64,000 nt of DNA from Thermodesulfobacteriota bacterium (lineage in GTDB: Bacteria > Desulfobacterota > Desulfarculia > JACQYL01), in the NCBI GenBank assembly GCA_963675595.2, contig CAXXLZ010000002.1:3104001-3168000 (forward strand), read 5' to 3'. The position numbers were made by a program, and so were the translations under genes. Positions 1-64,000 of this stretch are shown here, piece after piece (positions within the stretch are counted from its first letter, which is position 1; every line of letters begins with the position of its first letter). The notes beneath the pieces are model-generated. The model did not search any database, was not told where the DNA came from, and worked only from the letters and a program-made list of their open reading frames with translations.

Positions 1-2973
1 ATTGAGAAGTTCGGTGATTCGGCGAAGGCTGGTTTCCGTTTGCTTACGTTGAGTGACGTCGATCGCCAATTCGAAACGGACAAGCCGGCCATCGGGCCAT
101 TGAATAGCGCGATCCGTGATATCGTAATCAGCACGGGTGACCGGATTGTGAAACTCCCACCGGTGAGGCCGTGGGGAATCCTTTCGAATAATCTCGTTTG
201 TACAGAACTCACAGGGCGAAAGTCTTTTCTGCAACGCCTTGAAACAAACTGCGCCGACGATATCCTTACCGAAAGCATTCTTGGCCGCCTTATTGGCGAA
301 AAGTACCTCATAATTGTTCATGTCGGAGACGTAAATGATTTCGTCGATGCTGTCGAAAATCGACAGGAGTTGAGCACGCTCCAATCTCAGGCTTTCTTCG
401 AATCGCTTGAGAGGTCCGACATCCGTAAAGGCGATGACCACGCCGGAAGATTCGCTCTCGCCGATTCGATAAGGCAGTACCCGCATCAGAAGCCAGTGGC
501 CCGAATCCGTCCGGCATTCCGTTTCAAGGGCCTTACCCGTATCGATGACCTGGCGCGCGGCGGCCACCGGGTCGATGTCGATCAATGTGTGAGACAGATG
601 AGACAAGGGGCGATTGAGATCACTTTCCTTGATGCGGTAGACGTTGCGCAACTCCGGAGTGAACCGGCGTATATCGAGGTTTTCGTCCAAGAATAAGGTC
701 GCGATGCGTGTAGTGGACATCAAGTTGTCCAAATCATTGGTGGTTTCCGTAAGTTCAATGATTTTGGATTGATACTCCGCGTTGACCGTGTGCAATTCTT
801 CATTGACGGACTGTAATTCTTCGTTGGTGCTTTGAAGCTCTTCATTGCCGGCGAGCAGTTCTTCGTTGGTGGCCTGCAGCTCCTCATTGGAGGTTTCCAG
901 TTCCTCGATCGTGGCCTGCAAATTCTCTTTGGTGAATTGCAGATCTTGCTCCAGGTCGTAGATGCGCTGCTCGGCTTCCTTGCTGAGATCGAATTCGTTC
1001 ACCGACGCGGACGGGGTCACCTTTTGGTGGGGCGTCCCATCCTGAAGAAGGATCATCGCATTGCGTTCTTGTCCCTTTCTGTGAGGAAGCAGGCGAATAC
1101 GTATTTCCACAATTCGGCCGCCCTCGGAGCTTTCCAGGCGGACGTTCTTGTATCGAACCTCGCCGCCTCCGTGGAAGGCCTTTTGAAGCCCCGTGGACAG
1201 AGGAATGGCCAATTCCTTGGACACAACGCGCGTGATCTCGTTCTGCACGCGACCCGGCGGGAAACGGAGCAAACCGTCGGTGTTTCCCACAACATGCAAC
1301 AATTCCAGCCGCTCGTTCACCACCGCCGCAAATATGTTGAAATCGTCGGCCAGCATCTGCAGCAAATTCTCTTGGAGACGTTCCTCCTCACGTTCGCCGA
1401 GAATGCGAGCTCCGGGCTGTAATCGAGAATACGCGGCAGGAGCCACCGACGTTCTGAACGCCGGAAGCCGGACCGCGTCGGTCAAAGGGCGCTTACGCCC
1501 CCTTGCTCTGTATATCTTGAACTTGTGATGCAGGGGCTCGAACAATTCGCCCTGATCGCCGGGGGTTTCGCTTGTTCCCAACAAGAGCAGGCCGCCTGGG
1601 TGCAGGGAAAAGTTTAGGTAATCGATGATTTTTTTCTGAAGTACGGGCTGAAGGTAGATGAGGAGATTGCGGCAGCTTATCAGGTCGATGCTGGTGAACG
1701 GGGGATCTTTGATGAGATTGTGCTGGGCGAACACCACGATTTCTCTTATGGAACGATGAATTTGATAGCCGTCGTCCCGGTGAACGAAATATTTGGTCAA
1801 CAGGCCGCCGGGGAGGTCTGCCGTTATGCTCTCAGGATAGATCCCGTTTCCCGCGTACATTACGGCGTTTCGATCCAAATCCGTGGCGAATATTTTGATA
1901 TTCGGAGGATTCTCCATTCGGCTCTGACATTCTCGGGCCAGGATGGCAAATGTGTATGCCTCTTCTCCCGTTGAACAACCGGGCACCCAAAAACGGGCTT
2001 CGGCGTGGTTCAGCTTATTCAGAAGAGCAGGCAGATAAGTCTTTCCCAGAACCTCGAAAACCTCGCGATCTCTGAAAAAGCTGGTGACGCCGATTAGGAG
2101 CTCTCGATAGAGGGTTGTCAATTCCTCCGGCCGTGCTTCCAACATGCGTACGTATTCGCGAAGGTCCTTGGCCTGGTTCACCGTGATCCTTCGTTCGATG
2201 CGGCGTAATACGGTGCTCGATTTATAAAAGGTGAAATCGACCTTTGTCTGTTCCCTCAAGAGGGCGAATATCCTTGTCAAGCCGTCTTCGTCGGAAAGAA
2301 GCGCCTTGGGCCGATCGGCCGGTGCGCCGGTTCTGCGGACTGCAAAAGATACCAGTCGGCCGGGCATTTCTTCGGGAGGCAACACGATATCGGCAAGCCC
2401 TGTAGATATGGCGGCCCTCGGCATGCCGTCGAACTTGGCGGAGGCCTCGCTTTGCACCATCACCATGCCGCCTGCTTCCTTTACGGCGCGCACTCCGCGC
2501 ACGCCGTCGCTTCCGGTGCCCGATAGAATGACCGCGATGGCCTTGTCCCCCTGGTCCTCGGCCAAGGACATGAGAAATACGTCGATGGGCAGGTTGATTC
2601 CTTGATTGGGATCGAAATCCCTCAAGAGCAGCTTGCCGTGGAAGACGCTGAGTTGCTTGCGGGGGGGGATGAGATAAACGCTGTTAGGCTCGACGCGGAG
2701 GCCTTCCTCGGCCCGCAGTACGGGCATGGTCGTACGTTTGGAAAGCAGCTCCACCATCAGACTTTTGTAATCCGGAGATAGATGTTGGATGACTACGAAA
2801 GCCATTCCGGAGTCCGGAGGCATATGCGAGAAGAAAACGTCCAACGCTTCGAGACCTCCGGCTGATGCGCCGATGCCCACATAATAGAGGGGCTCGGGAA
2901 GCGATGCCGTGGTTTCAGTCTGCGGGCCTTCCGATTCAAGGCCTTCCGATTCAAGGACTTCCGTTTCGCGCAT
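1..2973 (-). CDS. CheB methylesterase-CheR methyltransferase-coiled-coil-PAS fusion (MAC1/CheBR type), 3' end off window
   Basis: Translated by hand from the minus-strand ATG at 2973: MRETEVLESEG...YYVGIGASAGGLEAL (CheB catalytic Ser motif), then VIQHLSPD. The CheR region has a WVPGCSTGEEAY-type motif and ISCRNLLIY. The heptad run EELETSNEELQATNEELLAGNEELQSTNEELQSVNEEL lies at ~770-930, followed by a PAS end DVTQRK. It is absent from the ORF track, consistent with no in-frame stop inside the window. Confidence 0.92.
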   Translation of the reverse strand, partial: MRETEVLESEGLESEGPQTETTASLPEPLYYVGIGASAGGLEALDVFFSHMPPDSGMAFVVIQHLSPDYKSLMVELLSKRTTMPVLRAEEGLRVEPNSVYLIPPRKQLSVFHGKLLLRDFDPNQGINLPIDVFLMSLAEDQGDKAIAVILSGTGSDGVRGVRAVKEAGGMVMVQSEASAKFDGMPRAAISTGLADIVLPPEEMPGRLVSFAVRRTGAPADRPKALLSDEDGLTRIFALLREQTKVDFTFYKSSTVLRRIERRITVNQAKDLREYVRMLEARPEELTTLYRELLIGVTSFFRDREVFEVLGKTYLPALLNKLNHAEARFWVPGCSTGEEAYTFAILARECQSRMENPPNIKIFATDLDRNAVMYAGNGIYPESITADLPGGLLTKYFVHRDDGYQIHRSIREIVVFAQHNLIKDPPFTSIDLISCRNLLIYLQPVLQKKIIDYLNFSLHPGGLLLLGTSETPGDQGELFEPLHHKFKIYRARGRKRPLTDAVRLPAFRTSVAPAAYSRLQPGARILGEREEERLQENLLQMLADDFNIFAAVVNERLELLHVVGNTDGLLRFPPGRVQNEITRVVSKELAIPLSTGLQKAFHGGGEVRYKNVRLESSEGGRIVEIRIRLLPHRKGQERNAMILLQDGTPHQKVTPSASVNEFDLSKEAEQRIYDLEQDLQFTKENLQATIEELETSNEELQATNEELLAGNEELQSTNEELQSVNEELHTVNAEYQSKIIELTETTNDLDNLMSTTRIATLFLDENLDIRRFTPELRNVYRIKESDLNRPLSHLSHTLIDIDPVAAARQVIDTGKALETECRTDSGHWLLMRVLPYRIGESESSGVVIAFTDVGPLKRFEESLRLERAQLLSIFDSIDEIIYVSDMNNYEVLFANKAAKNAFGKDIVGAVCFKALQKRLSPCEFCTNEIIRKDSPRPHRWEFHNPVTRADYDITDRAIQWPDGRLVRFELAIDVTQRKQTETSLRRITELLN

Positions 2974-3190
2974 GGGTCGGCGCCTTTCGCGTAGAGGCGG
3001 AAAAAGGGCGGTAAACCGGCTCCCGGAAGGGACCGGTTGAGGATATCAAAGGACGATCTTGACCTATCCATTATTTATCACGGGCTTATGGTCAGGGTCT
3101 ACCTGTCTCGATGGACGAAGCGGTATCTGCAATCCGGCCCCTCCGATCGGCCGACCGGGACAACGAATCCACGGTGGGCTCCAGAGAGTC

Positions 3191-3224
3191 TTTCACCCTC
3201 CCGGAGATTTCACCCTCCCGGAGA
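3191..3224. repeat. 17-bp perfect tandem duplication (TTTCACCCTCCCGGAGA x2) in the divergent intergenic region
   Basis: Read directly: tttcaccctcccggaga tttcaccctcccggaga. Confidence 0.75.
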
Positions 3225-4287
3225 GTCCTGCGGACGTTCGCTCATCGCATGGCCCTCCTTCAATATCCCTCCAGTCTTGGTTCCAATTCTTTGGAGGTCG
3301 TCTGTTGGGTATTCCGTTTTGCCTTTTTGGTCCCATCCGATGGGCACTTGGGAAAAAGCAGGGTGGACGACTTCCGGATCACTCCACAGGAGCCCACACT
3401 CAATTCCATTCCTGAGAGTCCCATCCCCGCATTCTCGATGTCTCATGGACGGCGCACCTGGGGTCCGAAAGCGTGGCGAAGGAACCACCACGGTCGCGCC
3501 GTGCGAAAAAGGGACACAAGGCGATGTGGAAGCAACGCGGAAGGTCGTTCCCGCGAGGATTCTCGGGCCTCCGCCTCTTCCATGGCTTTGGGGAAGAGGT
3601 ACGGGTAAGGACCCTGAAGGCTTCTGGTGCGAAGACCGACACCCCGGCCGGGCGTCCAACAGAAAAGACATGTCCAGATTTCCGGACAGCCCATTTTAAC
3701 GGTTCAGAGCACAAGTAAAATCAGCATGTTGGTCCTAGGTAGAGTCCCGACGTATGGAAAACCGTACACTTTTCGATCCATTGACCGCAAATGGATCGGC
3801 GTCGTCGCTGTCATAAACTTCGTCCATGACAGCGATTTGTATGGACATAGGTAGGTACATAATAAGTATTTCCAGAAGACGGGTTATTGCTCAATCTGGT
3901 CGTAGCAGACTGTGGGCAAGCGATTCTTGACTGCTACCCGGTCTCATCTCGTATCATTCAATAGAAGCTGTCTTCCAGGGCCATAAAACAACTCTTATCC
4001 ATATCCAATCGGGGAACCAGACCCGGCTTTTGCCCGTCGGCGAACCTCCAACAAGGTCATGTGAGAAAGTCCCGGACCTCGGTTAGCTGCTTCTCCACTT
4101 CTTGGTTCAATTATTGCATTACACTGGATAATGGGAAACCCGATTCCATAATCTTTCAAAGACGATTTATTGGGTAAGCACCCCTGGTGGACCGTTACTC
4201 AAAAAATGATCTTTATATTAAGGTAACTAATAAAAGACTTAGGCGGTAGTATTAATACTTAACAAGAGTCATGGGGAGAACAACGCG

Positions 4288-6282
4288 ATGAAGAACATGA
4301 AACTGGCAATGAAGATCGTAGTAGGTTTCGGGTTTCTGATTTTGATCGCCTGTGTTTTGGGCGGCTTGGCCGTTTACAACATGAAGCGTGTAGAGAGTGA
4401 TTCGGTTCGACTGGCCAAAGAGTACGTTCCGGAAGTGGCCATCGCCAATGAGGTGGAGCGGGCTTCTCTGTTGACCATGTTCGAAATGCGCGGTTACGGG
4501 CTGACGGGTGAACAGAAATACCTGGATCGAGGTCGGGAGCACCTAGCAAACGTCAATACCCACATCAAGGCCGCCATGGATCACGCCGCAAAATATCAAG
4601 GACTGGTTAAGCTGAAGGAGAACGCCGGCAATGCCGAGGCGGAGGTTCGCGCCTATACCGAGCTACTCGAACAGACGGTAAATACCTATTTGGTATTGGA
4701 CGAAGCCCGGCATGCCATGGATCGTTCCGCCGGCGCCTACATGGAAAACTGCTCCAGCTTCCTCGAAGCGCAGAACAAATCGCTTGAAGAGGAATTGGCG
4801 TCCGGGGCCGACGAAGGAAAAATCAAGGAACGTGTGGCCAAGATCAATTTGATGAACGACATAATCGACCTGGGCAATGCGGTGCGGGTGGACAACTGGA
4901 AAGCCCAGGCAACCCGCGACCCGAAGGTCATGCAGGGCGCCTTGGCCAATTTTCCTCTCATGGAACGCAAGATGGGGGAAATCAAGGCCATCACACGCCG
5001 AGATGCGAATCTGCAGCAGATATCACAAATCGAGACGGCGGCGGGGGAATACAAAAGAGCCATGAGTCAGTTTTTGGAAAACTGGCTTTCCTTGCAGGAC
5101 CTCAACGACAAACGCGGAAGGACGGCCGAGGAAGTGCTGGCCGCGGCCCAGACCACGGCCAAGGCCGGAATGGAACACACCGGCATTATAGCCGAGGAGG
5201 CGGCAAACGGCCTTTCCCGATCATCCGCCACCATGGTCGTGGGACTGCTGATTGCCGTAATCATTGGTGTCCTTGCCGCGATCTTCATTACGCGCAGCAT
5301 CACCAAGCCCATCAACAGAATCATTGAAGGACTCACCGAGGCCTCGGATCAGGTGGCCTCCGCTTCGGGACAGGTGTCTTCCGCCAGTCAATCCCTGGCC
5401 GAAGGCGCGTCCGAGCAGGCGGCATCCATCGAGGAAACCTCGTCTTCCTTGGAAGAGATGTCTTCCATGACCAAGCGAAACGCGGACAACGCGGATCAGG
5501 CGAAAAGCAGGATGGCGGAAGCCGGTGCCATCGTGGGCAAGGTCGGCAAACACATGGATGATATGGCCAAAGCCATTCAGGAGATCACCAAATCCAGTGA
5601 AGAAACGGGCAAGATCATTAAGACCATCGACGAAATTGCATTTCAGACCAACTTGCTGGCCTTGAATGCGGCGGTGGAGGCTGCGAGAGCGGGTGAGGCG
5701 GGGGCCGGTTTCGCCGTGGTGGCGGACGAAGTCCGGAATCTCGCCATGCGTGCGGCGGACGCCGCCAAGAATACCTCGGATCTTATCGAAAACACCATCA
5801 AATCGGTGAAGATGGGCGCCGAGATCACCACCGCGACACAGGAAGCGTTCAAAGAGAATATGCAGATCGCCCAGAAGGTGGGTGAAGTGGTGGACGAAAT
5901 TGCCGCGGCCTCCAGAGAGCAGGCCCAAGGGATCGAGCAGGTGAACATGGCGGTCACGGACATGGACAAGGTGACTCAGCAAAACGCCGCCAATGCGGAA
6001 GAATCCGCGAGCGCAGCCGAAGAGATGAACGCCCAGGCCGAACAAATGAATGCTTTCGTCGCCGATCTCGTGCGTCTGGTGGGGGGCGCCGGCACAAACG
6101 GACGGCATCAGGGTTCCGCCATCAAGAAATTGACCCAAAGGAAATCGACGACGAACAGAGCCCTCACCGTTCGTTCCGCTCGGACGGGAGAGCCTAAGGC
6201 GCCGGCTTACCGGAAAGCCGGGGAAGTAAGGCCGGAAGACGTGATCCCTCTGGATGACGAAAAGAGCTTTGATTCTTTCTAG
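4288..6282 (+). CDS. Methyl-accepting chemotaxis protein (2 TM, large helical periplasmic domain)
   Basis: Two TM helices and the signalling hairpin [40 protein letters not shown]. The C-terminal SFDSF resembles a CheR/CheB tether. RBS GGGGAG. Confidence 0.97.
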
Positions 6283-6653
6283 CGGGACGGAATTCCACGG
6301 GCGGTTTTGCCGTGAATGAAACGCACATGGGGCGTTCGGGATAAGACCCGATAAGGCGGTTATGCAGGGCGCCCCATTCCCATCGGGGGTCCCGAAAAAC
6401 CGAATCGTTGTTCGTCACGGGATGCCGGAAACGCTATGGACCAGATGGGTTGCTTGTCGGCGGAACAGGAAATTAAGGGACCGGCGGCCTATCCCGGCGA
6501 CAATCCAATCCGAGGGCGCCGGTTGATTCCAGGCGGATCCATTAGCAGCAAGAATCCGGTCAAGGGCTCGGCAAAACCGCAGGCACCGGCACCGGCGCAC
6601 GGCGCCGTCAAACGGAAGAATCGCCGAGTCCAACGAACCAAAGAAGGACTTTC

Positions 6654-7115
6654 ATGAGTGATCCGCTTATGGAAAGCCGGGACGCGAAACACGAGTACCC
6701 ACAGGGAATACAGGCTCCGATTTCAGGCGGCAATCAGACCGTCCTCGTCGTGGAAGACGAAGCCCCGCTGCTTATTGTGACCCGGAAGATACTTGAAAGG
6801 CTGGGTTATCGGGTCCTGCCGTGCGGGAGCCCCACTGAGGCCATAAGAGTGGCAGTAGGGCACGCCGGGGAAATCGATCTGCTGATGACCGATGTGGTCA
6901 TGCCGGAAATGAACGGCCGGGAACTGGCCGATCGGATCCTCTCCATTCGGCCCGGGATCAGGACGTTGTTCGTCTCGGGCTACACCGCCGATGTCCTAAA
7001 TGAACAGGGCGTATCGCATGAAGGGTTTAATTTTATGGAGAAACCCTTTTCTCTCAAAAGATTGGCGGCAACGCTGCGGGAAATCCTGCCACATTCCCAA
7101 GACGTCGGTGTTTAG
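6654..7115 (+). CDS. Single-domain response regulator (REC)
   Basis: VLVVEDE...LLMTDVVMPEMNG...SGYT...EKPF; RBS AAGGA upstream. Confidence 0.88.
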   Translation: MSDPLMESRDAKHEYPQGIQAPISGGNQTVLVVEDEAPLLIVTRKILERLGYRVLPCGSPTEAIRVAVGHAGEIDLLMTDVVMPEMNGRELADRILSIRPGIRTLFVSGYTADVLNEQGVSHEGFNFMEKPFSLKRLAATLREILPHSQDVGV

Positions 7116-7188
7116 AAGAATATACGAAAATCATCGTTCAACCTCGCTTCTCGCTTCCGAAATCCGCAGCCAAATCAGGGAGACGGAC

Positions 7189-8349
7189 TTGAGCAGGAAT
7201 AAAACCAAGGTCCTCGTGGTGGACGATCACCTCAAAATGCGTCTGACCATCAGTCATATGCTGAAAACGGCCGGTTATGACGATGTGGTGGGCGCGGGCG
7301 ACGGAGACGAGGCTCTCAGAAAAATCGAGGCGGGGGGTGTCGATTTTGTCATCTGTGACTGGAACATGCCCGGAATGAAAGGGGTTGAGCTGCTTCAGGC
7401 CTTGAGGGAGAGAGACGAATTCAAGGCATTGCCTTTCCTCATGGTGACCGCCGAAGTGAACGGGCCCACCGTAATGCAGGCTCTGGAAACCGAAGTGGAC
7501 GGCTACATCGTCAAGCCTTTCAGAGGTTCCACCCTTCTCGACAAGATGGCTTCCATCCTGAAAAGACGAAGCAATCCGTCGCCCATCGACCTGCTATTGA
7601 AATCCGCAAAGAGAAAACTCTCGCGCGGTGATGTGGAAGGCGCTGCGGAAGACTACCGTCGTGCGTTTAAGGAAGACCAAAACAGCCCCCGTGTTCATTT
7701 CGGCCTTTCGGAAGTGTTCTCGGCTCAGGGACAAAAAGAGGAGGCGTTGAAAGAGCTCAAACGATCCTTGGAATTGGCTCCCGAATATGTAAAGGCCTGC
7801 GACGCCATAGCGGCTCTTCTCATCGAAAGGGGAGAAAAGATTGATGCGGCCAAAATGCTCGAGCAAGCAGTGAGGAAAAGTCCTCTGAACGTCAAGCGAC
7901 AGGCTGCCTATGGCTCGACGCTGATTGAAATCGGAGAAACGGAAAAGGCGCGGGAGGTTTTCCAAGAGGCCCGTAAATACTTTCCCGACAATGCCGAGTT
8001 TGAAAGCCTTGTCGGCGAGGCCTACTTGAGAGCGGGGCTGCACCGGGAAGCTGAAATCGCCTTGGAAGCCGCTTCGGCGTTAAATCCGGATTTGTCGAAT
8101 GTCTACAATCAGCTGGGAATTGCGTATAGAAAACAGGGGAAGTATGAAGCTGCGATAGCGAATTACCGAAAAGCCCTCATATCCGCACCAAATGATGCAA
8201 ATCTCTATTACAATATGGCCATAGCCCAACTGGAAGCCAAGGAAGCGGACGCTTCCATAAAGAGCTTGAAAAAGGCGTTGGAGATCGATCCGGACTTCAG
8301 AGAAGCCGATGATCTATTGCATAAAGTAGAATCATTGATGAGGCGGTGA
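7189..8349 (+). CDS. Response regulator with C-terminal TPR repeats
   Basis: REC motifs VLVVDD, ICDWNMPGMKG, MVTAE, VKPF. TPR motifs such as YNQLGIAYRKQGKYEAAIANYRKAL. Start placed at TTG 7189 after GGAG (ORF track starts at 7000). Confidence 0.9.
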   Translation: MSRNKTKVLVVDDHLKMRLTISHMLKTAGYDDVVGAGDGDEALRKIEAGGVDFVICDWNMPGMKGVELLQALRERDEFKALPFLMVTAEVNGPTVMQALETEVDGYIVKPFRGSTLLDKMASILKRRSNPSPIDLLLKSAKRKLSRGDVEGAAEDYRRAFKEDQNSPRVHFGLSEVFSAQGQKEEALKELKRSLELAPEYVKACDAIAALLIERGEKIDAAKMLEQAVRKSPLNVKRQAAYGSTLIEIGETEKAREVFQEARKYFPDNAEFESLVGEAYLRAGLHREAEIALEAASALNPDLSNVYNQLGIAYRKQGKYEAAIANYRKALISAPNDANLYYNMAIAQLEAKEADASIKSLKKALEIDPDFREADDLLHKVESLMRR

Positions 8350-8439
8350 TACCGAACAGGAATAAACGGCATACATGAATAATAGAAACGACAAAAACTC
8401 CATAAAAGTTTTTCTTACCATATTATTATGAGATAATTC

Positions 8440-9261
8440 ATGAAGCAGAAAAACTTCGTATCAAACTTTACCAAGATACATGACTATAATAACTCTACCA
8501 CATGTGTATCAAGCAAAAAACCTGGGATATATCGATTCACCATACCCTCTTTCATTGGCACGGGAGATACCAAAAAGAAAAGCCTCCATGTTATAGATTA
8601 CTATATAAAGAACTTTGATCCGGACGAAAATGGAGAAATCAATGGGCAAGTCATTGATTATGCCGGCCGGCTTTTGAATTTAAGAGATCGTTTAGAAGTG
8701 AGTCGATTGAGCAAGAGCAAGCTGATTTGCGAGACGCCGGCCGAATATGCCGGCCTGGTGTCGAAGCTCAACATACTCAGCGTACATATAAAAGCGGGTA
8801 ATACTCATTTTGAAAAGGAAGAGTATTACAGCGCGGAATACGAATATGACGGCGCATTGAAAATCGAACCAACGAACGTGGAAGCGAATCTTGGAAAAGG
8901 AAAAACCCTTTCCAAACTGAATCGATACGAAGAGGCTCGAGTCATATTCGATGAACTATCGAACAATCCGGAACTATACATAGAAGAACACAAACATTTG
9001 TTCAACGATTTCGGAATCAACCTCAGAAAAATGCAAATGTATGCGAAGGCTATTGAATCCTACCAAAGGGCTATTCGAGTTAATGCCTTCGACCCCCATC
9101 TTTATTACAATCTCGCGGTGGTTTATACGGAACTGAAAGAGATTGAAAATGCCGTCAGGCTGCTCAACTCGGCCATACAACTCAAGAGGAAGCTGGTCAA
9201 GGCGAGCTTTCAGGAAGCCGAATGCCTGCTAAGGTCGTTGAAGGAGAAATTACAACTTTGA
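8440..9261 (+). CDS. TPR repeat protein (AT-rich)
   Basis: TPR motifs (FNDFGINLRKMQMYAKAIESYQRAI..., LYYNLAVVY); RBS GGAG-like upstream. Confidence 0.85.
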   Translation: MKQKNFVSNFTKIHDYNNSTTCVSSKKPGIYRFTIPSFIGTGDTKKKSLHVIDYYIKNFDPDENGEINGQVIDYAGRLLNLRDRLEVSRLSKSKLICETPAEYAGLVSKLNILSVHIKAGNTHFEKEEYYSAEYEYDGALKIEPTNVEANLGKGKTLSKLNRYEEARVIFDELSNNPELYIEEHKHLFNDFGINLRKMQMYAKAIESYQRAIRVNAFDPHLYYNLAVVYTELKEIENAVRLLNSAIQLKRKLVKASFQEAECLLRSLKEKLQL

Positions 9262-9283
9262 GCCACAGCACAAGGGTGATGCA

Positions 9284-10219
9284 ATGAGTAATGGTGATAT
9301 CCTTTTGGATTCCGGCACGAACGAAATGGAAATGCTGACCGTAGTTGTGGGAGATCAGCAATTTGGAGTCAATGTAGCCAAGGTTGTATCCATTGAACAG
9401 TATGATACTGATTTGGTTACCGGCTTGCCCGTCAATCAGCCGGGACTCGAAGGAATGTTTTTCCATAGAGGCAAAACCATTCCATTACTGAATTTATCAG
9501 ATATTTTAGATATCGAGATCAGGAGTCAAGTTGATCGGGAGATCGTTATCGTAACGGAATTCAATAATTCAAAAAACAGCTTTAGAGTTCAAGGAGTCAC
9601 AAGGATTTATAGATTGTCATGGAATGACTTTGTCCCGTTGGACGGTGTTGTTGGAAATAGTCCTTGTTTTACCGGATCAATTAATATCGAGGGATCACAA
9701 ATATTGGTGCTTGATCTTGAACATATATTGGGACGTATTTTTCCAGATCAAATTATTCAATCTATCGATCAAACAAACATATCAAATAATGAAAAGTATG
9801 ACAGAAAAAATATAGATATTCTATTCGCCGAAGACTCAAAAACAATGCGAAAGGCTGTGGTATCCGCTTTAAATAAATCAGGATTCACAAATATCATTGA
9901 ATTCAGCAATGGAAAGTCGGCACTTGAATATATAGAGAGGGATTATTCCGGTCAAAATACACAAGCGAACAGAACCCCTGTTTTAATATCCGACATTGAA
10001 ATGCCTAAAATGGACGGGTTGACTCTATGTCGTGAGATAAAACGAAATCCAAAGCTAAATAATACCTATGTCATCATGTTTTCAAGCCTGATTAACGAAC
10101 AGATGGTATCTAAATGTAAGAGTGTAAAAGCTGATAACTATGTGAATAAGCCTGATACGAACCGGCTCATTTCCATTTTAGACAAGCAGTGCGGCAAACA
10201 AGGTTTTTTAACCTCTTGA
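9284..10219 (+). CDS. cheV: Chemotaxis coupling protein CheV (CheW + REC)
   Basis: ILLDSGTNEMEML, FGVNVAKV, IIVTEFN-like CheW domain; C-terminal REC AEDS...ISDIEMPKMDG...MFSSL. Confidence 0.92.
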   Translation: MSNGDILLDSGTNEMEMLTVVVGDQQFGVNVAKVVSIEQYDTDLVTGLPVNQPGLEGMFFHRGKTIPLLNLSDILDIEIRSQVDREIVIVTEFNNSKNSFRVQGVTRIYRLSWNDFVPLDGVVGNSPCFTGSINIEGSQILVLDLEHILGRIFPDQIIQSIDQTNISNNEKYDRKNIDILFAEDSKTMRKAVVSALNKSGFTNIIEFSNGKSALEYIERDYSGQNTQANRTPVLISDIEMPKMDGLTLCREIKRNPKLNNTYVIMFSSLINEQMVSKCKSVKADNYVNKPDTNRLISILDKQCGKQGFLTS

Positions 10220-10415
10220 TTGGCTCCTCAGAGCCATCCACCCATCGGCTGGAGCTTTTTGCTGTTTGATTTCGCATTTCATTTTCACCGGGTGCACTGG
10301 AATTGAAAGCCTGCCGAAGTCAACGGAGCTTTCCGGGAATTATAGGGCCATCTGTCTGAAAAAGCGACAGATGGCTCACGCGAAGTGAAGCTTACTGCTA
10401 TTTTGTCATAGAGAG

Positions 10416-13400
10416 ATGAATATGCATGATGAGACAGAGTCTTCTTCCGGAATTCGTCGTCCTGCGGAACAGGAACGTTCGGACGACGCCGCCGGTTGCA
10501 GATCGGAAGCCGAGGAGCAGGATTCCAATAAGTTGATGGAAGAGCTTCGGGTTCACCAGGCTGAACTGGAAATGCAAAACGAAGAACTGCGCTGCGCCCA
10601 GGAAGCGTTGGCGAGATCGCGAGACCGGTTCTACTCGCTTTTCCACCAAGCTCCCGTGGGTTATGTGGCGCTCGATGCTTCGGGCATGATCCAGGAAGCC
10701 AACGAGGCTTTCCTTCGAATGGCTGGAGCACCGCGGGAAGCGGTAATGGGGGCTTATTTCCATTCACTTCTGGAACAATCCCATGCCTCGGTGTTCAGAG
10801 GCCGGTTCAAGGCCCTCTTGAAGAAGCCTTTAGGCAAGGAGATGGAAGTCCGCCTTTTACGGCAAGGCAAACCTCTGTGGATCAGGATCGAAGCCTCCGA
10901 CGGCCAAGCCGTGGATCATCCGGCCGGTGGTGAGCCGCCGGCGTTGCTCCTGATACTCAGCGATATTACCGAGGAGAAGCTTGCGGAAGAAGCGCGTCGA
11001 GAGGAACAACGCAGGCTTAATTTCGTCATAGAAGGTTCGGGACTAGGGACATGGGAATGGAATCTCCAAACCAATGAAACCGTATTCAATGAAACCTGGG
11101 CGGAGATCATAGGATACGCCCTGGACGAGCTGACCCCCTACAATCTTGAGACCTGGGAACGACTGACGCACCCCGAGGACCTGGCACGCGCCCGGAAAGC
11201 GCTCGCAAGCTGCATTGCGGAGGAAACGTCGGACTACGAATGCGAACTGCGCATGAGGCACAAAGCCGGTCACTGGGTATGGATCCTGGACCGCGGTCGG
11301 GTCATGACATGGGACGACCACGGCAGGCCTCTCCTCATGTTCGGCACTCACAGCGACATCACTCCGCGCAAGCTCATGGAAGAGGGGCGCGAGCGACTGT
11401 TGGAGCGTGTGACGCAGGAAAAGAGGGCGCAGGAAACTCTTTTCGAAGCCGCCAAGACCGTGCTGGAAGGCGGCGATTTCGCCTCCACCGCGCGACGTAT
11501 CTTCGATGCCGCACGGACCCTTACCGGAGCCCAATCGGGTTACGTGGCCCTGCTCAGCGACGACGGCGAGGAAAATGAACTATTGTTCCTCGAAGCGGGA
11601 GGTTTGCCCTGCTTGGTGAACCCGGATTTGCCCATGCCTATCCGGGGTCTTCGCGCCGAAGCCTACAAAACGGGAAGAGTCGTGTCGGACAACGACTTCA
11701 TGCACTCCCGGTGGGCTTCCTTTATGCCTCCCGGGCACGTCGACCTTTGGAATGTGATGTTCGCCCCCTTGAACATCGAGGGGAAGACCGTCGGCATTAT
11801 GGGTCTGGCGAACAAGCCGGAGGATTTCAACGAGGACGACGTGGTTGCGGCCCGGGCATTCGGGCAATTGGCCGCCATCGCGCTGCAGAAGAACCGAAAT
11901 CTGGAGGCCTTGCGGGTCAGTGAACAGCGATTCCGCTCCTTTGTGGAAAACGCCAATGATATCGAGTACGCCCTTTCTCCGGAAGGTCTGTTCACCTACC
12001 TGTCCCCCAACTGGATCCACTTCGTGGGGGAACCGGCGGAAGCGGCTCTCGGCAGGTCCTTCGAGCCCTACGTGCATCCGGAAGACGTTCATCTGTGCAG
12101 GGAGTTTCTGCAGGAGGTTCTTTGCTCCGGAGAAAAGCAAAGCGGCGTCGTTTATCGCGTGCAACGAAGGGACGGCACTTGGCGGTGGCACTTTTCCAAC
12201 GGTTCGCCCTTATTCGATTCCCAAGGAACATTAACCGGTTATCTGGGGATCGCCCGCGACATCACGGAGATCAGACAGGCGGAGGAAACCCTCAAGGAGC
12301 GGGAAAGATTCCTGCGGGCCGTGTTGGAGACCACGGCCGACGGTTTCTTCGTCCTGGACAACCAAGGGCGGATCACGGAAGCCAACAGCGCCTACTGCTC
12401 CATGACGGGATACCGGCACGATGAAATCGTCGGCGGACGCCTGAGGGATATCGACGCGGATGAGTCCCCCGAAGAAACGGCGGATCGAATCAAGCGTGTT
12501 GCGTCAAGGGGCTCGGAAATCTTCGAGACCCGTCATCGACGCAAAGACGGAACGGTTTTTCCCGTGGAGATTTCCACCTCTTTTGTCCCGACTCATGGGG
12601 GAAGATTCGTATGTTTCTGTCGGGACCTGACCGAGCGCAAGGAAAACGAGCGCATCCTGAGACGACACAGCCACCTGCTGGAGAATTCCCCCAACGCGGT
12701 CTACGTCTCGGACGAGCAAGGCCGACTCGTTTACGCCAATACGTCGGCGGCCCGCCAAACCGGCTTTGCTTTTTCGGAGATCGTGGGTAAACATGTCTGG
12801 GACATCGATGCCTCGTTTACCGAATCCGAATATGTCCGGTTCCTCTCGCGAATGTCCTCCATGAACCCCGTGCGATTGAAAACCAAGCATCGTCGTCGGG
12901 ATGGAAGCTCGTTTCCCGTGGAAATCTCCATTTCCAAGCTGGTGCAGGAAGGATCGAACCTGCTTTGCGGAATCGCCGTGGACATCACGGAACGGGAGGC
13001 GCGCGAGGCGTCGCTGAGGCGCACCCAGTTCACGGTGGACCACGCGCCCATCGGCGTCTTCTGGGTCTCGCCGGAGGGAGAAATCATCTACGCCAACAAC
13101 AAGGCGGCCGATAGTCTCGGGTATGCGAAAAAAGAGCTGAGGGGGATGGAGTTTGAATGCATAGACCCGAACTTTCCCCTTCCCGAGAGCGAATCTCCCT
13201 GGAAGCTTCGCGAAAGGGAGGCTCTAATGGAATTCGAATCCATTCACCGCCGGAAGGACGGCACCGTTTTCCCGGTTTACGTGCACAGCCACCGCATCAG
13301 CTTCATGGGCGAGGAAATGCATGTCGTGGAAGTGCAGGACATCACGGAACGGAAAGAGCGAGAGGAACGCATCGCCGTGCAAGGCCGAATGCTCGACGAA

Positions 13401-14891
13401 GCACCCGCGTCCATCACCATTCACGGCGTTGACGGTCGATTTTTTTATGCCAACCAGGCGAGCTGTACGCTCCACGGTTACGAGAGTGAGCAGGAATTCC
13501 TGGCCGTCAATTTGCACAAGTTGGACGTGCCCGAGAGCGAGGCTTTGCTGGCTGAGCGCTTTCGTCTCATCATGGAAGAAGGGGAGGCGCGTTTCGAAGT
13601 CTGCCATTATCGCAAAGACGGATCGAGTTTTCCTTTGGAGGTATTGGCCAGAGCGATCCAATGGGAGGGCAAGCCGGCCGTACTCAGCATCGCCTCGGAC
13701 ATTTCGGACCGCAAAGCAGCCGAAGACGAGAGGGACAGGTTGCAGACCCAACTGATCCAGGCGCAGAAAATGGAATCCGTAGGCCGCTTGGCCGGCGGAG
13801 TGGCCCACGATTTCAACAACATGCTCGGCGTCATCCTGGGCCATACGGAAATGGCGTTGGATGAGACGGGGCCTGAGGAACCGATCTTTTCCGACCTGCA
13901 GGAAATCCACAAGGCCGCTCGGCGTTCCTCGGATCTGACGCGGCAGCTCCTGGCCTTTGCACGCAAACAGGTCATCAGTCCCAGAGTCCTCGACTTGAAC
14001 GAGACCGTGGAAGGCATGCTCAAGATGCTCAGGCGGCTCATCGGCGAGGACATCGAATTGGCCTGGCTGCCGGGAGGTCGCTTATGGAAAGTCAAGATGG
14101 ATCCTTCCCAGGTGGATCAAATACTGGCCAATCTGTGCGTCAATGCCAGGGACGCCATTGCGGGGCACGGCCGGGTCACCATCGAAACCATGAATATTAC
14201 GTTGGACGAGGCGCAATATGAGGGACGGGAGGGCCTTTTGCCCGGCGAATACGTTCTTCTGAGTGTGAGCGACAACGGATGCGGCATGGATCGGAATACC
14301 CTGTCCCATCTATTTGAACCCTTTTTCACCACCAAAGGGGTCGGTCAGGGCACAGGGCTGGGACTGGCCACGATCTACGGCATCGTCAAACAGAACGGAG
14401 GATACATCGACGTCGAAAGCGAGCAGGGCAAAGGAACAAGATTCTCCATCCATCTGCCGAGACACCTATCTCAGGCGGAAGCCGACTCCCATGGAAAGAT
14501 CAAGACTGCGGTGGAGCGCGGCAGTGAAACCATTCTATTGGTGGAGGACGAGGACGCCATGCTGAAGATGGCGGAGACCATGCTGAAAAGGCTAGGATAC
14601 CGCGTTTTGGCCTGCAGGGCGGCGATCGAAGCCGAGCGACTGGCGCTGGAACACATCGGCGCAATCCATCTGCTCATGACCGACGTGATCATGCCGGAAA
14701 TGAACGGCAGGGAACTGGCCGAACGGCTGACGTCTCGGTATCCGAACCTCCGATGCCTGTTTACGTCCGGGTACACGGCGGATGTCATCGGCCACCATGG
14801 AGTGCTTAACGAAGGCGTGCACTTCATACAGAAGCCGTTCTCCAGAAAGGACCTGGCGGCCAAGGTGCGGGAAGTCTTGGACCAAAAGTGA
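10416..14891 (+). CDS. Hybrid histidine kinase: N-terminal coiled coil, multiple PAS, GAF, HisKA/HATPase, REC
   Basis: H-box AGGVAHDFNN, N-box NLCVNARDA, DNGCGM, FFTTK, GTGLGL; many PAS ends (DITE/DLTE); C-terminal REC. Confidence 0.96.
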   Translation: MNMHDETESSSGIRRPAEQERSDDAAGCRSEAEEQDSNKLMEELRVHQAELEMQNEELRCAQEALARSRDRFYSLFHQAPVGYVALDASGMIQEANEAFLRMAGAPREAVMGAYFHSLLEQSHASVFRGRFKALLKKPLGKEMEVRLLRQGKPLWIRIEASDGQAVDHPAGGEPPALLLILSDITEEKLAEEARREEQRRLNFVIEGSGLGTWEWNLQTNETVFNETWAEIIGYALDELTPYNLETWERLTHPEDLARARKALASCIAEETSDYECELRMRHKAGHWVWILDRGRVMTWDDHGRPLLMFGTHSDITPRKLMEEGRERLLERVTQEKRAQETLFEAAKTVLEGGDFASTARRIFDAARTLTGAQSGYVALLSDDGEENELLFLEAGGLPCLVNPDLPMPIRGLRAEAYKTGRVVSDNDFMHSRWASFMPPGHVDLWNVMFAPLNIEGKTVGIMGLANKPEDFNEDDVVAARAFGQLAAIALQKNRNLEALRVSEQRFRSFVENANDIEYALSPEGLFTYLSPNWIHFVGEPAEAALGRSFEPYVHPEDVHLCREFLQEVLCSGEKQSGVVYRVQRRDGTWRWHFSNGSPLFDSQGTLTGYLGIARDITEIRQAEETLKERERFLRAVLETTADGFFVLDNQGRITEANSAYCSMTGYRHDEIVGGRLRDIDADESPEETADRIKRVASRGSEIFETRHRRKDGTVFPVEISTSFVPTHGGRFVCFCRDLTERKENERILRRHSHLLENSPNAVYVSDEQGRLVYANTSAARQTGFAFSEIVGKHVWDIDASFTESEYVRFLSRMSSMNPVRLKTKHRRRDGSSFPVEISISKLVQEGSNLLCGIAVDITEREAREASLRRTQFTVDHAPIGVFWVSPEGEIIYANNKAADSLGYAKKELRGMEFECIDPNFPLPESESPWKLREREALMEFESIHRRKDGTVFPVYVHSHRISFMGEEMHVVEVQDITERKEREERIAVQGRMLDEAPASITIHGVDGRFFYANQASCTLHGYESEQEFLAVNLHKLDVPESEALLAERFRLIMEEGEARFEVCHYRKDGSSFPLEVLARAIQWEGKPAVLSIASDISDRKAAEDERDRLQTQLIQAQKMESVGRLAGGVAHDFNNMLGVILGHTEMALDETGPEEPIFSDLQEIHKAARRSSDLTRQLLAFARKQVISPRVLDLNETVEGMLKMLRRLIGEDIELAWLPGGRLWKVKMDPSQVDQILANLCVNARDAIAGHGRVTIETMNITLDEAQYEGREGLLPGEYVLLSVSDNGCGMDRNTLSHLFEPFFTTKGVGQGTGLGLATIYGIVKQNGGYIDVESEQGKGTRFSIHLPRHLSQAEADSHGKIKTAVERGSETILLVEDEDAMLKMAETMLKRLGYRVLACRAAIEAERLALEHIGAIHLLMTDVIMPEMNGRELAERLTSRYPNLRCLFTSGYTADVIGHHGVLNEGVHFIQKPFSRKDLAAKVREVLDQK

Positions 14892-15002
14892 TGAAATCGT
14901 TTGTAAGTGTGTGCGCCGATAACCAGCCGCCTTCAAAGACACCTCGCAATCCCCGATCATGTTCGGCTTTTGCTCGTAGTTGACAACAGGAGAAACAACA
15001 AG

Positions 15003-15629
15003 ATGCGTGTGCCTGCAACCCAATTTCTCGATGCTCTGCTGTCCGTTGACCGTGTGAGGGCAAGACAAGTTTTGTCGGATTTGGAAAGCCACATTACACC
15101 ATTGGAACAAATAGATGGAATTATCGTGCCTTCACTGGATCGCTTGGGGCTGATGTGGGAAAAGGGCACGGCGGCGCTATCTCAAGTATATATGGCGGGA
15201 CGGATTTGCGAGGAACTGGTGGAGGAAATGCTGCCCCCCATGAGCCCGGACCGAAAAAGCCGGCCCAGAATGGCTGTCTCGGTATTGCACGACCATCATG
15301 GTTTGGGAAAACGGATCGTCTATTCCCTTGTCCGCGCCGGTGGATATGAGATTCTGGACTATGGACGAAGAACCGTGGATGAGCTTATTGAAATGATTGA
15401 AAGAGATCACATCGAAATTCTTCTTGTGTCGGTCCTGATGCTCCCGTCCGCCTTGAAGATCAGGGAGTTGAAACAACGCCTTGCCCGGAACCTGTCTTCA
15501 CAAACGCTCATTGTGGTTGGGGGTGCGCCTTTCAGGCTCGATCCCGATTTGGCTGCGGAGGTGGGTGCGGATGCAGTGGGTCGAGACGCATCCGACATCA
15601 TGGAGATCGCCCGGAAATTGGCCGACTAA
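15003..15629 (+). CDS. Cobalamin (B12)-binding domain protein (corrinoid protein: cap helices + Rossmann domain)
   Basis: His-on motif DxHxxG (DHHGLG), then SVLM and VGGAP. The N-terminal B12-binding_2-like cap reads LDRLGLMWEKG...LSQVYMAG. ATG 15003 follows AGGAG. Confidence 0.9.
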   Translation: MRVPATQFLDALLSVDRVRARQVLSDLESHITPLEQIDGIIVPSLDRLGLMWEKGTAALSQVYMAGRICEELVEEMLPPMSPDRKSRPRMAVSVLHDHHGLGKRIVYSLVRAGGYEILDYGRRTVDELIEMIERDHIEILLVSVLMLPSALKIRELKQRLARNLSSQTLIVVGGAPFRLDPDLAAEVGADAVGRDASDIMEIARKLAD

Positions 15630-15649
15630 TCAGCGAGGACCGTATTGAG

Positions 15650-16693
15650 ATGACGTCATTGCAGCGCTTATTGACTGCTTTGCAGCATAGAGAGCCGGAT
15701 CGTGCGCCCTATATGATGCTTGTAACCATGCACGGCGCCAAGGCGTTGGGTATGCCTATCAGAGAATATTTTTCCAAGGCGGAGCATGTGGTTGAAGGAC
15801 AACTCCTGTTACGCCGGAAGTTCCGACACGATGCGATTTACGCCTTCTTCTATGCTGCATTGGAAATCGAGCCATGGGGCGGGGAGGTGGTATTTACGGA
15901 TGACGGTCCTCCAAACTCCGGAAGGCCCTTCCTGGAGAGTCCCGGGGAGATTAGAGGACTCAAACCTCCGCGCGTGAGCGACTCCGAAAGTTTGAACAAG
16001 GTCTTGAGGGCGATTACACTGCTCAAGCAATCGGTGGGGGAGGACGCACCCATTTTCGGCGTGGTGATGAGCCCGTTTTCCCTCCCCGTGATGCAGATGG
16101 GCTTCGAGAACTACCTGAACCTGATGTATGAGGACCGGTCGTCCTTTCATCATCTTATGGAAGCCAATCAGGAATTTTGCGCATCCTGGGCAAATGCGCA
16201 ATTGGAGGCCGGAGCTGCGGGAATCGTCTATTTCGACCCTGTCTCGTCCCCTCAAATGATTCCCCGAAGCCTGTACCCGGAACTTGCTCATCCCATCGCC
16301 AAAAGAATGATCGCCGAGATCAAAGGACCCGTGGCCACGCACTTCGCTTCGGGAAGTTGTCTACCCATTCTGGAAGACGTTATCACCACAGGGACCATTG
16401 GTGTGGGGGTCAGTGCGGAAGAAGACCTGGGTTCTTTGAAATCCGTGTCTCGAGGAAAAATCACTCTCATCGGCAATCTGAACGGATTGGAAATGCGTCG
16501 TTGGACTCCTCAGGAAGCGGAGATCAAAGTGAAGAACGCTATCGCCAAGGCGGCGCGCGGCGGCGGTTTCATTCTGGCCGACAATCATGGCGAGATTCCC
16601 TATCAAGTTCCGGACGAGACACTGTCCGCCATAGCCGATGCGGTTGATAAATGGGGTCACTACCCTTTGGAGTGGGTCGCAGTTGAAAAATAG
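15650..16693 (+). CDS. Uroporphyrinogen decarboxylase / MtaA-CmuA superfamily protein (corrinoid methyltransferase-like, non-canonical Zn ligands)
   Basis: MT..QR...AL...EPDR.P start, VMSPFSLP, AQLEAGA, FDP, LIGNL, GGFILA...GEIP are typical of the UroD/MtaA TIM barrel; 347 aa. Confidence 0.88.
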   Translation: MTSLQRLLTALQHREPDRAPYMMLVTMHGAKALGMPIREYFSKAEHVVEGQLLLRRKFRHDAIYAFFYAALEIEPWGGEVVFTDDGPPNSGRPFLESPGEIRGLKPPRVSDSESLNKVLRAITLLKQSVGEDAPIFGVVMSPFSLPVMQMGFENYLNLMYEDRSSFHHLMEANQEFCASWANAQLEAGAAGIVYFDPVSSPQMIPRSLYPELAHPIAKRMIAEIKGPVATHFASGSCLPILEDVITTGTIGVGVSAEEDLGSLKSVSRGKITLIGNLNGLEMRRWTPQEAEIKVKNAIAKAARGGGFILADNHGEIPYQVPDETLSAIADAVDKWGHYPLEWVAVEK

Positions 16694-19600
16694 TCGGTGC
16701 GGTATCCTCATTTGCAGGAGTTTACGCCGAGAGATTGAGGCGGTCCTTGCTGCGACTGGCTTGGACGGCGTCGAAGTGCTCACCTGTCCGTGCGATTGCA
16801 GTCGTCCCAACCGGGAGAAGGGACTTTTCGACGAAATACTGCAAACCATTCCGATTCGTTTCGATCATGTGCTCACTTTGTCGACTCCTTGTGAAAAATG
16901 TACGCGGGAAGAATCAAACACTCTCGTCCGAAATCATGTGGTCGGCATGCCCTGTTTTTTCGAGTTATTTCTTCCAGGCGGACTGGTGAGCAAGTACTTG
17001 TCGGAAGGAGCCTTGTTGCTCATTCCGGGTCTGGTTGAGAATTGGACCGACAACGGCGGATGCTCGGGACTTGAGCATGCTCGCGGCCGGAAGTTCTTCG
17101 CAGGGACGATTACACGCCTGGTGCTTCTGGACACCGGTACGGAGGAACAAAGCCAAAGGCGGCTGATCGAGCTTGCCGCCGCCATGGGTCTTCCGTGGGA
17201 AATTGTGCCGGTGGGTTTGGATATGCTCCGCTTGAGAATTGAACGGCAGATTGAAGCATGGCGCCTGCAAGACCTTGAGTCGGCGGCGCGGGCGACGGCA
17301 TCCAGGGAGCAGCGCCACGACTATGCCATGATCTTTGACATGATGAGTCGTTTTGCCGGTCTCACCAGCGAGGAACAATTGATACGGTCCGTTCTTGACC
17401 TGCTTGAAGCTCTTTTCGCACCCGGACTGTTGGCCTACATGCCGTTTCATGACGGAAGGCCGGGATCGGCGCTCACGCATCCTCTCGATGCCCATTGTTC
17501 GCCCGCTTGGATCGAGCAGGCGGCGAAGCTGCATGGAAGTTACTCCTGGTCCGATTCCGGGGCCGGATTCATTGTGCGCTTGGGCAGGGAGAACGAGACC
17601 TTGGGCATCCTGCTGGTGGAGCAGCTCGCTCTGCCCGACTACCGGGAAGATTATCTTAACTTGACCTTGACGATTCTCCCCGCGCTTGTCCTGGGCGTGC
17701 TGAACTCACGGCATATCGAGCAGCTGAGGCGTTCTCAGACCATGCTTCAGGAGTCGGAACGTCTGGCATATGCTACGCTGCACTCCATCGGCGAGGGTGT
17801 GATCAGCACGGACAGTTTAGGGCGCCTGACAAATCTGAACCCTTCGGCTGTAAAACTCACGGGATGGAGCGCCGGCGAGGCGCTGGGAAGACCTGTCAAC
17901 GAAATCCTGCATATCGTCAACGCTGAAACACGAGCCGGAACGGAAGACCCGGTGGAGAGAGCGTTGAACCTGGGTCTCACCCTTGGTCCGGCCGAACACA
18001 CGTTGCTCATCACGCGGGACGGAACGGAGCGACGGATATCATACAGTTGTGCACCCATCGAAGACCTGGACGGCAATATTGTCGGGTCCGTGCTTGTCTT
18101 CCGGGATATGACTTCGGAGATTGAGACGAAGAATGCCCTCAAAGCGAGCGAGGCTCAATTTCGCCTTCTGGCTGAGAACATGGTTGATGTCATTTGGACC
18201 CTGGATACATCCGGGCGATTCACCTACGTCAGTCCCTCCGTGGAGAAGCTGCGCGGCTACACGCCTCGGGAGGTGTTGTCCCAATCCATCGCAGAGGCGC
18301 TGACCCCCGCTTCGTTCAAAAAAGTGGAGGAAGCCTTGGCCGCAGTCATGTCGCAGTTGTCGAACGGGTCAAATCCCTCCGTACTCGACTTCGGCGCCTA
18401 CCAATTGGAACAGCCCCGCAAGGATGGATCCACTGTTTGGACTGAAGCGCTGGTGCGGCCGCTTTTTGATAAGCACGGCGACTTCAGCGGTTTCTTGGGC
18501 GTCAGCCGTGATATCACCGAACGCAAACGAGTTGAAGAGGAGCGTAACAAACTCCAGGCCGACCTCGAGCAAGCTCGGAAGCTCGAAGCAGTGGGTCGTC
18601 TGGCGGGCGGTATTGCACATGATTTCAATAACATGCTCGGAGTGATACTGGGAAATACGGAGCTGGCCTTCGACCAGGCGGAACCCGGAGAACCGCTGTT
18701 TTCCGATTTGCGCGAAATTCAAAAGGCTGCCCAGCGCTCCGCGGATCTCACACGGCAACTCCTGGCCTTCGCCCGAAAGCAGACCGTTACTCCCAAGGCG
18801 CTGGATTTGAATGAAGCCTTGGAAGGCATGCTCAAGATGCTCAGGCGACTCATCGGCGAGGACATCGACTTGGCTTGGCTGCCGGGGAATCGTTTGTGGA
18901 AAGTTAAAATGGATCCGGCTCAACTGGATCAAGTCCTGGCCAATCTGTGCGTCAATGCCAGGGACGCCATTTCCGGGCCCGGCCGGATCACCATCGAAAC
19001 CATGAATATTACGTTGGACGAGGCCCGATATGAAGGACGGGCGGGCGTTTTGCCCGGCGAATACGTTCTCTTGAGTGTGAGCGACAACGGATGCGGCATG
19101 GATCGGCAGACCCTGGCCCATTTGTTTGAACCGTTTTTCACCACCAAAGGGGTCGGCCGGGGTACTGGTCTTGGATTGGCCACGATCTACGGCATCGTCA
19201 GACAGAACGGCGGATTCATCGACGTCGAGAGCAAGCCTGGCGGAGGAGCAACGTTTTCCATTTATTTTCCGAGACACGAACCTCGGGCGGAAGAATCCTC
19301 CCATGCCGAAACCGGGAGTCCGACGGAGCGCGGCAACGAGACCATTCTGCTGGTGGAGGACGAAGAAGCCATGCGGAACATGGCCAAGACCATGCTGGAA
19401 AGGCTGGGATACCGCGTCTTGCCCTGCAGAACGTCCGTGGAAGCGGAGCGATCGGCGCTGGAACACGCCGACGAAATCCATCTGCTCATGACCGACGTGG
19501 TCATGCCGGACATGAGCGGCAGGGAACTGGCCGAACGGCTGACGTCTCGCCATCCGAACATGAGAAGCCTTTTCACATCCGGGTACACGGCGGATGTCAT

Positions 19601-19727
19601 CGGTCGCCATGGGGTGCTTAACGAAGGCGTGCACTTCATACAGAAACCGTTCTCCAAAAGGGACCTGGCGGCCAAGGTGCGGGAAGCCCTTTCGGCAAGA
19701 GCCGGTACGGGCCGACGAGACGATTAA
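16683..19727 (+). CDS. Hybrid histidine kinase with N-terminal Cys-rich DUF1638-like domain, GAF-like segment, 2 PAS, REC
   Basis: The N-terminus ILICRSLRREI...CPCDC...CEKC...PCFFELFL...LLIPG..ENW...RLVLLDTG...MGLPWEIVPVGL resembles DUF1638. H-box AGGIAHDFNN; C-terminal REC. TTG start overlaps the upstream gene's 3' end. Confidence 0.9.
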   Translation: MKNSRCGILICRSLRREIEAVLAATGLDGVEVLTCPCDCSRPNREKGLFDEILQTIPIRFDHVLTLSTPCEKCTREESNTLVRNHVVGMPCFFELFLPGGLVSKYLSEGALLLIPGLVENWTDNGGCSGLEHARGRKFFAGTITRLVLLDTGTEEQSQRRLIELAAAMGLPWEIVPVGLDMLRLRIERQIEAWRLQDLESAARATASREQRHDYAMIFDMMSRFAGLTSEEQLIRSVLDLLEALFAPGLLAYMPFHDGRPGSALTHPLDAHCSPAWIEQAAKLHGSYSWSDSGAGFIVRLGRENETLGILLVEQLALPDYREDYLNLTLTILPALVLGVLNSRHIEQLRRSQTMLQESERLAYATLHSIGEGVISTDSLGRLTNLNPSAVKLTGWSAGEALGRPVNEILHIVNAETRAGTEDPVERALNLGLTLGPAEHTLLITRDGTERRISYSCAPIEDLDGNIVGSVLVFRDMTSEIETKNALKASEAQFRLLAENMVDVIWTLDTSGRFTYVSPSVEKLRGYTPREVLSQSIAEALTPASFKKVEEALAAVMSQLSNGSNPSVLDFGAYQLEQPRKDGSTVWTEALVRPLFDKHGDFSGFLGVSRDITERKRVEEERNKLQADLEQARKLEAVGRLAGGIAHDFNNMLGVILGNTELAFDQAEPGEPLFSDLREIQKAAQRSADLTRQLLAFARKQTVTPKALDLNEALEGMLKMLRRLIGEDIDLAWLPGNRLWKVKMDPAQLDQVLANLCVNARDAISGPGRITIETMNITLDEARYEGRAGVLPGEYVLLSVSDNGCGMDRQTLAHLFEPFFTTKGVGRGTGLGLATIYGIVRQNGGFIDVESKPGGGATFSIYFPRHEPRAEESSHAETGSPTERGNETILLVEDEEAMRNMAKTMLERLGYRVLPCRTSVEAERSALEHADEIHLLMTDVVMPDMSGRELAERLTSRHPNMRSLFTSGYTADVIGRHGVLNEGVHFIQKPFSKRDLAAKVREALSARAGTGRRDD

Positions 19728-19874
19728 AGGTCTTGAGCAGAGTTTGAATTCCCAACAAGTGCCGTGTTGAGCGCACCAATCTTAAAAATTGCCGATGCCG
19801 AAGGCGCATGAAGCAACGAAAAACCGTGATTGCAAGCCAAGTTAGATCGCAGGTGTCACGTTGAGGATTCGATC

Positions 19875-22800
19875 ATGAAGGAAACCAAGCCCGGAGAAGA
19901 GAAACCCGTTAACGCCGGGCAGACGGGGATCAGTGAAACGTCGACCTCGGGAACCGGCCGGCGTCTTTCGGATGACTCGGATGAACGCCTCCACGAACTT
20001 CGCGTTTACCAGGCTGAACTGGAAATGCAAAACGAAGAGCTGCGCGCCGCGCAGGAAGCTCTTGCCGAGTCCCGAGACCGGTTCTCCACCCTGTTTCACC
20101 GAGCCCCGGTAGGATACGTGGTGCTCGATGAGGTCGGTCTGATTCTGGAGGCCAACGAGACTTTCGCCCGGATGGTCCATTGTCCCATGGATCGCATAAG
20201 AGGGCGAGCCTTCGCCGCATTCCTGGAGGAAGAGCACTCCAGGACCTTTCAGTCCCGCTTCAGGGCGTTGTTCCGAAACCCCAAGGGCAAACGCATGGAG
20301 GTGGAACTCCGTTCAGTAGAACGGTCACTTTCCGTGCAACTGGACGCCTCTTATGCTGATTCGATCAAGGCGCCTAGTTCGAGCAAGGCTTCCGCCCTGC
20401 TCCTCACCGTCAGCGACATATCGGATCGTAAACGGGCCGAAGAGGATCGGCGGCATTCCCTTTCCTTGCTGGAGGCCGCGTTGGAGTCCACCGCCGACGG
20501 CATCCTTATCGTGGCCTCCGACGGAACATGGTCCGGTTTCAATCAAAAGTTCATCGACATGTGGCGGATTCCGGAGCCGGTCCTCAAGTCCGGGGATGAT
20601 CGCAGGGCCTTGGAACATGTGCTCGACGTTGTGGCGGATCCCGACGGATTCCTGGACACGGTGAAGGAAATCCATGGGGACTCCCATCGGGTATCGTTGG
20701 ACACGGTCACCATGAAAGACGGCCGCATTCTTGAGCGATACTCCCAACCACATCGCGTGGGTGATGAAACCGTTGGTCGGGTCTGGAGTTTCAGGGACAC
20801 CACAGACCACAAAAGAGACCGAAAGCGGCTGGAAGAAGCCTTGAGAGAGGCCAGACGGCATCAGCGGGAAACACAAGGCCTCCTGGACGCCTCGCACGCC
20901 GTCCTGGAATGTCGCAGTTTCGAGGAATCCGCCCGCCGGATCTTTGATGCCTGCCGCGAAGCCACGGGAGCCCCTTCCGGGTACATAGCGTTATTGAGTG
21001 AAGACGGGGAGGAAAACGAACTGGTGTTCCTGGAATCCGGAGGCCTGCCCTGCGCCGTGGATCCGGCGCTTCCCATGCCGGTGCGAGGCCTTCGGGCCGA
21101 GGCGTATAACCGCGCTGAAGTCGTGTACGACAACGACTTCATGAACAGCAAATGGGTTCGCTACATGCCCCCCGGCCATATGAACATGCGGAACGTACTC
21201 TTCGCGCCCATCGTCGGCGACGGAAAAGCCGTGGGAGTCATCGGGCTGGCCAACAAGCCCGATGACTTCACCCCGGAAGACGTACGCATCGCGCGGGCTT
21301 TGGGCGACATGGCGGCCATAGCGCTGCGCCGAAGCGAACAGTTGATGGAGACGATCCTCGACACCATTCCGGCACCGGTATTCTACAAAGACCTTCAAGG
21401 CGTCTATCTGGGGTGTAATCGGGCTTTCCAGAAGCTGTTCGGCCTGAGCAAGGATGACATCGTGGGTCGCACCGCCTTGGATATTGCTCCCCCCGAACTC
21501 GCTCGGCGCTACCACCAAGCAGATCTGGCATTGATGGAACACGGTGAAATCCAGGTTTACGAAACGGAAGCCGAGAATGCCCTTGGAGAGAGGCGACAGG
21601 TGGTCTTCCACAAGGCCCCCTTTCGTGGACCGGGCGGCGCCGTCATGGGCATCGTCGGCGCCATGCTGGACATAACCGAGCGACAACAGGCCGAGCGCCG
21701 GCTCAAGAACGCCCATGAACAAACCACGGCCCTCATGGATTCGGTGCAGGCCGGAATCGTTCTGGTTCAGTCTGAAGACCGGGTCATCGTGGAAGCCAAT
21801 CCCGCCGCCGCCCGACTGATGAACGTCCCGATGGAAGAGCTGATCGGAAATAACGCCAAGAAGTACTTATGCCCGAGAGAAGTGGACGAATGCCCGGTTT
21901 TGGATTTAGGACAGGAACTGGAGGACTCGGAACGAACCCTCTACACACCCGACGGCCGGACCATACCCATTCTCAAGACCGTGACCCGTATTAAGCTCAA
22001 CGGCCAAGAACATCTGCTCGAATCCTTCGTGGATATTTCGAGCCTGAAACAAGCGGAGGAAGAACTGCGGGCGGGCGAAGCACGAATGCGAGCCATCACG
22101 GAATCGGCCCAGGACGGGATCGTGATGATGAATCCCGACGGGAATATCTCTTTCTGGAACACCGCGGCGGAGCGAATATTTGGCTATGGCCGAGATGAAG
22201 TGGTGGGAGTCGACCTGCATAGTCTTCTGGCGCCGAGGCGTTACCTTTCCAAACATCGGAAGGGCTTCTCTCGTTTTCGGGCGACCGGCCTCGGCTCCGC
22301 CGTGGGAAAGACCCTGGAATTGCAGGCCCGGCACAAACACGGGCAGGAAGTGTCCGTGGAACTGTCCCTCTCGGCGATCCGGCAGACCGACGGCTGGCAT
22401 GCGGTGGGCGTCATAAGGGATATCACCGAGCGTAAACGGGCCGAAGAGGAACTCTTGGAAATCAACCGGCAACTCGAAGACGCCACCGCACGCGCCAACG
22501 CAATGGCCCTCCAGGCCGAAATGGCCAATATCGCCAAGAGCGAATTTTTGGCCAACATGAGTCACGAAATTCGCACCCCCATGAACGGGGTGATCGGCAT
22601 GACGGGTTTGTTGCTGGATACCGGGCTGACGGAGGAACAGCGCAGATATGCCGAAATCGTGAAATCCAGCGGGGAGTCCCTGCTGTCCATCATCAACGAC
22701 ATCCTGGATTTTTCGAAAATCGAAGCCGGCAAGCTGGACCTGGAAGTGTTGGATTTTGATCTAAGGGAACTCTTGGACGATTTCTCCGCGACCATGGCTT

Positions 22801-24488
22801 TGCGTGCCCATGAGAAGGGGTTGGAATGGCTTTGTAGCGCCGATCCGGAGGTTCCTTCGGCACTGCGGGGCGACCCCGGGCGTCTCAGACAGATTCTGAC
22901 CAACTTGGCGGGCAACGCGGTCAAGTTCACCCAAACCGGCGAGGTGGCCGTACGGGTGTCGTTGGAATCGGAAACAGCGGACGATACGGTACTCAAGATT
23001 TCGGTACGCGATACGGGTATCGGCATACCTGAAAAGAAGCTGACGCGGCTGTTCGGCAAGTTTTTCCAAGTGGACGCCTCCACGACCCGGCGATTCGGCG
23101 GCACGGGTCTGGGCCTGGCCATCTCGAAACAACTGGCCGAAATGATGGGCGGGGAGGTCGGAGTCGACAGTCGAGAGGGACAAGGGTCCGAGTTCAGGTT
23201 CACCGTTCGTCTGGGCAAACAGCCTCCGAGGGAATGCCCGGAGTCGGGCTCGACGCAACATTTTGAAGACGTGCGCGTGCTGGTTGTGGACGACAACGCG
23301 ACCAACAGGGAGGTGTTGTCCAAGCGTCTTTCCTTCTGGGGAATGCGCCCGCAGGAGGCCCAAGACGGTCCGTCGGCCCTCGAGGCCCTGTCGCGAGGGA
23401 CGGATGAGGACGACCCCTTTCGGGTGGCGGTGATCGACATGCAGATGCCGGGCATGGACGGCGAGGATTTGGCCCGAGCAGTCAAAGGCGACCCGCGAAT
23501 TTCCGCAACCCCCATGGTGATGTTGACGTCCTTGGGCGTTCGTTCGGACGGCTTCCGTCCGGCCGAAACGGGCATCGTGGCGTGCCTGAACAAACCCACG
23601 CGAGATCGGGAGCTTTTCGGCGTGCTCTCCAAAATTCTTGCAGGTCGGGATCCGGATGGCGCTCTGGAGGACGAAGCCGCGGGGACCACTTCAAAAAGGG
23701 AAGCGAGTATCCCATTTTCCTTTTCAAATAAGCGCGTTCTGCTCGCCGAGGACAACCTCACCAATCAGCAGGTGGCTCTCGCGGTACTCAAAAAGTTCGG
23801 AATTCAAGCCGACGTCGTGTCGAACGGCGCAGAGGCTGTTCGAGCACTGGGAAAAACCGCCTACGACCTGGTCCTCATGGACGTGCAGATGCCTGTGATG
23901 GACGGGTTGGAAGCCGCTCGCAGGATCCGAAAACCGCGCTCCGCGGTTCTCAATCATGAGATTCCCATTATCGCAATGACGGCTCGCGCCTTGAAAGGCG
24001 ATCGTGAGAAATGCCTGGAATCCGGCATGAACGACTACCTCCCCAAACCGATCGAGATCGAGGGCCTGGCCGAAGTACTTCACAGGTGGCTGGGCATGGA
24101 AGAGGAAGCTCGGGAGAAGCGGGAACCGGAAGAAGACAAGGCGCTTGAACAGGATCACGAAGTGTTCGATCGAAAGGCTTTGTTGCAGCGACTGATGAAT
24201 GATGAAGAGCTGATGAAGACGATAGTGGGTGTATTTCTATCGGATATGCCTGTTCAGATGGCATTGTTGAAGGCTTCTTTGGACCGAGGCGATCCTTCAG
24301 AGTGTGAACGCTTGGCCCACAGCATCAAGGGGGCATCCGCCGGCGTCGGAGGGGAGGGATTTCGAGCAGCGGCTCTTCAAATGGAGCAAGCCTCCAGATC
24401 GGGAAATCTAAACGAGGTAAAGGCGCTTTATCCCGAGCTGGAGATGCGGTTCGAGCAGCTGAAGGCGGCAATGGAACATGCGGAATAA
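19875..24488 (+). CDS. Unorthodox (BarA/ArcB-type) hybrid kinase: coiled coil, PAS, GAF, PAS, HK, REC, REC, Hpt
   Basis: KSEFLANMSHEIRTPMNG, NLAGNAVKFT, GGTGLGL, two REC domains, Hpt AHSIKGAS; ATG 19875 after GAGGA. Confidence 0.96.
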   Translation: MKETKPGEEKPVNAGQTGISETSTSGTGRRLSDDSDERLHELRVYQAELEMQNEELRAAQEALAESRDRFSTLFHRAPVGYVVLDEVGLILEANETFARMVHCPMDRIRGRAFAAFLEEEHSRTFQSRFRALFRNPKGKRMEVELRSVERSLSVQLDASYADSIKAPSSSKASALLLTVSDISDRKRAEEDRRHSLSLLEAALESTADGILIVASDGTWSGFNQKFIDMWRIPEPVLKSGDDRRALEHVLDVVADPDGFLDTVKEIHGDSHRVSLDTVTMKDGRILERYSQPHRVGDETVGRVWSFRDTTDHKRDRKRLEEALREARRHQRETQGLLDASHAVLECRSFEESARRIFDACREATGAPSGYIALLSEDGEENELVFLESGGLPCAVDPALPMPVRGLRAEAYNRAEVVYDNDFMNSKWVRYMPPGHMNMRNVLFAPIVGDGKAVGVIGLANKPDDFTPEDVRIARALGDMAAIALRRSEQLMETILDTIPAPVFYKDLQGVYLGCNRAFQKLFGLSKDDIVGRTALDIAPPELARRYHQADLALMEHGEIQVYETEAENALGERRQVVFHKAPFRGPGGAVMGIVGAMLDITERQQAERRLKNAHEQTTALMDSVQAGIVLVQSEDRVIVEANPAAARLMNVPMEELIGNNAKKYLCPREVDECPVLDLGQELEDSERTLYTPDGRTIPILKTVTRIKLNGQEHLLESFVDISSLKQAEEELRAGEARMRAITESAQDGIVMMNPDGNISFWNTAAERIFGYGRDEVVGVDLHSLLAPRRYLSKHRKGFSRFRATGLGSAVGKTLELQARHKHGQEVSVELSLSAIRQTDGWHAVGVIRDITERKRAEEELLEINRQLEDATARANAMALQAEMANIAKSEFLANMSHEIRTPMNGVIGMTGLLLDTGLTEEQRRYAEIVKSSGESLLSIINDILDFSKIEAGKLDLEVLDFDLRELLDDFSATMALRAHEKGLEWLCSADPEVPSALRGDPGRLRQILTNLAGNAVKFTQTGEVAVRVSLESETADDTVLKISVRDTGIGIPEKKLTRLFGKFFQVDASTTRRFGGTGLGLAISKQLAEMMGGEVGVDSREGQGSEFRFTVRLGKQPPRECPESGSTQHFEDVRVLVVDDNATNREVLSKRLSFWGMRPQEAQDGPSALEALSRGTDEDDPFRVAVIDMQMPGMDGEDLARAVKGDPRISATPMVMLTSLGVRSDGFRPAETGIVACLNKPTRDRELFGVLSKILAGRDPDGALEDEAAGTTSKREASIPFSFSNKRVLLAEDNLTNQQVALAVLKKFGIQADVVSNGAEAVRALGKTAYDLVLMDVQMPVMDGLEAARRIRKPRSAVLNHEIPIIAMTARALKGDREKCLESGMNDYLPKPIEIEGLAEVLHRWLGMEEEAREKREPEEDKALEQDHEVFDRKALLQRLMNDEELMKTIVGVFLSDMPVQMALLKASLDRGDPSECERLAHSIKGASAGVGGEGFRAAALQMEQASRSGNLNEVKALYPELEMRFEQLKAAMEHAE

Positions 24489-24515
24489 CGCAGTGAAAAC
24501 CTCACGAGGATTATC

Positions 24516-25442
24516 GTGAAAATACTGATTGCCGAAGACGACGCCACCACTCGTTTGATGTTGGCCGCCCTGTTGCGCAAGGGGGGATACGACGTGGTGG
24601 AAACGACCAACGGTGCGGAAGCCTGGGACGTCCTACAGAAACCGGATGCGCCCAAGATGGCCGTTCTGGATTGGATGATGCCGGTGATGGACGGCGTGGA
24701 CGTTTGCCGTCGCCTTCGAGCGATGCCTACCACGGACCCGCCGTACCTGATCCTGCTGACTTCGCGGGATGATGAAAACAGCATTGTGGAGGGGCTTGAC
24801 GCAGGCGCAAATGATTATCTGACCAAACCGTTCCGGAGCGAGGAACTGCGAGCCCGTCTCGGGGTAGGCGGGCGGATGCTGCAACTGCAGGCCGACCTGA
24901 ACGGAGCGAAAGCCGCGCTAGCCCACGAGGCCATGCACGATGCGTTGACCGGTGTCTTCAACCGCCGAGCGATTCTCGAAGGGCTTTCCAGAGAACACTC
25001 GCGCGCGGAGAGACGGGGTTCAACCTTGAGCATCGGCCTTTGCGATATCGATCATTTCAAGCAGGTCAACGACTGCTACGGACACCTGGTGGGGGACGAA
25101 GTGCTGAAGATTGTGGCGGGGGTTATTCGGTCCAACCTCCGAAGGTACGATCTGCTCGGCAGGTACGGCGGGGAGGAATTCCTGGTTGTGGTGCCCTATT
25201 CCAGTGGTACGGCCGACGAATCAATCTATGAACGGTTGAGAAAGGCGGTGGCTCAGACGCAGATCGCCGTGGGAGAGGACGGTTTGCGTGTTGCCGTCAG
25301 CGTGGGCGTAGCTGGAGGTACTGGCGGAACCTCGCCCGATCAGCTGCTGGCGGAAGCGGATTCAGCACTGTATCGAGCCAAAAACGCGGGACGGAACCGC
25401 GTCGTTTACGCGGACCCGAAGAACCGTCCACCGAATTCGTGA
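24516..25442 (+). CDS. REC-GGDEF diguanylate cyclase
   Basis: ILIAEDD/LDWMMP REC; HDALTG, DIDHFKQVND, RYGGEEF active site, RRYD I-site. Confidence 0.96.
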   Translation: MKILIAEDDATTRLMLAALLRKGGYDVVETTNGAEAWDVLQKPDAPKMAVLDWMMPVMDGVDVCRRLRAMPTTDPPYLILLTSRDDENSIVEGLDAGANDYLTKPFRSEELRARLGVGGRMLQLQADLNGAKAALAHEAMHDALTGVFNRRAILEGLSREHSRAERRGSTLSIGLCDIDHFKQVNDCYGHLVGDEVLKIVAGVIRSNLRRYDLLGRYGGEEFLVVVPYSSGTADESIYERLRKAVAQTQIAVGEDGLRVAVSVGVAGGTGGTSPDQLLAEADSALYRAKNAGRNRVVYADPKNRPPNS

Positions 25443-25607
25443 CGGGCGATGGGTTGGGGCGTCCGTTTTCCTTCCGGGTACGGAGTTGGGGCCCTCTGGA
25501 AATGAGGCGCCGAACAGGCGATCGGTGGGACCTGACCCGATTATATACGGGGGCTCGGCAAATTCTCGGGTATTCGTATTAAAAATTTCCACTTGAGCCG
25601 CAAAAAC

Positions 25608-28600
25608 ATGAAAGAAGGACTCGTGAATCAAGAAGAGAGCGCGCCCCGAGGGGCATTTGCGGTCGTGGTCAATGACGACGCCACGCAGCTGAACCTGCTT
25701 TCTCTGTTGCTGCGCAAAGCCGGTCTGGAGACCCGCATGTTCTCCGATGGGGAGGCCGCCCTGGCCGCCGTGTCCGCCTGGGAGCGGGCATCCGGTGATG
25801 ATTCGGACGCAGTGCCGGCTCTCATCGTGACCGATCTCCATATGCCGGGCATTGATGGATGGCGTCTTTGCCGCCTGCTGCGTTCTCCCGACTATGCCGC
25901 GTTCAACCGGGTCCCCATCCTGGTGGTATCCGCGACCTATGGCGGTGAGGAAGCTTCCCTGATCGCAGCCGATCTGGGCGCCGACGGCTTCATGTCTTCT
26001 CAGGTGGACGGCGCACGGTTCATTGAGAAGGTTCAATCGCTCCTTCGCGGCGAACACGTCCGGGAACGCCTCCGCGTTCTCATTGTGGAGGACGGCAAAG
26101 CCTTGTCCGATGTGCTCAAAGAAACGTTTGAAAAGGGCGGGTATCATCCTGAAACGGCAGCGACGGTGGAAGAGGCGATAACCAAGTTTGGTCGATCGAG
26201 TTACGACTTGGCCGTGATCGACTACCGTCTGCCCGACGGGAACGGAGGGCGGTTGCTGGATTTGTTTCGAAGAGAGCGGCCGGGCTGCACGTGCCTCATG
26301 ATGACCGCGGACCCGGATCCTAGATTGGCCCTGGATTGGATGAAACGCGGCGCCGCCGCTTTTCTGAGGAAGCCTTTCGATCCGGAGTATCTCATCGAGG
26401 TTTGCGAAAAAGCTCGGAGGGAGAGAACCCTTTTGGGAGTTCAGGATCGGCTCGAGGAACGGACCCGGGAACTTCGGCGGAGCGAGGAACGTTTGCGGCT
26501 GGCCCTTGCGGGAGCGAATCTCGGCACATGGGACCGGCACGTTCCTAGCGGGGCGGTGATCGTCAACGAACGATGGGCGGAAATGTTGGGCTGTTCCTTG
26601 GACGAAATCGAGCCCCACGTCCGGGCCTGGGAGTCCCTGCTCCATCCGGAAGACAGGCCTCGAGTGATGAAGATCCTGCAGTCTCACTTGGACGGCCTTT
26701 CGTACGCCTATGAGTCGGAACACCGCCTGCGCCACAAGTCCGGCGACTGGGTTTGGGTGCTGGACAAAGGCCGAGTGATCGAACGGGATGCGCAAGAGAA
26801 TCCCGTGCGCATGTGCGGGACGCACATGGACATCACCGAACTCAAGCGCACGGACGAAGCCCGACGAAACAGTGAACGGCAGTTCGAATCTCTCTTCCTG
26901 GAATCGCCGGTTTCCATCATCATTCACGATAAGGATACCGGGGAAATCCTCGATGCGAATCCTTCGGCCGTCGCAGCCTACGGGTTTTCGTCCATTGAGG
27001 AGCTCAAAGCGAATGATTTTTGGGCGGATCCTCCCTACTCCGCCGAAGAGGCTTTGGGTTGGATTCGCAAGACGGCCCTGGAAGGGCCGCAGCGATTCGA
27101 ATGGCTCAACCGAAAAAGGACCGGTGAGCTCCTCTCGGAGCAGGTTCGGCTGGTTCCGGTGAGCATCGGAGGCGTGGATCGAATTCTGGCCACGGGTATC
27201 GACATTACCGCAAGGCGACGGGCCGAGGAGGCGCTAAGAGCGAGTGAAGCCCGATATGAGGAGGTCATCTCCAACATCTCCGACATTGTTTGGCGCTATG
27301 AGGTGGATGATCACGGCAAGTGTGTGGACAGTTACATTTCCACGGTTGCGGACCGGATTCTGGGTTTGTCCGAGGGAACCGTGGGAGACAGCTTCGAAGC
27401 ATTCCTCTCTCACGTGCATCCGGAGGATGTACCGGCGGTTTGGAAGGCGATGAAAGAGGGTTTGGCGTCGCGCACGCGGGATGCGAGTATCGAGTATCGG
27501 CTGTGCAGAGGCGACGGCGCCGTGGTGTGGGTGCGCTCCCACGGATCCGCGTACCTGCAACCGAACGGCCATGTGGTCGCTTTCGGCACCACGGCGGATA
27601 TCACCGAGCTTAAGCGGGCCGGAAGCAGATTGAAGGAAAGCGAGACCAACTTCCGCAACTTTTTCGAGACCATGACCGACATGATCATGGTGGCGACTCC
27701 GGAAGGTCGGATTCTCCACTGCAACGCCGCAACCGAAAGAAGACTGGGATATAGTGCGGAAGAATTGACCGCCATGCACGTGGCCGACGTTCATCCTAAA
27801 GAGGAGAGACCGGAGGCCGAGAGGGTGTTCGCGGCCGTACTTCGAGGGGAACGGGACGCTTGTCCATTGCCCCTGGTCGCCAGAGGAGGCGAGATCATTC
27901 CGGTGGAGACCCGTCTGTGGTCCGGCAAGTGGAACGAGCGGGACTGCATCTTCTGCATGAGCAAGGACCTGACCGCGGAACGGGAAGCGCAACAGCGGTT
28001 CGAAAGTCTATTTCGGAACAATCCCACTCCCATGGCGCTGTCCGACCTGCCGGACCGTTGTTTTGTGGATGTCAACGACGCTTTTCTGGAGACCCTGGGC
28101 TATGATGTTTCGGAGGTCATCGGAAAAAGCACCGAGGAACTCGGGCTGTTCCCGGACCCGAAGCAACAGGCGTTGACAGCGGACAAACTGGAACATGAAG
28201 GACGAGTCAACGGCATCGAACTCCAGGTGCGGCGCAAAGACGGAAAGATATTGGACGGTCTGTTTTCGGGAGAGGTCCTCAGCGCTCAAGGTCGGCAATA
28301 CCTACTGACGGTCATGGTCGATGTGACGGAGCGCAAACAGATGGAGAAGGCGCTCCGGGCGGCGGAAGAAACCTACAGAAACATCTTTCTCAATTCTCAG
28401 ATCGGACTTTTCAGGACCCATATGGACTCCGGGATGCTCCTGGAGGCGAACAACGCGCACGCCGTGTTTCTGGGGTATCCGGACAGGGCTTCGTTGTTCG
28501 CCGAACCTTTCAGTATTGCCGAACAATATGTGAATCCCGCGGATCGGATGGAGATGATTCGGGTCTTGAAGGCCCGCGGGGAACTCCGAAATTATGAAGC

Positions 28601-31004
28601 ACGCTTCAAGAGAAGAGACGGTTCCACCTTTTGGATGCGCTATTCCGCCAGACTCGTACCGGACAAGGGCTGGATCGAAGGAGTCTCGGAAGACGTTACC
28701 GATTTCAAACGTTCAGAGGAGATGCTGAGAGAAAGCGAGAATCGTTTCCAGGCGATCTTCGATCATGCGGCGATAGGAATCGCCCAAGTGGATTCCGGCT
28801 CCGGGCGGTTCACCAAGGTCAATAGAAGATTCTGCGAAATTACCGGCTTTAGTGCTGAGGAACTTTCGGGGATGGGATTTGCGGACATCACGCATCCTGA
28901 TGACTTGAGCGCCGACCTCGGCAATCTTTCTCGTCTGGCTTCCGGAGACCTTCACAGCTACGTGCTGGATAAGAGATACATCCGAAAGGACGGCTCCGTC
29001 TTATGGGTGAGAGTAACAGTATCCCATCTGAGAGGGGACCGAGGGCGGTCCGGTTTTCATATCACGGTAGTTGAAGATATCGATGAGCTCAAACAGGTCG
29101 GAGAAGCCCTCGAAAAAGCAAAAGTATTCCTGGATAACATGTCGGATATCGCCTACCGGACAGACGACCGGGGAAATCTGGTCTGGGTCAATTCATCCGT
29201 GGAGCGGGTAACAGGCTTATTGCCTGAGGAAGTCATCGGGAAATCATTCACGCCTTTATTCATCGAGAGTGACCATGCGTCCATTAGAGACGTATATAAA
29301 AGAACATTAATGGGGGAATCGCTGGAAAACACGCTCACCTTCAAATCAGGGCTTACTTGTCATTTTACCAGCTTGCCCATGCGTAACGACAAGGGAGAGA
29401 TAATCGGAACATTTGGCGTCGGCCGGGATATTACCGATCGTATCATCGCGGAAAATGCACTCAAAGAAAGCGAAAAACGCTTAGAAAAGGCCCAGGTGGT
29501 GGCCAAGATAGGTAGTTGGGAATATGACCTTTCTACCGGTAAAGTATGGGGGTCTGAAGAAGCTTTTAGAATCTATGATATAAAAAGAGAATCCGAGTTT
29601 CTTCCCCTTGATGAAGTTGAAAGCCACATTATGGATGCAAAAAGGGTCAATCAGGCTTTGGTTGATCTGATAACCAAGGGCGATGATTATGACATTGAAT
29701 TTCAGATCATCAAGCACGGTAGTCAAAGCCTGGCAACCATTCATTCAATAGCAGAGTTGGTTAAGGATGATCAGGGAAATCCGGTAAAGGTAGTAGGCGT
29801 CATCCAAGACATCACGGACAAGAAAGCTAGGGAGGAAGAGAACAGCAAACTACTTGCCCAGTTGCAGCAGGCTCAGAAAATGGAGTCGGTAGGTCGCCTC
29901 GCCGGCGGTGTGGCCCACGACTTCAACAACATGTTGGGGGTGATTCTGGGGCACATCGAAATGGCGATGGACGAGGTAATTCCGTCTCAAGCGATCTATT
30001 CCGACCTCCTGGAAATCCAAAAAGCGGCCAAGCGCTCAGCGGATCTGACCCAGCAGCTTCTGACCTTTGCCCGCAAGCAGACCGTGAGTCCTGAAGTGTT
30101 GAACCTGAATGATGTCGTGGAGGATATGCTCAGAATGCTGAAGCGTCTGATCGGTGAAGATATCGAAATGGGCTGGAATCCGGGTGGTGGACTGTGGCCC
30201 GTCAAAATGGACCGTTCCCAGATCCATCAGATGCTCGCCAATTTGTGTGTCAACGGGCGGGATGCCATCTCGGGAACGGGCAAGATCGTCATGGCGACCC
30301 AAAATGCCGTCTTTGACGAGGGGTCCGTTCCCTGCCGGGAAGGATCGAGGCACGACGAATTCGTGATGATCTCCGTGAGCGATGATGGATGCGGCATGGA
30401 TGAGGAGACGGTTCGCAAGCTTTTCGAGCCGTTCTTCACCACCAAAGGGATAGGAAAAGGAACGGGTTTAGGGTTGTCCACTGTGGACGGGATCGTCAAA
30501 CAGAACGAAGGCTTCATTGATGTATTCAGCAAACCGGGGCATGGAACCAGATTTGAGATCTATCTACCAAGGTACGTTGGAGAATCAGCATCGGTACAGA
30601 GCGGAGCAGAGAAGGAATCCGTGCCCCGGGGCGGGGAGAACGTCCTATTGGTGGAAGACGAGGAAGCCATGCGCGAAACGGCAAAGCGGGTTCTCGAAAG
30701 GTTGGGATATCGGGTGATTGAAGCGGACACCCCGGGTAAGGCTCTAAAATTGGCGGAAGAACATGCGGGTGAAATAGATTTGCTGTTAACCGACCTGGTC
30801 ATGCCGGAAATGAACGGGAAACAACTCTCGGAACGTCTTCTTTCACATTACCCGCAGCTGAAAGTCTTGTTTACTTCGGGTTACACGGCCGATGTTATCG
30901 GTCACCACGTGGGTCTCGACCGAGGAGTGCCTTTTCTAAGGAAGCCGTTTTCCATACAGGAGTTGGCGGGCAAGGTGCGCGAAGTCTTGGACCAAGGGGA
31001 ATGA
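25608..31004 (+). CDS. Hybrid histidine kinase: two N-terminal REC, ~9 PAS, HK, C-terminal REC
   Basis: REC1 VNDD..TDLHMPGIDG, REC2 IVED..IDYRLPDG, repeated PAS, AGGVAHDFNN, terminal REC. Start could be ATG 25608 or GTG 25623. Confidence 0.95.
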   Translation: MKEGLVNQEESAPRGAFAVVVNDDATQLNLLSLLLRKAGLETRMFSDGEAALAAVSAWERASGDDSDAVPALIVTDLHMPGIDGWRLCRLLRSPDYAAFNRVPILVVSATYGGEEASLIAADLGADGFMSSQVDGARFIEKVQSLLRGEHVRERLRVLIVEDGKALSDVLKETFEKGGYHPETAATVEEAITKFGRSSYDLAVIDYRLPDGNGGRLLDLFRRERPGCTCLMMTADPDPRLALDWMKRGAAAFLRKPFDPEYLIEVCEKARRERTLLGVQDRLEERTRELRRSEERLRLALAGANLGTWDRHVPSGAVIVNERWAEMLGCSLDEIEPHVRAWESLLHPEDRPRVMKILQSHLDGLSYAYESEHRLRHKSGDWVWVLDKGRVIERDAQENPVRMCGTHMDITELKRTDEARRNSERQFESLFLESPVSIIIHDKDTGEILDANPSAVAAYGFSSIEELKANDFWADPPYSAEEALGWIRKTALEGPQRFEWLNRKRTGELLSEQVRLVPVSIGGVDRILATGIDITARRRAEEALRASEARYEEVISNISDIVWRYEVDDHGKCVDSYISTVADRILGLSEGTVGDSFEAFLSHVHPEDVPAVWKAMKEGLASRTRDASIEYRLCRGDGAVVWVRSHGSAYLQPNGHVVAFGTTADITELKRAGSRLKESETNFRNFFETMTDMIMVATPEGRILHCNAATERRLGYSAEELTAMHVADVHPKEERPEAERVFAAVLRGERDACPLPLVARGGEIIPVETRLWSGKWNERDCIFCMSKDLTAEREAQQRFESLFRNNPTPMALSDLPDRCFVDVNDAFLETLGYDVSEVIGKSTEELGLFPDPKQQALTADKLEHEGRVNGIELQVRRKDGKILDGLFSGEVLSAQGRQYLLTVMVDVTERKQMEKALRAAEETYRNIFLNSQIGLFRTHMDSGMLLEANNAHAVFLGYPDRASLFAEPFSIAEQYVNPADRMEMIRVLKARGELRNYEARFKRRDGSTFWMRYSARLVPDKGWIEGVSEDVTDFKRSEEMLRESENRFQAIFDHAAIGIAQVDSGSGRFTKVNRRFCEITGFSAEELSGMGFADITHPDDLSADLGNLSRLASGDLHSYVLDKRYIRKDGSVLWVRVTVSHLRGDRGRSGFHITVVEDIDELKQVGEALEKAKVFLDNMSDIAYRTDDRGNLVWVNSSVERVTGLLPEEVIGKSFTPLFIESDHASIRDVYKRTLMGESLENTLTFKSGLTCHFTSLPMRNDKGEIIGTFGVGRDITDRIIAENALKESEKRLEKAQVVAKIGSWEYDLSTGKVWGSEEAFRIYDIKRESEFLPLDEVESHIMDAKRVNQALVDLITKGDDYDIEFQIIKHGSQSLATIHSIAELVKDDQGNPVKVVGVIQDITDKKAREEENSKLLAQLQQAQKMESVGRLAGGVAHDFNNMLGVILGHIEMAMDEVIPSQAIYSDLLEIQKAAKRSADLTQQLLTFARKQTVSPEVLNLNDVVEDMLRMLKRLIGEDIEMGWNPGGGLWPVKMDRSQIHQMLANLCVNGRDAISGTGKIVMATQNAVFDEGSVPCREGSRHDEFVMISVSDDGCGMDEETVRKLFEPFFTTKGIGKGTGLGLSTVDGIVKQNEGFIDVFSKPGHGTRFEIYLPRYVGESASVQSGAEKESVPRGGENVLLVEDEEAMRETAKRVLERLGYRVIEADTPGKALKLAEEHAGEIDLLLTDLVMPEMNGKQLSERLLSHYPQLKVLFTSGYTADVIGHHVGLDRGVPFLRKPFSIQELAGKVREVLDQGE

Positions 31005-31270
31005 AATCGTTTGAAATCGCGACGGGCCGAGTCCCCGGGAAGGGTGAGGAGGTTTCATGAATGCAGAGATTGGAAACGACGGATGCCCCGGATTTCTCCT
31101 CAGGACGGCGCCAAGCGAATCCAAAGAGGCACGATGGGGAGTGCCGTTGTTTCGCGACGTATCCAAAACGAAGTATGGCCTAACGGGATTTCGACGATCC
31201 CCACACTGATCGTTTCCCATGGACTTGATACATACATCGACGCGAATTTCCCTTCGACTGGAATCAAGAG

Positions 31271-34200
31271 ATGAGCGACGGAAGAGAACGAGATGGTGAG
31301 TTCCTGAAGAACCTGGGTGATGGAGATGTCCCGGCGACGGCCTCCCGCGACGAAAGAACGGCCGCAACAGGTCCGGATAGGCTTCTGGAGGAACTTCGCG
31401 TCCATCAAGCGGAGCTGGAAATGCAGAATGAAGAGCTTCGGGCCGCCCGGGAGTCCATGGAGGTATCATGGGACCGGTTTTCAGCTCTTTTTCATCGCAC
31501 TCCCGTGGGGTATGTGCTTCTCGACGAGAGGGGCATGATCCTGGAAGTGAACGAAACTTTTCTCCGGATGGTCGGGCGTACGAAGGATCGTGTAAGAAAC
31601 GGGGCCTTTTTCGCATTCATCGGGGAAGGAGACAGATCGGTATTTCAAGGGCATTACGAGGCGCTTTTTAACAACCCGGCGGGTAAGTCGGCGGAATTCG
31701 AGCTTCTCACGGAAGGCGAATCCGTTTGGGTTCGGATGGACGCCTCCAGGATCGGTGGCTTCGAGGATTCCCCGATGGAAGAAAAGTCCTTGCTGTTCCT
31801 GACCCTGGGCGATATTTCGGAACGCAAACGGGCGGAAGAACGCGAGAGCCACATCAAGCGGGTGCTGATGGCGGTGCGCAACGTGAACCAATTGATCGTC
31901 CAGGAAACCGATCCTCTGAGACTGATTGACACGGCCTGCAAGAATCTTACGGAAACGTTGGGCTACTTTCAGGCCTGGATCGCCCTGTTGGATGAGACGG
32001 GCCGAGTGCAGGCCACGGCTTCTTCCGGTTTCGCAGGTGGATTCGACGCCATGCGCACAGGCCTCAAGAGTGGAGCATACCCCGCTTACGTCCGCCGAAC
32101 TCTGAATCAGGACCGCATCACCGTGGTGGAGGACCCGGTTTCGGAGTGCCCGGACTGTCCTCTATCCGAGCTGTATGCGACACGGGCCGGTTTTGCGCGG
32201 CGTTTGGAGCACGGCGGAAAGGTCTTCGGCCTCCTGGCTGTCTCCGTTCCCTCCCGTTACGCACCGGACCGGGAAGAACAGGACCTTTTCGAGGAACTGG
32301 CGGGCGATTTGGCGTTCGGCCTGCACAAGATTCAATCGGCCGAGGCGCTCCGTCTGAGTGAAGAGAAGTTTTCCACCGCATTTCAGACTTCCCCTTACAT
32401 CATTACCATCACCAGGGCTGAAGACGGCCGGTTTGTCGACGTAAACGACGCATTCACCCGAATCTCCGGCTACACGCGTGAGGAGGCCCTGGCCGACTCG
32501 TCCATCGGACTTCGTCTTTGGGTCGACGAGAATGATCGAAATCGTGCGGTGTCCGCTCTTTCCCGAGGGGAAAAGGTGGTGGGGGAGGAATTCCTCTTTC
32601 GAATAAAAAATGGTGAAATCATCACGGGATTGTTTTCGGCCCAAGTCGTCCGAATCCATGATGAAGTCTGCATCTTGTCCAGCATCAACGACATCACCGA
32701 CCGCAAACGGGTGGAGCAGAGCCTCCTGAACTCTCACCTGAGGCTGGAGACCGCGGTGCGGGCGGGGCATGTGGGCTTGTGGGATTGGGACGTCCGTTCC
32801 GATAGAGTCCGCTACTCGCCTGAATGGAAACGGCAGATCGGTTATGAGGAAGACGAGATCGGGGAGGATTTTCAAGAATGGGAAAGCCGGGTTCATCCCG
32901 AGGATCTGGGACCGGCTCTCGACAAGGTGGCCTCGTTTGTGCATTCGGATGCAACCAATTACTGGACCGAGTTTCGTTTTCGGCACAAGGACGGTTCATA
33001 TCGGTGGATTCTGGCCCAGGCCACCGTTCAGCGCGACGAAGCCGGCGGACCCGTCCGAGTGCTCGGCTCCCACGTGGACATCACCGAACGGAAGCGAGAG
33101 GAGCAACTCACCAAGTTGCGTCTGATGCTCATTGAATTCGCCGCGGAGCACACGCTGGATCAACTTCTCACGAAGGCGCTCGACGAAATCGGGGCGTTGG
33201 TGGAGAGTCCCATCGGGTTCTACCATTTCGTGGAAGAGGATCAGGAGACGCTCTGCCTGCAACAATGGTCCACCTCGACCCTCGAACGGTTTTGCAAGGC
33301 CCAAGGACAGGGAATGCACTATCCCGTCCATCAAGCCGGCGTTTGGGTGGAATGTGTGCACACTCGTAAGCCGGTGATACATAACGACTATGCCTCCCTG
33401 CCGAACAAGAAGGGGCTCCCGGCCGGGCACGCGGAAGTGATCCGTGAGTTGTTGGTTCCGGTGATGCGTGAAGACCGGGTAGTGGCCATTCTGGGCGTGG
33501 GGAACAAACCGGGCGATTATTCGCAACGGGACGCGGAGATGGTTTCCTATCTGGCCGACGTCACCTGGGAAATCGTCAAACGGAAGCGGACCGAAGAGGC
33601 GCTGCGTGAAAGTGAAGCGCGGCACCGGATGATCCTGCAGACGGCCATGGACGGATTCTGGATGGCGGATGAGCGGGGCCGTCCCTTAACGGTAAATGAC
33701 GCTTATTGCCGAATGTCCGGGTACAGCCGAGAAGAACTCCTCGCCATGCGGATTTCAGATTTGGAGGTGATTCAAGAGGGCGAAGACCTTGCGGCGCACC
33801 TGCGGAAAGTCGTTGAGCAGGGACAGGATCGCTTCGAAACCCGCCACCGCGGAAAGGACGGCACTGTTTTTGATGTTGAAATCAGCGTCCAGTACCTTCC
33901 CGCCGAAGAAAGCCGCTTTATGGCTTTTATTCGCGACATCACACGACGAAATCTGGCCGAGGCTGAAAAGGAGAGACTGCGAGGCCAGTTGATTCAGGCT
34001 CAGAAAATGGAATCGGTGGGTCGTTTGGCGGGCGGCGTGGCCCACGACTTCAACAACATGCTGGGGGTCATCTTGGGTCATGCGGAGCTCGCCATCGAAC
34101 AGACGAAACCCGGTGAACCACTCTTTTCCGATCTACGGGAGATTCAGAAGGCGGCCCAGCGATCGGCCGATCTTACTCGCCAACTCCTGGCCTTCGCACG

Positions 34201-35140
34201 AAAACAGACCATCTCGCCCCAAGTGCTTGATCTGAACCAAGCCGTGGAAGGCATGCTCAAGATGCTCCGTCGTCTGATCGGGGAGGACATCGACCTATCC
34301 TGGCTGCCGGGAGGCCACTTGTGGAAGGTCTACATGGACCCGTCCCAAGTCGACCAGGTGGTGGCCAACCTGTGTGTCAATGCCCGGGACGCCGTCGGAA
34401 AATTCGGCAAGATCACGATCGAAACGGAAAACATGGACGTGGATGAAGGCTACTGCGCTCATCGGCCGGGATTGGCCCCCGGCGAGTATGTGGTGTTGAG
34501 TGTGAGCGACAATGGGTGCGGCATGGATCGAGAGACCCTGTCGCAGCTGTTCGAACCGTTCTTTACCACCAAAAGGCTGGGAAAAGGGACGGGTTTGGGG
34601 CTTGCGACGGTCTACGGCATCGTTAAACAGAATGAAGGTCATATCAATGTCTACAGCGAGCCCGGCAAGGGAACGAGTTTCAGGGTCTATTTCCCCAGGT
34701 ATTCGGCCGAGGGTGGGAGTGCCATTCAAGAGAGAGCGGCCCAGCGGGTCCCGGGTGGTGATGAAACCATCCTGATGGTGGAAGACGAGGAAGCGATGCT
34801 CAAAATGGCCAAAACCATGCTTGAACGGCTTGGATATCGGGTTTTGGCTGCGGGCGCCCCGGATCTCGCTTTGGCATTGGCCGATGAGCATGCCGGCGAA
34901 ATAGACCTGCTCATAACCGATGTGGTCATGCCGGGAATGAACGGAAAGGAATTGGCGCAACGGCTCCTCGAGCTGTACCCGAGGATCGGAACACTCTTTG
35001 CCTCAGGCTACACGGCCAATGTCATTGCCGATCACGGTGTATTGGATGAAGGCGTGCATTTCATACAGAAGCCGTTTTCCGCCAAGGAATTGGCGAGCAA
35101 GGTGCGGGAAGCCTTATCGACGAAATCAACCGGACGATGA
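31271..35140 (+). CDS. Hybrid histidine kinase: coiled coil, PAS, GAF, PAS, PAS, GAF, PAS, HK, REC
   Basis: ELRVHQAELEMQNEELR; GAF ...HNDYASLPNKKGLPAGHA...LGVGNK; AGGVAHDFNN; REC. Confidence 0.96.
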   Translation: MSDGRERDGEFLKNLGDGDVPATASRDERTAATGPDRLLEELRVHQAELEMQNEELRAARESMEVSWDRFSALFHRTPVGYVLLDERGMILEVNETFLRMVGRTKDRVRNGAFFAFIGEGDRSVFQGHYEALFNNPAGKSAEFELLTEGESVWVRMDASRIGGFEDSPMEEKSLLFLTLGDISERKRAEERESHIKRVLMAVRNVNQLIVQETDPLRLIDTACKNLTETLGYFQAWIALLDETGRVQATASSGFAGGFDAMRTGLKSGAYPAYVRRTLNQDRITVVEDPVSECPDCPLSELYATRAGFARRLEHGGKVFGLLAVSVPSRYAPDREEQDLFEELAGDLAFGLHKIQSAEALRLSEEKFSTAFQTSPYIITITRAEDGRFVDVNDAFTRISGYTREEALADSSIGLRLWVDENDRNRAVSALSRGEKVVGEEFLFRIKNGEIITGLFSAQVVRIHDEVCILSSINDITDRKRVEQSLLNSHLRLETAVRAGHVGLWDWDVRSDRVRYSPEWKRQIGYEEDEIGEDFQEWESRVHPEDLGPALDKVASFVHSDATNYWTEFRFRHKDGSYRWILAQATVQRDEAGGPVRVLGSHVDITERKREEQLTKLRLMLIEFAAEHTLDQLLTKALDEIGALVESPIGFYHFVEEDQETLCLQQWSTSTLERFCKAQGQGMHYPVHQAGVWVECVHTRKPVIHNDYASLPNKKGLPAGHAEVIRELLVPVMREDRVVAILGVGNKPGDYSQRDAEMVSYLADVTWEIVKRKRTEEALRESEARHRMILQTAMDGFWMADERGRPLTVNDAYCRMSGYSREELLAMRISDLEVIQEGEDLAAHLRKVVEQGQDRFETRHRGKDGTVFDVEISVQYLPAEESRFMAFIRDITRRNLAEAEKERLRGQLIQAQKMESVGRLAGGVAHDFNNMLGVILGHAELAIEQTKPGEPLFSDLREIQKAAQRSADLTRQLLAFARKQTISPQVLDLNQAVEGMLKMLRRLIGEDIDLSWLPGGHLWKVYMDPSQVDQVVANLCVNARDAVGKFGKITIETENMDVDEGYCAHRPGLAPGEYVVLSVSDNGCGMDRETLSQLFEPFFTTKRLGKGTGLGLATVYGIVKQNEGHINVYSEPGKGTSFRVYFPRYSAEGGSAIQERAAQRVPGGDETILMVEDEEAMLKMAKTMLERLGYRVLAAGAPDLALALADEHAGEIDLLITDVVMPGMNGKELAQRLLELYPRIGTLFASGYTANVIADHGVLDEGVHFIQKPFSAKELASKVREALSTKSTGR

Positions 35141-35396
35141 CGACAAAGCGAATAGCGGTTTCCTGTTGATACGCCAAAAATGAGGCGGCGAGGAGATATT
35201 CGAGAATGAGGAACGTGCCCAATCCGGAGGCGCACGAGGCGTCCTACAAGGAAACACCATGTAGATGTTATTATTGGAAGCATAAAATAGATTAGTTTGG
35301 ATACTATCAGCGAAAATAATCATCGATTAATAAATATGACAATATTTGATTTAGTTCTGCAAGGTTCATTCCAAATGGACATTCTGCCGGAGTTGA

Positions 35397-38300
35397 ATGA
35401 TGAAATTTAGGCTGCAAGACTTGATCGGCATCGATCATTTTCAGAACCTGCAGGACAGGTTGAACAAAATCTATTCCTTTCCATCATCTATTATCGATAA
35501 TGAAGGCAATATTTTAACAGCCACGGCCTGGCAGGATATTTGCCAAAAGTTTCACAGGAAAAACAAGGAATGTGAGCGAGAATGCATCAAGAGCGACCAG
35601 TATATTCTTGATCATCTTCATGAGGCGAGCCCCGCCGTGAGTTACCGATGTCCACATGGCTTGGTGGATAACGCTTCGCCCATCATTATAGATGGAGTTC
35701 ATTACGGGAATTTCTTCACTGGACAATTCTTTCTTGAAGAACCGGATCTGAGCTTTTTCAGAACTCAAGCCAAGAAGTATGGGTTCCCGGAAGAAGCCTA
35801 TCTTGAGGCTGTTAAAAAGGTGCCCATTTGGACCCGGGAACAATTGAATAACTATCTATTTTTCATCAAAGGGCTGATTTCGGTCATTATTGAAAGTGCT
35901 TTAAAGACACTCAAGGAGAAGGAAAGTCTTAAGCAGATTCAGAAACGGGAGCATCGCTACCGATCAATATTAAAGGCCGCCATGGATGGTTATTGGCGAA
36001 CTGATGTTAATGGTCGAATTTTGGAAGTCAACGAAGCTTACTGCAAAATGAGCGGATATTGCGAAGACGAACTGTTGACTATGAGTATTGCTGATTTTGA
36101 GTATTTTGAGACTCCGAAACTTGTGACCGAGCATATGCAGAAAGTCGTGTCGACAAGTTACGATCGATTTGAATCCAAGCATCGCCGTAAAGATGGAACA
36201 ACATTCGATGTCGAGGTCAGCATTCAATACCGTCCGGAAGAAGACGGACAATGCGTTTGTTTTCTTCGGGACATAACAGATCGAAAGCAAGCCCAGGAGG
36301 CGGTGCGCAAGCAAAGAGATCACGCCCAAAGAATACTGAATACGGTTCAAGCCATCATCGTCGCATTAAATAGAGAAGGCCGTGTAACTTTGATCAATCC
36401 GAAGGGCTGCCGATTGCTCGGTTATAGTGAAGACGAAATCTTGGGCCGACATTGGTTTTCTGAATTTCTCCCACAGCCGGACGGAATGGAGGATGTGTAT
36501 CCTTTCTTTTTGAGACTTGTTGCCGATGAAATTGAAGCGGCGGAGTATTTCGAAAACCCTATTGTCACTCGAAAAGGCGAGTTTCGGCAGATTGCATGGC
36601 ACAATGCATTGATGTATGACGAAAACGGGACGCTTATCGGGGTCCTGAGCGCCGGGGAAGACATCACTGAGCGCAAGCGTGCCGAGAAGAAACAGAAAAA
36701 GCTGGAGGCTCAGCTGTCGGACGCCATGAACATAGCCGATCTTGGACATTGGGACTACAATGTCGAGAACGATTTATTCAAATTTAATGACCAATTCTAC
36801 AGACTATTTCGTACCACGGCCGAACAGGCCGGGGGATATCTTATGTCATCGGCGGAATATGCCAAAAGATTTGTCCACCCGGAAGACAGGGATCTGGTTG
36901 GAGAAGAAATCCGTAAATCCGTGGAGACATCCGATCCCAACTTCAACAGCCGGCTTGAACACAGGATCATTTATACCGATGGCGAAGTCGGTTACATCTC
37001 CGTCAGATATTTCATCGTTAAGGACGACCATGGGAAGACGGTTAAGACCTACGGGGTGAATCAGGACATCACTGAGCGAAAGCGGGCCTTCGATGAAATC
37101 AAGAAAGCAAATGAAAGAATGCAATTAGCGGCTGATGCCGCGCATTTTGGCATCTGGGATTTTGACATCAAAGAAAATCGACTCGAATGGGACGATTGGA
37201 TGTTTCGGCTCTACGGTATGAGCCGTGATGACTTCAGTGGTGCTTACGAAGCTTGGCAGGCGGGCGTTCATCCGGATGATCTGGAACGGAGCTCCAAAGA
37301 GGTGGAACAGGCTTTGCGTGGGGAAAAGGAATTCGACACGGAGTTTCGCATCGTCCGGCCGGACGGCACAATCCGCCATTTGATTGCGCATGCCGTCGTC
37401 TCCAGGGATCTCGACGGAACTCCCCTCCATATGACGGGCGTCAACTATGACATCACCCAGCGCGTGGAAGCGGAAGCGGCTTTGCGGGAGAGCGAGAATC
37501 GTTTCCGCACCATCTTCGACCACGCCGCCGTGGGTGTGGTGCAGGTGGATTCCAGAAGCGGCCGATTCGTCAAATTCAACCAGAAGTTCCGTGACATCAC
37601 GGGCTTTTCGGATGAAGAGCTTTCTGCTTTAAGATTTCAAGACATTACCCATCCCGAAGACGTGGCGTCCGATACGGCGAATCTGACTCGACTGGTGGCG
37701 GGGGATATCCGGACCTACGCACTGGAAAAGCGTTACATCCGAAAGGACCATTCCGTCGTTTGGGTCAGAGTCACCGTATCGCCCACGTGGGCCGCCGGCG
37801 AGGAACCCGGATCTCACATCACGATTGTTGAAGATATCACCGAACGAAAATCCGTGGAGGAGGTGCGAGACCGATTGCAGGCGCAGCTCGTTCAGGCGCA
37901 GAAAATGGAATCGGTGGGTCGTTTGGCCGGGGGGGTGGCCCACGACTTCAACAATATGCTAGGCGTAATCCTGGGCTCCGCGGAAATGGCGTTGGACGAG
38001 ACGAGCCCTGCTGATCCGCAGTATGCCGACCTGAAGGAAATCCACAAGGCGGCTAAACGTTCTTCCGATCTTACAAGACAGCTCCTGGCCTTCGCGCGAA
38101 AGCAGACGATTTCTCCCAAAGTCCTCGACCTGAACGGTACCGTGGAAGGCATGCTCAAGATGCTCAGACGCCTCATCGGCGAGGACATCGTCTTGTCCTG
38201 GTTGCCGGGAAGCCGCTTGTGGAGGATCAAAATGGATCCTTCCCAAGTGGATCAAATACTGGCCAATCTGTGCGTGAATGCGAGGGATGCTGTTTCGGGG

Positions 38301-39053
38301 ACGGGTAGGGTCGTCATCGAAACCAAGAATATTGCCTTGGAGGAGGCCCAATGCCCCGAACGGAACGGCTTCCTGCCCGGCGAATATGTCCTGTTGAGTG
38401 TGAGCGACAACGGCTGCGGCATGGACCGGCAGACCCTGGCCCATTTGTTCGAACCGTTTTTCACCACCAAAGGGATCGGCCAAGGCACGGGCCTGGGATT
38501 GGCTACGATTTACGGTATCGTCAAACAGAACGGAGGATACATCGACGTAGAAAGCGAGCCGGGCAGAGGAACAACATTTTCCATTTACTTTCCGAGAAAC
38601 ATATCTCAGGCGGATACCCCCGCCGATGTAAAAACCGGAAGTCCGGCCGAGCGCGGCCACGAAACCATTCTGCTGGTGGAGGACGAAGCAGCCATGCTGA
38701 ACATGGCGAAAACCATGCTGGAAAGGCTGGGATATCGTGTTTTGCCCTGCAGAACGGCCGTCGAAGCGGAGCGATTGGCGATGGAACACGCCGGCGAAAT
38801 CGATTTGCTCATAACCGATGTGATCATGCCGGATATGAACGGCAAGGAACTCGCCGAACGGCTCACGTCTCGTTACCCGAACATGAGCAGCCTTTTTACA
38901 TCCGGCTACACGGCGGATGTCATCGGTCATCATGGAGTGCTTAAGGAAGGCGTACACTTCATACCGAAGCCGTTCTCGAGAAAGGACTTGGCATGCAAGA
39001 TACGTGACGCTCTTTCGACGCTCCCCTCTTCTTCTCGTCGACAAAACGATTGA
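35397..39053 (+). CDS. Hybrid histidine kinase with N-terminal PocR-like ligand-binding domain and multiple PAS
   Basis: The N-terminus WQDICQKFHR...CIKSD...YRCPHGLVD.ASPIIIDG.H.GNFFTGQFF is typical of PocR; AGGVAHDFNN; REC. Confidence 0.93.
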   Translation: MMKFRLQDLIGIDHFQNLQDRLNKIYSFPSSIIDNEGNILTATAWQDICQKFHRKNKECERECIKSDQYILDHLHEASPAVSYRCPHGLVDNASPIIIDGVHYGNFFTGQFFLEEPDLSFFRTQAKKYGFPEEAYLEAVKKVPIWTREQLNNYLFFIKGLISVIIESALKTLKEKESLKQIQKREHRYRSILKAAMDGYWRTDVNGRILEVNEAYCKMSGYCEDELLTMSIADFEYFETPKLVTEHMQKVVSTSYDRFESKHRRKDGTTFDVEVSIQYRPEEDGQCVCFLRDITDRKQAQEAVRKQRDHAQRILNTVQAIIVALNREGRVTLINPKGCRLLGYSEDEILGRHWFSEFLPQPDGMEDVYPFFLRLVADEIEAAEYFENPIVTRKGEFRQIAWHNALMYDENGTLIGVLSAGEDITERKRAEKKQKKLEAQLSDAMNIADLGHWDYNVENDLFKFNDQFYRLFRTTAEQAGGYLMSSAEYAKRFVHPEDRDLVGEEIRKSVETSDPNFNSRLEHRIIYTDGEVGYISVRYFIVKDDHGKTVKTYGVNQDITERKRAFDEIKKANERMQLAADAAHFGIWDFDIKENRLEWDDWMFRLYGMSRDDFSGAYEAWQAGVHPDDLERSSKEVEQALRGEKEFDTEFRIVRPDGTIRHLIAHAVVSRDLDGTPLHMTGVNYDITQRVEAEAALRESENRFRTIFDHAAVGVVQVDSRSGRFVKFNQKFRDITGFSDEELSALRFQDITHPEDVASDTANLTRLVAGDIRTYALEKRYIRKDHSVVWVRVTVSPTWAAGEEPGSHITIVEDITERKSVEEVRDRLQAQLVQAQKMESVGRLAGGVAHDFNNMLGVILGSAEMALDETSPADPQYADLKEIHKAAKRSSDLTRQLLAFARKQTISPKVLDLNGTVEGMLKMLRRLIGEDIVLSWLPGSRLWRIKMDPSQVDQILANLCVNARDAVSGTGRVVIETKNIALEEAQCPERNGFLPGEYVLLSVSDNGCGMDRQTLAHLFEPFFTTKGIGQGTGLGLATIYGIVKQNGGYIDVESEPGRGTTFSIYFPRNISQADTPADVKTGSPAERGHETILLVEDEAAMLNMAKTMLERLGYRVLPCRTAVEAERLAMEHAGEIDLLITDVIMPDMNGKELAERLTSRYPNMSSLFTSGYTADVIGHHGVLKEGVHFIPKPFSRKDLACKIRDALSTLPSSSRRQND

Positions 39054-39160
39054 CGGTTGTCCTTCGATTAGAAAGACCGGAGATGCGATGGGGGGAGATC
39101 AGCCCAAATGCCGACCGTTTCGGCGCTGAAGGCGCACGAAGCGTCCGACAAGGAAAGGAC

Positions 39161-39193
39161 GTGAAAATATTGATTGTTGAAGACGACTTCACC
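39161..39193 (+). pseudogene. 5' remnant of a response-regulator gene (VKILIVEDDFT)
   Basis: AAGGAAAGGA RBS + GTG AAA ATA TTG ATT GTT GAA GAC GAC TTC ACC gives a REC beta1/acidic pocket, followed by unrelated AT-rich sequence. Confidence 0.55.
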
Positions 39194-39546
39194 ATTGTCG
39201 ATACGATTGATAGGAATGCAACCTCCTGGACATTATGCCTGCCGACAAGATACTTCTTTTTCTGGGCTGTCTTCTTGTACAAATTCTATTTGATCATCAG
39301 ATCATCCCCGATAGATTCAAAGTCTAAAATAAAAGAAAACGATATGACATACAAACCAGAATCTTCGTGTGTCGCTATCGATGACTTTAGGTTATATATG
39401 GTTAACAAATAGACTGAATAAATGGTGAATATCTATAGACTGAGATTACTAAACATTGTTTTTAAGTCTTAAATCCTTCCATCGACACTAAAATAGGAAC
39501 AATCCTTATTGTTAAGGATTTAAATTCTTTCTTGGGAATCAAGTTT

Positions 39547-42500
39547 ATGAAGCCAAAGATTACGGCATCGATAAACCAATTGCTTTTCCTGAGCATGGCC
39601 ATGATCTCGATTATTTCCGTGGTCAGTGTCGGCGCCTTGCTTCTTGTGCGCGATTATATTGATATGCAAAATGAAAGCCGCTTGATTCACGATTCGTACA
39701 TAGAGGAGCAAAAGAAAAAGATTAGATCTGAGGTTGAAAATGCAATTGAACTGATTCAATATCAACACTCGTTGGCTGAAGACCGTCTGAAGGAAAATAT
39801 AAAATCTCGTACCTACGAAGCCGTTTCCATAGCGAAGAACCTATACGAACAGCATTATCAAATTTCCCAACTTGAACATATACGAAAGTTGATTTTTGAT
39901 GCTTTGCGACCGATCCGATTTAATCATGGACGAGGCTACTACTTTGCCACGCGTATGGACGGTGTGGAACTACTGTTTGCCGACCGTCCGGAAATGGAAG
40001 GGAAGAATATCCTTTCGATGCGCGACAGCAACGGTCAATACGTGATCCAAGACATGATCCAAATGGCCCGGACGGAAGGAGAAGGCTACTATCGGTACTT
40101 GTGGACCAAACCCAACCAAACCGGAAAGAGCTTTCCCAAGATTGCCTTTATCAAGTACTTCGATCCGATTCAGGGATTTATCGGGACAGGGGAATATCTG
40201 GACAACATGGAGCAGGACATACAGGGGGAGGTGTTAAAACAGATCGGCAACATTCGCTACGGCGACGACGGCTACATTTTTGTCGTCGGTTTCCGTGGGG
40301 TCACGCTGATGAACGGCGTCCAAACCGAGCTGATAGGCAGGGACATGTGGGAGATGACCGATCCTTACGGCGTCAAGGTCATTCAGGAAGAACGTCGGGC
40401 CGTCGAAAACCCGAACGGGGATTTCATCCATTACCACTGGCGAAAACCCAGCACCGGCGAAATAGCACCCAAGATCTCCTTTGTGAAAGCCTATCGTCCT
40501 TGGGAGTGGATCATCGGCGCCGGTGTTTACGTGGATGAGGTCGAAAAGCAGACCGCCGAACTCGAAAGGAAAAACAGAGACGATGCATTCGGCAAAATGG
40601 TGATGATGGCCCTGATCCTGACCTCCATCTTCCTATTTGTCCTGCTGATTTCAAGTTTCATGTCTCGCAGATTCAGCGACGAATTTGGGCTTCTGGTGGA
40701 TTTTTTCAAGCGCATGGAAGACGAAGGCCGACCGATCAATACCGATGAACTGTCTTTGAAGGAAATGAAGAAGCTAGGGGATTCAGCCAACAGCATGCTT
40801 GCCACTCGCGAAAAGGCGGGAGAGGCGCTCCGGGAAAGTGAGCGGAAATGGCGGAATATCCTTATTGAAACGCCACAGATCGGCGTTTCCCTGAACTCGC
40901 AGGCGGCCGTCGTCTTCTGCAACAAGCGGTTTTTGGAGCTCACGGGGTGGCGGAATGAGGAGGTCTTAGGCCGTAATTGGTTCGACCTCTTTGTTCCCCG
41001 GGAGGTGCGGGCAGAGGTGCGCGGCGTGTTCGATAGTGTAATGCGTTCACGAGACACTCTCGGTCTTTCGAACTACGAGAACGAAATCCTGACGAAATCC
41101 GGGGAGCGCCTGAGTATCGCATGGTCCAATGTACTCACAAAAGACTCGGACGGCACGGTGATCGATGTGACCTGCCTGGGCATCGACTTGACGGAACGCA
41201 AACGAGCGGAGGACGCATTGCGTGAGTCCGAAAGCAAATTCAAAAACTTTTCGGAACAATCCTTGGTCGGAATCTATTTGATTCAGGACGGAGTGTTTCA
41301 ATATGTGAATCCCAGGTTTGCGGAGATTTTTGGCTACAGTGTCGAGGAATGTCGGAACATGTCTTTCCGACAGCTTGTGTATCCGGAAGACCTGGACCAA
41401 GTAGTGGAAAAGGTCGGAAAGCGAATTGCCGGTGAAATCGAGTCCATGCGATATGGGTTCAGGGGCGTAAAGAAGAGCGGCGAGGTCATTCATGTCGAGA
41501 TTTTCGGCTCCTCGATGGAATACAGGGGAAGAACCGCGGCGACGGGAACGATGCTCGATACAACCGCCCGTATGCAGGCGGAGGCCGAAAGGGAGAAGTT
41601 GCAGGCACAGTTGATTCAGGCACAAAAGATGCAATCGATCGGCCGTCTGGCCGGCGGTGTCGCGCATGATTTCAACAACATGCTGGGTGTTATTTTGGGG
41701 CACACCGAACTGGCGATCGAACAGGTGAAACCGGATGAGCCGCTTTTCTCCGATTTGCGTGAAATCCAGTCGGCAGCGCAACGATCCGCCGATCTAACCC
41801 GTAAGCTCCTGGCCTTCGCGCGAAAGCAGACCATCTCTCCCAAGGTCCTCGACCTGAACGAGACCGTGGAAGGCATGCTCAAGATGCTCCGACGCCTCAT
41901 CGGGGAGGACGTCGAGCTGTCATGGCTGCCGGAGGGCCGCTTGTGGACTGTGAATATGGACCCCTCCCAGGTTGATCAGATACTGGCCAACCTGTGCGTC
42001 AATGCCAGGGATGCCGTAGGCAAATTCGGCAAAATCACCATCGGAACGGCGAACACCCGCTTGGACGAAACCAACTGTGCCGACTGTCCGGGGTTGATGC
42101 CGGGTGAATATGTGCAGCTGAGCATAAGCGACAACGGTTGCGGCATGGACCGGAAGGCCCTGTCACAATTGTTTGAGCCCTTCTTCACCACCAAGAAACT
42201 GGGTGAAGGCACCGGACTCGGCCTAGCCACGGTCTACGGTATCGTCCGGCAAAACAACGGCCACATTGACGTCCATAGCGAACCGGGTGAGGGGACGACC
42301 TTCAAGATTTTCCTGCCCAGGTATGTAGATCAGGGTGAGAAAATGGCTCGAAAGGAAGAAAGCCGCTCTGTTCGAGGCGGTCATGAAACCATACTGATCG
42401 TTGAGGACGAGGAAGCAATGCTCAATATGGCCAAAACCATGCTCGAGCGATTGGGGTATCGAGCGCTGGCCGCCGGCACCCCCGGCGAAGCTCTGAAGTT

Positions 42501-42777
42501 GGCAAATGAACATGCAAGTGAGATCGATTTGGTCATAACCGATGTGGTCATGCCGGAAATGAATGGAAAAGAATTGGTGGAACGGCTGTCGTCTCTTTAT
42601 CCGAACATGAGAAGCCTGTTTACATCCGGCTACACGGCGGATGTCATCGGTCACCATGGAGTGCTTAACGAAGGCGTGCACTTCATACAGAAGCCGTTCT
42701 CCAGAAAGGACTTGGCGAGCAAGGTACGGGAAGTCCTTTCGGCGAACCACCCCTCTCCCCGTCGACAAGAAGAATGA
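39547..42777 (+). CDS. Membrane hybrid histidine kinase with two Cache (sCache_2-like) domains, PAS, REC
   Basis: TM, [11 protein letters not shown]...[14 protein letters not shown] and [10 protein letters not shown]...[22 protein letters not shown], TM, 2 PAS, [10 protein letters not shown], REC. Confidence 0.95.
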   Translation: [1076 protein letters not shown]

Positions 42778-43580
42778 CGGTTGTCTTCCGACGAAAACGC
42801 CCCGAAATTCGATGGGGGCACATCGGCCATAACCCTGAACTTCTCGGTGCCGAAGGCGCACAAACCTCTCTTTCTCGCATAACCATCAAAATTTACTATA
42901 TTAGCCCTTTTGAACTGTCAGAGCTGAGTTTGACCCCCTATCTTAATTTCGCGACCGTAAAAATCCGATGGCCGCTCCGGCTTATTTTTCGCCGTTTTCC
43001 AGAGAGTTACCCCCACTATCCCCCCTATCTCCTTTCTCCCCACAAAACGAACGGTCCACCTCCCTCACGCCAATATTCCCAGGCAAGGTTCATGAAGAAC
43101 TTCCTTTTTTCGGCATTACGGGATGCCATGGCCGCCTCACGCCGATGGAGCGCCCTTGCGAGGTTGAAATACCCCATGGAATCGATGCTATGACCGTTGG
43201 TGACGATAAGGAGATAGTCCTCTTCCTCAGGAGCAAGTCCGTCCGGCAAAAGTCCCCTTCCTTCGGCCGGGTCGGTCATGAGCTTCCTTTCCTTGAGGAA
43301 GGCCGCATTTCATTCGGCCTCCACCCGGTGGTGGGAACGTGTGCAACGTTCCTCACCACCCTATAGGGTGTACACTGCTTCACGCAGCCTGGCACTGAAA
43401 TCCTTGGCAACGTAAATGAATATTATGTCAAAGGTTCCAAAACCTTTTAAAAAGAAGTAATTGCCGATTCCCAGCTTAATACAAGCGTCTTCCAAGGGTG
43501 ATCTAACATTTAATTCTTGCCCCTGTAGGGAGCGGCTATGGAGGCGAAGGTCTTAACTGCGCTTTGTGAATAAATTCTCA

Positions 43581-43609
43581 TTGACCTCGTCTTGTATAGA
43601 CGTTAAGCT
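43581..43609 (+). promoter_or_regulatory. Putative sigma70 promoter for the riboswitch leader
   Basis: TTGACC-N17-TAAGCT immediately upstream of the cobalamin aptamer. Confidence 0.7.
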
Positions 43610-43614
43610 GCTCG

Positions 43615-43775
43615 ACAAATGTTGAAGGAGCCCTAACGGGCTGGACGGGGAAGACGGTGTGAATCCGTCACGGTCCCGCCGCTGTAAACGGGGACGAAAG
43701 CCGCAAGGAAGCCACCGATGATCGGGAAGGCGCGGCGAGTAGGCCGATCCGGAAGTCAGAAACCCGCCTTCAACC
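43615..43775 (+). ncRNA. Cobalamin (B12) riboswitch aptamer
   Basis: Conserved elements in order: GGGGAAGACGGTGTGAATCCGTCACGGTCCCGCCGCTGTAA ... GCCAC ... GGGAAGGC ... AAGTCAGAAACCCGCCTT. GTTGAAGG pairs with CCTTCAAC as P1. Lies upstream of a TonB receptor. Confidence 0.92.
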
Positions 43776-43829
43776 GAGAGATCCGTTTTGGCCTGCGCGT
43801 ACTACAGGCTCAGCGGTGCCACTCCTTTG

Positions 43830-43886
43830 ACAGGCTGTTGAAAAGCGCGATCCGAGGCATTGTGCCCCATCGTTTTTCCGGCCTGT
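43830..43886. mobile_element. Internally deleted, degenerate copy of the MITE at 46377
   Basis: acaggctgttgaaaagcgcgatccgaggcattgtgccccatc|gtttttccggcctgt aligns with both ends of the 46377 element. Confidence 0.55.
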
Positions 43887-43975
43887 ATCTGTGTCGGTCC
43901 TTTTTGTAACCGGGCCGTCAAGGATCATTGCGGCGGATCTGTCAGGGGTGGCCAAGTAAAATGGGTGCAGTCCCC

Positions 43976-44002
43976 CCGGCACGTATGTGCCGGTTTTTTT
44001 TT
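43976..44002 (+). terminator. Intrinsic terminator in the riboswitch leader (likely attenuator)
   Basis: CCGGCAC-GTAT-GTGCCGG hairpin followed by T9. Confidence 0.85.
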
Positions 44003-44243
44003 GCTTGAACAACGGGCACATACGAATCGCGGTGGCGGAAGACCGGGACGTCGCGTACGGCGAACCGGTGTTCCGCATCGATTCACTTCAAGTCGCCCGT
44101 GACGTTCATGTCGAAGCCGGAGGCGCAGCCCGGCGCTCCCCATGGTCCGGGCGAATCCTCTGTTGTCGCTGTGTTGTGGTTGAGGACGTTTGTCTTGAGT
44201 TGAACCGCCCATGAAGGGGGCACCCATGAAGGAGGAAAGCGCC

Positions 44244-46379
44244 GTGAGAAAGGGAATGCAGGGATTCATCAACCGGACGATGCTGCTCGCATCCATGCTG
44301 TTCATGTTGTTTGGACTTTCGCTCGCATCCGCCGTGTACGCGGAAGAAACCCGGGAGGAAGGCGTTTCGAAACACGTAACCTTGGCCCCGGTGGTGGTCT
44401 CGGCCACCAAGACCGAAGAAAACACCATGGAGGTGCCATTTTTCGCGACGGTGATCACCCGGGATGATTTTGAAAAGATGGGGGCCCAGACCATCGAGGA
44501 AGCGCTGCGCAGCGTGCCGGGCCTTCAAATCGGCACCCAGGGCAACGCCTATCCGCACATCGAGGTACGAGGTTTCCGAGACACCAAGGACCTGGCCGTG
44601 CTCATCGACGGCATCCCGTTCCGGCAGGTCAACGGGTCGGCGGACTTCACCATGCTGCCTTTGGGCATCGTGGAAAGGATCGAATTCATCAAAGGGCCCT
44701 CTTCGTCCATTTGGGGCCGAGGCGCCGTTGCCGGAGTGCTGAACATCGTCACGAAACCGGACGACGTGTCCAAACTGCAGGCCAAAGTGCAGGCCGGCGG
44801 CGGCAGTTTCGGTACGTTTCGCGGAGACGGACGCGGGATTCTGCCGTACGAAGACGGCTACCTCATGTTGAACGTGGGCGGGTCCATCAGCGACGGTTTC
44901 CAGGACGGCACGGACCGGGACGCCGGCAATGTGCTGCTGCAACTGTCCCACAACTTCACCCGCAAGTTCGGTGTGGAGGCTCAATATCTCTTTTCCAGCG
45001 TGAATGCGAATCGTGGTTCCATTATTCCTCTGATTGACGGGGAACCCGCATACGGAGTGGAGGTGGACGACAATTTCGGTATCGACGACGCGAAATATGA
45101 CGGTCAATATCATTCCCTCACCGTATCACCCAGGCTGGAACTGCTCCCCGGTCTGGTGCTGAAAGACAGCGCCTCCGTGACGCATTTCGACCGTTTCGCC
45201 ACCGGAGGCATCACCATTACCCCCACGACCAGGACCAAAGGGTGGTGGGAAACGGACTCTGCGCAGACAAGCGTACACAACGACCTGAATCTGACCTGGA
45301 ATCAGGCCTTCGGAGGATTCGACAACACGCTGCTCGTCGGCAACTATCTCGAATTCGGGGATGAGGAGCAGAAGAGTCCCAGCTATTCCGGCGCGCCCAC
45401 CTACGGTCCTCCGGACTGGCAAACCCCGCTCAGCAACGTGGACAATCCCGCCAAAGGAAACAAGGGCGCCACAACCCGGAGCGACTTCGACCAAACCATT
45501 GTGAGCTTCTATATCCAGGACCGCATCGAATACGGTCCCCTGTCGTTGTTGGCCGGTGTGCGATATGATCATTTCGACGAAGAGCTGCGCCGGTCCAACC
45601 AGGACGTTGTTGCGGAACAGTCCGACAGCGCCTGGAGCCCCCGCTTCGCGGCGGACTGGAACTTCTATCGCGGGGAAAAGACCCAACTGGCCCTCTTTGC
45701 CAACTATGCCGAAGGCTTTCGGACCCAGTTCCCTTCTTTGAGCACGAAAAACGGCGTGACGTTACCGAACCTGCTGGATCCCGAAGAAACCGAAAGCTAT
45801 GAAGGTGGCTTGAAGGTAACGGCCCTGGACGGAAACCTCTTCGGCCAGATCGGGGTCTTCAGAACCGAAAAGAAAGGACCGCGCTCCTTCCGCACCAGTG
45901 AGGACGATTTTCTCTTCACCAACGCCCGCACTCGGGTGGACGGCGTGGAAACCGAAGTTCGTTATCGCTTCAATGAGATGTTCAATCTTTGGGCGCATTA
46001 CGCCTATCACGACGCGCACTATCTCGAATTCAAGGATTCCAGCGGAAACTCCTTCGAGGGTTACCGGGTCCGTATGTCGCCTCGGCATATCGCCGGCGCG
46101 GGTGCGAATTTCTTCTACCAGGGGTTCAACTGGAACGTGTCCTGGAACTACACGGGAAACCGGAACCTGCGTGACAATACGGTGGACGAGCCTCAAAACC
46201 TGCCGTCGTACAACGTGGTCAATACGGCCATCGGGTATACGTTCCTCAAGTACGAGATTCAGTTCGTGGTCAACAACCTCTTCGACGAGTACTACATTTC
46301 CGACGATTTCTCGTCCCAGGAGGCGGGCTGCGCCGGAGCTCCCCTGAACTTCTTCGTTTGGCTGAAAGCCGAATTCTAG
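44244..46379 (+). CDS. TonB-dependent receptor (cobalamin-riboswitch regulated; BtuB-like role likely)
   Basis: Signal peptide, TonB-box/plug (VVVSATKTE, ALRSVPGL, IEVRG, VLIDG, IERIEFIKGP-like, GAVAGVLNIVTK), NLFDEYY, terminal Phe (WLKAEF). GTG 44244 has an AGGAGG RBS (ORF track start 44211). Confidence 0.95.
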   Translation: MRKGMQGFINRTMLLASMLFMLFGLSLASAVYAEETREEGVSKHVTLAPVVVSATKTEENTMEVPFFATVITRDDFEKMGAQTIEEALRSVPGLQIGTQGNAYPHIEVRGFRDTKDLAVLIDGIPFRQVNGSADFTMLPLGIVERIEFIKGPSSSIWGRGAVAGVLNIVTKPDDVSKLQAKVQAGGGSFGTFRGDGRGILPYEDGYLMLNVGGSISDGFQDGTDRDAGNVLLQLSHNFTRKFGVEAQYLFSSVNANRGSIIPLIDGEPAYGVEVDDNFGIDDAKYDGQYHSLTVSPRLELLPGLVLKDSASVTHFDRFATGGITITPTTRTKGWWETDSAQTSVHNDLNLTWNQAFGGFDNTLLVGNYLEFGDEEQKSPSYSGAPTYGPPDWQTPLSNVDNPAKGNKGATTRSDFDQTIVSFYIQDRIEYGPLSLLAGVRYDHFDEELRRSNQDVVAEQSDSAWSPRFAADWNFYRGEKTQLALFANYAEGFRTQFPSLSTKNGVTLPNLLDPEETESYEGGLKVTALDGNLFGQIGVFRTEKKGPRSFRTSEDDFLFTNARTRVDGVETEVRYRFNEMFNLWAHYAYHDAHYLEFKDSSGNSFEGYRVRMSPRHIAGAGANFFYQGFNWNVSWNYTGNRNLRDNTVDEPQNLPSYNVVNTAIGYTFLKYEIQFVVNNLFDEYYISDDFSSQEAGCAGAPLNFFVWLKAEF

Positions 46380-46497
46380 ACTGGTGAAAAACGCGATCTG
46401 CGGCGTTGCGCTTCATCCCTCGTCACTGCGGCGTACTTCTATGTACGCCTTCCTCGGGATTCGCGTGCCTTGCATGTCATCGTTTTTCACCAGTCTA
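46377..46497. mobile_element. ~121-bp MITE with perfect 17-bp terminal inverted repeats
   Basis: TAGACTGGTGAAAAACG (46377-46393) and CGTTTTTCACCAGTCTA (46481-46497) are exact reverse complements; internal hairpin GGCGTAC...GTACGCC; no ORF. Confidence 0.8.
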
Positions 46498-46559
46498 TGG
46501 CAGCCGGCCTTTTTCAACGGTCTGTAAGCGTATCGTTTCAGAACTTCATTTCAATCCAA

Positions 46560-47205
46560 GGCCGCTCCGCCTGTGGCGGTGCGGCCCTGCTCAAAAGTTT
46601 GCGGGGGGTTCGGGGGGCGCTTTTTCCAAAAGCGCCCCCCGGTGATCCGATGCGGGGGTTTTGTCGTTGGGATTGTGTGGATTCAATGCTTGTAGGGGAA
46701 CGACAACGCTTCCCGAGCGGGGGCGTGAGGGCGCGCTTGGAGCAGAAAATCCGTATCCGATCCATCAGTAAAGCAGGATAATCTTTTGTGTAAGGTCTTT
46801 TCAGAGACGTTCCGCACCGGACCGGCCGCTCCGCCCGCGGCGGTGCGGCCCTGCCAAAAAGTCTTACGGGGGGTTCGGGGGGCGCTTTTTCCAAAAGCGC
46901 CCCCCGGTGATCCGATGCGGGGGTTTTGTCGTTGGGATTGTGCGGATTCAATGCTTGTAGGGGAACGACAACGCTTCCCGAGCGGGGGCGTGAGGGCGCG
47001 CTTGGAGCAGAAAATCCGTACCCGATCCATCAGTAAAGCAGGACAATCTTTTGTGTAAGGTCTTTTCAGAGACGTTCCGCACCGGACCGGCCGCTCCGCC
47101 CGCGGCGGTGCGGCCCTGCTCAAGAGTTTTACGGGGGGTTCGGGGGGCGCTTTTTCCAAAAGCGCCCCCCGGTGATCCCACGGAAGGATATTGTCGTTGG
47201 GATTG
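46560..47205. repeat. Tandem ~265-bp repeat (~2.4 copies) carrying a REP-like hairpin GGGGGGCGCTTTTTCCAAAAGCGCCCCCC
   Basis: The unit start gccgctccgcc recurs at 46561, 46825 and 47090, and the copies are near-identical. Confidence 0.93.
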
Positions 47206-47254
47206 CACGCGTGCACCGAAACAACGCGGCTTTCCGGGCGCGCTCCTTCTTTGG

Positions 47255-48469
47255 ATGGTCGTGCTGTGCGCCTTGGCTGCGACGTGGGGATGCCGACCGG
47301 CGCCCAAGGATGATGTGGAACTGACCTGGGCCGTGAATCAGCACGAAACCCGTTCGGACGCCGTGACTCAGTTTGAACGGGAGAACCCGGGCATCCACGT
47401 CCGTATCCGACCCATCAGCGATCCCAGGCAGCTCTTTTTGCAGAGCCTTTTCGGCGACGCTCCGGACGTGATCACTTTTTTTCAGGCGGATTTCTTTCAG
47501 AACTTCGCCGTGAACGGACTGCTGCGGCCCTTGGACTCGAAGGATTACGAGCCCTGGCCGTTCTATGCCGGGTTGAAGGACTACTGCTTCCGGCGGAAGG
47601 ATGGAGCCCTCATGGCGCTGCCCCAGGTGGCCTATCCGTATGTGCTTTATTTCAATCCGGATTGGGTTTCTCGAGAAAAGGCCGCGACGGTCCACACCTG
47701 GGAGGACCTCGGACTCTTGGCAGGCTCCGTAGATCCAGGGCGAAACAGCGCGGGAAAGAAGGTCTTCGGCCTGGACATCCAGAGCGACGCCATCTGGTTC
47801 CTCACCTGGTATCTTCAGAGAGGAGGCCGGTTGTTTCGGGAGGACGGGGAAAAACCGGCTTTGGACCGACGCAAGGCGGTGGCGACCCTGGAGGCCATGC
47901 AACAATGGCGGTCCGTTCCGGGGTTGGTTCCCGAGCCCGGCGATCGGCTGAATCTGCCCTCCAAGGGGTCGAGTCAAGGCGTTTTGGGCAGCCTGTTCTT
48001 GCAGGGGCGAGCGGTTTTCTACTGGTCGGGCAGCTGGAAAATCTACGACTTCGTCCATCAGAACCGGGTGCGTTGGGGTGTTCTTCCTCTGCCCGCCGGT
48101 CCGGCCAACGATTTGACCATCCTGGGGTGCAACTCCTTTGGAGTGTGCTCCCGATCCGCCCATCCCAAGGAGGCGGAACGGTTCGTTCGTTATCTGTCCG
48201 GCCTGAAGGGACAGGAGCGCCACGCGCGGCATTCGATTTTCATGCCCGCCAATCCCGCGTGCCCCGTTCCCGGTGAATACTCGGTATTGAAGGATCAGAT
48301 CGGCCGAGCCCGGACGTTGGAATACGGCTCCGGGTTCAACGAAGCTCGGATGAAACACGCCGTGGAACAGATGCTGGAAGCCCACCGGCTGGGGTTCGTG
48401 GGGGCCGAAGCGTCCATTGATCGACTGATGCGGGTTCTTTCGCAGGAATCTACAGGTCCGCGGCCATGA
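47255..48469 (+). CDS. ABC transporter solute-binding protein (family 1, carbohydrate/CUT1-type), probable lipoprotein; start uncertain
   Basis: Hydrophobic leader ending TWGC; FERENPGIHVR, GDAPDV, YVLYFN, FLQGRAVF..SGSW, WGVLPLP, HPKEAERFVRYL. Confidence 0.85.
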   Translation: MVVLCALAATWGCRPAPKDDVELTWAVNQHETRSDAVTQFERENPGIHVRIRPISDPRQLFLQSLFGDAPDVITFFQADFFQNFAVNGLLRPLDSKDYEPWPFYAGLKDYCFRRKDGALMALPQVAYPYVLYFNPDWVSREKAATVHTWEDLGLLAGSVDPGRNSAGKKVFGLDIQSDAIWFLTWYLQRGGRLFREDGEKPALDRRKAVATLEAMQQWRSVPGLVPEPGDRLNLPSKGSSQGVLGSLFLQGRAVFYWSGSWKIYDFVHQNRVRWGVLPLPAGPANDLTILGCNSFGVCSRSAHPKEAERFVRYLSGLKGQERHARHSIFMPANPACPVPGEYSVLKDQIGRARTLEYGSGFNEARMKHAVEQMLEAHRLGFVGAEASIDRLMRVLSQESTGPRP

Positions 48470-49350
48470 AGGCATTTCACGATCAACGAGGAATGCTGTA
48501 CGTACTCCCTCTGTTGACGGGAGTGGTTCTGTTTACCGTGGTTCCGGGCGTCATGGCCGTTTACCTGTCCTTTTGCCGGTGGAGCTTCACCACGTCCCCC
48601 GAATTCATCGGCTTGTGGAATTATCGAAAGCTGCTGGGTTTGGGCGGTACCGCCCCGGACCCGCTCTTTGTGCAGGCCCTCGTCAACACGCTGATCATTG
48701 CGTCCATGGTTCCTTTGCAGGTGGCGGGAAGCTTTCTGCTGGCCGTTTTTCTGCAGCATCGGAATCCGTGGGGGCAATTCCTACGCCTCATCGTGTTCCT
48801 TCCCACCCTGGTGAGCCCCGTGGCGCTGTTCATTCTTTGGCGATGGATTTTCAATGCGGATTTCGGGTTGATTTCCCTGGCCCTCGGCAAGGCGGGGCTC
48901 GCGGGACCGGCCTGGTTGGAGGACCCGACTTGGTCCAAGCCGGCCGTGATGCTGGTCCTGCTCTGGGAATCGGTGGGGAGTTTTCAAATGCTGTTCTTCC
49001 TGGCGGCCCTGCGGCAGATTCCCGGACAATTGCACGAAATGGCTCGATTGGACGGTCTGGGTTTTTTTCATAAGGCCCGGGCCGTGTACTTTCCCTGGCT
49101 CAAGAAAGCGGCCCTGTTCAACGGATGCCTCGGGTTGCTGGGGGCCCTGCAGGGCGGTTTCGAAATCACCTATATCATGACCGGCGGAGGACCCGTGGGC
49201 TCCACCACCACCCTGTCCTTGTACCTGTTTCAGAATGCCTTTGAATGGGAACGGGTGGGATATGCGTCGGCCGTGGGCGTCGCCATGTTGGCGCTCGTCT
49301 CGCCTCTGCTCCTGGCGGCCGGGCTGCTGCGCGGAAAGCGTCCGCAGTGA
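48466..49350 (+). CDS. Carbohydrate ABC permease (MalF/UgpA-like)
   Basis: FIGLWNY, WRWIFN..FG, WLEDP, EAA-like LHEMARLDG, YIMTGGGP..STTTLSLY; ATGA overlap. Confidence 0.93.
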   Translation: MKAFHDQRGMLYVLPLLTGVVLFTVVPGVMAVYLSFCRWSFTTSPEFIGLWNYRKLLGLGGTAPDPLFVQALVNTLIIASMVPLQVAGSFLLAVFLQHRNPWGQFLRLIVFLPTLVSPVALFILWRWIFNADFGLISLALGKAGLAGPAWLEDPTWSKPAVMLVLLWESVGSFQMLFFLAALRQIPGQLHEMARLDGLGFFHKARAVYFPWLKKAALFNGCLGLLGALQGGFEITYIMTGGGPVGSTTTLSLYLFQNAFEWERVGYASAVGVAMLALVSPLLLAAGLLRGKRPQ

Positions 49351-50333
49351 CCCTGGAAATCGGAAATCGCATGGATCGAAACCCCATCCAAGAGGTCGTA
49401 AACGGAAAGACATTCCGTTCAGGCCCCATGGCACGGCGAGTCCTCGTCGCGAGCGTGGGTCTGCTCATCGTGATAGTCTATGTGGCTCCCTTTCTGTGGA
49501 TGCTGTCCACCTCTCTCAAGACCAATGAGGCCCTGTTCGACGATTCGGGATTCCTGAGCCGTTTTCTGCCGCAACCGTTCCAATGGAACAACTACGGCGA
49601 ACTCTTTTCGCAGATTCCCTTCGCCCGATACCTGGTCAACAGCCTGGTCGTGGCGGCGTGCGGCGCAATGCTGGAAACCGCCGTGTCCACACTGGCCGCT
49701 TTCGGGCTGAGCAGGGTGCGATGGAAGGGCGGCGGGCCGGTGTACGGCATGATCTACCTTTCCTGGTTGATTCCCTTCTCCGTCATCATGATTCCCAGGT
49801 TCCTGATGTTCGCCTATCTCCCTCAATGGCTGTGGCCGTCGGAATTCTGGAACGCCTCACGGGTGATTCCCCTGGCCGGGGTGGAAATCGAAATCGGCCG
49901 CCTCGCCGGCCTGGACTCCTTCGCAACTCTCATCCTGCCGGCAAGCGTGTCCGTGGGAGCCGCTTTTCTGCTCATGACCGCCATGAGCCGTGTGCCCGTA
50001 CCCTTGCTCGAATCCGCCTACCTCGAATCCGGTTCCGTGTGGCGGGTCTTCCGGGATATCGTGGTTCCCTTGGTGAAACCCACCATCATCACCGTGGCCT
50101 TTATCGCCTTTTTGTCCTCCTGGCAGAGCTTCACCTGGCCTCTCCTGGTCACTTCGAGCCTGGAAATGCAGACCGCTCCCATCGGCTTGAGAGCCTTTCA
50201 GGCCCTGCATTCCACCCAATGGTCCCTATTGATGGCGGGAAGCGTGATCCTGACCCTGCCGTCCATCTTCCTGCTGTTTACGGCTCAACGCTACGTCATC
50301 GATCGATATGAACTGACGGACCTGGATGATTGA
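49347..50333 (+). CDS. Carbohydrate ABC permease (MalG/UgpE-like)
   Basis: PFLWMLSTSLKT, WNNY, YLVNS, degenerate EAA (LLESAYLESG), FTWPLLV, MAGS; GTG overlaps the upstream TGA. Confidence 0.92.
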   Translation: MTLEIGNRMDRNPIQEVVNGKTFRSGPMARRVLVASVGLLIVIVYVAPFLWMLSTSLKTNEALFDDSGFLSRFLPQPFQWNNYGELFSQIPFARYLVNSLVVAACGAMLETAVSTLAAFGLSRVRWKGGGPVYGMIYLSWLIPFSVIMIPRFLMFAYLPQWLWPSEFWNASRVIPLAGVEIEIGRLAGLDSFATLILPASVSVGAAFLLMTAMSRVPVPLLESAYLESGSVWRVFRDIVVPLVKPTIITVAFIAFLSSWQSFTWPLLVTSSLEMQTAPIGLRAFQALHSTQWSLLMAGSVILTLPSIFLLFTAQRYVIDRYELTDLDD

Positions 50334-50866
50334 GTGGGGGGCGCTTTTGGAAAAGCGCCCCCCACGCCCCCCGTAAAACGTTCAAGAGTGGACGCACCGC
50401 CTGGGGCGGAGCGTCTCGTACCCCCACAATGGTGCTTCTTCGCCCGTTTGGGAGAAGTAAGAGCCGTTGGAAGTTAGCAAGGCAGCCGATTCCTCCCTCA
50501 GGCTCTCCGCCGAAGGCGGCGAAGCGGCGCTCAAGGGTTTTGCAGGGGGTCCGGGGGATGCTTTTCCAAAAGCATCCCCTGGAATGATGAATGGTCGGTT
50601 TATGATGGTGGGGGGCGCTTTTGGAAAAGCACCCCCCACGCCCCCCGTAAAACGTTCAAGAGTGGACGCAGCGCCTGGGGCGGAGCGTCTCGTACTCCCA
50701 GAATTAAACGTCTTAGCCCATTTGGGAGATGTATGGAACGTTGGAAATTAGCAAGGCAGCCTATTTCTCCCTCAGGCTCTCCGCCGGAGGCGGTGAGGCG
50801 GCGTTCAAAGGTTTTGCAGGGGGTCCGGGGGATGCTTTTCCAAAAGCATCCCCCGGAAATGAAATG
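50334..50866. repeat. Two ~274-bp BIME-like units, each bounded by inverted REP-like elements
   Basis: Units start at 50334 and 50608. The left element GGGGGGCGCTTTTGGAAAAGCGCCCCCC and the right element GGGGGATGCTTTTCCAAAAGCATCCCC face each other. Same family as 46560-47205. Confidence 0.92.
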
Positions 50867-50938
50867 AATAAAAAATTCTTCTCTATGCTTTCTTCAAGCC
50901 CGGCAACGGTTGTTGCGGCGGGAAATTTGGATGATGGT

Positions 50939-52063
50939 ATGAACGGTCTCAGACTGGCGGATGTTTCGAAGATATATGGAAGCGGGAAAGAGGGAGGTGT
51001 GGTTGCGGTCCGGGGATTGAGCCTGGACGTGAACCGGGGGGAGTCCCTGGTGATTTTGGGGCCGTCGGGTTGCGGCAAGACCACCATGTTGCGCTTGATT
51101 GCGGGGTTGGAGCAGTTGACCGGAGGAGATATTTTGCTGCACGGTCGTTCCCTGACGAATGTGCCTCCCCATCGGCGTCCCCTGGCTTTGGTGTTCCAGA
51201 ACCATGCGGTGTACCCTCACATGACGGCGGAGCGGAACCTGACCTATGCCCTGCGGGTGCGTAGATTCGACGCGGGAACCATCCGTAGACGACTGGAAGA
51301 GACGGCCGGCCTGCTGCGGATCAGTGGTGAGGAACTCCGGCGCAGACCGTCGGAACTGTCCGGAGGCCAGAAGCAGCGGGTGGCTTTGGGGCGGGCTCTC
51401 ATGCTTCGCCCCGAACTGCTGCTGCTGGACGAGCCCTTTTCCCAGTTGGACCAGCAACTGCGGGTGGAACTCCGGTCTGAACTGCGCTCCATACGCAAAG
51501 CCGTGGATTCCACCCTGGTGGTGGTGACTCACGATCAGGCGGACGCCGCGGCTTTAGGGGATCGCATCGCGTTGATGAATCATGGGCGGATCGAACAGGT
51601 CGGCACGGCGCGGGATTTGTACCGCCGTCCGGACAACCTGTTTGTGGCCAAGTTCATGTCTCCGCCTCCCATGAACCTGATTCGGGGGGTGATCGAGCAA
51701 CGGGAAGACCATTTGTTTTTTCGAGAGGAGGTCTCGGGGGTCGTGTCTTTCCAGCTTACGCCTGAGCAGCAAAGGAGCCTGGAAGCGCACGGCGGCCGAC
51801 ACGTCATTGCGGGGGTCAGGCCCGACGGGATTTCTTTGAAAGCGTACTCGGATTCGGAGGGAACGACTTTGCGGGGTTGCGCAAAGATCACGGCGGTGGA
51901 AGATACCGGCGCGGCCGTTTGGGTGACGCTGAACACCGGGACTCACCCCATGCGTTGCGAGGCGTCTCCGGAAGATTGCGTCGCCGTGGGAGATCGCGCG
52001 GCGCTCATGATCGACGCGTCGGAAGCGGTGTTCTTCGATCCGGTGAGTGAACAAAGGATGTAA
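50939..52063 (+). CDS. ABC ATP-binding protein (MalK/UgpC-like, with TOBE-type C-terminus)
   Basis: Walker A GPSGCGKT, LSGGQKQRVALGRAL, LLLDEP, VTHDQ, PDNLFVAKF...PMN. Confidence 0.95.
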   Translation: MNGLRLADVSKIYGSGKEGGVVAVRGLSLDVNRGESLVILGPSGCGKTTMLRLIAGLEQLTGGDILLHGRSLTNVPPHRRPLALVFQNHAVYPHMTAERNLTYALRVRRFDAGTIRRRLEETAGLLRISGEELRRRPSELSGGQKQRVALGRALMLRPELLLLDEPFSQLDQQLRVELRSELRSIRKAVDSTLVVVTHDQADAAALGDRIALMNHGRIEQVGTARDLYRRPDNLFVAKFMSPPPMNLIRGVIEQREDHLFFREEVSGVVSFQLTPEQQRSLEAHGGRHVIAGVRPDGISLKAYSDSEGTTLRGCAKITAVEDTGAAVWVTLNTGTHPMRCEASPEDCVAVGDRAALMIDASEAVFFDPVSEQRM

Positions 52064-52529
52064 GCATTCACGGGGTGGACTCGTCTATTGTAGGGGCAGG
52101 CCATAGTGCCTGCCCAAAAGTCGGCCGAAGGCCCACCATCTCTCCTGTGCCCCCGTGCCGGCGTCCCTCTGCGGCATACCCCGTGAATAGGTGCCAAAGA
52201 ATTTCGGTGTGAACAGGTTCCTTCCCGGAATGCCCGTATTGCCCATGGTCGGGCGGGACCTGCGATCGGCCCGTTAGACGCGTCCGCGGTCCGTCCCGAG
52301 TCCCCCTCCCATTCTTTCAACGCTTGGTTTCTTTCCGGAGTGCGCCAACCTTACAGTACACGGAAATTCCATATGCGCCGAAAGCGCCCACTTCTCCAAA
52401 TGCGACTCACGGGCTTTATGTAAGGGGCGGGAGTGACGATACACTTATGGTGTCGTCCTTTTTATTGAGTGAAGACCTTTCCGCTTCGAGGCAGTTACCT
52501 CTTAATATGAGAGGGAAGGTACGTGGGGA

Positions 52530-54680
52530 GTGATGGAAATGAAGCATGGAGTCGATAACTTGGCTTGCGGTGAAGAACTTGGAACAAACGAGTCGTGTTC
52601 GGGGAGGAGGGCCGTGGTCGCGAGAGGTGCAAAAGGGAATCGATGGTTCGTGTGGGCGGCTCTTTCCCTAATGTGCGCATGGTCGGTGCTCCTACCCTTG
52701 CAACCCTCCGCTTCGCATGCCGGGAATTCGGCCGGAACGGCTCATCTCTATCAGTTTGACGGTTTCATGGCGCGCGAAGCGCCCGAGAATGATCTTTCCC
52801 GCGCGGTAATCTTCTACAGTCCGTCCGAAAGCGGCCGTTTGAACGAACCTGTTCGGCTCAGCGGCGACATTGGAGCGAAATTCAATGGACATTCCATGTT
52901 TCTACGGAGGGAGGAGAGCCGGCCGGAGGCCTTGTCCGCTTCGGCGTCCCCGGTAGGCGGGTACTCTGCCCATACGCCGGGCGAATCCTCGCCCCCGGGC
53001 TTTGAGCGGGAAGAAACCATCAAATGGGAGTGGCCTTCCGTTTTCGCGAATTTCGACGAAGTGCCTCCCACGGCCGCCGAAGCGGACCCCGCGGACGGCG
53101 GCGGCCTGCTCTACACCACCGCTTCGTCCCACCCGGACGGCGCGTATCCCATGACAACCAACGACTGGGCCGGGTGGCGCGACACGGCGTCCTACCCCGC
53201 TCCCGATGAAGACGTTCGCAATTATTTTTACCTGTATCTCAATTCCTACAATTCATCTCACATGGGATTCTCAACCTACGGGTACCTGGAAATCGACGGC
53301 GAGACCGCCGTTCGTGGTAACAGCCTGAGATACCGCGTCACCGGGGGTATCAACAGTGGCGGGAACTGCGGTACGCCCATCACCACCAAACGGCAATATC
53401 TCGACCTCCTGCAAGCGGGTGAGCATCCGGTATGTGAAGGAGCCGTTATCGGACATCCTTGTCTGTATTTCGCCAACACCGGCCCTAGCTGGAGCCCGGT
53501 GCCTTTTCCACAGGCCCAAGGGGCCAATCGACTGAGCATGTACTATCGCGCCCCGGCCGAATTGACCAACGGCGAGGGGGGATGGGGAAATCGGCCGGAA
53601 ATCACCATGAATGTCGGACCCTATAATGGTGTGGGGGGCCACTGGTACCACGAAGTGTGCAACCAGGGCGGCGGTTGGACGCATGTTCTGATCGACGCCC
53701 ATCCGCAGCACAACAACTCCTGGTCCAGTGCCGCGGACTACCCCTTTCCGAGTTCCAGCCTGCGGGATATGGGAGTCGATTACTTCAATGGTTGGTATCG
53801 ATGGTATGTGACTTTCAAACCCTATGAAGGAATCGCCGCCGCACCCTATGATGTGTGGTTCGACGAAGTGGAGTTCCTTACCGATCCGGAACCTCAAAAT
53901 AATGAAACCGTTTGTTCGCCGGCGGTCACCTGGTTTCCGGAGACGCGGTCCTTCGAGATCGGGTTCATGGACAAATACAAGAACAACGCCTACGCCTACG
54001 CCACCTACGAACTGCGCTACTCGTTCGAACCCATCACCAACGACGATTGGGACCAGGCCACACCGGCCCGCATTCTAGCCGACGAACGATTTTCCATCGG
54101 AGCCCGAGACGACGGCAAGTTCGCCAAGTACTGGCCGTATTACGCGTCGGTCTGGGCGCCCTTTACCCTGGCCTGTGAAGAGGACCTGGATCGGTTGACC
54201 CCGGACACGTTGATCTTCTTCGCCGTCAAAGACATTTCACAGGTGGGAGAAAACGGGATGCAACCCGTTCAGGACACGGGTATCGGTCGGTGGGTCGTGG
54301 GCGGACGCGATTATTCGGCTTACGGCGACACCTTCGACTATGAGGGAGATCAACCGGCACTGCCTTTGATCAAGCGCATCGATTTCCGCGTTCCAAAAGA
54401 ACCCGGCCGCGGCTCGATACGAGTCACCATCCTTCCTTCGGAGGCGGCACAGGCCGGCGCCGGATGGCGCTTGGTCGGGGAGAGCGTTTGGCGCGCCGGC
54501 GGCGACATGGAAACCGACCTGCAGGCCGGTGCTTATACGGTGGAATTCAAGGACGTGGGCGGCTGGAGAAGCCCGGCGAATCTGACGGTGACCGTAACGG
54601 CCGATCAAACCTCACAGCCGTCGGTAACGTATCTACGGGACGCAACCACGGGACTGCTCCTGCTTCTGTTGCCGGATTGA
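52530..54680 (+). CDS. Secreted/surface hypothetical protein with aromatic-rich core, C-terminal Ig/PEGA-like domain and hydrophobic tail
   Basis: 716-aa ORF with host-like codon usage; signal peptide ...SASHA; C-terminal GSIRVTI.P..A..AGA.WR...YTVEFK.V.GW..P....VTV domain; ends GLLLLLLPD. Confidence 0.8.
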   Translation: MMEMKHGVDNLACGEELGTNESCSGRRAVVARGAKGNRWFVWAALSLMCAWSVLLPLQPSASHAGNSAGTAHLYQFDGFMAREAPENDLSRAVIFYSPSESGRLNEPVRLSGDIGAKFNGHSMFLRREESRPEALSASASPVGGYSAHTPGESSPPGFEREETIKWEWPSVFANFDEVPPTAAEADPADGGGLLYTTASSHPDGAYPMTTNDWAGWRDTASYPAPDEDVRNYFYLYLNSYNSSHMGFSTYGYLEIDGETAVRGNSLRYRVTGGINSGGNCGTPITTKRQYLDLLQAGEHPVCEGAVIGHPCLYFANTGPSWSPVPFPQAQGANRLSMYYRAPAELTNGEGGWGNRPEITMNVGPYNGVGGHWYHEVCNQGGGWTHVLIDAHPQHNNSWSSAADYPFPSSSLRDMGVDYFNGWYRWYVTFKPYEGIAAAPYDVWFDEVEFLTDPEPQNNETVCSPAVTWFPETRSFEIGFMDKYKNNAYAYATYELRYSFEPITNDDWDQATPARILADERFSIGARDDGKFAKYWPYYASVWAPFTLACEEDLDRLTPDTLIFFAVKDISQVGENGMQPVQDTGIGRWVVGGRDYSAYGDTFDYEGDQPALPLIKRIDFRVPKEPGRGSIRVTILPSEAAQAGAGWRLVGESVWRAGGDMETDLQAGAYTVEFKDVGGWRSPANLTVTVTADQTSQPSVTYLRDATTGLLLLLLPD

Positions 54681-54995
54681 TCAGGGCCGACGGCGCGGAG
54701 ATCATCTTCGATTTTGCCCATTGAGCATAAAAAGAGGCTCTTCTACCATTGTCTCGAACCGGTACCGAAGTCGTCTCTTGCCCGAGAAATCCCTTCCCAA
54801 TCGCCCCTTTCCGTGGACCTCCATCAGAGTCGGACTGCCTGCTTGACCCAAGGTCATCGGGGTGCGCAGAAAGGAATTTAGGTGCCGTGCGGCTGCCCCG
54901 CCGGTTTCCGGTGATGAAAGAGAGGGGCGGTTCGTTGGACGGACCGCCCCTCGCCGTCCCACGCCCGTGGTCGGACGCGGGAAAGTCTCTCGTTC

Positions 54996-56270
54996 TCAGG
55001 GCGCAACCCTCAGGCTCAGGTCTCCGTTCGGCCAGTAGAAGATCGAAGGAGACGCCTTCACCGCAAAAACCCTGAAGGACAGGTCGTCATCCTGGTGGCT
55101 GATCTTGGGACGCAGCGTCAGCTTGAGGGGTTTGGTTTTCGGGACCTGTACGATGAAGCCGGGCGCGACTTGATACGAATTTCTCGCCACGTCCGCGGGT
55201 TCGCTGTAGAAGGGCCACCACAAGTAATTCGGTTCTTTGAACGAAATATTCCATTCCGCCCGGTTGGAGGCGTAGCTGCTGTTGTCCCGAATGACCACGT
55301 CGGGCGTGGAGTAGCTCTCCGAATAGCCGGCGTTGCCCCCCACGGCGTTCGTGCCGAGGGACGCGCCGATGCTGAATCCCTTGGTGGTGTTTCCCACGGT
55401 GCCGGTGGGCATATATTCGTAGAGCGCGGCGCCGTCGGTGGTGTCCACCGTGGCTTTGAGGTTCATGGCGTACGTATACCAGCCGCATCGCCCACTGGTG
55501 GACTTGTAGTCGTTGATCTCCGATTGGTAGCTGGTGGTCGCCAGAAACCAGTTCTTGGTCGCATTCGTGGTGTTCAGTTTGAACACGTTGATCAGAAACC
55601 GGTAGGAGCCGCCGTGCATGGTTCCTCTCCAGTCCTGGGTATAGGTGGCGTCCCAGGCGCCCGAGTCGGCCTGCGAGGCGAGGGCGTGTTTTTCCAGGAC
55701 TTCGGCGATCCAGTCGGTGAGCAGATCCAGCAGCGTCCCCACCGTGGGGTTTTCATCGAGGCCCAGGTAAAGGTCCTCCCGGTCGCCGTCCGGAACCCCG
55801 TACATGAAGTAGGCGTAATTTTCCGGATCGCTCGTCTCACCATGATCACCGGGATCGAAGGCATTTAGCGCTTCACGGAGTGCGGCGTCCCCTCCGATCA
55901 GTCCGAAGAACTCCCCCGCCCGGGCTCGGGAAGTGAACAGGGCCAGGGTTTCCGAGTCGAAGGAGTTGAGAACCTCGGCGCTCTTGAACAGAAAGACGTT
56001 GATGAAGGCGGACGAGTCCGGTCCTTGGGCGTCGGTATAAACCTCGGTGGGGTCCGTCTGCTCGTCGCTGAGGGCGGCGGCGAGCTGCTCTCCCGAATAG
56101 GCTTCGAGCCGGTCGTGACTTTGTACGATGATGAGTTGGACCTGAAGCGGCTCGATTTCGGATGCCTCCGGCGTTTCATGGCCGGTGCCGCACCAGGCGC
56201 CTTGGGCGAATCCGACAATCAAGACACAACACATCAAGGCTGTGATTTTTCTCCCGAAAAATAGGTTCAA
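54996..56270 (-). CDS. Secreted protein, paralog A; C-terminal leukocidin/hemolysin-like beta-pore-forming motif (putative)
   Basis: TTG 56270 after AAGGAGAGG gives 424 aa, the same length as paralog B; signal peptide; YEYMPTGTVGNTTKGFSIGASLG...YSESYSTPDVVIRD...AEWNISF. Confidence 0.75.
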   Translation of the reverse strand: MNLFFGRKITALMCCVLIVGFAQGAWCGTGHETPEASEIEPLQVQLIIVQSHDRLEAYSGEQLAAALSDEQTDPTEVYTDAQGPDSSAFINVFLFKSAEVLNSFDSETLALFTSRARAGEFFGLIGGDAALREALNAFDPGDHGETSDPENYAYFMYGVPDGDREDLYLGLDENPTVGTLLDLLTDWIAEVLEKHALASQADSGAWDATYTQDWRGTMHGGSYRFLINVFKLNTTNATKNWFLATTSYQSEINDYKSTSGRCGWYTYAMNLKATVDTTDGAALYEYMPTGTVGNTTKGFSIGASLGTNAVGGNAGYSESYSTPDVVIRDNSSYASNRAEWNISFKEPNYLWWPFYSEPADVARNSYQVAPGFIVQVPKTKPLKLTLRPKISHQDDDLSFRVFAVKASPSIFYWPNGDLSLRVAP

Positions 56271-56452
56271 GGTTCCTCTCCTTTGCCGGCGGTTGTTGTA
56301 GATAGAAACCTTCAGAAAAAACCCTTGTCTCCGCTTGCGGGAACGGGCGATCCTTCCCGCGTCTCCGTGCACTCAGCGGTGATGCGACCGGCGAAAGCCG
56401 GGATGTTCGTGGTGCTGCAAATGAAACCCATTTGTTCCCATCGGTGTCGGAC

Positions 56453-57727
56453 TCAGGGCGCAACCCTCAGGCTCAGGTCTCCGTTGGGCCAGTAAGTGGT
56501 CCAAGGAGACACCTTCAACACAACAACCCTGAAGGACAGGTCGTCGTCCCGGTGACTGATCTTGGGGCGCAGCTTCAGCTTGAGCGGTTTGGTCTTCGGG
56601 ACCTGTACGATGAAACTGGGCGCGACTTGATACGAATTTCTCGCCACGTCCGCGGGTTCGCCGTAGAAGGGCCACCACAAGTAATTCGGTTCCTTGAACG
56701 AAATATTCCATTCCGCCCGGTTGGAGGCGTAGCTGCTGTTGTCCCGAATGACCGCGTCGGGCGTGGTGTAGCTTTCCGAATACTCGGCGCTGCCTCCCAC
56801 GGAATCGGTGCCCAGGGAACCCCCGATACTGAATCCTTTGGTGGTGTCTCCCACGGTGCCGGTGGGCATGTAGTCATAGAGCAAGGCGCCGTCGGTGGTG
56901 TCCACCGTGGCTTTGAGGTTCATGGCGTTCGTATACCAGCCGCATCGCCCGCTGTTGGACCTGTAGTCGTCGATCTCCGATTGGTAGCTGGTGGTCACCA
57001 GAAACCAGTTCTTGGTCGGATTCGTGGTGTTCAGTTTGAACACGTTGACCAGAAACCGGTAGGAGCCGCCGTCCATGGTTCCTCTCCAGTCCTGGGTATA
57101 GGTGGCGTCCCAGGCGCCCGAGTCGGCTTGTGAGGCAAAGGCGTGTTTTTCCAGGACCTCGGCGATCCAGTCGGTGAGCAGATCCAGGAGCGACCCCACT
57201 GTGGGGTTTTCATCCAGGCCCAGGTAAAGGTCCTCCCGGTCGCCGTCCGGAACTCCGTACATGAAGTAGGCGTAATTCTCCGGATCGCTCGTCTCACCTT
57301 TATCACCCGGATCGAAGGCGTCCAGCGCCTGCCTCAGCGCCGCGTCCCCGCCGATGAGTCCGAAAAACTCCCCCGCCTGCGCCCGGGAAGCGAACAAAGC
57401 CAGGGTTTCCGAGTCGAAAGAATTGAGAACGTCTACGCTCTTGAACAGAAAGACGTTGATGAAAGCGGACGAGTCCGGTCCTTGGGCGTCGGAATAGATC
57501 TCGGTGGGGTCCGTCTGCTCGTTGTTGAGGGCGGCGGCGAGCTGCTCTCCCGAATAGGCTTCGAACCGATCCTGACTTTGTACGATGATGAGTTGGACGT
57601 GAAGCGGCTCGATTTCGGTCGCCTCCGGCGTTTCATGGCCGATGCCGCCCCAGGCGCCTTGGGCGAATCCGACAAACAATACACAGCACATCAAGGCTGT
57701 GATTTTTCTCAGAAAGAATGAGTACAC
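56453..57727 (-). CDS. Secreted protein, paralog B; C-terminal leukocidin/hemolysin-like beta-pore-forming motif (putative)
   Basis: 424 aa, GTG after AAGGAGAGG, highly similar to paralog A over its full length. Confidence 0.75.
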   Translation of the reverse strand: MYSFFLRKITALMCCVLFVGFAQGAWGGIGHETPEATEIEPLHVQLIIVQSQDRFEAYSGEQLAAALNNEQTDPTEIYSDAQGPDSSAFINVFLFKSVDVLNSFDSETLALFASRAQAGEFFGLIGGDAALRQALDAFDPGDKGETSDPENYAYFMYGVPDGDREDLYLGLDENPTVGSLLDLLTDWIAEVLEKHAFASQADSGAWDATYTQDWRGTMDGGSYRFLVNVFKLNTTNPTKNWFLVTTSYQSEIDDYRSNSGRCGWYTNAMNLKATVDTTDGALLYDYMPTGTVGDTTKGFSIGGSLGTDSVGGSAEYSESYTTPDAVIRDNSSYASNRAEWNISFKEPNYLWWPFYGEPADVARNSYQVAPSFIVQVPKTKPLKLKLRPKISHRDDDLSFRVVVLKVSPWTTYWPNGDLSLRVAP

Positions 57728-57976
57728 CGTTCCTCTCCTTTGTTTGAGCCGGATTGTGAACCGAGACTTGTATCGAAAGGCCGCATATTCGCTTGCATGA
57801 TCGGGCGACCTACCGGAAGCACGGCTTTAGCCGGCGATCACTACCCGACTGAAGTCGAGCTCCATAGCCGATAATGCAGGCGAATACAAATTTCAAGGCA
57901 ATGTTCCCTGATTTCGGGAAACGAATGCCGAAATTCCTCTTGATCATTCACGCCATGAGGATGATGTTTCTTGAAG

Positions 57977-58678
57977 TCAGTCTTTCAGCGGCGTCTCGGC
58001 GTAGAAGTCACCGCGCGACCCCAGCCCGTGCGTGTCGTAGGCTTCGATCCAGGACGCCACCTTTTCCGGACCGTAGGCTTCCCGCCAGGCGGACACGATG
58101 GCATCCACGGGGACGTCGTCGAAGATTCCGTGATACGACACGTATTCCATGTATCGCTGTCGCTCCCGGTTGTAAGGCTGAAACAGGGAATCCGTTTTGC
58201 CGTCGAATTCCAAAGGTTCCACGTCGTGGCGCTGACAAAGCTCCCGGTTGAACGCGGGTGTGGACCTCACCCATCGTCCTTCGAGATAAAACTCCGTGAA
58301 TCCGTGAAACACGAACACATTGGAGCCCAGGTAGGAGATCAGGCGTTGTGTGGCCAGATGATTCTTCACCGTGGCGAAGCCCAACCGGGCGGGAATGCCG
58401 CACAGGCGTCCAAGAGCGCAAAGCAGGGCGGCCTTGGGAATGCAGAAACCGCGACCCACCTCCAGTATCCAGCTCGCCCGGTAATGCTCCGGTTTGTGAA
58501 AAGGAAAGTAGGGATCGTAGCGGATACCGTCGCGCACGGCATAATAAAGGCGCACCGCCTTTTCGACGGGTTCCGTGGAGGAGCCTACGGCGTTTGCGGC
58601 ATAATCCTTCACTCGAGGGTGCTCGTAGTCGAGAATCTCGGTGGGCTTGAGATATTTCGGGTCGATGGAATCGGACAA
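57977..58678 (-). CDS. Transglutaminase-like domain protein
   Basis: YL.PT..LD..HP, LYYAVRD.IRYDPY, catalytic GFCIPKA, GIPARLGFA.VKNH, FHG..E.YL.G.WV. Confidence 0.92.
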   Translation of the reverse strand: MSDSIDPKYLKPTEILDYEHPRVKDYAANAVGSSTEPVEKAVRLYYAVRDGIRYDPYFPFHKPEHYRASWILEVGRGFCIPKAALLCALGRLCGIPARLGFATVKNHLATQRLISYLGSNVFVFHGFTEFYLEGRWVRSTPAFNRELCQRHDVEPLEFDGKTDSLFQPYNRERQRYMEYVSYHGIFDDVPVDAIVSAWREAYGPEKVASWIEAYDTHGLGSRGDFYAETPLKD

Positions 58679-58962
58679 GGGGACCTCCGGAGTGGTTCAC
58701 CGACGAATCATGGAAGAAAGCGCCGCGATTCGTCGGGTTGTCTCGGTACCCCGCTTCACCGCGGAAAACCGGTTGAGGGATCAATCACGGTCATCTAGAA
58801 TGGTTTCGGGAAGAAAAGCAAGAACCAAGTCCGAAAGGGCCGTGTCCGGATGCGATTCGCATGGGTCGGAAGATTGAGCCCCTGGGGAGCAACCCCCGCG
58901 CGTGGGGGTTGTTGTCTTGGACGCGCCCGAGGCGAGATTGTCCGGGCGGGAAAGGAACTCGT

Positions 58963-59430
58963 TTGATCGAGATTTTCATAGACGCCGACGGCTGCCCGGT
59001 GAAGGAGGAGATCTATCGGGTCGCCGCGCGGCATGGAGCGCGAGTCAAAGTGGTATCCAACTCGTGGATGCGCGTGCCGGACCACGAGAGTGTGGAGCTG
59101 GTGGTGGTGAGCGAAGGACTCGACGAAGCGGACGATTGGATCGTGGACCATGTGTCCCGCAACGGCATCGTGGTGACCGCCGATATTCCTTTGGCTTCGC
59201 GGAGCCTGGAAAAGGGTGCCAAAGCGTTGAGCCCCAAGGGTCGCATATTCTCGGAAGACACCATAGGGACGGCTTTGGCCGACCGGGACCTCCTGGCGCA
59301 ACTTCGCAGTTCGGGCATGATGACGGGCGGACCCGCTCCCATGGCGAAAAAGGACCGATCTCGGTTCCTGGAGCGTTTGGAAGAAGTCGTCCGCTCCGTG
59401 GAGCGGGAGCTGGGTTCCGGCGTCCCATGA
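58963..59430 (+). CDS. YaiI/YqxD family (DUF188) protein
   Basis: IFIDADGCPVKEE, DEADDWI, VVTADIPLA, LR..G.MTGGP; TTG start after AAGGA. Confidence 0.93.
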   Translation: MIEIFIDADGCPVKEEIYRVAARHGARVKVVSNSWMRVPDHESVELVVVSEGLDEADDWIVDHVSRNGIVVTADIPLASRSLEKGAKALSPKGRIFSEDTIGTALADRDLLAQLRSSGMMTGGPAPMAKKDRSRFLERLEEVVRSVERELGSGVP

Positions 59431-59533
59431 ACCCAACCCCTTCCTTCCATGTGAAGCCCTCCGCCGGATCTTGCCCACGTGCGTGAGACCTGGATCACGC
59501 GGCCTTTGCATTGAAAATGTACTTCGGTCGTAA

Positions 59534-60895
59534 TCATTCCGGCCGTAGAATCCGGGCCCAGCGGGGATGCACTTCCGGAATCCGCAGGACGTTTCCCCGC
59601 GCCCGGAACCGATCCTCAGGGTTCAGCAGGTCTCTGAGACGGATGCCCTCGGTGAACGGCGAAGGAACATCCACGTGCACCGGCTTATCCGAGGCGTTGA
59701 GAATCACGACCACGGTTTCGTCCGGCGTGGCCCGTTGGTAGGCCAACTGTTCGTGGGCCACGAGCAATTGCCCGTAGTCTCCATATTTGAGTGCCGGGCT
59801 GTCTTTCCGAATCCGGGCCAACTGTGCGATGGTGCGGGCCAGGTCGGGGTGTGGGCATTGGTGCGGCGTCTTCAGGAATTCGAGGGCCGGTCTCAAAGCT
59901 CCGTCGCCGTTGCGGGTCCTCTTTCCCTCCATCCCCCATTCACTTCCATAATAGATGGAAGGTACGCCCGGCATGGTGAAGAGCAGGCAGTAGAGCGGAT
60001 ATAGATGGGCGGGTTCGGTGAGGTTGCTCGCCACGCGGTTCACGTCGTGGTTGTCCGCGAAGTTGTACAAAGGCAAGCCCGCATAGAGGCCCTCCTTTCC
60101 GAACTGCCGATTGAGGGCATAGGCGATTTCGAAGTAGTTCCGATCCACGTGGCTTGAATAGAGCCCTTTGTAGCATTCGTAATTGGTTACGGAATCCAGC
60201 AGTTGCGGATTGGCCAATCGGCGGTAGTCTCCGCGTACGACTTCTCCCATGAGCCAGAAATCCGGTTTCATCTTTCTGCAGAAGGCGGCCAAGTCCCGGA
60301 GGAAGGCCGGGTCCACACAGTCCGCGGCGTCCAGGCGCAGTCCGTCGATTTCGTATTCCCGAATCCATGCCCCCACCGCCTCGAACAGATGATTTCTGAG
60401 CTCGGGGTCGGAGAGGTTCAGTTTGACCAAGTCGAAATGCCCGTTCCAGCCTTCATAAGAAAAGGGGTCTCCATAGGGGCTTGTGCCTTTAAAGGACAGC
60501 CCGGAAAACCAATTTCGATAATCGGATCGATCCAACCGTTGTCGGACGTCCCGGAAGGCCTGGAAATCGCGACCCACGTGGTGGAAAACACCGTCGAGGA
60601 TCACTCGGAACCCCCTCTGCTTGAGTTTTCGCATCAAGCGAGAGAGGGTTTGGTTGGTGCCCAGGCGGCGATCGACCAGATGAAAGTCGGCGGTATCGTA
60701 CCCATGGGCGGTGGATTCGAACACGGGACCGAGGTAAAGGGCGTTGACGCCCAGCTCTTCCCAGTGGTCGACCCACTCAAAAAGTCGTTCCAGTCGGGGA
60801 ACGGGAGGAGAAACGAAATCGTTTCGGGGGGGCGTTCCGCAGAATCCCAAAGGATAGATATGGTAAAAGATGGAATTCCGTGCCCAGTGCGTCAT
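59534..60895 (-). CDS. GH13 alpha-amylase family glycosidase (neopullulanase/cyclomaltodextrinase-like)
   Basis: FYHIYPLGF, HGYD, LDGVFHH, DGLRLDAAD (nucleophile), GEV (acid/base), DNHD, PGVPSIYYGSE. Confidence 0.95.
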   Translation of the reverse strand: MTHWARNSIFYHIYPLGFCGTPPRNDFVSPPVPRLERLFEWVDHWEELGVNALYLGPVFESTAHGYDTADFHLVDRRLGTNQTLSRLMRKLKQRGFRVILDGVFHHVGRDFQAFRDVRQRLDRSDYRNWFSGLSFKGTSPYGDPFSYEGWNGHFDLVKLNLSDPELRNHLFEAVGAWIREYEIDGLRLDAADCVDPAFLRDLAAFCRKMKPDFWLMGEVVRGDYRRLANPQLLDSVTNYECYKGLYSSHVDRNYFEIAYALNRQFGKEGLYAGLPLYNFADNHDVNRVASNLTEPAHLYPLYCLLFTMPGVPSIYYGSEWGMEGKRTRNGDGALRPALEFLKTPHQCPHPDLARTIAQLARIRKDSPALKYGDYGQLLVAHEQLAYQRATPDETVVVILNASDKPVHVDVPSPFTEGIRLRDLLNPEDRFRARGNVLRIPEVHPRWARILRPE

Positions 60896-60913
60896 GTCGA
60901 ACCTCCATTTAAG

Positions 60914-60931
60914 CTATACCGATCGGTATAG
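60914..60931. promoter_or_regulatory. Putative TetR operator upstream of the GH13 gene
   Basis: Perfect 18-bp palindrome CTATACCGATCGGTATAG. Confidence 0.75.
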
Positions 60932-60970
60932 TATAGGGAAAAAAAAGAAGCCCCGTTTTTCAGCGGCCTG

Positions 60971-61537
60971 TCATGAAAAAATCCCGTGCATGAACTGGTG
61001 AACCGCCCGATGCGTCAACGCCTCGTCCAACACCACATACCCGTTGAGCGCCAAGGCGATATATGTGTTGATCATACCCAAAAACGTGGCCGCGTAAGCT
61101 TTGTGTCTTCCCTTCATGTTGCCGTGGTCCTTGGCCGCGCAGATGAAGAGATGTTCCAACAGCTCCTGCTGCTTTTCGTTCAAGCGGGTCACCGATTTGA
61201 GGGACTCGCTTTGCGGGGGCGCGAACCACATGGAAAGCTGCATCCGGTAATAAGTCGGATTTCGCTCCGCAAAACGAAAGTACACCGCCGCCACCCGGTG
61301 GAGGGTCAGGGGTACGTCCCCTCGGTAGTCCGCCTCGGATCGGAGCTTCGTATAGAGCTCGCCGAACCTTTCGGACAGGAGGGTTTCCAGCAAACCCACT
61401 TTGCTTCCGAAATAATGGTAGAGGGTGGGCTTGGTCAGGCCCGCCGAATCCACGATCTCCTGCACGCCCACCGCATCGTAACCGCGGGCGGAAAACAAGT
61501 CCAAAGCGCAGTTCAGAAGTCTCATTCGGTTGTTCAT
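60971..61537 (-). CDS. TetR/AcrR family transcriptional regulator
   Basis: HTH: ALDLFSARGYDAVGVQEIVDSAGLTKPTLYHYFGSK. Confidence 0.96.
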   Translation of the reverse strand: MNNRMRLLNCALDLFSARGYDAVGVQEIVDSAGLTKPTLYHYFGSKVGLLETLLSERFGELYTKLRSEADYRGDVPLTLHRVAAVYFRFAERNPTYYRMQLSMWFAPPQSESLKSVTRLNEKQQELLEHLFICAAKDHGNMKGRHKAYAATFLGMINTYIALALNGYVVLDEALTHRAVHQFMHGIFS

Positions 61538-61561
61538 AGTAACCTGCTCCTGGAGTCGGAA

Positions 61562-61586
61562 TATACCGAACGGTATAATACGTCAA
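61562..61586 (-). promoter_or_regulatory. Putative autoregulatory TetR operator overlapping the tetR promoter
   Basis: TATACCG-AA-CGGTATA (61562-61577) next to a minus-strand TTGACG -35 (61586-61581). Confidence 0.7.
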
Positions 61587-61859
61587 GAAAAAAAGAAACT
61601 GCGGGCCTCTCAAGGCTCTTGCCAAGAAACCGCGCATGGGTAAACTGGTAGTAACTGTGAATCGTTGTGACGCCGCCCCGGGGTGGGGCGGGCCAAGACA
61701 GCGCCCTGAACCGGGGACCCAAGGCCCGGAGATTTCCGCAGGCGGAACCAAGGGTTCGAGCTCGACACGTCTAAGGAAAGGAATTTTCTCGGTTTCGTCT
61801 TTTTCGGCACGGTATGGGAAGCATTTCAAAATCATGACCAATTCAGCGAGGCGCGACGC

Positions 61860-62141
61860 GTGAGAACATTCCAGGAAGGCGAATTGGTGATGTTGCTCAT
61901 CGGCATGGGAGTGCTGACGTTTCTCCTTAGATTCCGAAAAGGATTCAAAGAGACATCCGAACTGCATCTGCTGTTCCTTTCCTTCTATTCCTTTCTTCTG
62001 AGCTGGTTGTTCACCGTGCTGGAGTCATTCGTTCTTTATTCCCTGATGAACATTCTCGAGCATGTGTTTTACGTCGTCAGTGGTGTTCTCATGGCAATTT
62101 GGTGTTTCCGGATATCGAAAACCCGAGGAGCGGTTGATTGA
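61860..62141 (+). CDS. Small 3-TM membrane protein
   Basis: 93 aa, three hydrophobic stretches; TGATG coupling to the downstream kinase. Confidence 0.75.
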   Translation: MRTFQEGELVMLLIGMGVLTFLLRFRKGFKETSELHLLFLSFYSFLLSWLFTVLESFVLYSLMNILEHVFYVVSGVLMAIWCFRISKTRGAVD

Positions 62142-64000
62142 TGTCTCCGATTGCTTTCCTGGACATCCTCTTCTGTGATTCGGTGGCCGCCGCGCTGTTG
62201 ATCGTTGTGGTGCGTCGACGACGCATTCCGGGTTCGGACTCCAAGGTTCTGCTTGCCGCTCTGCTGGTTTTCTCTCTGCTTTACGGCTTCTTCCTGGTGG
62301 CCGAATGGACCGGGCTGGCTACGACCTGGGAATCCGTGGAAGACGTGGTCGGTTCTCTCGTGGCCATGACGTGGGGATTCTTTTTCTATTCCCTGGCCCA
62401 GGAGGCTTCAAATCGAAAACTGGCGGCGAGGGAGCAGGAGGTACGGGACAGCAGGAGACGTCTGGCCACCCTCATGGACAACCTGCCGGGCATGGCCTAC
62501 CGATGCCGCAACGACCCGGACTGGACCATGGAATTCGTGAGCGTGGGCTCCGTGGCGCTTACCGGATACGATCCGGAAGAGCTTGTCGAGAATCGGAGGG
62601 TTTCCTACGGAGAGCTCATCCATTCTGAGGATCGGGAGGCGGTTTGGGACGCGGTACAGCGATCCCTGGAAGCGGGCGGGCCTTTTCATTTGATCTATCG
62701 GATTACCGCGAAGGATTCCTCCGATAAATGGGTTTGGGAGCAAGGCGTGGGGGTGTTTTCGAGCGAAGGCGAACTCTCGGCTCTGGAAGGGTTCGTGACG
62801 GACATCACCCATATCAAAGAAACCGAGTTGGCACTGAACGAAGCGAGACGCAAGTTAGCGGATATACTAAACTTTCTTCCGGATCCCACCTTTTCCATCA
62901 ACAATGCCGGTGAAGTGATCATCTGGAACCAAGCCATGGAGGAGCTGACCGGAGTGCCTGCCCACCGGATGCTTGGACGAGGCGGGTGCGAATATTCCGT
63001 TCCTTTCTGGGGAGAAAGGAGACCTTCTCCGGCCGATTTCGTGCTCAAGTGGGATGAATCTTCGGCAATACGGGAATATCCGGCCTTGATCCGGGAAAAG
63101 GACACCGTCATCACGGAGGTGTTCGCACCCGCGCTTGGTGAGAATGGGAGGTATCTGTGGATCAAGGCAAAGGTGCTGTTGGATGAGAGCGGAAAACCCA
63201 CGGCGGCTATCGAAACGTTGAGGGACGTTTCCTCTCGAAAGGAATTGGAGAAGAAGCTCAAGAAAGCGGCGGACGAATACCAGATGCTTTTCAGTAACCT
63301 GCCCGTGGGGGTCATTACGGTGGATGCGGACTTGCGCATCACCCGAATCAATCGGGAAGGAGAAAAGATCACCGGCTTTCAAAGCGACGAAGTGGTGGGC
63401 AGGCCCTGCAGAGAGGTCATGGCGGGGGCCATGTGCGACAACTCCTGTCCCATCAGGAACGCGCTGGCGAAACGCAGCCCCGTGGGCTTTGTCGAAGGGG
63501 ATATCTCGCACCGAAATGGTACTCGAATCCCGGTGCGAGTCAACGCGGGGTGCCTTTTCGGCGGAGACGGCGGGCTCATGGGCGGAATCGAGGTTTTTCA
63601 AGACATCACGGAGATCAAACAACTTGAAGAAGAGAAAGCCAAGATCATTTCCATGTTCGCCCACGACATGAAATCGCCTTTGATCGGCATTCACGGCTTT
63701 GCCGCGCACCTGCTGTCCCATACGGAAACACTCCCGGCGGACAAAAAGACCCAATTTCTTGAAATCATCGGCAGAGAATCGGGGAAGCTCGAATCTTTGA
63801 TTAATGATTTTCTCGACTTCTCCCGACTTAATTTAGGAAAATTGAAGCTGAATTTCGACTTGATGGATTTGTCGAAGGAACTTCGTGAACTGATCGAGAC
63901 CTTCGAACCCCGATTCCAGGATGCGGGAATCCGGCTTCGGGCGAAAAACATCGAGGAACTACCGGAAATCGAGGGAGACGCTCCCAGATTGAGGCGTGTT
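62141..64000 (+). CDS. Membrane PAS histidine kinase (3' end off window)
   Basis: Translated by hand: MSPIAFLDIL... TM segments, PAS NLPGMAYRCRNDPDWTMEFVS, further PAS, H-box SMFAHDMKSPL, LINDFLDFSRL. Confidence 0.92.
   Translation, partial: MSPIAFLDILFCDSVAAALLIVVVRRRRIPGSDSKVLLAALLVFSLLYGFFLVAEWTGLATTWESVEDVVGSLVAMTWGFFFYSLAQEASNRKLAAREQEVRDSRRRLATLMDNLPGMAYRCRNDPDWTMEFVSVGSVALTGYDPEELVENRRVSYGELIHSEDREAVWDAVQRSLEAGGPFHLIYRITAKDSSDKWVWEQGVGVFSSEGELSALEGFVTDITHIKETELALNEARRKLADILNFLPDPTFSINNAGEVIIWNQAMEELTGVPAHRMLGRGGCEYSVPFWGERRPSPADFVLKWDESSAIREYPALIREKDTVITEVFAPALGENGRYLWIKAKVLLDESGKPTAAIETLRDVSSRKELEKKLKKAADEYQMLFSNLPVGVITVDADLRITRINREGEKITGFQSDEVVGRPCREVMAGAMCDNSCPIRNALAKRSPVGFVEGDISHRNGTRIPVRVNAGCLFGGDGGLMGGIEVFQDITEIKQLEEEKAKIISMFAHDMKSPLIGIHGFAAHLLSHTETLPADKKTQFLEIIGRESGKLESLINDFLDFSRLNLGKLKLNFDLMDLSKELRELIETFEPRFQDAGIRLRAKNIEELPEIEGDAPRLRRV

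Follow-up and report, generated by a model that had tools for sequence, protein, structure and literature searches.

A putative B12-based sensory input cassette combining a corrinoid protein, a URO-D/MtaA-family protein and DUF1638-GAF* signalling proteins

Described relatives and organization of the locus

The closest described counterparts of the gene pair discussed in this study are MtaC/MtaA, MtbC/MtbA and MtsB/MtsA from methanogens, which share the same two folds and the same pairing of genes, with MtsA/MtsB constituting a two-protein system that operates without a separate methyltransferase I (MT1). A different parallel is found in GAF domains, whose role as sensor modules for tetrapyrroles and ligands is established. 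In phytochromes, cyanobacteriochromes and DosS/DosT, this fold heads kinases and GGDEF proteins as it does in our case, although in the cassette the tetrapyrrole would reside on a separate carrier protein. As parts of regulators, B12-binding domains are known from CarH/LitR, AerR/PpaA and the photocobilins, where they are fused to or directly bind the regulator and where light is the signal, whereas these systems contain neither the enzyme partner nor the DUF1638 and GAF* domains of the cassette. A relation of DUF1638 (PF07796) to corrinoids emerges from reports on the stand-alone proteins PGA1_c13340 (Phaeobacter inhibens) and SPO2162 (Ruegeria pomeroyi). The genes of these small proteins adjoin that of a B12-binding protein, and a corrinoid-dependent reaction requires them, with methionine synthase or glycine-betaine demethylation being served (PMC5764234, PMC12478193). 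In P. inhibens, the DUF1638 protein is genetically tied to corrinoid-protein function (PMC5764234). Unlike these stand-alone proteins, the DUF1638 domain of the cassette is fused to GAF* and to signalling outputs. The AmzR preprint (10.1101/2025.05.05.652248) and the photoglobin paper (PMC8717448) concern other systems. We found no published description of the cassette in the literature searched, in line with an earlier annotation of this DNA (the original prediction), which knew of no characterised system with such an architecture.

The cassette is located at positions 15003-19727 on the + strand of the analysed stretch of 64,000 nucleotides (the window). Its three genes are present where the original prediction had placed them. 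They encode a corrinoid protein of the His-on type, a member of the URO-D/MtaA family and a hybrid histidine kinase, and contain the following features:

15003..15629, + strand: stand-alone, MtaC-type, His-on corrinoid (cobamide-binding) protein, 208 aa (Pfam, ribosome-binding site, gene call)
15650..16693, + strand: URO-D/MtaA-family protein of the sensor-linked subfamily, 347 aa (PF01208, homologue alignment, quick tree)
16683..19727, + strand: soluble hybrid histidine kinase, 1014 aa (Pfam, homologues, database gene call)
16683..17297, + strand: DUF1638 domain with four conserved Cys (homologue profile, sub-cut-off PF07796 match, model)
17298..17747, + strand: GAF*, a specialised GAF domain (fold match of model residues 206-355)
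17778..18530, + strand: two PAS domains (Pfam PAS_8 381-435; PAS/PAS_4/PAS_9 507-631; P0003 numbering)
18594..19274, + strand: HisKA and HATPase_c transmitter (Pfam HisKA 653-715, HATPase_c 759-879; P0003 numbering)
19344..19682, + strand: REC, C-terminal receiver (Pfam Response_reg 903-1015, P0003 numbering, 58.5 bits)

The corrinoid gene starts at ATG 15003, which is preceded by an AGGAGA ribosome-binding site, and a gene call of the same 208 residues is contained in the protein collection. It is followed after a gap of 20 nucleotides by the URO-D gene, whose end (stop codon) overlaps by 11 nucleotides with the kinase gene if the latter is initiated at TTG 16683. The reading frame of the kinase extends upstream to ATG 16638, but the TTG agrees better with homologues and with the database gene call (P0004, 1014 aa). 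The tight arrangement claimed initially is thus reproduced, and by this spacing the three genes are translationally coupled. The surroundings form a signalling island with hybrid kinases, MCP, CheW-REC and REC-GGDEF proteins and, as originally stated, none of the 19 neighbouring ORFs scanned around the cassette encodes a methyltransferase I or C1 protein. Scans for promoters and terminators at the locus gave no signal above shuffled sequences. The genome harbours five RamA/RACo genes, all away from the cassette. Within the same window, a cobalamin riboswitch is found together with a TonB-dependent receptor and an ABC transporter, which suggests that corrinoid uptake matters to the organism.

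Features of the encoded proteins

The corrinoid protein passes the gathering cut-offs of Pfam B12-binding (PF02310, 55.8 bits versus 32.1) and of the B12-binding_2 cap (PF02607, 37.7 bits versus 23). It contains the stretch HDHHGLG, and an alignment of 19 homologues reveals D97, H99 and G102 of the DxHxxG element as well as S143 and G173 as invariant and G174 as nearly so, matching the pattern DxHxxG ... SxL ... GG which we take to define base-off/His-on binding. The protein was thus correctly described as a stand-alone His-on corrinoid protein. Its best solved matches are 1y80, MttC (7xcn) and MtmC (3ezx), and it scores below the NCBIfam cut-offs of TIGR02370 (69.6 versus 215.3), MtbC (54.3 versus 350) and MtaC (41.6 versus 450). 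A similar relationship is found for the second protein, which matches PF01208 over profile positions 2-346 of 346 (197.7 bits, cut-off 23.9) and stays below the cut-offs of TIGR01463 (103.2 versus 235.4), MtaA (93.2 versus 400), MtbA (72.9 versus 600) and HemE (TIGR01464, 61.5 versus 302.95), placing both members far below the curated thresholds for the MtaC/MtaA-type pairs.

The best solved match of the URO-D protein is MtaA (4ay7, E 1e-15), whose zinc ligands we assume to be a His-x-Cys ... Cys triad that activates the thiol acceptor. In the alignment with 4ay7, the Cys of HxC is located opposite a Ser and the distal Cys opposite His313, and three of the 19 homologues (L027, L033, L038) have another residue in place of the His, whereas C238 is present in only seven of them. 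Since the zinc triad is not kept, a thiol methylation as in MtaA appears unlikely. The motif DNHGEIP is nearly invariant across the same homologues, and the protein is 49-60% identical to 17 of bacterial and archaeal origin. In its own genome, the sensor-type URO-D is present in a single copy (575 bits, next paralogue 164), and a quick tree sets the subfamily apart as a group of its own, subtended by a long supported branch (SH-aLRT 98). In a comparison of 50 cassettes, no other part is conserved to the same degree as the URO-D protein (mean pairwise identity 0.62, minimum 0.51), a finding that speaks for a functional enzyme or for a binder under very strong constraint. The term 'degenerate methyltransferase' used in the original prediction, although the zinc ligands of MtaA are indeed missing, is not supported in view of this pronounced conservation.

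In the kinase, Pfam identifies two PAS domains, HisKA (29.4 bits), HATPase_c (77.4 bits) and REC, the latter three each above cut-off, and its translation contains an 'AHDFNN' H-box. At the N-terminus, PF07796 is matched with 18.7 bits (cut-off 27) and at profile positions 78-158 only, but 70 of 73 family representatives match it at E<=0.001, one of them (L025) with 103 bits. With residues numbered from the TTG start, the four cysteines C11, C39, C70 and C92 are retained in 70, 70, 63 and 70 of these 73 representatives. The stand-alone DUF1638 proteins of the genome likewise have C11, C70 and C92 but carry a His at the position of C39, and stand-alone members of the family in general show the same three cysteines with either Cys or His at position 39. 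Homologue matches and common Cys pattern support the assignment of the N-terminus as DUF1638 despite the low score. The anticipated domain matches were thus obtained above cut-off for B12-binding and URO-D, whereas DUF1638 passes in homologues but not in the window protein, and the proposed Cys-rich, DUF1638-like input of the kinase is reflected in its four cysteines. A model of this domain (pLDDT 84.4) contains two alpha/beta lobes, for which no solved relative stands out (best Z 8.4, rmsd 5.1 over 166 residues; Foldseek TM <=0.42), the fold matches being of a generic two-lobed alpha/beta type only. The four genes for stand-alone DUF1638 proteins in this genome are found in mixed contexts, one of them adjoining a URO-D gene.

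The subsequent region of the window kinase gives no Pfam GAF match. Its model (residues 206-355) superimposes on the GAF domains of PDE5A (Z 16.2, rmsd 2.8 over 148 residues) and KdpD (Z 13.7), and a search of the Protein Atlas returned GAF-type clusters only (score 0.90). The sequence identity of GAF* to solved GAF domains does not exceed about 15%.

Conservation of the cassette and variability of its outputs

Loci were collected by a search seeded with the URO-D protein. Among metagenome loci with room for the neighbouring gene, the corrinoid gene is located directly upstream of the URO-D gene in 71/71, and a gene for DUF1638 and/or GAF* directly downstream in 58/58, with both domains fused in 44 cases, GAF* only in 11, DUF1638 only in two and a split arrangement in one. 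The cassette can thus dispense with DUF1638 in 11 of the 58 cases, whereas GAF* is present in 56, which does not support the proposal that it is DUF1638 that relays the signal. By these counts, GAF*, which had been overlooked, would be the more constant transducer. Of 18 loci in named genomes, 17 contain the corrinoid gene, which lies upstream in 16 of them and is convergent in L037, and 13 have the DUF1638/GAF* module directly downstream.

An equivalent linkage is observed when starting from the sensor. In 201 genomes of another phylum, both genes directly precede 11 of 13 full modules, the other two belonging to one lineage (L140/L141) with neither a corrinoid nor a URO-D gene nearby and with no sensor-type URO-D found in their genomes. 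Among 401 sampled genomes of the own phylum, all three module matches besides the window have both genes directly upstream. Conversely, the corrinoid/URO-D pair occurs without any DUF1638 or GAF* gene in four archaeal loci, in all of which it directly follows a gene for an Fe/Mn superoxide dismutase and in three also a DUF362 gene. Apart from this one archaeal lineage, the pair is followed by a signalling protein, which distinguishes it from MtaC/MtaA-type pairs. The trio is linked across at least ten phylum-level groups. It is a conserved and mobile cassette, encountered in numerous anaerobic bacteria as well as in some archaea. The distances of its four parts correlate (Mantel r 0.60-0.78 in 50 cassettes) and the parts were therefore inherited as a unit, a relationship that concerns co-inheritance and not binding.

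The outputs found behind the same input comprise HK, hybrid HK, GGDEF, EAL, HD-GYP, SpoIIE and a Cys/His tail, illustrating that gene linkage tracks the input and not the output. Among 26 flanking genes of 14 loci, which are unrelated, there is no gene for MT1, RamA or C1 metabolism, nor does a DNA-binding regulator or redox partner travel with the cassette. A complete system consisting of MT1, CP, MT2 and RamA is thus absent from these flanks and from the neighbourhood in the window, and the cassette is independent of metabolic genes. In these respects, the original prediction, which had anticipated a stable linkage of the trio, its fusion to different outputs and homologues outside metabolic operons, has held. 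RamA/RACo-type activases are found in 7/11 cassette genomes compared to 86/201 overall, which amounts to no clear enrichment, with the incompleteness of MAGs as a caveat.

A possible sensory mechanism and its alternatives

The described features make it likely that the cassette provides a sensory input, and the best overall explanation, to which we assign a probability of about 55%, is that its three genes constitute one self-contained sensory input cassette. In such a system, a dedicated MtaC-type corrinoid protein would hold the cobamide in a base-off/His-on state and the URO-D/MtaA-family enzyme would act on the protein-bound cofactor, most likely by methyl transfer from a small molecule to the cobalt or in the reverse direction. 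The N-terminal GAF* would read the state of the corrinoid protein by contact, with CH3-Co(III), Co(I) and oxidised Co(II) as candidates, aided by the four-Cys DUF1638 in most versions of the cassette, and in the version found in the window this read-out would set the activity of the PAS-PAS-HisKA-HATPase-REC hybrid kinase. The mutual binding of the proteins, the methyl transfer and the identity of the sensed state are inferred. Speaking against the explanation are the modules and pairs that occur on their own, the missing zinc triad, the limited co-occurrence with RamA/RACo-type activases and the sub-cut-off score of DUF1638 in the window protein. If the input is sensory, we tentatively favour a read-out of the methylation state as set by a methyl donor or acceptor, consider a read-out of the cobalt oxidation state in response to oxidants or redox stress as rather unlikely, and leave the remainder to other signals. 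In more general terms, and with a chance somewhat short of even, the cassette could be a 'catalytic' sensor of an undescribed kind, where the pair of enzyme and carrier turns the level of a small methyl donor or acceptor, or of a Co(I)-attacking oxidant, into a fraction of cofactor states (methyl-Co(III)/Co(I)/Co(II)), which GAF* and a metal-binding DUF1638 would read and pass to a fused phosphorelay, c-di-GMP enzyme or phosphatase. Gene transfer would have distributed such a cassette among bacteria and archaea.

A redox or oxidant sensor in the strict sense, which we regard as unlikely, would require O2, reactive oxygen species or nitrogen oxides to convert the corrinoid protein from its super-reduced Co(I) or its methyl-Co(III) state to Co(II), and GAF*/DUF1638 to recognise this inactive form, whereas the URO-D enzyme would only reset or trap the cofactor. 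Such recognition has a model in the reductive activators of corrinoid proteins, which bind the Co(II) form, and the idea would be in line with a possible Fe-S or Zn site at the four conserved cysteines of DUF1638, with the named carriers, which are mostly from lineages that we take to be anaerobes, and with the superoxide dismutase gene preceding the archaeal pairs. However, the latter is confined to a single lineage that lacks the sensor, the cassette contains no redox partner gene, and the top conservation of the URO-D enzyme would be left unexplained. The same enzyme, as most conserved and never-missing partner, would have no role if the cassette were to report on B12 supply by telling the apo corrinoid protein from its holo form, or one bound cobamide from another, a task that riboswitches in the same genome already fulfil. 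This option, although in accordance with the constancy of the stand-alone B12-binding protein and with the riboswitch and uptake genes in the window, thus appears improbable.

No more convincing is the assumption of a metabolic methyltransferase pair, akin to MtsA/MtsB or O-demethylases, whose expression is regulated by the signalling protein and which would thus be its target instead of its input. Both protein families are metabolic elsewhere, the archaeal pairs lack a sensor, and some members of the subfamily (Anaerolineae, Thermodesulfovibrio) are named 'MtbA' in source records. These carriers, however, are bacteria, where coenzyme M is not expected, the zinc site of MtaA is absent, the flanking genes contain neither a DNA-binding regulator nor MT1, activase or C1 genes, and the conserved neighbour is the input domain, with outputs that include kinases, c-di-GMP enzymes and a phosphatase. 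Finally, the cassette could sense light if a photolabile Co-C bond were cleaved as in CarH and the cofactor re-methylated by the URO-D enzyme in the dark. We deem this very improbable, even though B12-binding domains are proven photoreceptor modules in CarH and photocobilins (PMC10979010) and 8j2y is among the structure matches of the corrinoid protein. The latter reaches 29.2 bits with the CarH model, compared to a cut-off of 400, and many carriers originate from digesters, sediments and methanogen lineages according to record titles. In the aligned 19 homologues, W52 is not followed by the remainder of Wx9EH, the cap motif of CarH.

A sensory input cassette would most likely represent an undescribed route from the chemical state of a B12 cofactor to a cellular signal. 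If confirmed, it would define a widespread and unstudied sensory principle, in which signalling begins with organometallic B12 chemistry on a separate carrier protein, and provide a new type of input for two-component and c-di-GMP signalling in anaerobes. It would also assign a function to DUF1638 and to a large unannotated URO-D subfamily whose members are at present labelled 'uroporphyrinogen decarboxylase' or, wrongly, 'MtbA'. The small size and solubility of all its proteins make the system amenable to direct tests. A profile search at E<=1e-30 identified 1029 representative sensor proteins, and the partner enzyme comprises about 3860 clusters.

A putative signalling cassette and its linkage

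The window holds an intact member of a cassette that combines a corrinoid protein gene, a URO-D gene and a signalling gene bearing DUF1638, a specialised GAF domain (here termed GAF*) or both, with a hybrid kinase as output. Its three co-directional genes are located as in the original prediction, with ORFs, translations and Pfam domains in agreement:

15003-15629, + strand: gene 1, corrinoid protein with Pfam B12-binding domain and helical cap, both above cut-offs, carrying the motif HDHHGLG
15650-16693, + strand: gene 2, full-length URO-D-fold protein (Pfam URO-D, 197.7 bits)
from TTG 16683, + strand: gene 3, hybrid histidine kinase with two PAS, HisKA, HATPase_c and REC domains (Pfam)

An AGGAGA ribosome-binding site lies ahead of the ATG of gene 1, whose 208-aa gene call matches in the protein collection. 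For gene 3, the TTG at 16683 is favoured over an ATG at 16638 by homologues and the database gene call, leaving 20 nt between genes 1 and 2 and an 11-nt overlap of genes 2 and 3. Around the trio, signalling genes form an island (several hybrid kinases, MCP, CheW-REC, REC-GGDEF), in which, as had been claimed, no methyltransferase-I or C1 gene was found.

The linkage of the trio, which had been singled out for a survey, was checked by four independent samplings, two seeded with the DUF1638-GAF* module at the N-terminus of gene 3 and two with the URO-D protein, and it held in all four, with exceptions. A module profile run against 401 genomes of the window's phylum matched the DUF1638 part in four (G000, G230, G031, truncated at the edge of its contig, and G244, with a partial match over positions 38-268), with corrinoid and URO-D genes directly upstream in 3/3 foreign loci. 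The URO-D protein, compared with one genome per species, retrieved 18 loci at 42-59% identity from Lentisphaerota, Synergistota, Chloroflexota, Bacteroidota, Planctomycetota, Thermotogota and Pseudomonadota as well as from Methanobacteriota and Thermoplasmatota; 17 of them contain a corrinoid gene, which at locus L037 is convergent and downstream of the sensor, and 13 the module directly downstream. In metagenome contigs, where a URO-D alignment was used and the best 80 of 504 relatives were considered, the corrinoid gene directly precedes the URO-D gene in each of the 71 loci where the contig leaves more than 650 nt for it. Among the 58 of these best 80 with at least 1100 nt downstream, 44 encode a fused DUF1638-GAF*, 11 GAF* without DUF1638, two DUF1638 only and one a split form, whereas none lacks both. 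Finally, the module profile matched 14 of 201 genomes of another phylum, with URO-D and corrinoid genes directly upstream in 11 of 13 full modules. The constant partner of the corrinoid/URO-D pair is GAF* rather than DUF1638, and the occurrence of GAF* without DUF1638 does not support the proposed role of DUF1638 as the signal relay. At a further locus (L067, 6340-7853, + strand), the corrinoid and URO-D genes are followed by two DUF1638 genes in tandem, both stand-alone, on a contig that ends before a possible GAF* gene.

The four cassette parts show correlated distances (Mantel r 0.60-0.78, p 0.001), which fits their inheritance as a unit and is no proof of contact. A quick URO-D tree departs from taxonomy in placing Methanolobus and Methanospirillum among bacteria, a topology that points to a spread of the cassette by gene transfer.

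Genomic surroundings and exceptions

A predominance of homologues in metabolic methyltransferase operons, which the original prediction considered incompatible with a sensor, was not encountered: none of the 26 mutually unrelated genes flanking 14 cassettes encodes a substrate methyltransferase, RamA/RACo or a C1 protein. The source genome of the window contains five RamA/RACo genes, all away from the cassette. As in the second phylum such genes are present in just 7 of 11 cassette genomes (compared to 86/201 overall), neither dependence on this activase nor an obligate co-occurrence with RamA is evident.

Two kinds of exception count against a strict three-part machine. In four archaeal loci of one Methanomassiliicoccales-like clade (L031, L032, L042, L043), the pair is found without a sensor. 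There it directly follows an Fe/Mn superoxide dismutase gene in 4/4 cases and is also preceded by a DUF362 gene in three (not in L032); neither DUF1638 nor GAF* was detectable in these loci, and the small ORFs downstream of the pair have no Pfam match. Conversely, an orphan DUF1638-GAF*-GGDEF protein is encoded between a metallophosphoesterase gene and flgD:

L140, 985-2517, - strand: orphan DUF1638-GAF*-GGDEF gene
L141, 961-2508, - strand: orphan DUF1638-GAF*-GGDEF gene

Neither copy has a corrinoid or URO-D gene nearby, and their genomes yielded no URO-D of the sensor type; because of their identical synteny, both count as one bacterial lineage. A separate locus (L044, 5029-6990, + strand) contains a 654-aa open frame in which a divergent piece of URO-D (residues 22-232, 42% identity) is embedded; its neighbours encode REC-SpoIIE and histidine kinases, and a corrinoid gene was not detected.

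Properties of the cassette proteins

In the corrinoid protein, the residues of the cobalamin motifs D97, H99 and G102 (DxHxxG), S143 and G173 are invariant and G174 is nearly so, and its closest solved relatives are corrinoid proteins of methyltransferases. The URO-D-like protein has MtaA as closest solved relative (4ay7, E 1e-15) and scores far under the curated cut-offs for MtaA/CmuA, MtbA and HemE. It has lost the zinc triad of MtaA, with the distal Cys replaced by the nearly invariant His of the motif DNHGEIP, the Cys of HxC aligned to Ser and its His not invariant. The term degenerate methyltransferase used in the original prediction is nevertheless misplaced, as this protein is the most conserved part of 50 complete cassettes, with a mean pairwise identity of 0.62 (minimum 0.51), compared to 0.48 for the corrinoid protein, 0.30 for GAF* and 0.28 for DUF1638. 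In a quick tree, sensor-linked URO-D proteins from ten phylum-level groups cluster tightly together, separated by a long branch (SH-aLRT 98) from the paralogues of the window's genome, where the sensor-linked form is single-copy (575 bits versus 164 for the next paralogue). Public labels of its members read 'uroporphyrinogen decarboxylase (family protein)' or 'MtbA'. In two genome bins (L037, 5190-6229; L042, 6001-7028), the URO-D gene is broken across two frames, which a frameshift or an assembly error would explain.

The DUF1638-like input ascribed to the kinase is matched only weakly in the window protein itself (18.7 bits versus a Pfam cut-off of 27), but all eight homologues retrieved with residues 1-370 of gene 3 combine PF07796 with a kinase or GGDEF output. 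An AlphaFold model of the first 355 residues of the window protein (mean pLDDT 78.3) contains two domains, of which residues 206-355 are predicted to adopt a GAF fold (PDE5A GAF, Z 16.2, rmsd 2.8 over 148 residues; KdpD GAF, Z 13.7). Modelled alone, the DUF1638 half (pLDDT 84.4, pTM 0.83) consists of two alpha/beta lobes, and comparison with solved structures gave no outstanding relative (Z up to 8.4, Foldseek TM up to 0.42). Its residues C11, C39, C70 and C92 (TTG numbering) are conserved in 70, 70, 63 and 70 of 73 family representatives, and stand-alone DUF1638 proteins of the window's genome have three of the four Cys in common and a His at the fourth position. This conservation and the common Cys/His pattern make a metal site in DUF1638 likely. 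The four stand-alone genes (C2:2562401-2563312, 2356866-2357363, 3930834-3931406, 2492921-2493532) are found in mixed contexts, which include HemN-like radical SAM, Crp-type regulator, URO-D and nitroreductase genes.

A search of 1.84 billion representatives with the module profile yielded 1764 proteins at E<=0.001, of which 1029 remain at the stricter E<=1e-30, and in the best 150 matches (342-1479 residues long) the module is invariably located at the extreme N-terminus. As the original prediction had asked, this input is fused to different outputs. Pfam scans of 73 proteins (every second of 146 new matches) identified HATPase_c in 49, HisKA in 44, HisKA_2 in four and HWE_HK in three, besides REC (15), GGDEF (6), Hpt (3), EAL (1) and SpoIIE (1), and a related locus (L025) displays an HD-GYP output. 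Architectures without DUF1638 comprise GAF*-PAS-GGDEF, GAF*-GAF-HK, GAF*-HK and GAF*-PAS-HK, and seven such members are short GAF* proteins of 240-256 aa with a conserved Cys/His tail:

L050, L053, L059, L062, L074, L090, L093: short GAF* protein, gene directly after URO-D

Over its roughly 55 aa (LSGLLPICxxCKKIRDDxGYW...FSHGICxxC), this tail gave no Pfam match at E<=0.001; it probably represents an output domain of an uncharacterised, zinc-ribbon-like type. The constancy of the adjoining input domain in light of freely varying outputs is the main argument for assigning the corrinoid/URO-D pair to the input rather than to a regulated target.

A proposed corrinoid-state sensor

We hypothesize that the cassette acts as a corrinoid-state sensor, for which we infer binding, catalysis and the sensed state. 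The URO-D-like enzyme would modify the cobamide held by the carrier protein, most probably by exchanging a methyl group with a small molecule. GAF* would read the state of the carrier protein to control the fused output, and DUF1638 would usually assist this read-out. The sensory interpretation of the original prediction thus draws support from the linkage and the variable outputs, but not in its view of URO-D as degenerate. All parts belong to known families, namely MtaC-type corrinoid proteins, the URO-D/MtaA superfamily, DUF1638, GAF and two-component or c-di-GMP outputs. To our knowledge, no characterised system combines a corrinoid protein, URO-D, DUF1638, GAF and signalling outputs. In CarH, AerR and photocobilins, by contrast, the B12 domain is fused to or directly binds the regulator, the signal is light and an enzyme partner is absent. 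Against the CarH model, the window corrinoid protein scores 29 bits (cut-off 400). A full-text literature search, covering the main texts of articles, retrieved no description of the cassette and mentions of DUF1638 in only four papers, none of them in signalling. The cassette is real and most likely represents an apparently unpublished kind of sensory input. Outside support is limited to two reports on stand-alone DUF1638 proteins. In Phaeobacter (PMC5764234), such a protein and a RamA-like protein are both described as required for a methionine synthase that is split and corrinoid-dependent, and in Ruegeria (PMC12478193) one is reported to be induced along with corrinoid demethylases.

The window displays further features outside the trio. 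At 1-2973 (- strand), a large CheB methylesterase/CheR methyltransferase fusion with PAS_10 is truncated at the window start, and at 35397-39053 (+ strand) lies a hybrid histidine kinase whose N-terminal PocR sensory domain (157.7 bits) precedes several PAS domains. Further along, 24 kb downstream of the trio, positions 43609-43785 (+ strand) hold a cobalamin riboswitch (RF00174, 87.9 bits); TonB-dependent receptor and ABC transporter genes (44211-46379, 48466-52063) follow, and the region resembles a BtuB-like locus for corrinoid uptake.

Follow-up and report, generated by a model that had tools for sequence, protein, structure and literature searches.

To our knowledge, every corrinoid importer of the ABC class is of the type II, ECF or exporter-fold kind. 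The E. coli-type BtuB-BtuFCD system is led by a cobalamin riboswitch and pairs a TonB-dependent receptor with a binding protein in the periplasm and an ABC importer. In the Sphingomonas A1 alginate system and with the Caulobacter MalA maltodextrin receptor, a TonB receptor supplies a type I ABC importer by way of a family-1 binding protein, under sugar-responsive protein regulation and with lyases or hydrolases alongside. Riboswitch-led transporter genes with no btu name are also on record: in the excerpted text of Sun et al. 2013 (PMC3766115), RoseRS_3100-3102 and Pjdr2_2686-2688 appear behind cobalamin riboswitches as 'B12 & precursor transporters'; these could be type I ABC systems or of another kind, and that excerpt lists no TonB receptor beside them.

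We analysed a 64,000-nucleotide stretch of a Desulfobacterota genome (the window), in which a cobalamin riboswitch precedes a TonB receptor gene and a sugar-type ABC cassette (Table 1). Domain searches agree with the original prediction of a co-oriented set comprising a TonB receptor, a family-1 solute-binding protein, MalF/MalG-like permeases and a MalK-like ATPase. The locus has the same classes of component as BtuB-BtuFCD, but its binding protein belongs to SBP_bac_1/8 (MalE fold) and not Peripla_BP_2, and its permeases to BPD_transp_1 (type I) and not FecCD (type II). With CUT1 importers (MalEFGK2, UgpBAEC and the cyclodextrin system CymEFGD) it shares domain set and order, EAA-like loops in the permeases and an ATPase of MalK/UgpC type whose C-terminal region is OB/TOBE; unlike them, it is linked genetically to a TonB receptor of its own and, in Desulfobacterota, comes with a B12 riboswitch. 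The alginate and MalA systems match its combination of receptor, binding protein and importer type, but differ in that the cassette has a cofactor riboswitch and no lyases or hydrolases. Given that the riboswitch precedes a conserved receptor and a sugar-type ABC cassette, this may be a previously unrecognised uptake route for B12-like compounds. We propose a non-canonical importer with a corrinoid (cobamide, cobinamide or cobyric acid) as its putative substrate, and give this proposal an even chance of being correct.

Table 1. Features of the cassette and its leader, in window coordinates
Feature	Position	Strand	Remarks
Promoter-like region	43581..43609	+	TTGAC word conserved in orthologous leaders
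Cobalamin riboswitch aptamer (RF00174)	43609..43785	+	87.9 bits, E 2.4e-20, model positions 1-189
Partial copy of dispersed repeat in leader	43830..43880	+	Alignment gap in 4 relatives; genome matches
Intrinsic terminator of riboswitch expression platform	43976..44002	+	7-bp GC-rich stem + T9
TonB-dependent outer-membrane receptor, 711 aa	44244..46379	+	ORF open from ATG 44211; Plug + barrel
MITE-like dispersed element, 115 bp	46380..46494		14-bp terminal inverted repeats; about 154 sites genome-wide, 71-93% identity
Tandem array, 2.4 x 265 bp	46560..47205		94% matches, score 1162
MalE-fold solute-binding lipoprotein (SBP_bac_1/8)	47255..48469	+	Start uncertain: ATG 47255, GTG 47108 or TTG 47051
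ABC permease 1, UgpA/MalF-type	48466..49350	+	BPD_transp_1, EAA-like loop
ABC permease 2, UgpE/MalG-type	49371..50333	+	BPD_transp_1, EAA-like loop; ORF open from 49245
Second repeat block, 1.9 x 274 bp	50334..50858		MITE-like dispersed element; 90% matches; about 128 sites genome-wide
ABC ATPase, UgpC/MalK-type, C-terminal OB/TOBE	50939..52063	+	ABC_tran, OB_MalK, TOBE; alternative start ATG 50864; ORF open from 50729

The riboswitch named in the original prediction was recovered by Infernal far above the RF00174 gathering score of 31.5, and is the sole Rfam match within the window. It aligns with the riboswitches of four related loci (L013, L014, L018 and L021), and the five leaders can be aligned through aptamer, linker motif and terminator. 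The terminator likewise bore out: the stem at 43976-43993 with its T9 ranks first among the terminator-like sites that our scan found in the region, the hairpin is present in all five riboswitch leaders with a T run after each, and its stem shows compensatory changes at four pairs (alignment columns 468-471 with 483-486). The promoter fared less evenly, as TTGAC at 43581 is kept in all four leaders that reach that far (the window and three others), but a consensus scan called no plus-strand promoter in this region and the -10 is weak. RF00174 terminator platforms are known as OFF switches. With an intrinsic terminator as its expression platform, the riboswitch would be expected to stop transcription ahead of the receptor gene when cellular cobamide is high.

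The arrangement recurs in other genomes. At 10 of the 11 assessable loci, the window included, the gene immediately upstream of the binding-protein orthologue is a receptor orthologue (nine of ten distinct loci, since the receptor sequences of L015 and L024 are identical). The gap between the two ORF calls is 2-36 nt in seven of nine relatives and does not exceed 166 nt in the remaining two, which points to a single ancestral operon of receptor and ABC genes. Orthologues are 49-70% identical for the receptor (nine loci), 50-65% for permease 1 and 42-61% for permease 2. Among 94 other genomes of the class, two have a receptor orthologue and both carry the cassette; in a sample of 400 other genomes of the phylum, one contained the binding protein. 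For the binding-protein family, a search of 5.8 billion clusters returned 28 other proteins at E≤1e-10; among 1.84 billion representatives only three exceeded 390 bits and the next scored 142, so that a fall in score from 567 to 142 bits sets the family apart from all generic sugar binders. Both families are tiny, discrete and essentially found only together.

The pairing of such a CUT1 cassette with a B12 riboswitch is not confined to the window: a homologous riboswitch-terminator leader precedes the cassette at five of the eight loci with upstream DNA, the window included. By group, these are five of six loci in the Desulfobacterota clade and neither of two in Rhodospirillaceae; upstream of the remaining L015, L016 and L020 (two Rhodospirillaceae and one Desulfobacterales) no cobalamin riboswitch was found even at E≤1. 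The importer proposed in the original prediction is thus supported in part, by the receptor-CUT1 unit and, in Desulfobacterota, by its riboswitch, but not by the three riboswitch-less loci. Since all riboswitch loci fall within one clade of the receptor tree, the link may have arisen just once, in an ancestor; riboswitch and terminator have been retained between receptors as little as 59% identical. As in BtuB-type control, RF00174 also lies directly upstream of four of the seven next-best non-orthologous receptor relatives (28-42% identity; phylum sample).

Three dispersed-repeat families have entered the leader and two formerly tight gene junctions of this genome. The leader repeat is part of about 85 nt absent from the orthologous leaders (a gap in all four relatives), with 41-48 nt matches at five other genome sites (81-85% identity). 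The roughly 870 bp of repeats noted earlier between the receptor and binding-protein genes correspond to an 875-bp spacer holding the 115-bp element and the tandem array, each 265-bp unit of which joins an 80-bp two-hairpin dispersed module (about 31 genome sites) to 185 bp unique to the locus. A second repeat block, overlooked in the first reading, carries inverted copies of the 80-bp module; it lies in a 605-bp spacer (50334-50938) between the permease 2 and ATPase genes, a junction of about 8-25 nt in relatives. As relatives keep the receptor and ABC genes as a conserved unit, the 875-bp spacer consists of lineage-specific, secondary insertions, which accounts for the repeats behind the earlier caveat about co-transcription.

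The binding-protein gene has also lost a canonical start codon ahead of the signal peptide. A signal-peptide remnant and lipobox are preceded by no canonical in-frame start just upstream: ACG occupies the expected position, and initiation at the closest canonical starts would yield a 13-residue leader without a charged N-region or else a 49-68-residue repeat-encoded extension. Given the insertions and the lost start, the receptor is clearly riboswitch-controlled while expression of the ABC half is uncertain in this genome, and the ABC part of this copy may be impaired. We regard it as possible, at well below even chances, that the receptor alone is the working riboswitch target here, the ABC half having been uncoupled or left to decay after the repeats arrived. 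The widened junctions, the ACG and a weak terminator-like site at 46463-46477 fit such a course, but all five ORFs are intact and align at full length with their orthologues, neither spacer contains a predicted strong terminator or sigma-70-like plus-strand promoter, and intergenic repeats within operons are often tolerated. Such decay would concern the window copy, not the function of the family, and is compatible with any proposed substrate.

The cassette is an additional system and not a replacement, because the genome also contains BtuFCD-type genes (Peripla_BP_2, FecCD and ABC) behind another riboswitch and de novo B12 synthesis genes under further ones. The original wording 'instead of BtuFCD' therefore holds within the cassette but not for the genome, and the corrinoid protein said to belong to an adjoining signalling island does exist (14907-15629, with B12-binding and B12-binding_2 domains) but lies 28 kb upstream. 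BtuFCD-type and corrin-ring genes accompany the cassette in G000, G191, G482 and G483. In G467, a MAG that is 87% complete and has no orthologue of the cassette's own permease, CbiB and CobS were found, and CbiD, CbiG_C, CbiC, FecCD and Peripla_BP_2 were not. Its only two riboswitches belong to the cassette and to a ThiC-like benzimidazole-synthase-type gene. As far as this incomplete MAG can be read, G467 looks like a corrinoid salvager, and given the two riboswitches and the missing FecCD and Peripla_BP_2, the cassette would be its only riboswitch-linked importer.

The receptor gene (ORF 44211-46379) probably starts at GTG 44244, with AAGGAGG ahead, and encodes a signal peptide, a TonB-box-like stretch, Plug (1.4e-24) and TonB_dep_Rec_b-barrel (1e-42) domains and a C-terminal Phe. 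It falls under every NCBIfam equivalog cut-off; siderophore, metallophore and haem receptor models outscore BtuB, with 206 bits for the best, the TonB-siderophor subfamily, against 109 for the BtuB equivalogs (cut-offs 600 and 836). The best PDB matches are CntO, a metal-pseudopaline receptor, and FoxA, the similarity to CntO and FoxA/FhuA (E about 1e-24) residing mainly in the plug. These affinities would suit a receptor for a complex of cobalt (or another metal) with a metallophore, the ABC proteins carrying the complex or the released chelate. The riboswitch would then tie cobalt supply to B12 synthesis, as for known cobalt transporters: the excerpt of Sun et al. 2013 (PMC3766115) documents cobalamin riboswitches upstream of 12 cobalt-transporter gene families, and G000 is a de novo B12 maker with a riboswitch-controlled CbiK. 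We nevertheless find a chelate improbable, as G467 keeps the riboswitch-led cassette where, at 87% completeness, no corrin-ring genes were found, so that cobalt for B12 would be pointless there. No Fur-box-like site was seen upstream of the three riboswitch-less loci (best 11/19 matches, reached by 210-254 of 300 shuffles), and the MalE/CUT1-type binding protein stays under the Pfam curated cut-offs of SBP_bac_11 (20.9 bits against 25) and SBP_bac_6 (19.4 against 24.6), models that cover iron and molybdate binders.

The AF2 model of the binding protein (pLDDT 86) superimposes with TM-scores of 0.73-0.77 on binders of maltodextrin, cycloalternan, acarbose, cyclodextrin and cycloisomalto-oligosaccharide. 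The protein shares just 16-20% identity with solved binders, and its relatives by sequence and fold are sugar binders only. Since the nearest structures are malto- and cyclo-oligosaccharide binders, the fold can accommodate bulky, cyclic compounds of roughly 1 kDa, as can its permeases. The permeases and the ATPase (Walker A and LSGGQ present; UgpC subfamily 332.8 bits, cut-off 432) score best against glycerol-3-phosphate Ugp models, and neither the binding protein nor either permease has a paralogue in the genome (tblastn E≤1e-8). The cargo first suggested, a precursor of the nucleotide loop or lower ligand (alpha-ribazole or its phosphate, a benzimidazole riboside, or a related glycoside), is favoured by a sugar-type binding protein that would suit a riboside, by the Ugp scores and by a riboswitch that places the system in the B12 regulon. 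We hold this cargo to be unlikely, given that the nearest fold matches bind large oligosaccharides and not monosaccharide-size ligands, and that ThiC-like genes for lower-ligand synthesis, under riboswitch control in G000 and G467, should spare these genomes any need for the base. Moreover, a TonB receptor of 711 aa dedicated to a riboside of roughly 280 Da would be unusual, although small-vitamin receptors do exist. We infer that a corrin-ring compound is the better candidate.

Ordinary oligosaccharide uptake of the alginate or maltodextrin kind, with a riboswitch gained by chance in one lineage or for a carbon source whose catabolism requires B12, seems to us no less improbable: it would fit the sugar-type family and fold assignments of the ABC half, the riboswitch-less loci, the single riboswitch clade and a GH13 alpha-amylase-family gene 7.5 kb downstream (59534-60895, minus strand), but it sits poorly with the long-retained leader, the isolation of the binding-protein family, the riboswitch-led receptor relatives, an OFF platform at odds with induction of a B12-dependent catabolic route, and flanking ORFs that include no conserved glycoside hydrolase or sugar kinase in ten relatives' loci.

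For a corrinoid as cargo speak the genomic signals of receptor-binding protein linkage, tiny co-occurring families, riboswitch linkage and B12-controlled receptor relatives, together with the salvager profile of G467, room in the fold for bulky cyclic ligands and the lack of a sugar-use context. Against it stand the type II, ECF or exporter-fold nature of the known corrinoid ABC importers, the metallophore-like receptor, the sugar-binding relatives of the binding protein, the riboswitch-less loci and single riboswitch clade, the incompleteness of G467, the BtuFCD-type and corrin-ring genes of four carriers, the GH13 gene, and the doubt that repeats and start codon cast on ABC-half expression in the window. 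The cassette would form a self-contained, envelope-spanning uptake system, in which the TonB receptor passes its ligand to the periplasmic MalE-fold lipoprotein and the lipoprotein then docks with an ABC importer of type I (MalFGK2/UgpAEC-like). In Desulfobacterota, one promoter would read the whole cassette through an adenosylcobalamin-type riboswitch with its intrinsic-terminator platform. The most likely cargo would be a complete cobamide, cobinamide or cobyric acid; if this is true, the cassette would be a second, non-BtuFCD corrinoid importer beside the canonical system.

A cobalamin riboswitch with a terminator platform precedes the receptor gene of the cassette. The full-length aptamer is the sole Rfam match within the 64-kb window, and it is followed by five co-oriented genes, a TonB receptor and then CUT1-type ABC genes. 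This arrangement had been proposed from the sequence, and the Rfam and domain searches bear it out. The terminator that had been placed after the aptamer is also real: its hairpin and T9 run form the top terminator-like site within 43200-52600 in a simple scan, could gate the receptor gene and are kept in all five riboswitch leaders, with compensatory changes at four pairs of the stem (RNAalifold). The five leaders align as a TTGAC word, the aptamer, a conserved linker motif, the terminator and a T run. The proposed promoter stands only as this conserved word; TTGAC at 43581 aligns with an identical word in the three other leaders reaching that far, but a consensus scan called no promoter on the + strand upstream of the riboswitch. 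In characterised RF00174 members with terminators, cobamide favours the terminator (OFF). By analogy, cobamide binding would switch this leader OFF; when cobamide is scarce, the receptor, a lipoprotein binder and a type I ABC importer would be made together and would carry one ligand over both membranes.

Positions and annotation of the cassette, its repeats and neighbouring genes in the window
Feature	Position	Strand	Remarks
Cobalamin riboswitch aptamer	43609-43785	+	RF00174, 87.9 bits (gathering score 31.5), model positions 1-189, full-length
Terminator	43976-44002	+	7-bp GC-rich hairpin then nine T; 190 nt 3' of aptamer
TonB-dependent receptor	ORF 44211-46379	+	likely start GTG 44244 behind AAGGAGG; Plug 1.4e-24, TonB_dep_Rec_b-barrel 1e-42
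MITE-like element, 115 bp	46380-46494		14-bp terminal inverted repeats; ~154 sites genome-wide
Family-1 solute-binding protein	ends 48469	+	SBP_bac_8 1.8e-22, SBP_bac_1 4.5e-21
Permease 1 (BPD_transp_1)	48466-49350	+	NCBIfam nearest UgpA, below cut-off
Permease 2 (BPD_transp_1)	49371-50333	+	NCBIfam nearest UgpE, below cut-off
Second array, permease 2 to ATPase	50334-50858		1.9 copies of 274-bp unit; family ~128 sites
ATPase	50939-52063	+	ABC_tran, OB_MalK, TOBE domains
716-aa ORF just 3' of cassette	52530-54680	+	no Pfam or NCBIfam match
Tandem paralogues, 84% identical (458 and 424 aa)	54996-56372, 56453-57727	-	no Pfam match
GH13 alpha-amylase-family gene	59534-60895	-	Alpha-amylase 1.4e-43; 7.5 kb downstream of cassette

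The five-gene cassette is ancestrally contiguous. A search of 5.8 billion clusters returned 28 other homologues of the binding protein at E<=1e-10 (44-66% identity), whose named members come from Desulfobacterales MAGs, and in a profile search of 1.84 billion representatives three sequences scored above 390 bits before a drop to 142 bits, where the generic sugar-binder continuum begins. Pattern scans of genome contigs and metagenome contigs gave six and nine loci, of which twelve (L013-L024) are orthologous; L025, L026 and L027 (22-40% identity, E 8e-5 to 7e-9) were rejected and excluded from all counts. A receptor orthologue (49-70% identity) lies directly 5' of the binding-protein orthologue in 10 of 11 assessable loci, the window included, or in 9 of 10 distinct loci, as the L015 and L024 receptor sequences are identical. 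The exception is L022, which has an opposite-strand ORF in the receptor's place, and the count leaves aside L017 and L023, which begin within the binding-protein gene. By ORF calls, the gap between receptor and binding protein is 2-36 nt in seven of nine relatives, 98 nt in L021 and 166 nt in L019. Every one of the ten loci extending that far has both permeases next, and eight have the ATPase behind them, other genes taking its place in L013 and L021.

Genes flanking the cassette are not conserved among the related loci. In some loci the neighbours are an integrase of phage type, the large subunit of a terminase, or DUF3150 with CobT-like/VWA genes (L015:14184-14837, L017:4256-5683, L015:2888-5759), a hint that the cassette travels on mobile elements. 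Of 400 other genomes sampled across the phylum, one has the binding protein; of 94 others in the class, two have the receptor, and both carry the cassette; whole-genome searches found no carriers beyond the genomes of L014 and L018. These low counts, and the restriction of the receptor to cassette carriers, indicate that receptor and binding protein form one rare, patchily distributed unit. The source genome holds no paralogue of the cassette (tblastn E<=1e-8) and five other SBP_bac_1 matches.

Eight loci, including the window, contain DNA upstream of the receptor, and RF00174 precedes the receptor in five of them (window, L013, L014, L018 and L021). The expectation that homologous cassettes would follow B12 riboswitches elsewhere is thus upheld at four loci and fails at L015, L016 and L020, where, as in L022, no RF00174 match was found at E<=1. 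In a maximum-likelihood tree of the receptor, the two Rhodospirillaceae sequences, without riboswitch, form one starred clade and the seven Desulfobacterota sequences the other, with a riboswitch in five of six assessable loci (L020 excepted). The aligned leaders and this clade pattern argue that riboswitch and cassette have long been linked and have stayed so while the receptors diverged to 59% identity. A single acquisition may lie behind all five riboswitch loci, which should therefore not be counted as independent events. Upstream of the three riboswitch-less receptors, Fur-box scores were no better than those of shuffled sequences. The Rhodospirillaceae loci have AT-rich inverted repeats, TGTTA...TAACA, upstream of the receptor gene (approximately L015:7640-7670 and L016:7540-7570), which a protein regulator may use as its operator.

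By domain content, the ABC half is a predicted CUT1-type (TC 3.A.1.1-like) system in a family of its own. It combines a MalE-fold binder, two separate BPD_transp_1 permeases and a MalK/UgpC-type ATPase with C-terminal OB/TOBE domains, and both permeases have stretches resembling the EAA motif, which we take to mark permease loops. It shares this content with CUT1-type ABC systems, yet scores under the cut-off of every named NCBIfam equivalog, carbohydrate-specific ones included: the ATPase reaches 332.8 bits against 432 for the UgpC subfamily, and the binding protein is nearest GanS (43.9 versus 700) and MalE (17.6 versus 291). An AlphaFold model of the binding protein (pLDDT 86, pTM 0.85) has MalE-like binders as its best Foldseek matches (TM 0.73-0.77, 16-20% identity), and an ESM Atlas search with this protein gave generic family-1 binding-protein clusters only. 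Its residues 235-253 (window ~47957-48013) are the most conserved stretch of the family, with 13 of 19 residues invariant in a 27-sequence alignment, and within them residues 237-244 form the model's only internal low-confidence loop (pLDDT <50). It might act as a lid ordered by the ligand, or in docking.

The cassette works like BtuB-BtuFCD in logic but is not a member of that system. The receptor has the N-terminal plug and barrel domain of a TonB-dependent transporter but misses the BtuB equivalogs TIGR01779 and NF007926 (109 and 109.5 bits versus 599.7 and 836), its match to the BtuB model being confined to the plug, and no cassette protein matches the Peripla_BP_2 or FecCD families of type II importers. 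The original prediction had the CUT1 system standing instead of BtuFCD, which holds for the cassette only, as riboswitch-led Peripla_BP_2 and FecCD genes occur elsewhere in the source genome. That genome has 13 RF00174 matches including the cassette's, and the targets of the other twelve comprise a Peripla_BP_2/FecCD/ABC set, a CobN-type chelatase, a cluster of ThiC-like, methyltransferase and B12-radical-SAM genes of the anaerobic benzimidazole type, a cbi biosynthesis operon, CbiK, an ExbB-ExbD-TonB operon, another TonB receptor and a MacB/LolA-like ABC set. The cassette is therefore an added member of a large B12 regulon and not a BtuFCD substitute.

Two of these targets have features of their own. 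At G000:C2:1423847-1429500 (L034), a riboswitch precedes an operon of DUF3450, ExbB, ExbB, ExbD, TonB and TPR genes, so this genome apparently places its TonB-energising complex under B12 control. The Peripla_BP_2 (BtuF-like) gene of the BtuFCD-type operon (G000:C2 ~3296180-3297340; L028:3782-4942, +) has an in-frame TGA at codon 279, past which homology extends, and an 8-bp hairpin with a GUUU loop begins 14 nt downstream. The fold z-score of this hairpin is not significant and it matches no Rfam SECIS model; the TGA either encodes selenocysteine or is a nonsense mutation.

The sequence separating receptor from binding protein (46380-47254) did not originate as an intergenic region of the operon. 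Behind the 115-bp element lies a tandem array of 2.4 x 265 bp, each unit consisting of an 80-bp two-hairpin module (~31 genome sites) and 185 bp unique to this spacer. Repeats had been predicted here; the second array, between permease 2 and ATPase, had gone unlisted. Its family is a roughly 150-250-bp element with inverted copies of the 80-bp module. The riboswitch leader also holds a 41-48-nt piece of the 115-bp family, inside ~85 nt absent from orthologous leaders. Three dispersed repeat families (~154, ~31 and ~128 sites) have all landed in one operon. A simple scan found neither a sigma-70-like + strand promoter nor a strong terminator in either spacer, and a weak terminator-like site at 46463-46477. 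The insertion's end coincides exactly with the expected beginning of the binding-protein signal peptide, where the in-frame sequence has a charged stretch, hydrophobic core and lipobox resembling those of orthologues. Where a start codon is expected, the sequence reads ACG. Canonical starts lie nearest at ATG 47255, from which the leader would be truncated, and, within the repeat, at GTG 47108 or TTG 47051. That the insertions have uncoupled or impaired the ABC half in the source genome, whatever its substrate, seems to us less likely than not.

Upstream of the cassette, seven hybrid sensor kinases of ~1000-1800 aa follow one another in the same orientation (10416-42777, +; PAS, GAF, dCache), one with an N-terminal PocR sensory domain (35397-39053), and an MCP/CheW/response-regulator set at 4288-10219 precedes them. 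Embedded between very large PAS/GAF hybrid histidine kinases are a 240-aa corrinoid protein (B12-binding, B12-binding_2) and a URO-D-family methyltransferase-like gene (14907-16693, +), which look like a methyltransferase pair inside a signalling island. Downstream, the 716-aa ORF and the first tandem paralogue were rejected as cassette members because they have no homologue in any related locus, and the second paralogue was likewise not found there. The first paralogue has no NCBIfam match, and a third copy (40% identity) lies elsewhere in the source genome.

We consider a corrin-ring compound the likeliest ligand, with the chances about evenly balanced. Beyond its orthologues, the best seven hits of the receptor in the phylum sample are distant ones (28-42% identity, ~95 bits); RF00174 lies directly upstream of four of them, which supports this reading. 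So does the modelled binding-protein fold: the closest folds bind maltodextrins, cycloalternan, acarbose, cyclodextrin and cycloisomalto-oligosaccharides, suggesting that it would accept bulky cyclic ligands of ~1 kDa. Support of a suggestive kind comes from G467, the 87% complete Desulfarculaceae MAG that carries L018. It has two riboswitches only, before the cassette and a ThiC-like gene, carries CbiB and CobS, and shows no match to CbiD, CbiG_C, CbiC, FecCD or Peripla_BP_2. This is the genotype of a corrinoid salvager in which the cassette would be the only riboswitch-linked importer; the MAG also lacks the cassette's own permease orthologue, and its gaps are real.

Against a corrinoid stand the three loci without riboswitch and the affinities of the proteins themselves. 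By sequence and by fold the ABC half is related only to sugar systems, and the GH13 gene is found at a distance of 7.5 kb on the opposite strand, as would suit an ordinary oligosaccharide; no glycoside hydrolase was found in the flanking ORFs scanned at ten relatives' loci, and we regard such a cargo as improbable. The receptor is closer to siderophore and metallophore receptors than to BtuB, and a cobalt chelate is an equally improbable cargo. Were the ligand a sugar or metal chelate, cobalamin-riboswitch control would become the puzzle, and would also be unusual. The original prediction of a possible new importer for cobamides or their precursors is supported in part, through the conservation of the cassette and its riboswitch link; a nucleotide-loop or lower-ligand precursor, which it had included among the cargoes, we hold to be a poor prospect beside the corrin ring.

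Known architectures for B12 uptake are BtuFCD, ECF-CbrT and the BacA/BtuM types, and to our knowledge every B12 importer characterised so far that depends on a binding protein belongs to the type II ABC class. A full-text literature search, with most subscription journals outside its scope, gave no account of sugar-type ABC genes that belong to a B12 regulon or stand behind a cobalamin riboswitch. Unnamed transporter genes behind cobalamin riboswitches in Roseiflexus (RoseRS_3100-3102) and Paenibacillus (Pjdr2_2686-2688) appear in Sun et al. 2013 (PMC3766115) and may be a precedent.

The cassette is a rare uptake system, predicted to be B12-regulated, that joins a receptor to an ABC importer of a transporter class other than that of BtuFCD. 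Tentatively, and with somewhat less than an even chance, we propose that it imports corrin-ring compounds and would be the first type I (MalFGK2-like) ABC system to do so. A dedicated TonB receptor would pass cobamide, cobinamide or cobyric acid to a MalE-fold lipoprotein, with the cobalamin riboswitch providing direct feedback, and the whole would be carried as a rare cassette that has spread horizontally among sulfate reducers and some Rhodospirillaceae. Because the cassette is small and self-contained and has repeat-free orthologues, the question is directly testable by expressing one binding protein. Anaerobic communities are shaped by corrinoid exchange, and uptake routes decide who salvages which corrinoid. 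If the proposal is true, the cassette would be a fourth architectural solution for B12 uptake, type I, MalE-fold import of so bulky a molecule as a tetrapyrrole would extend the range of substrates known for that transporter class, and metagenomes would gain a new marker gene for corrinoid salvage.
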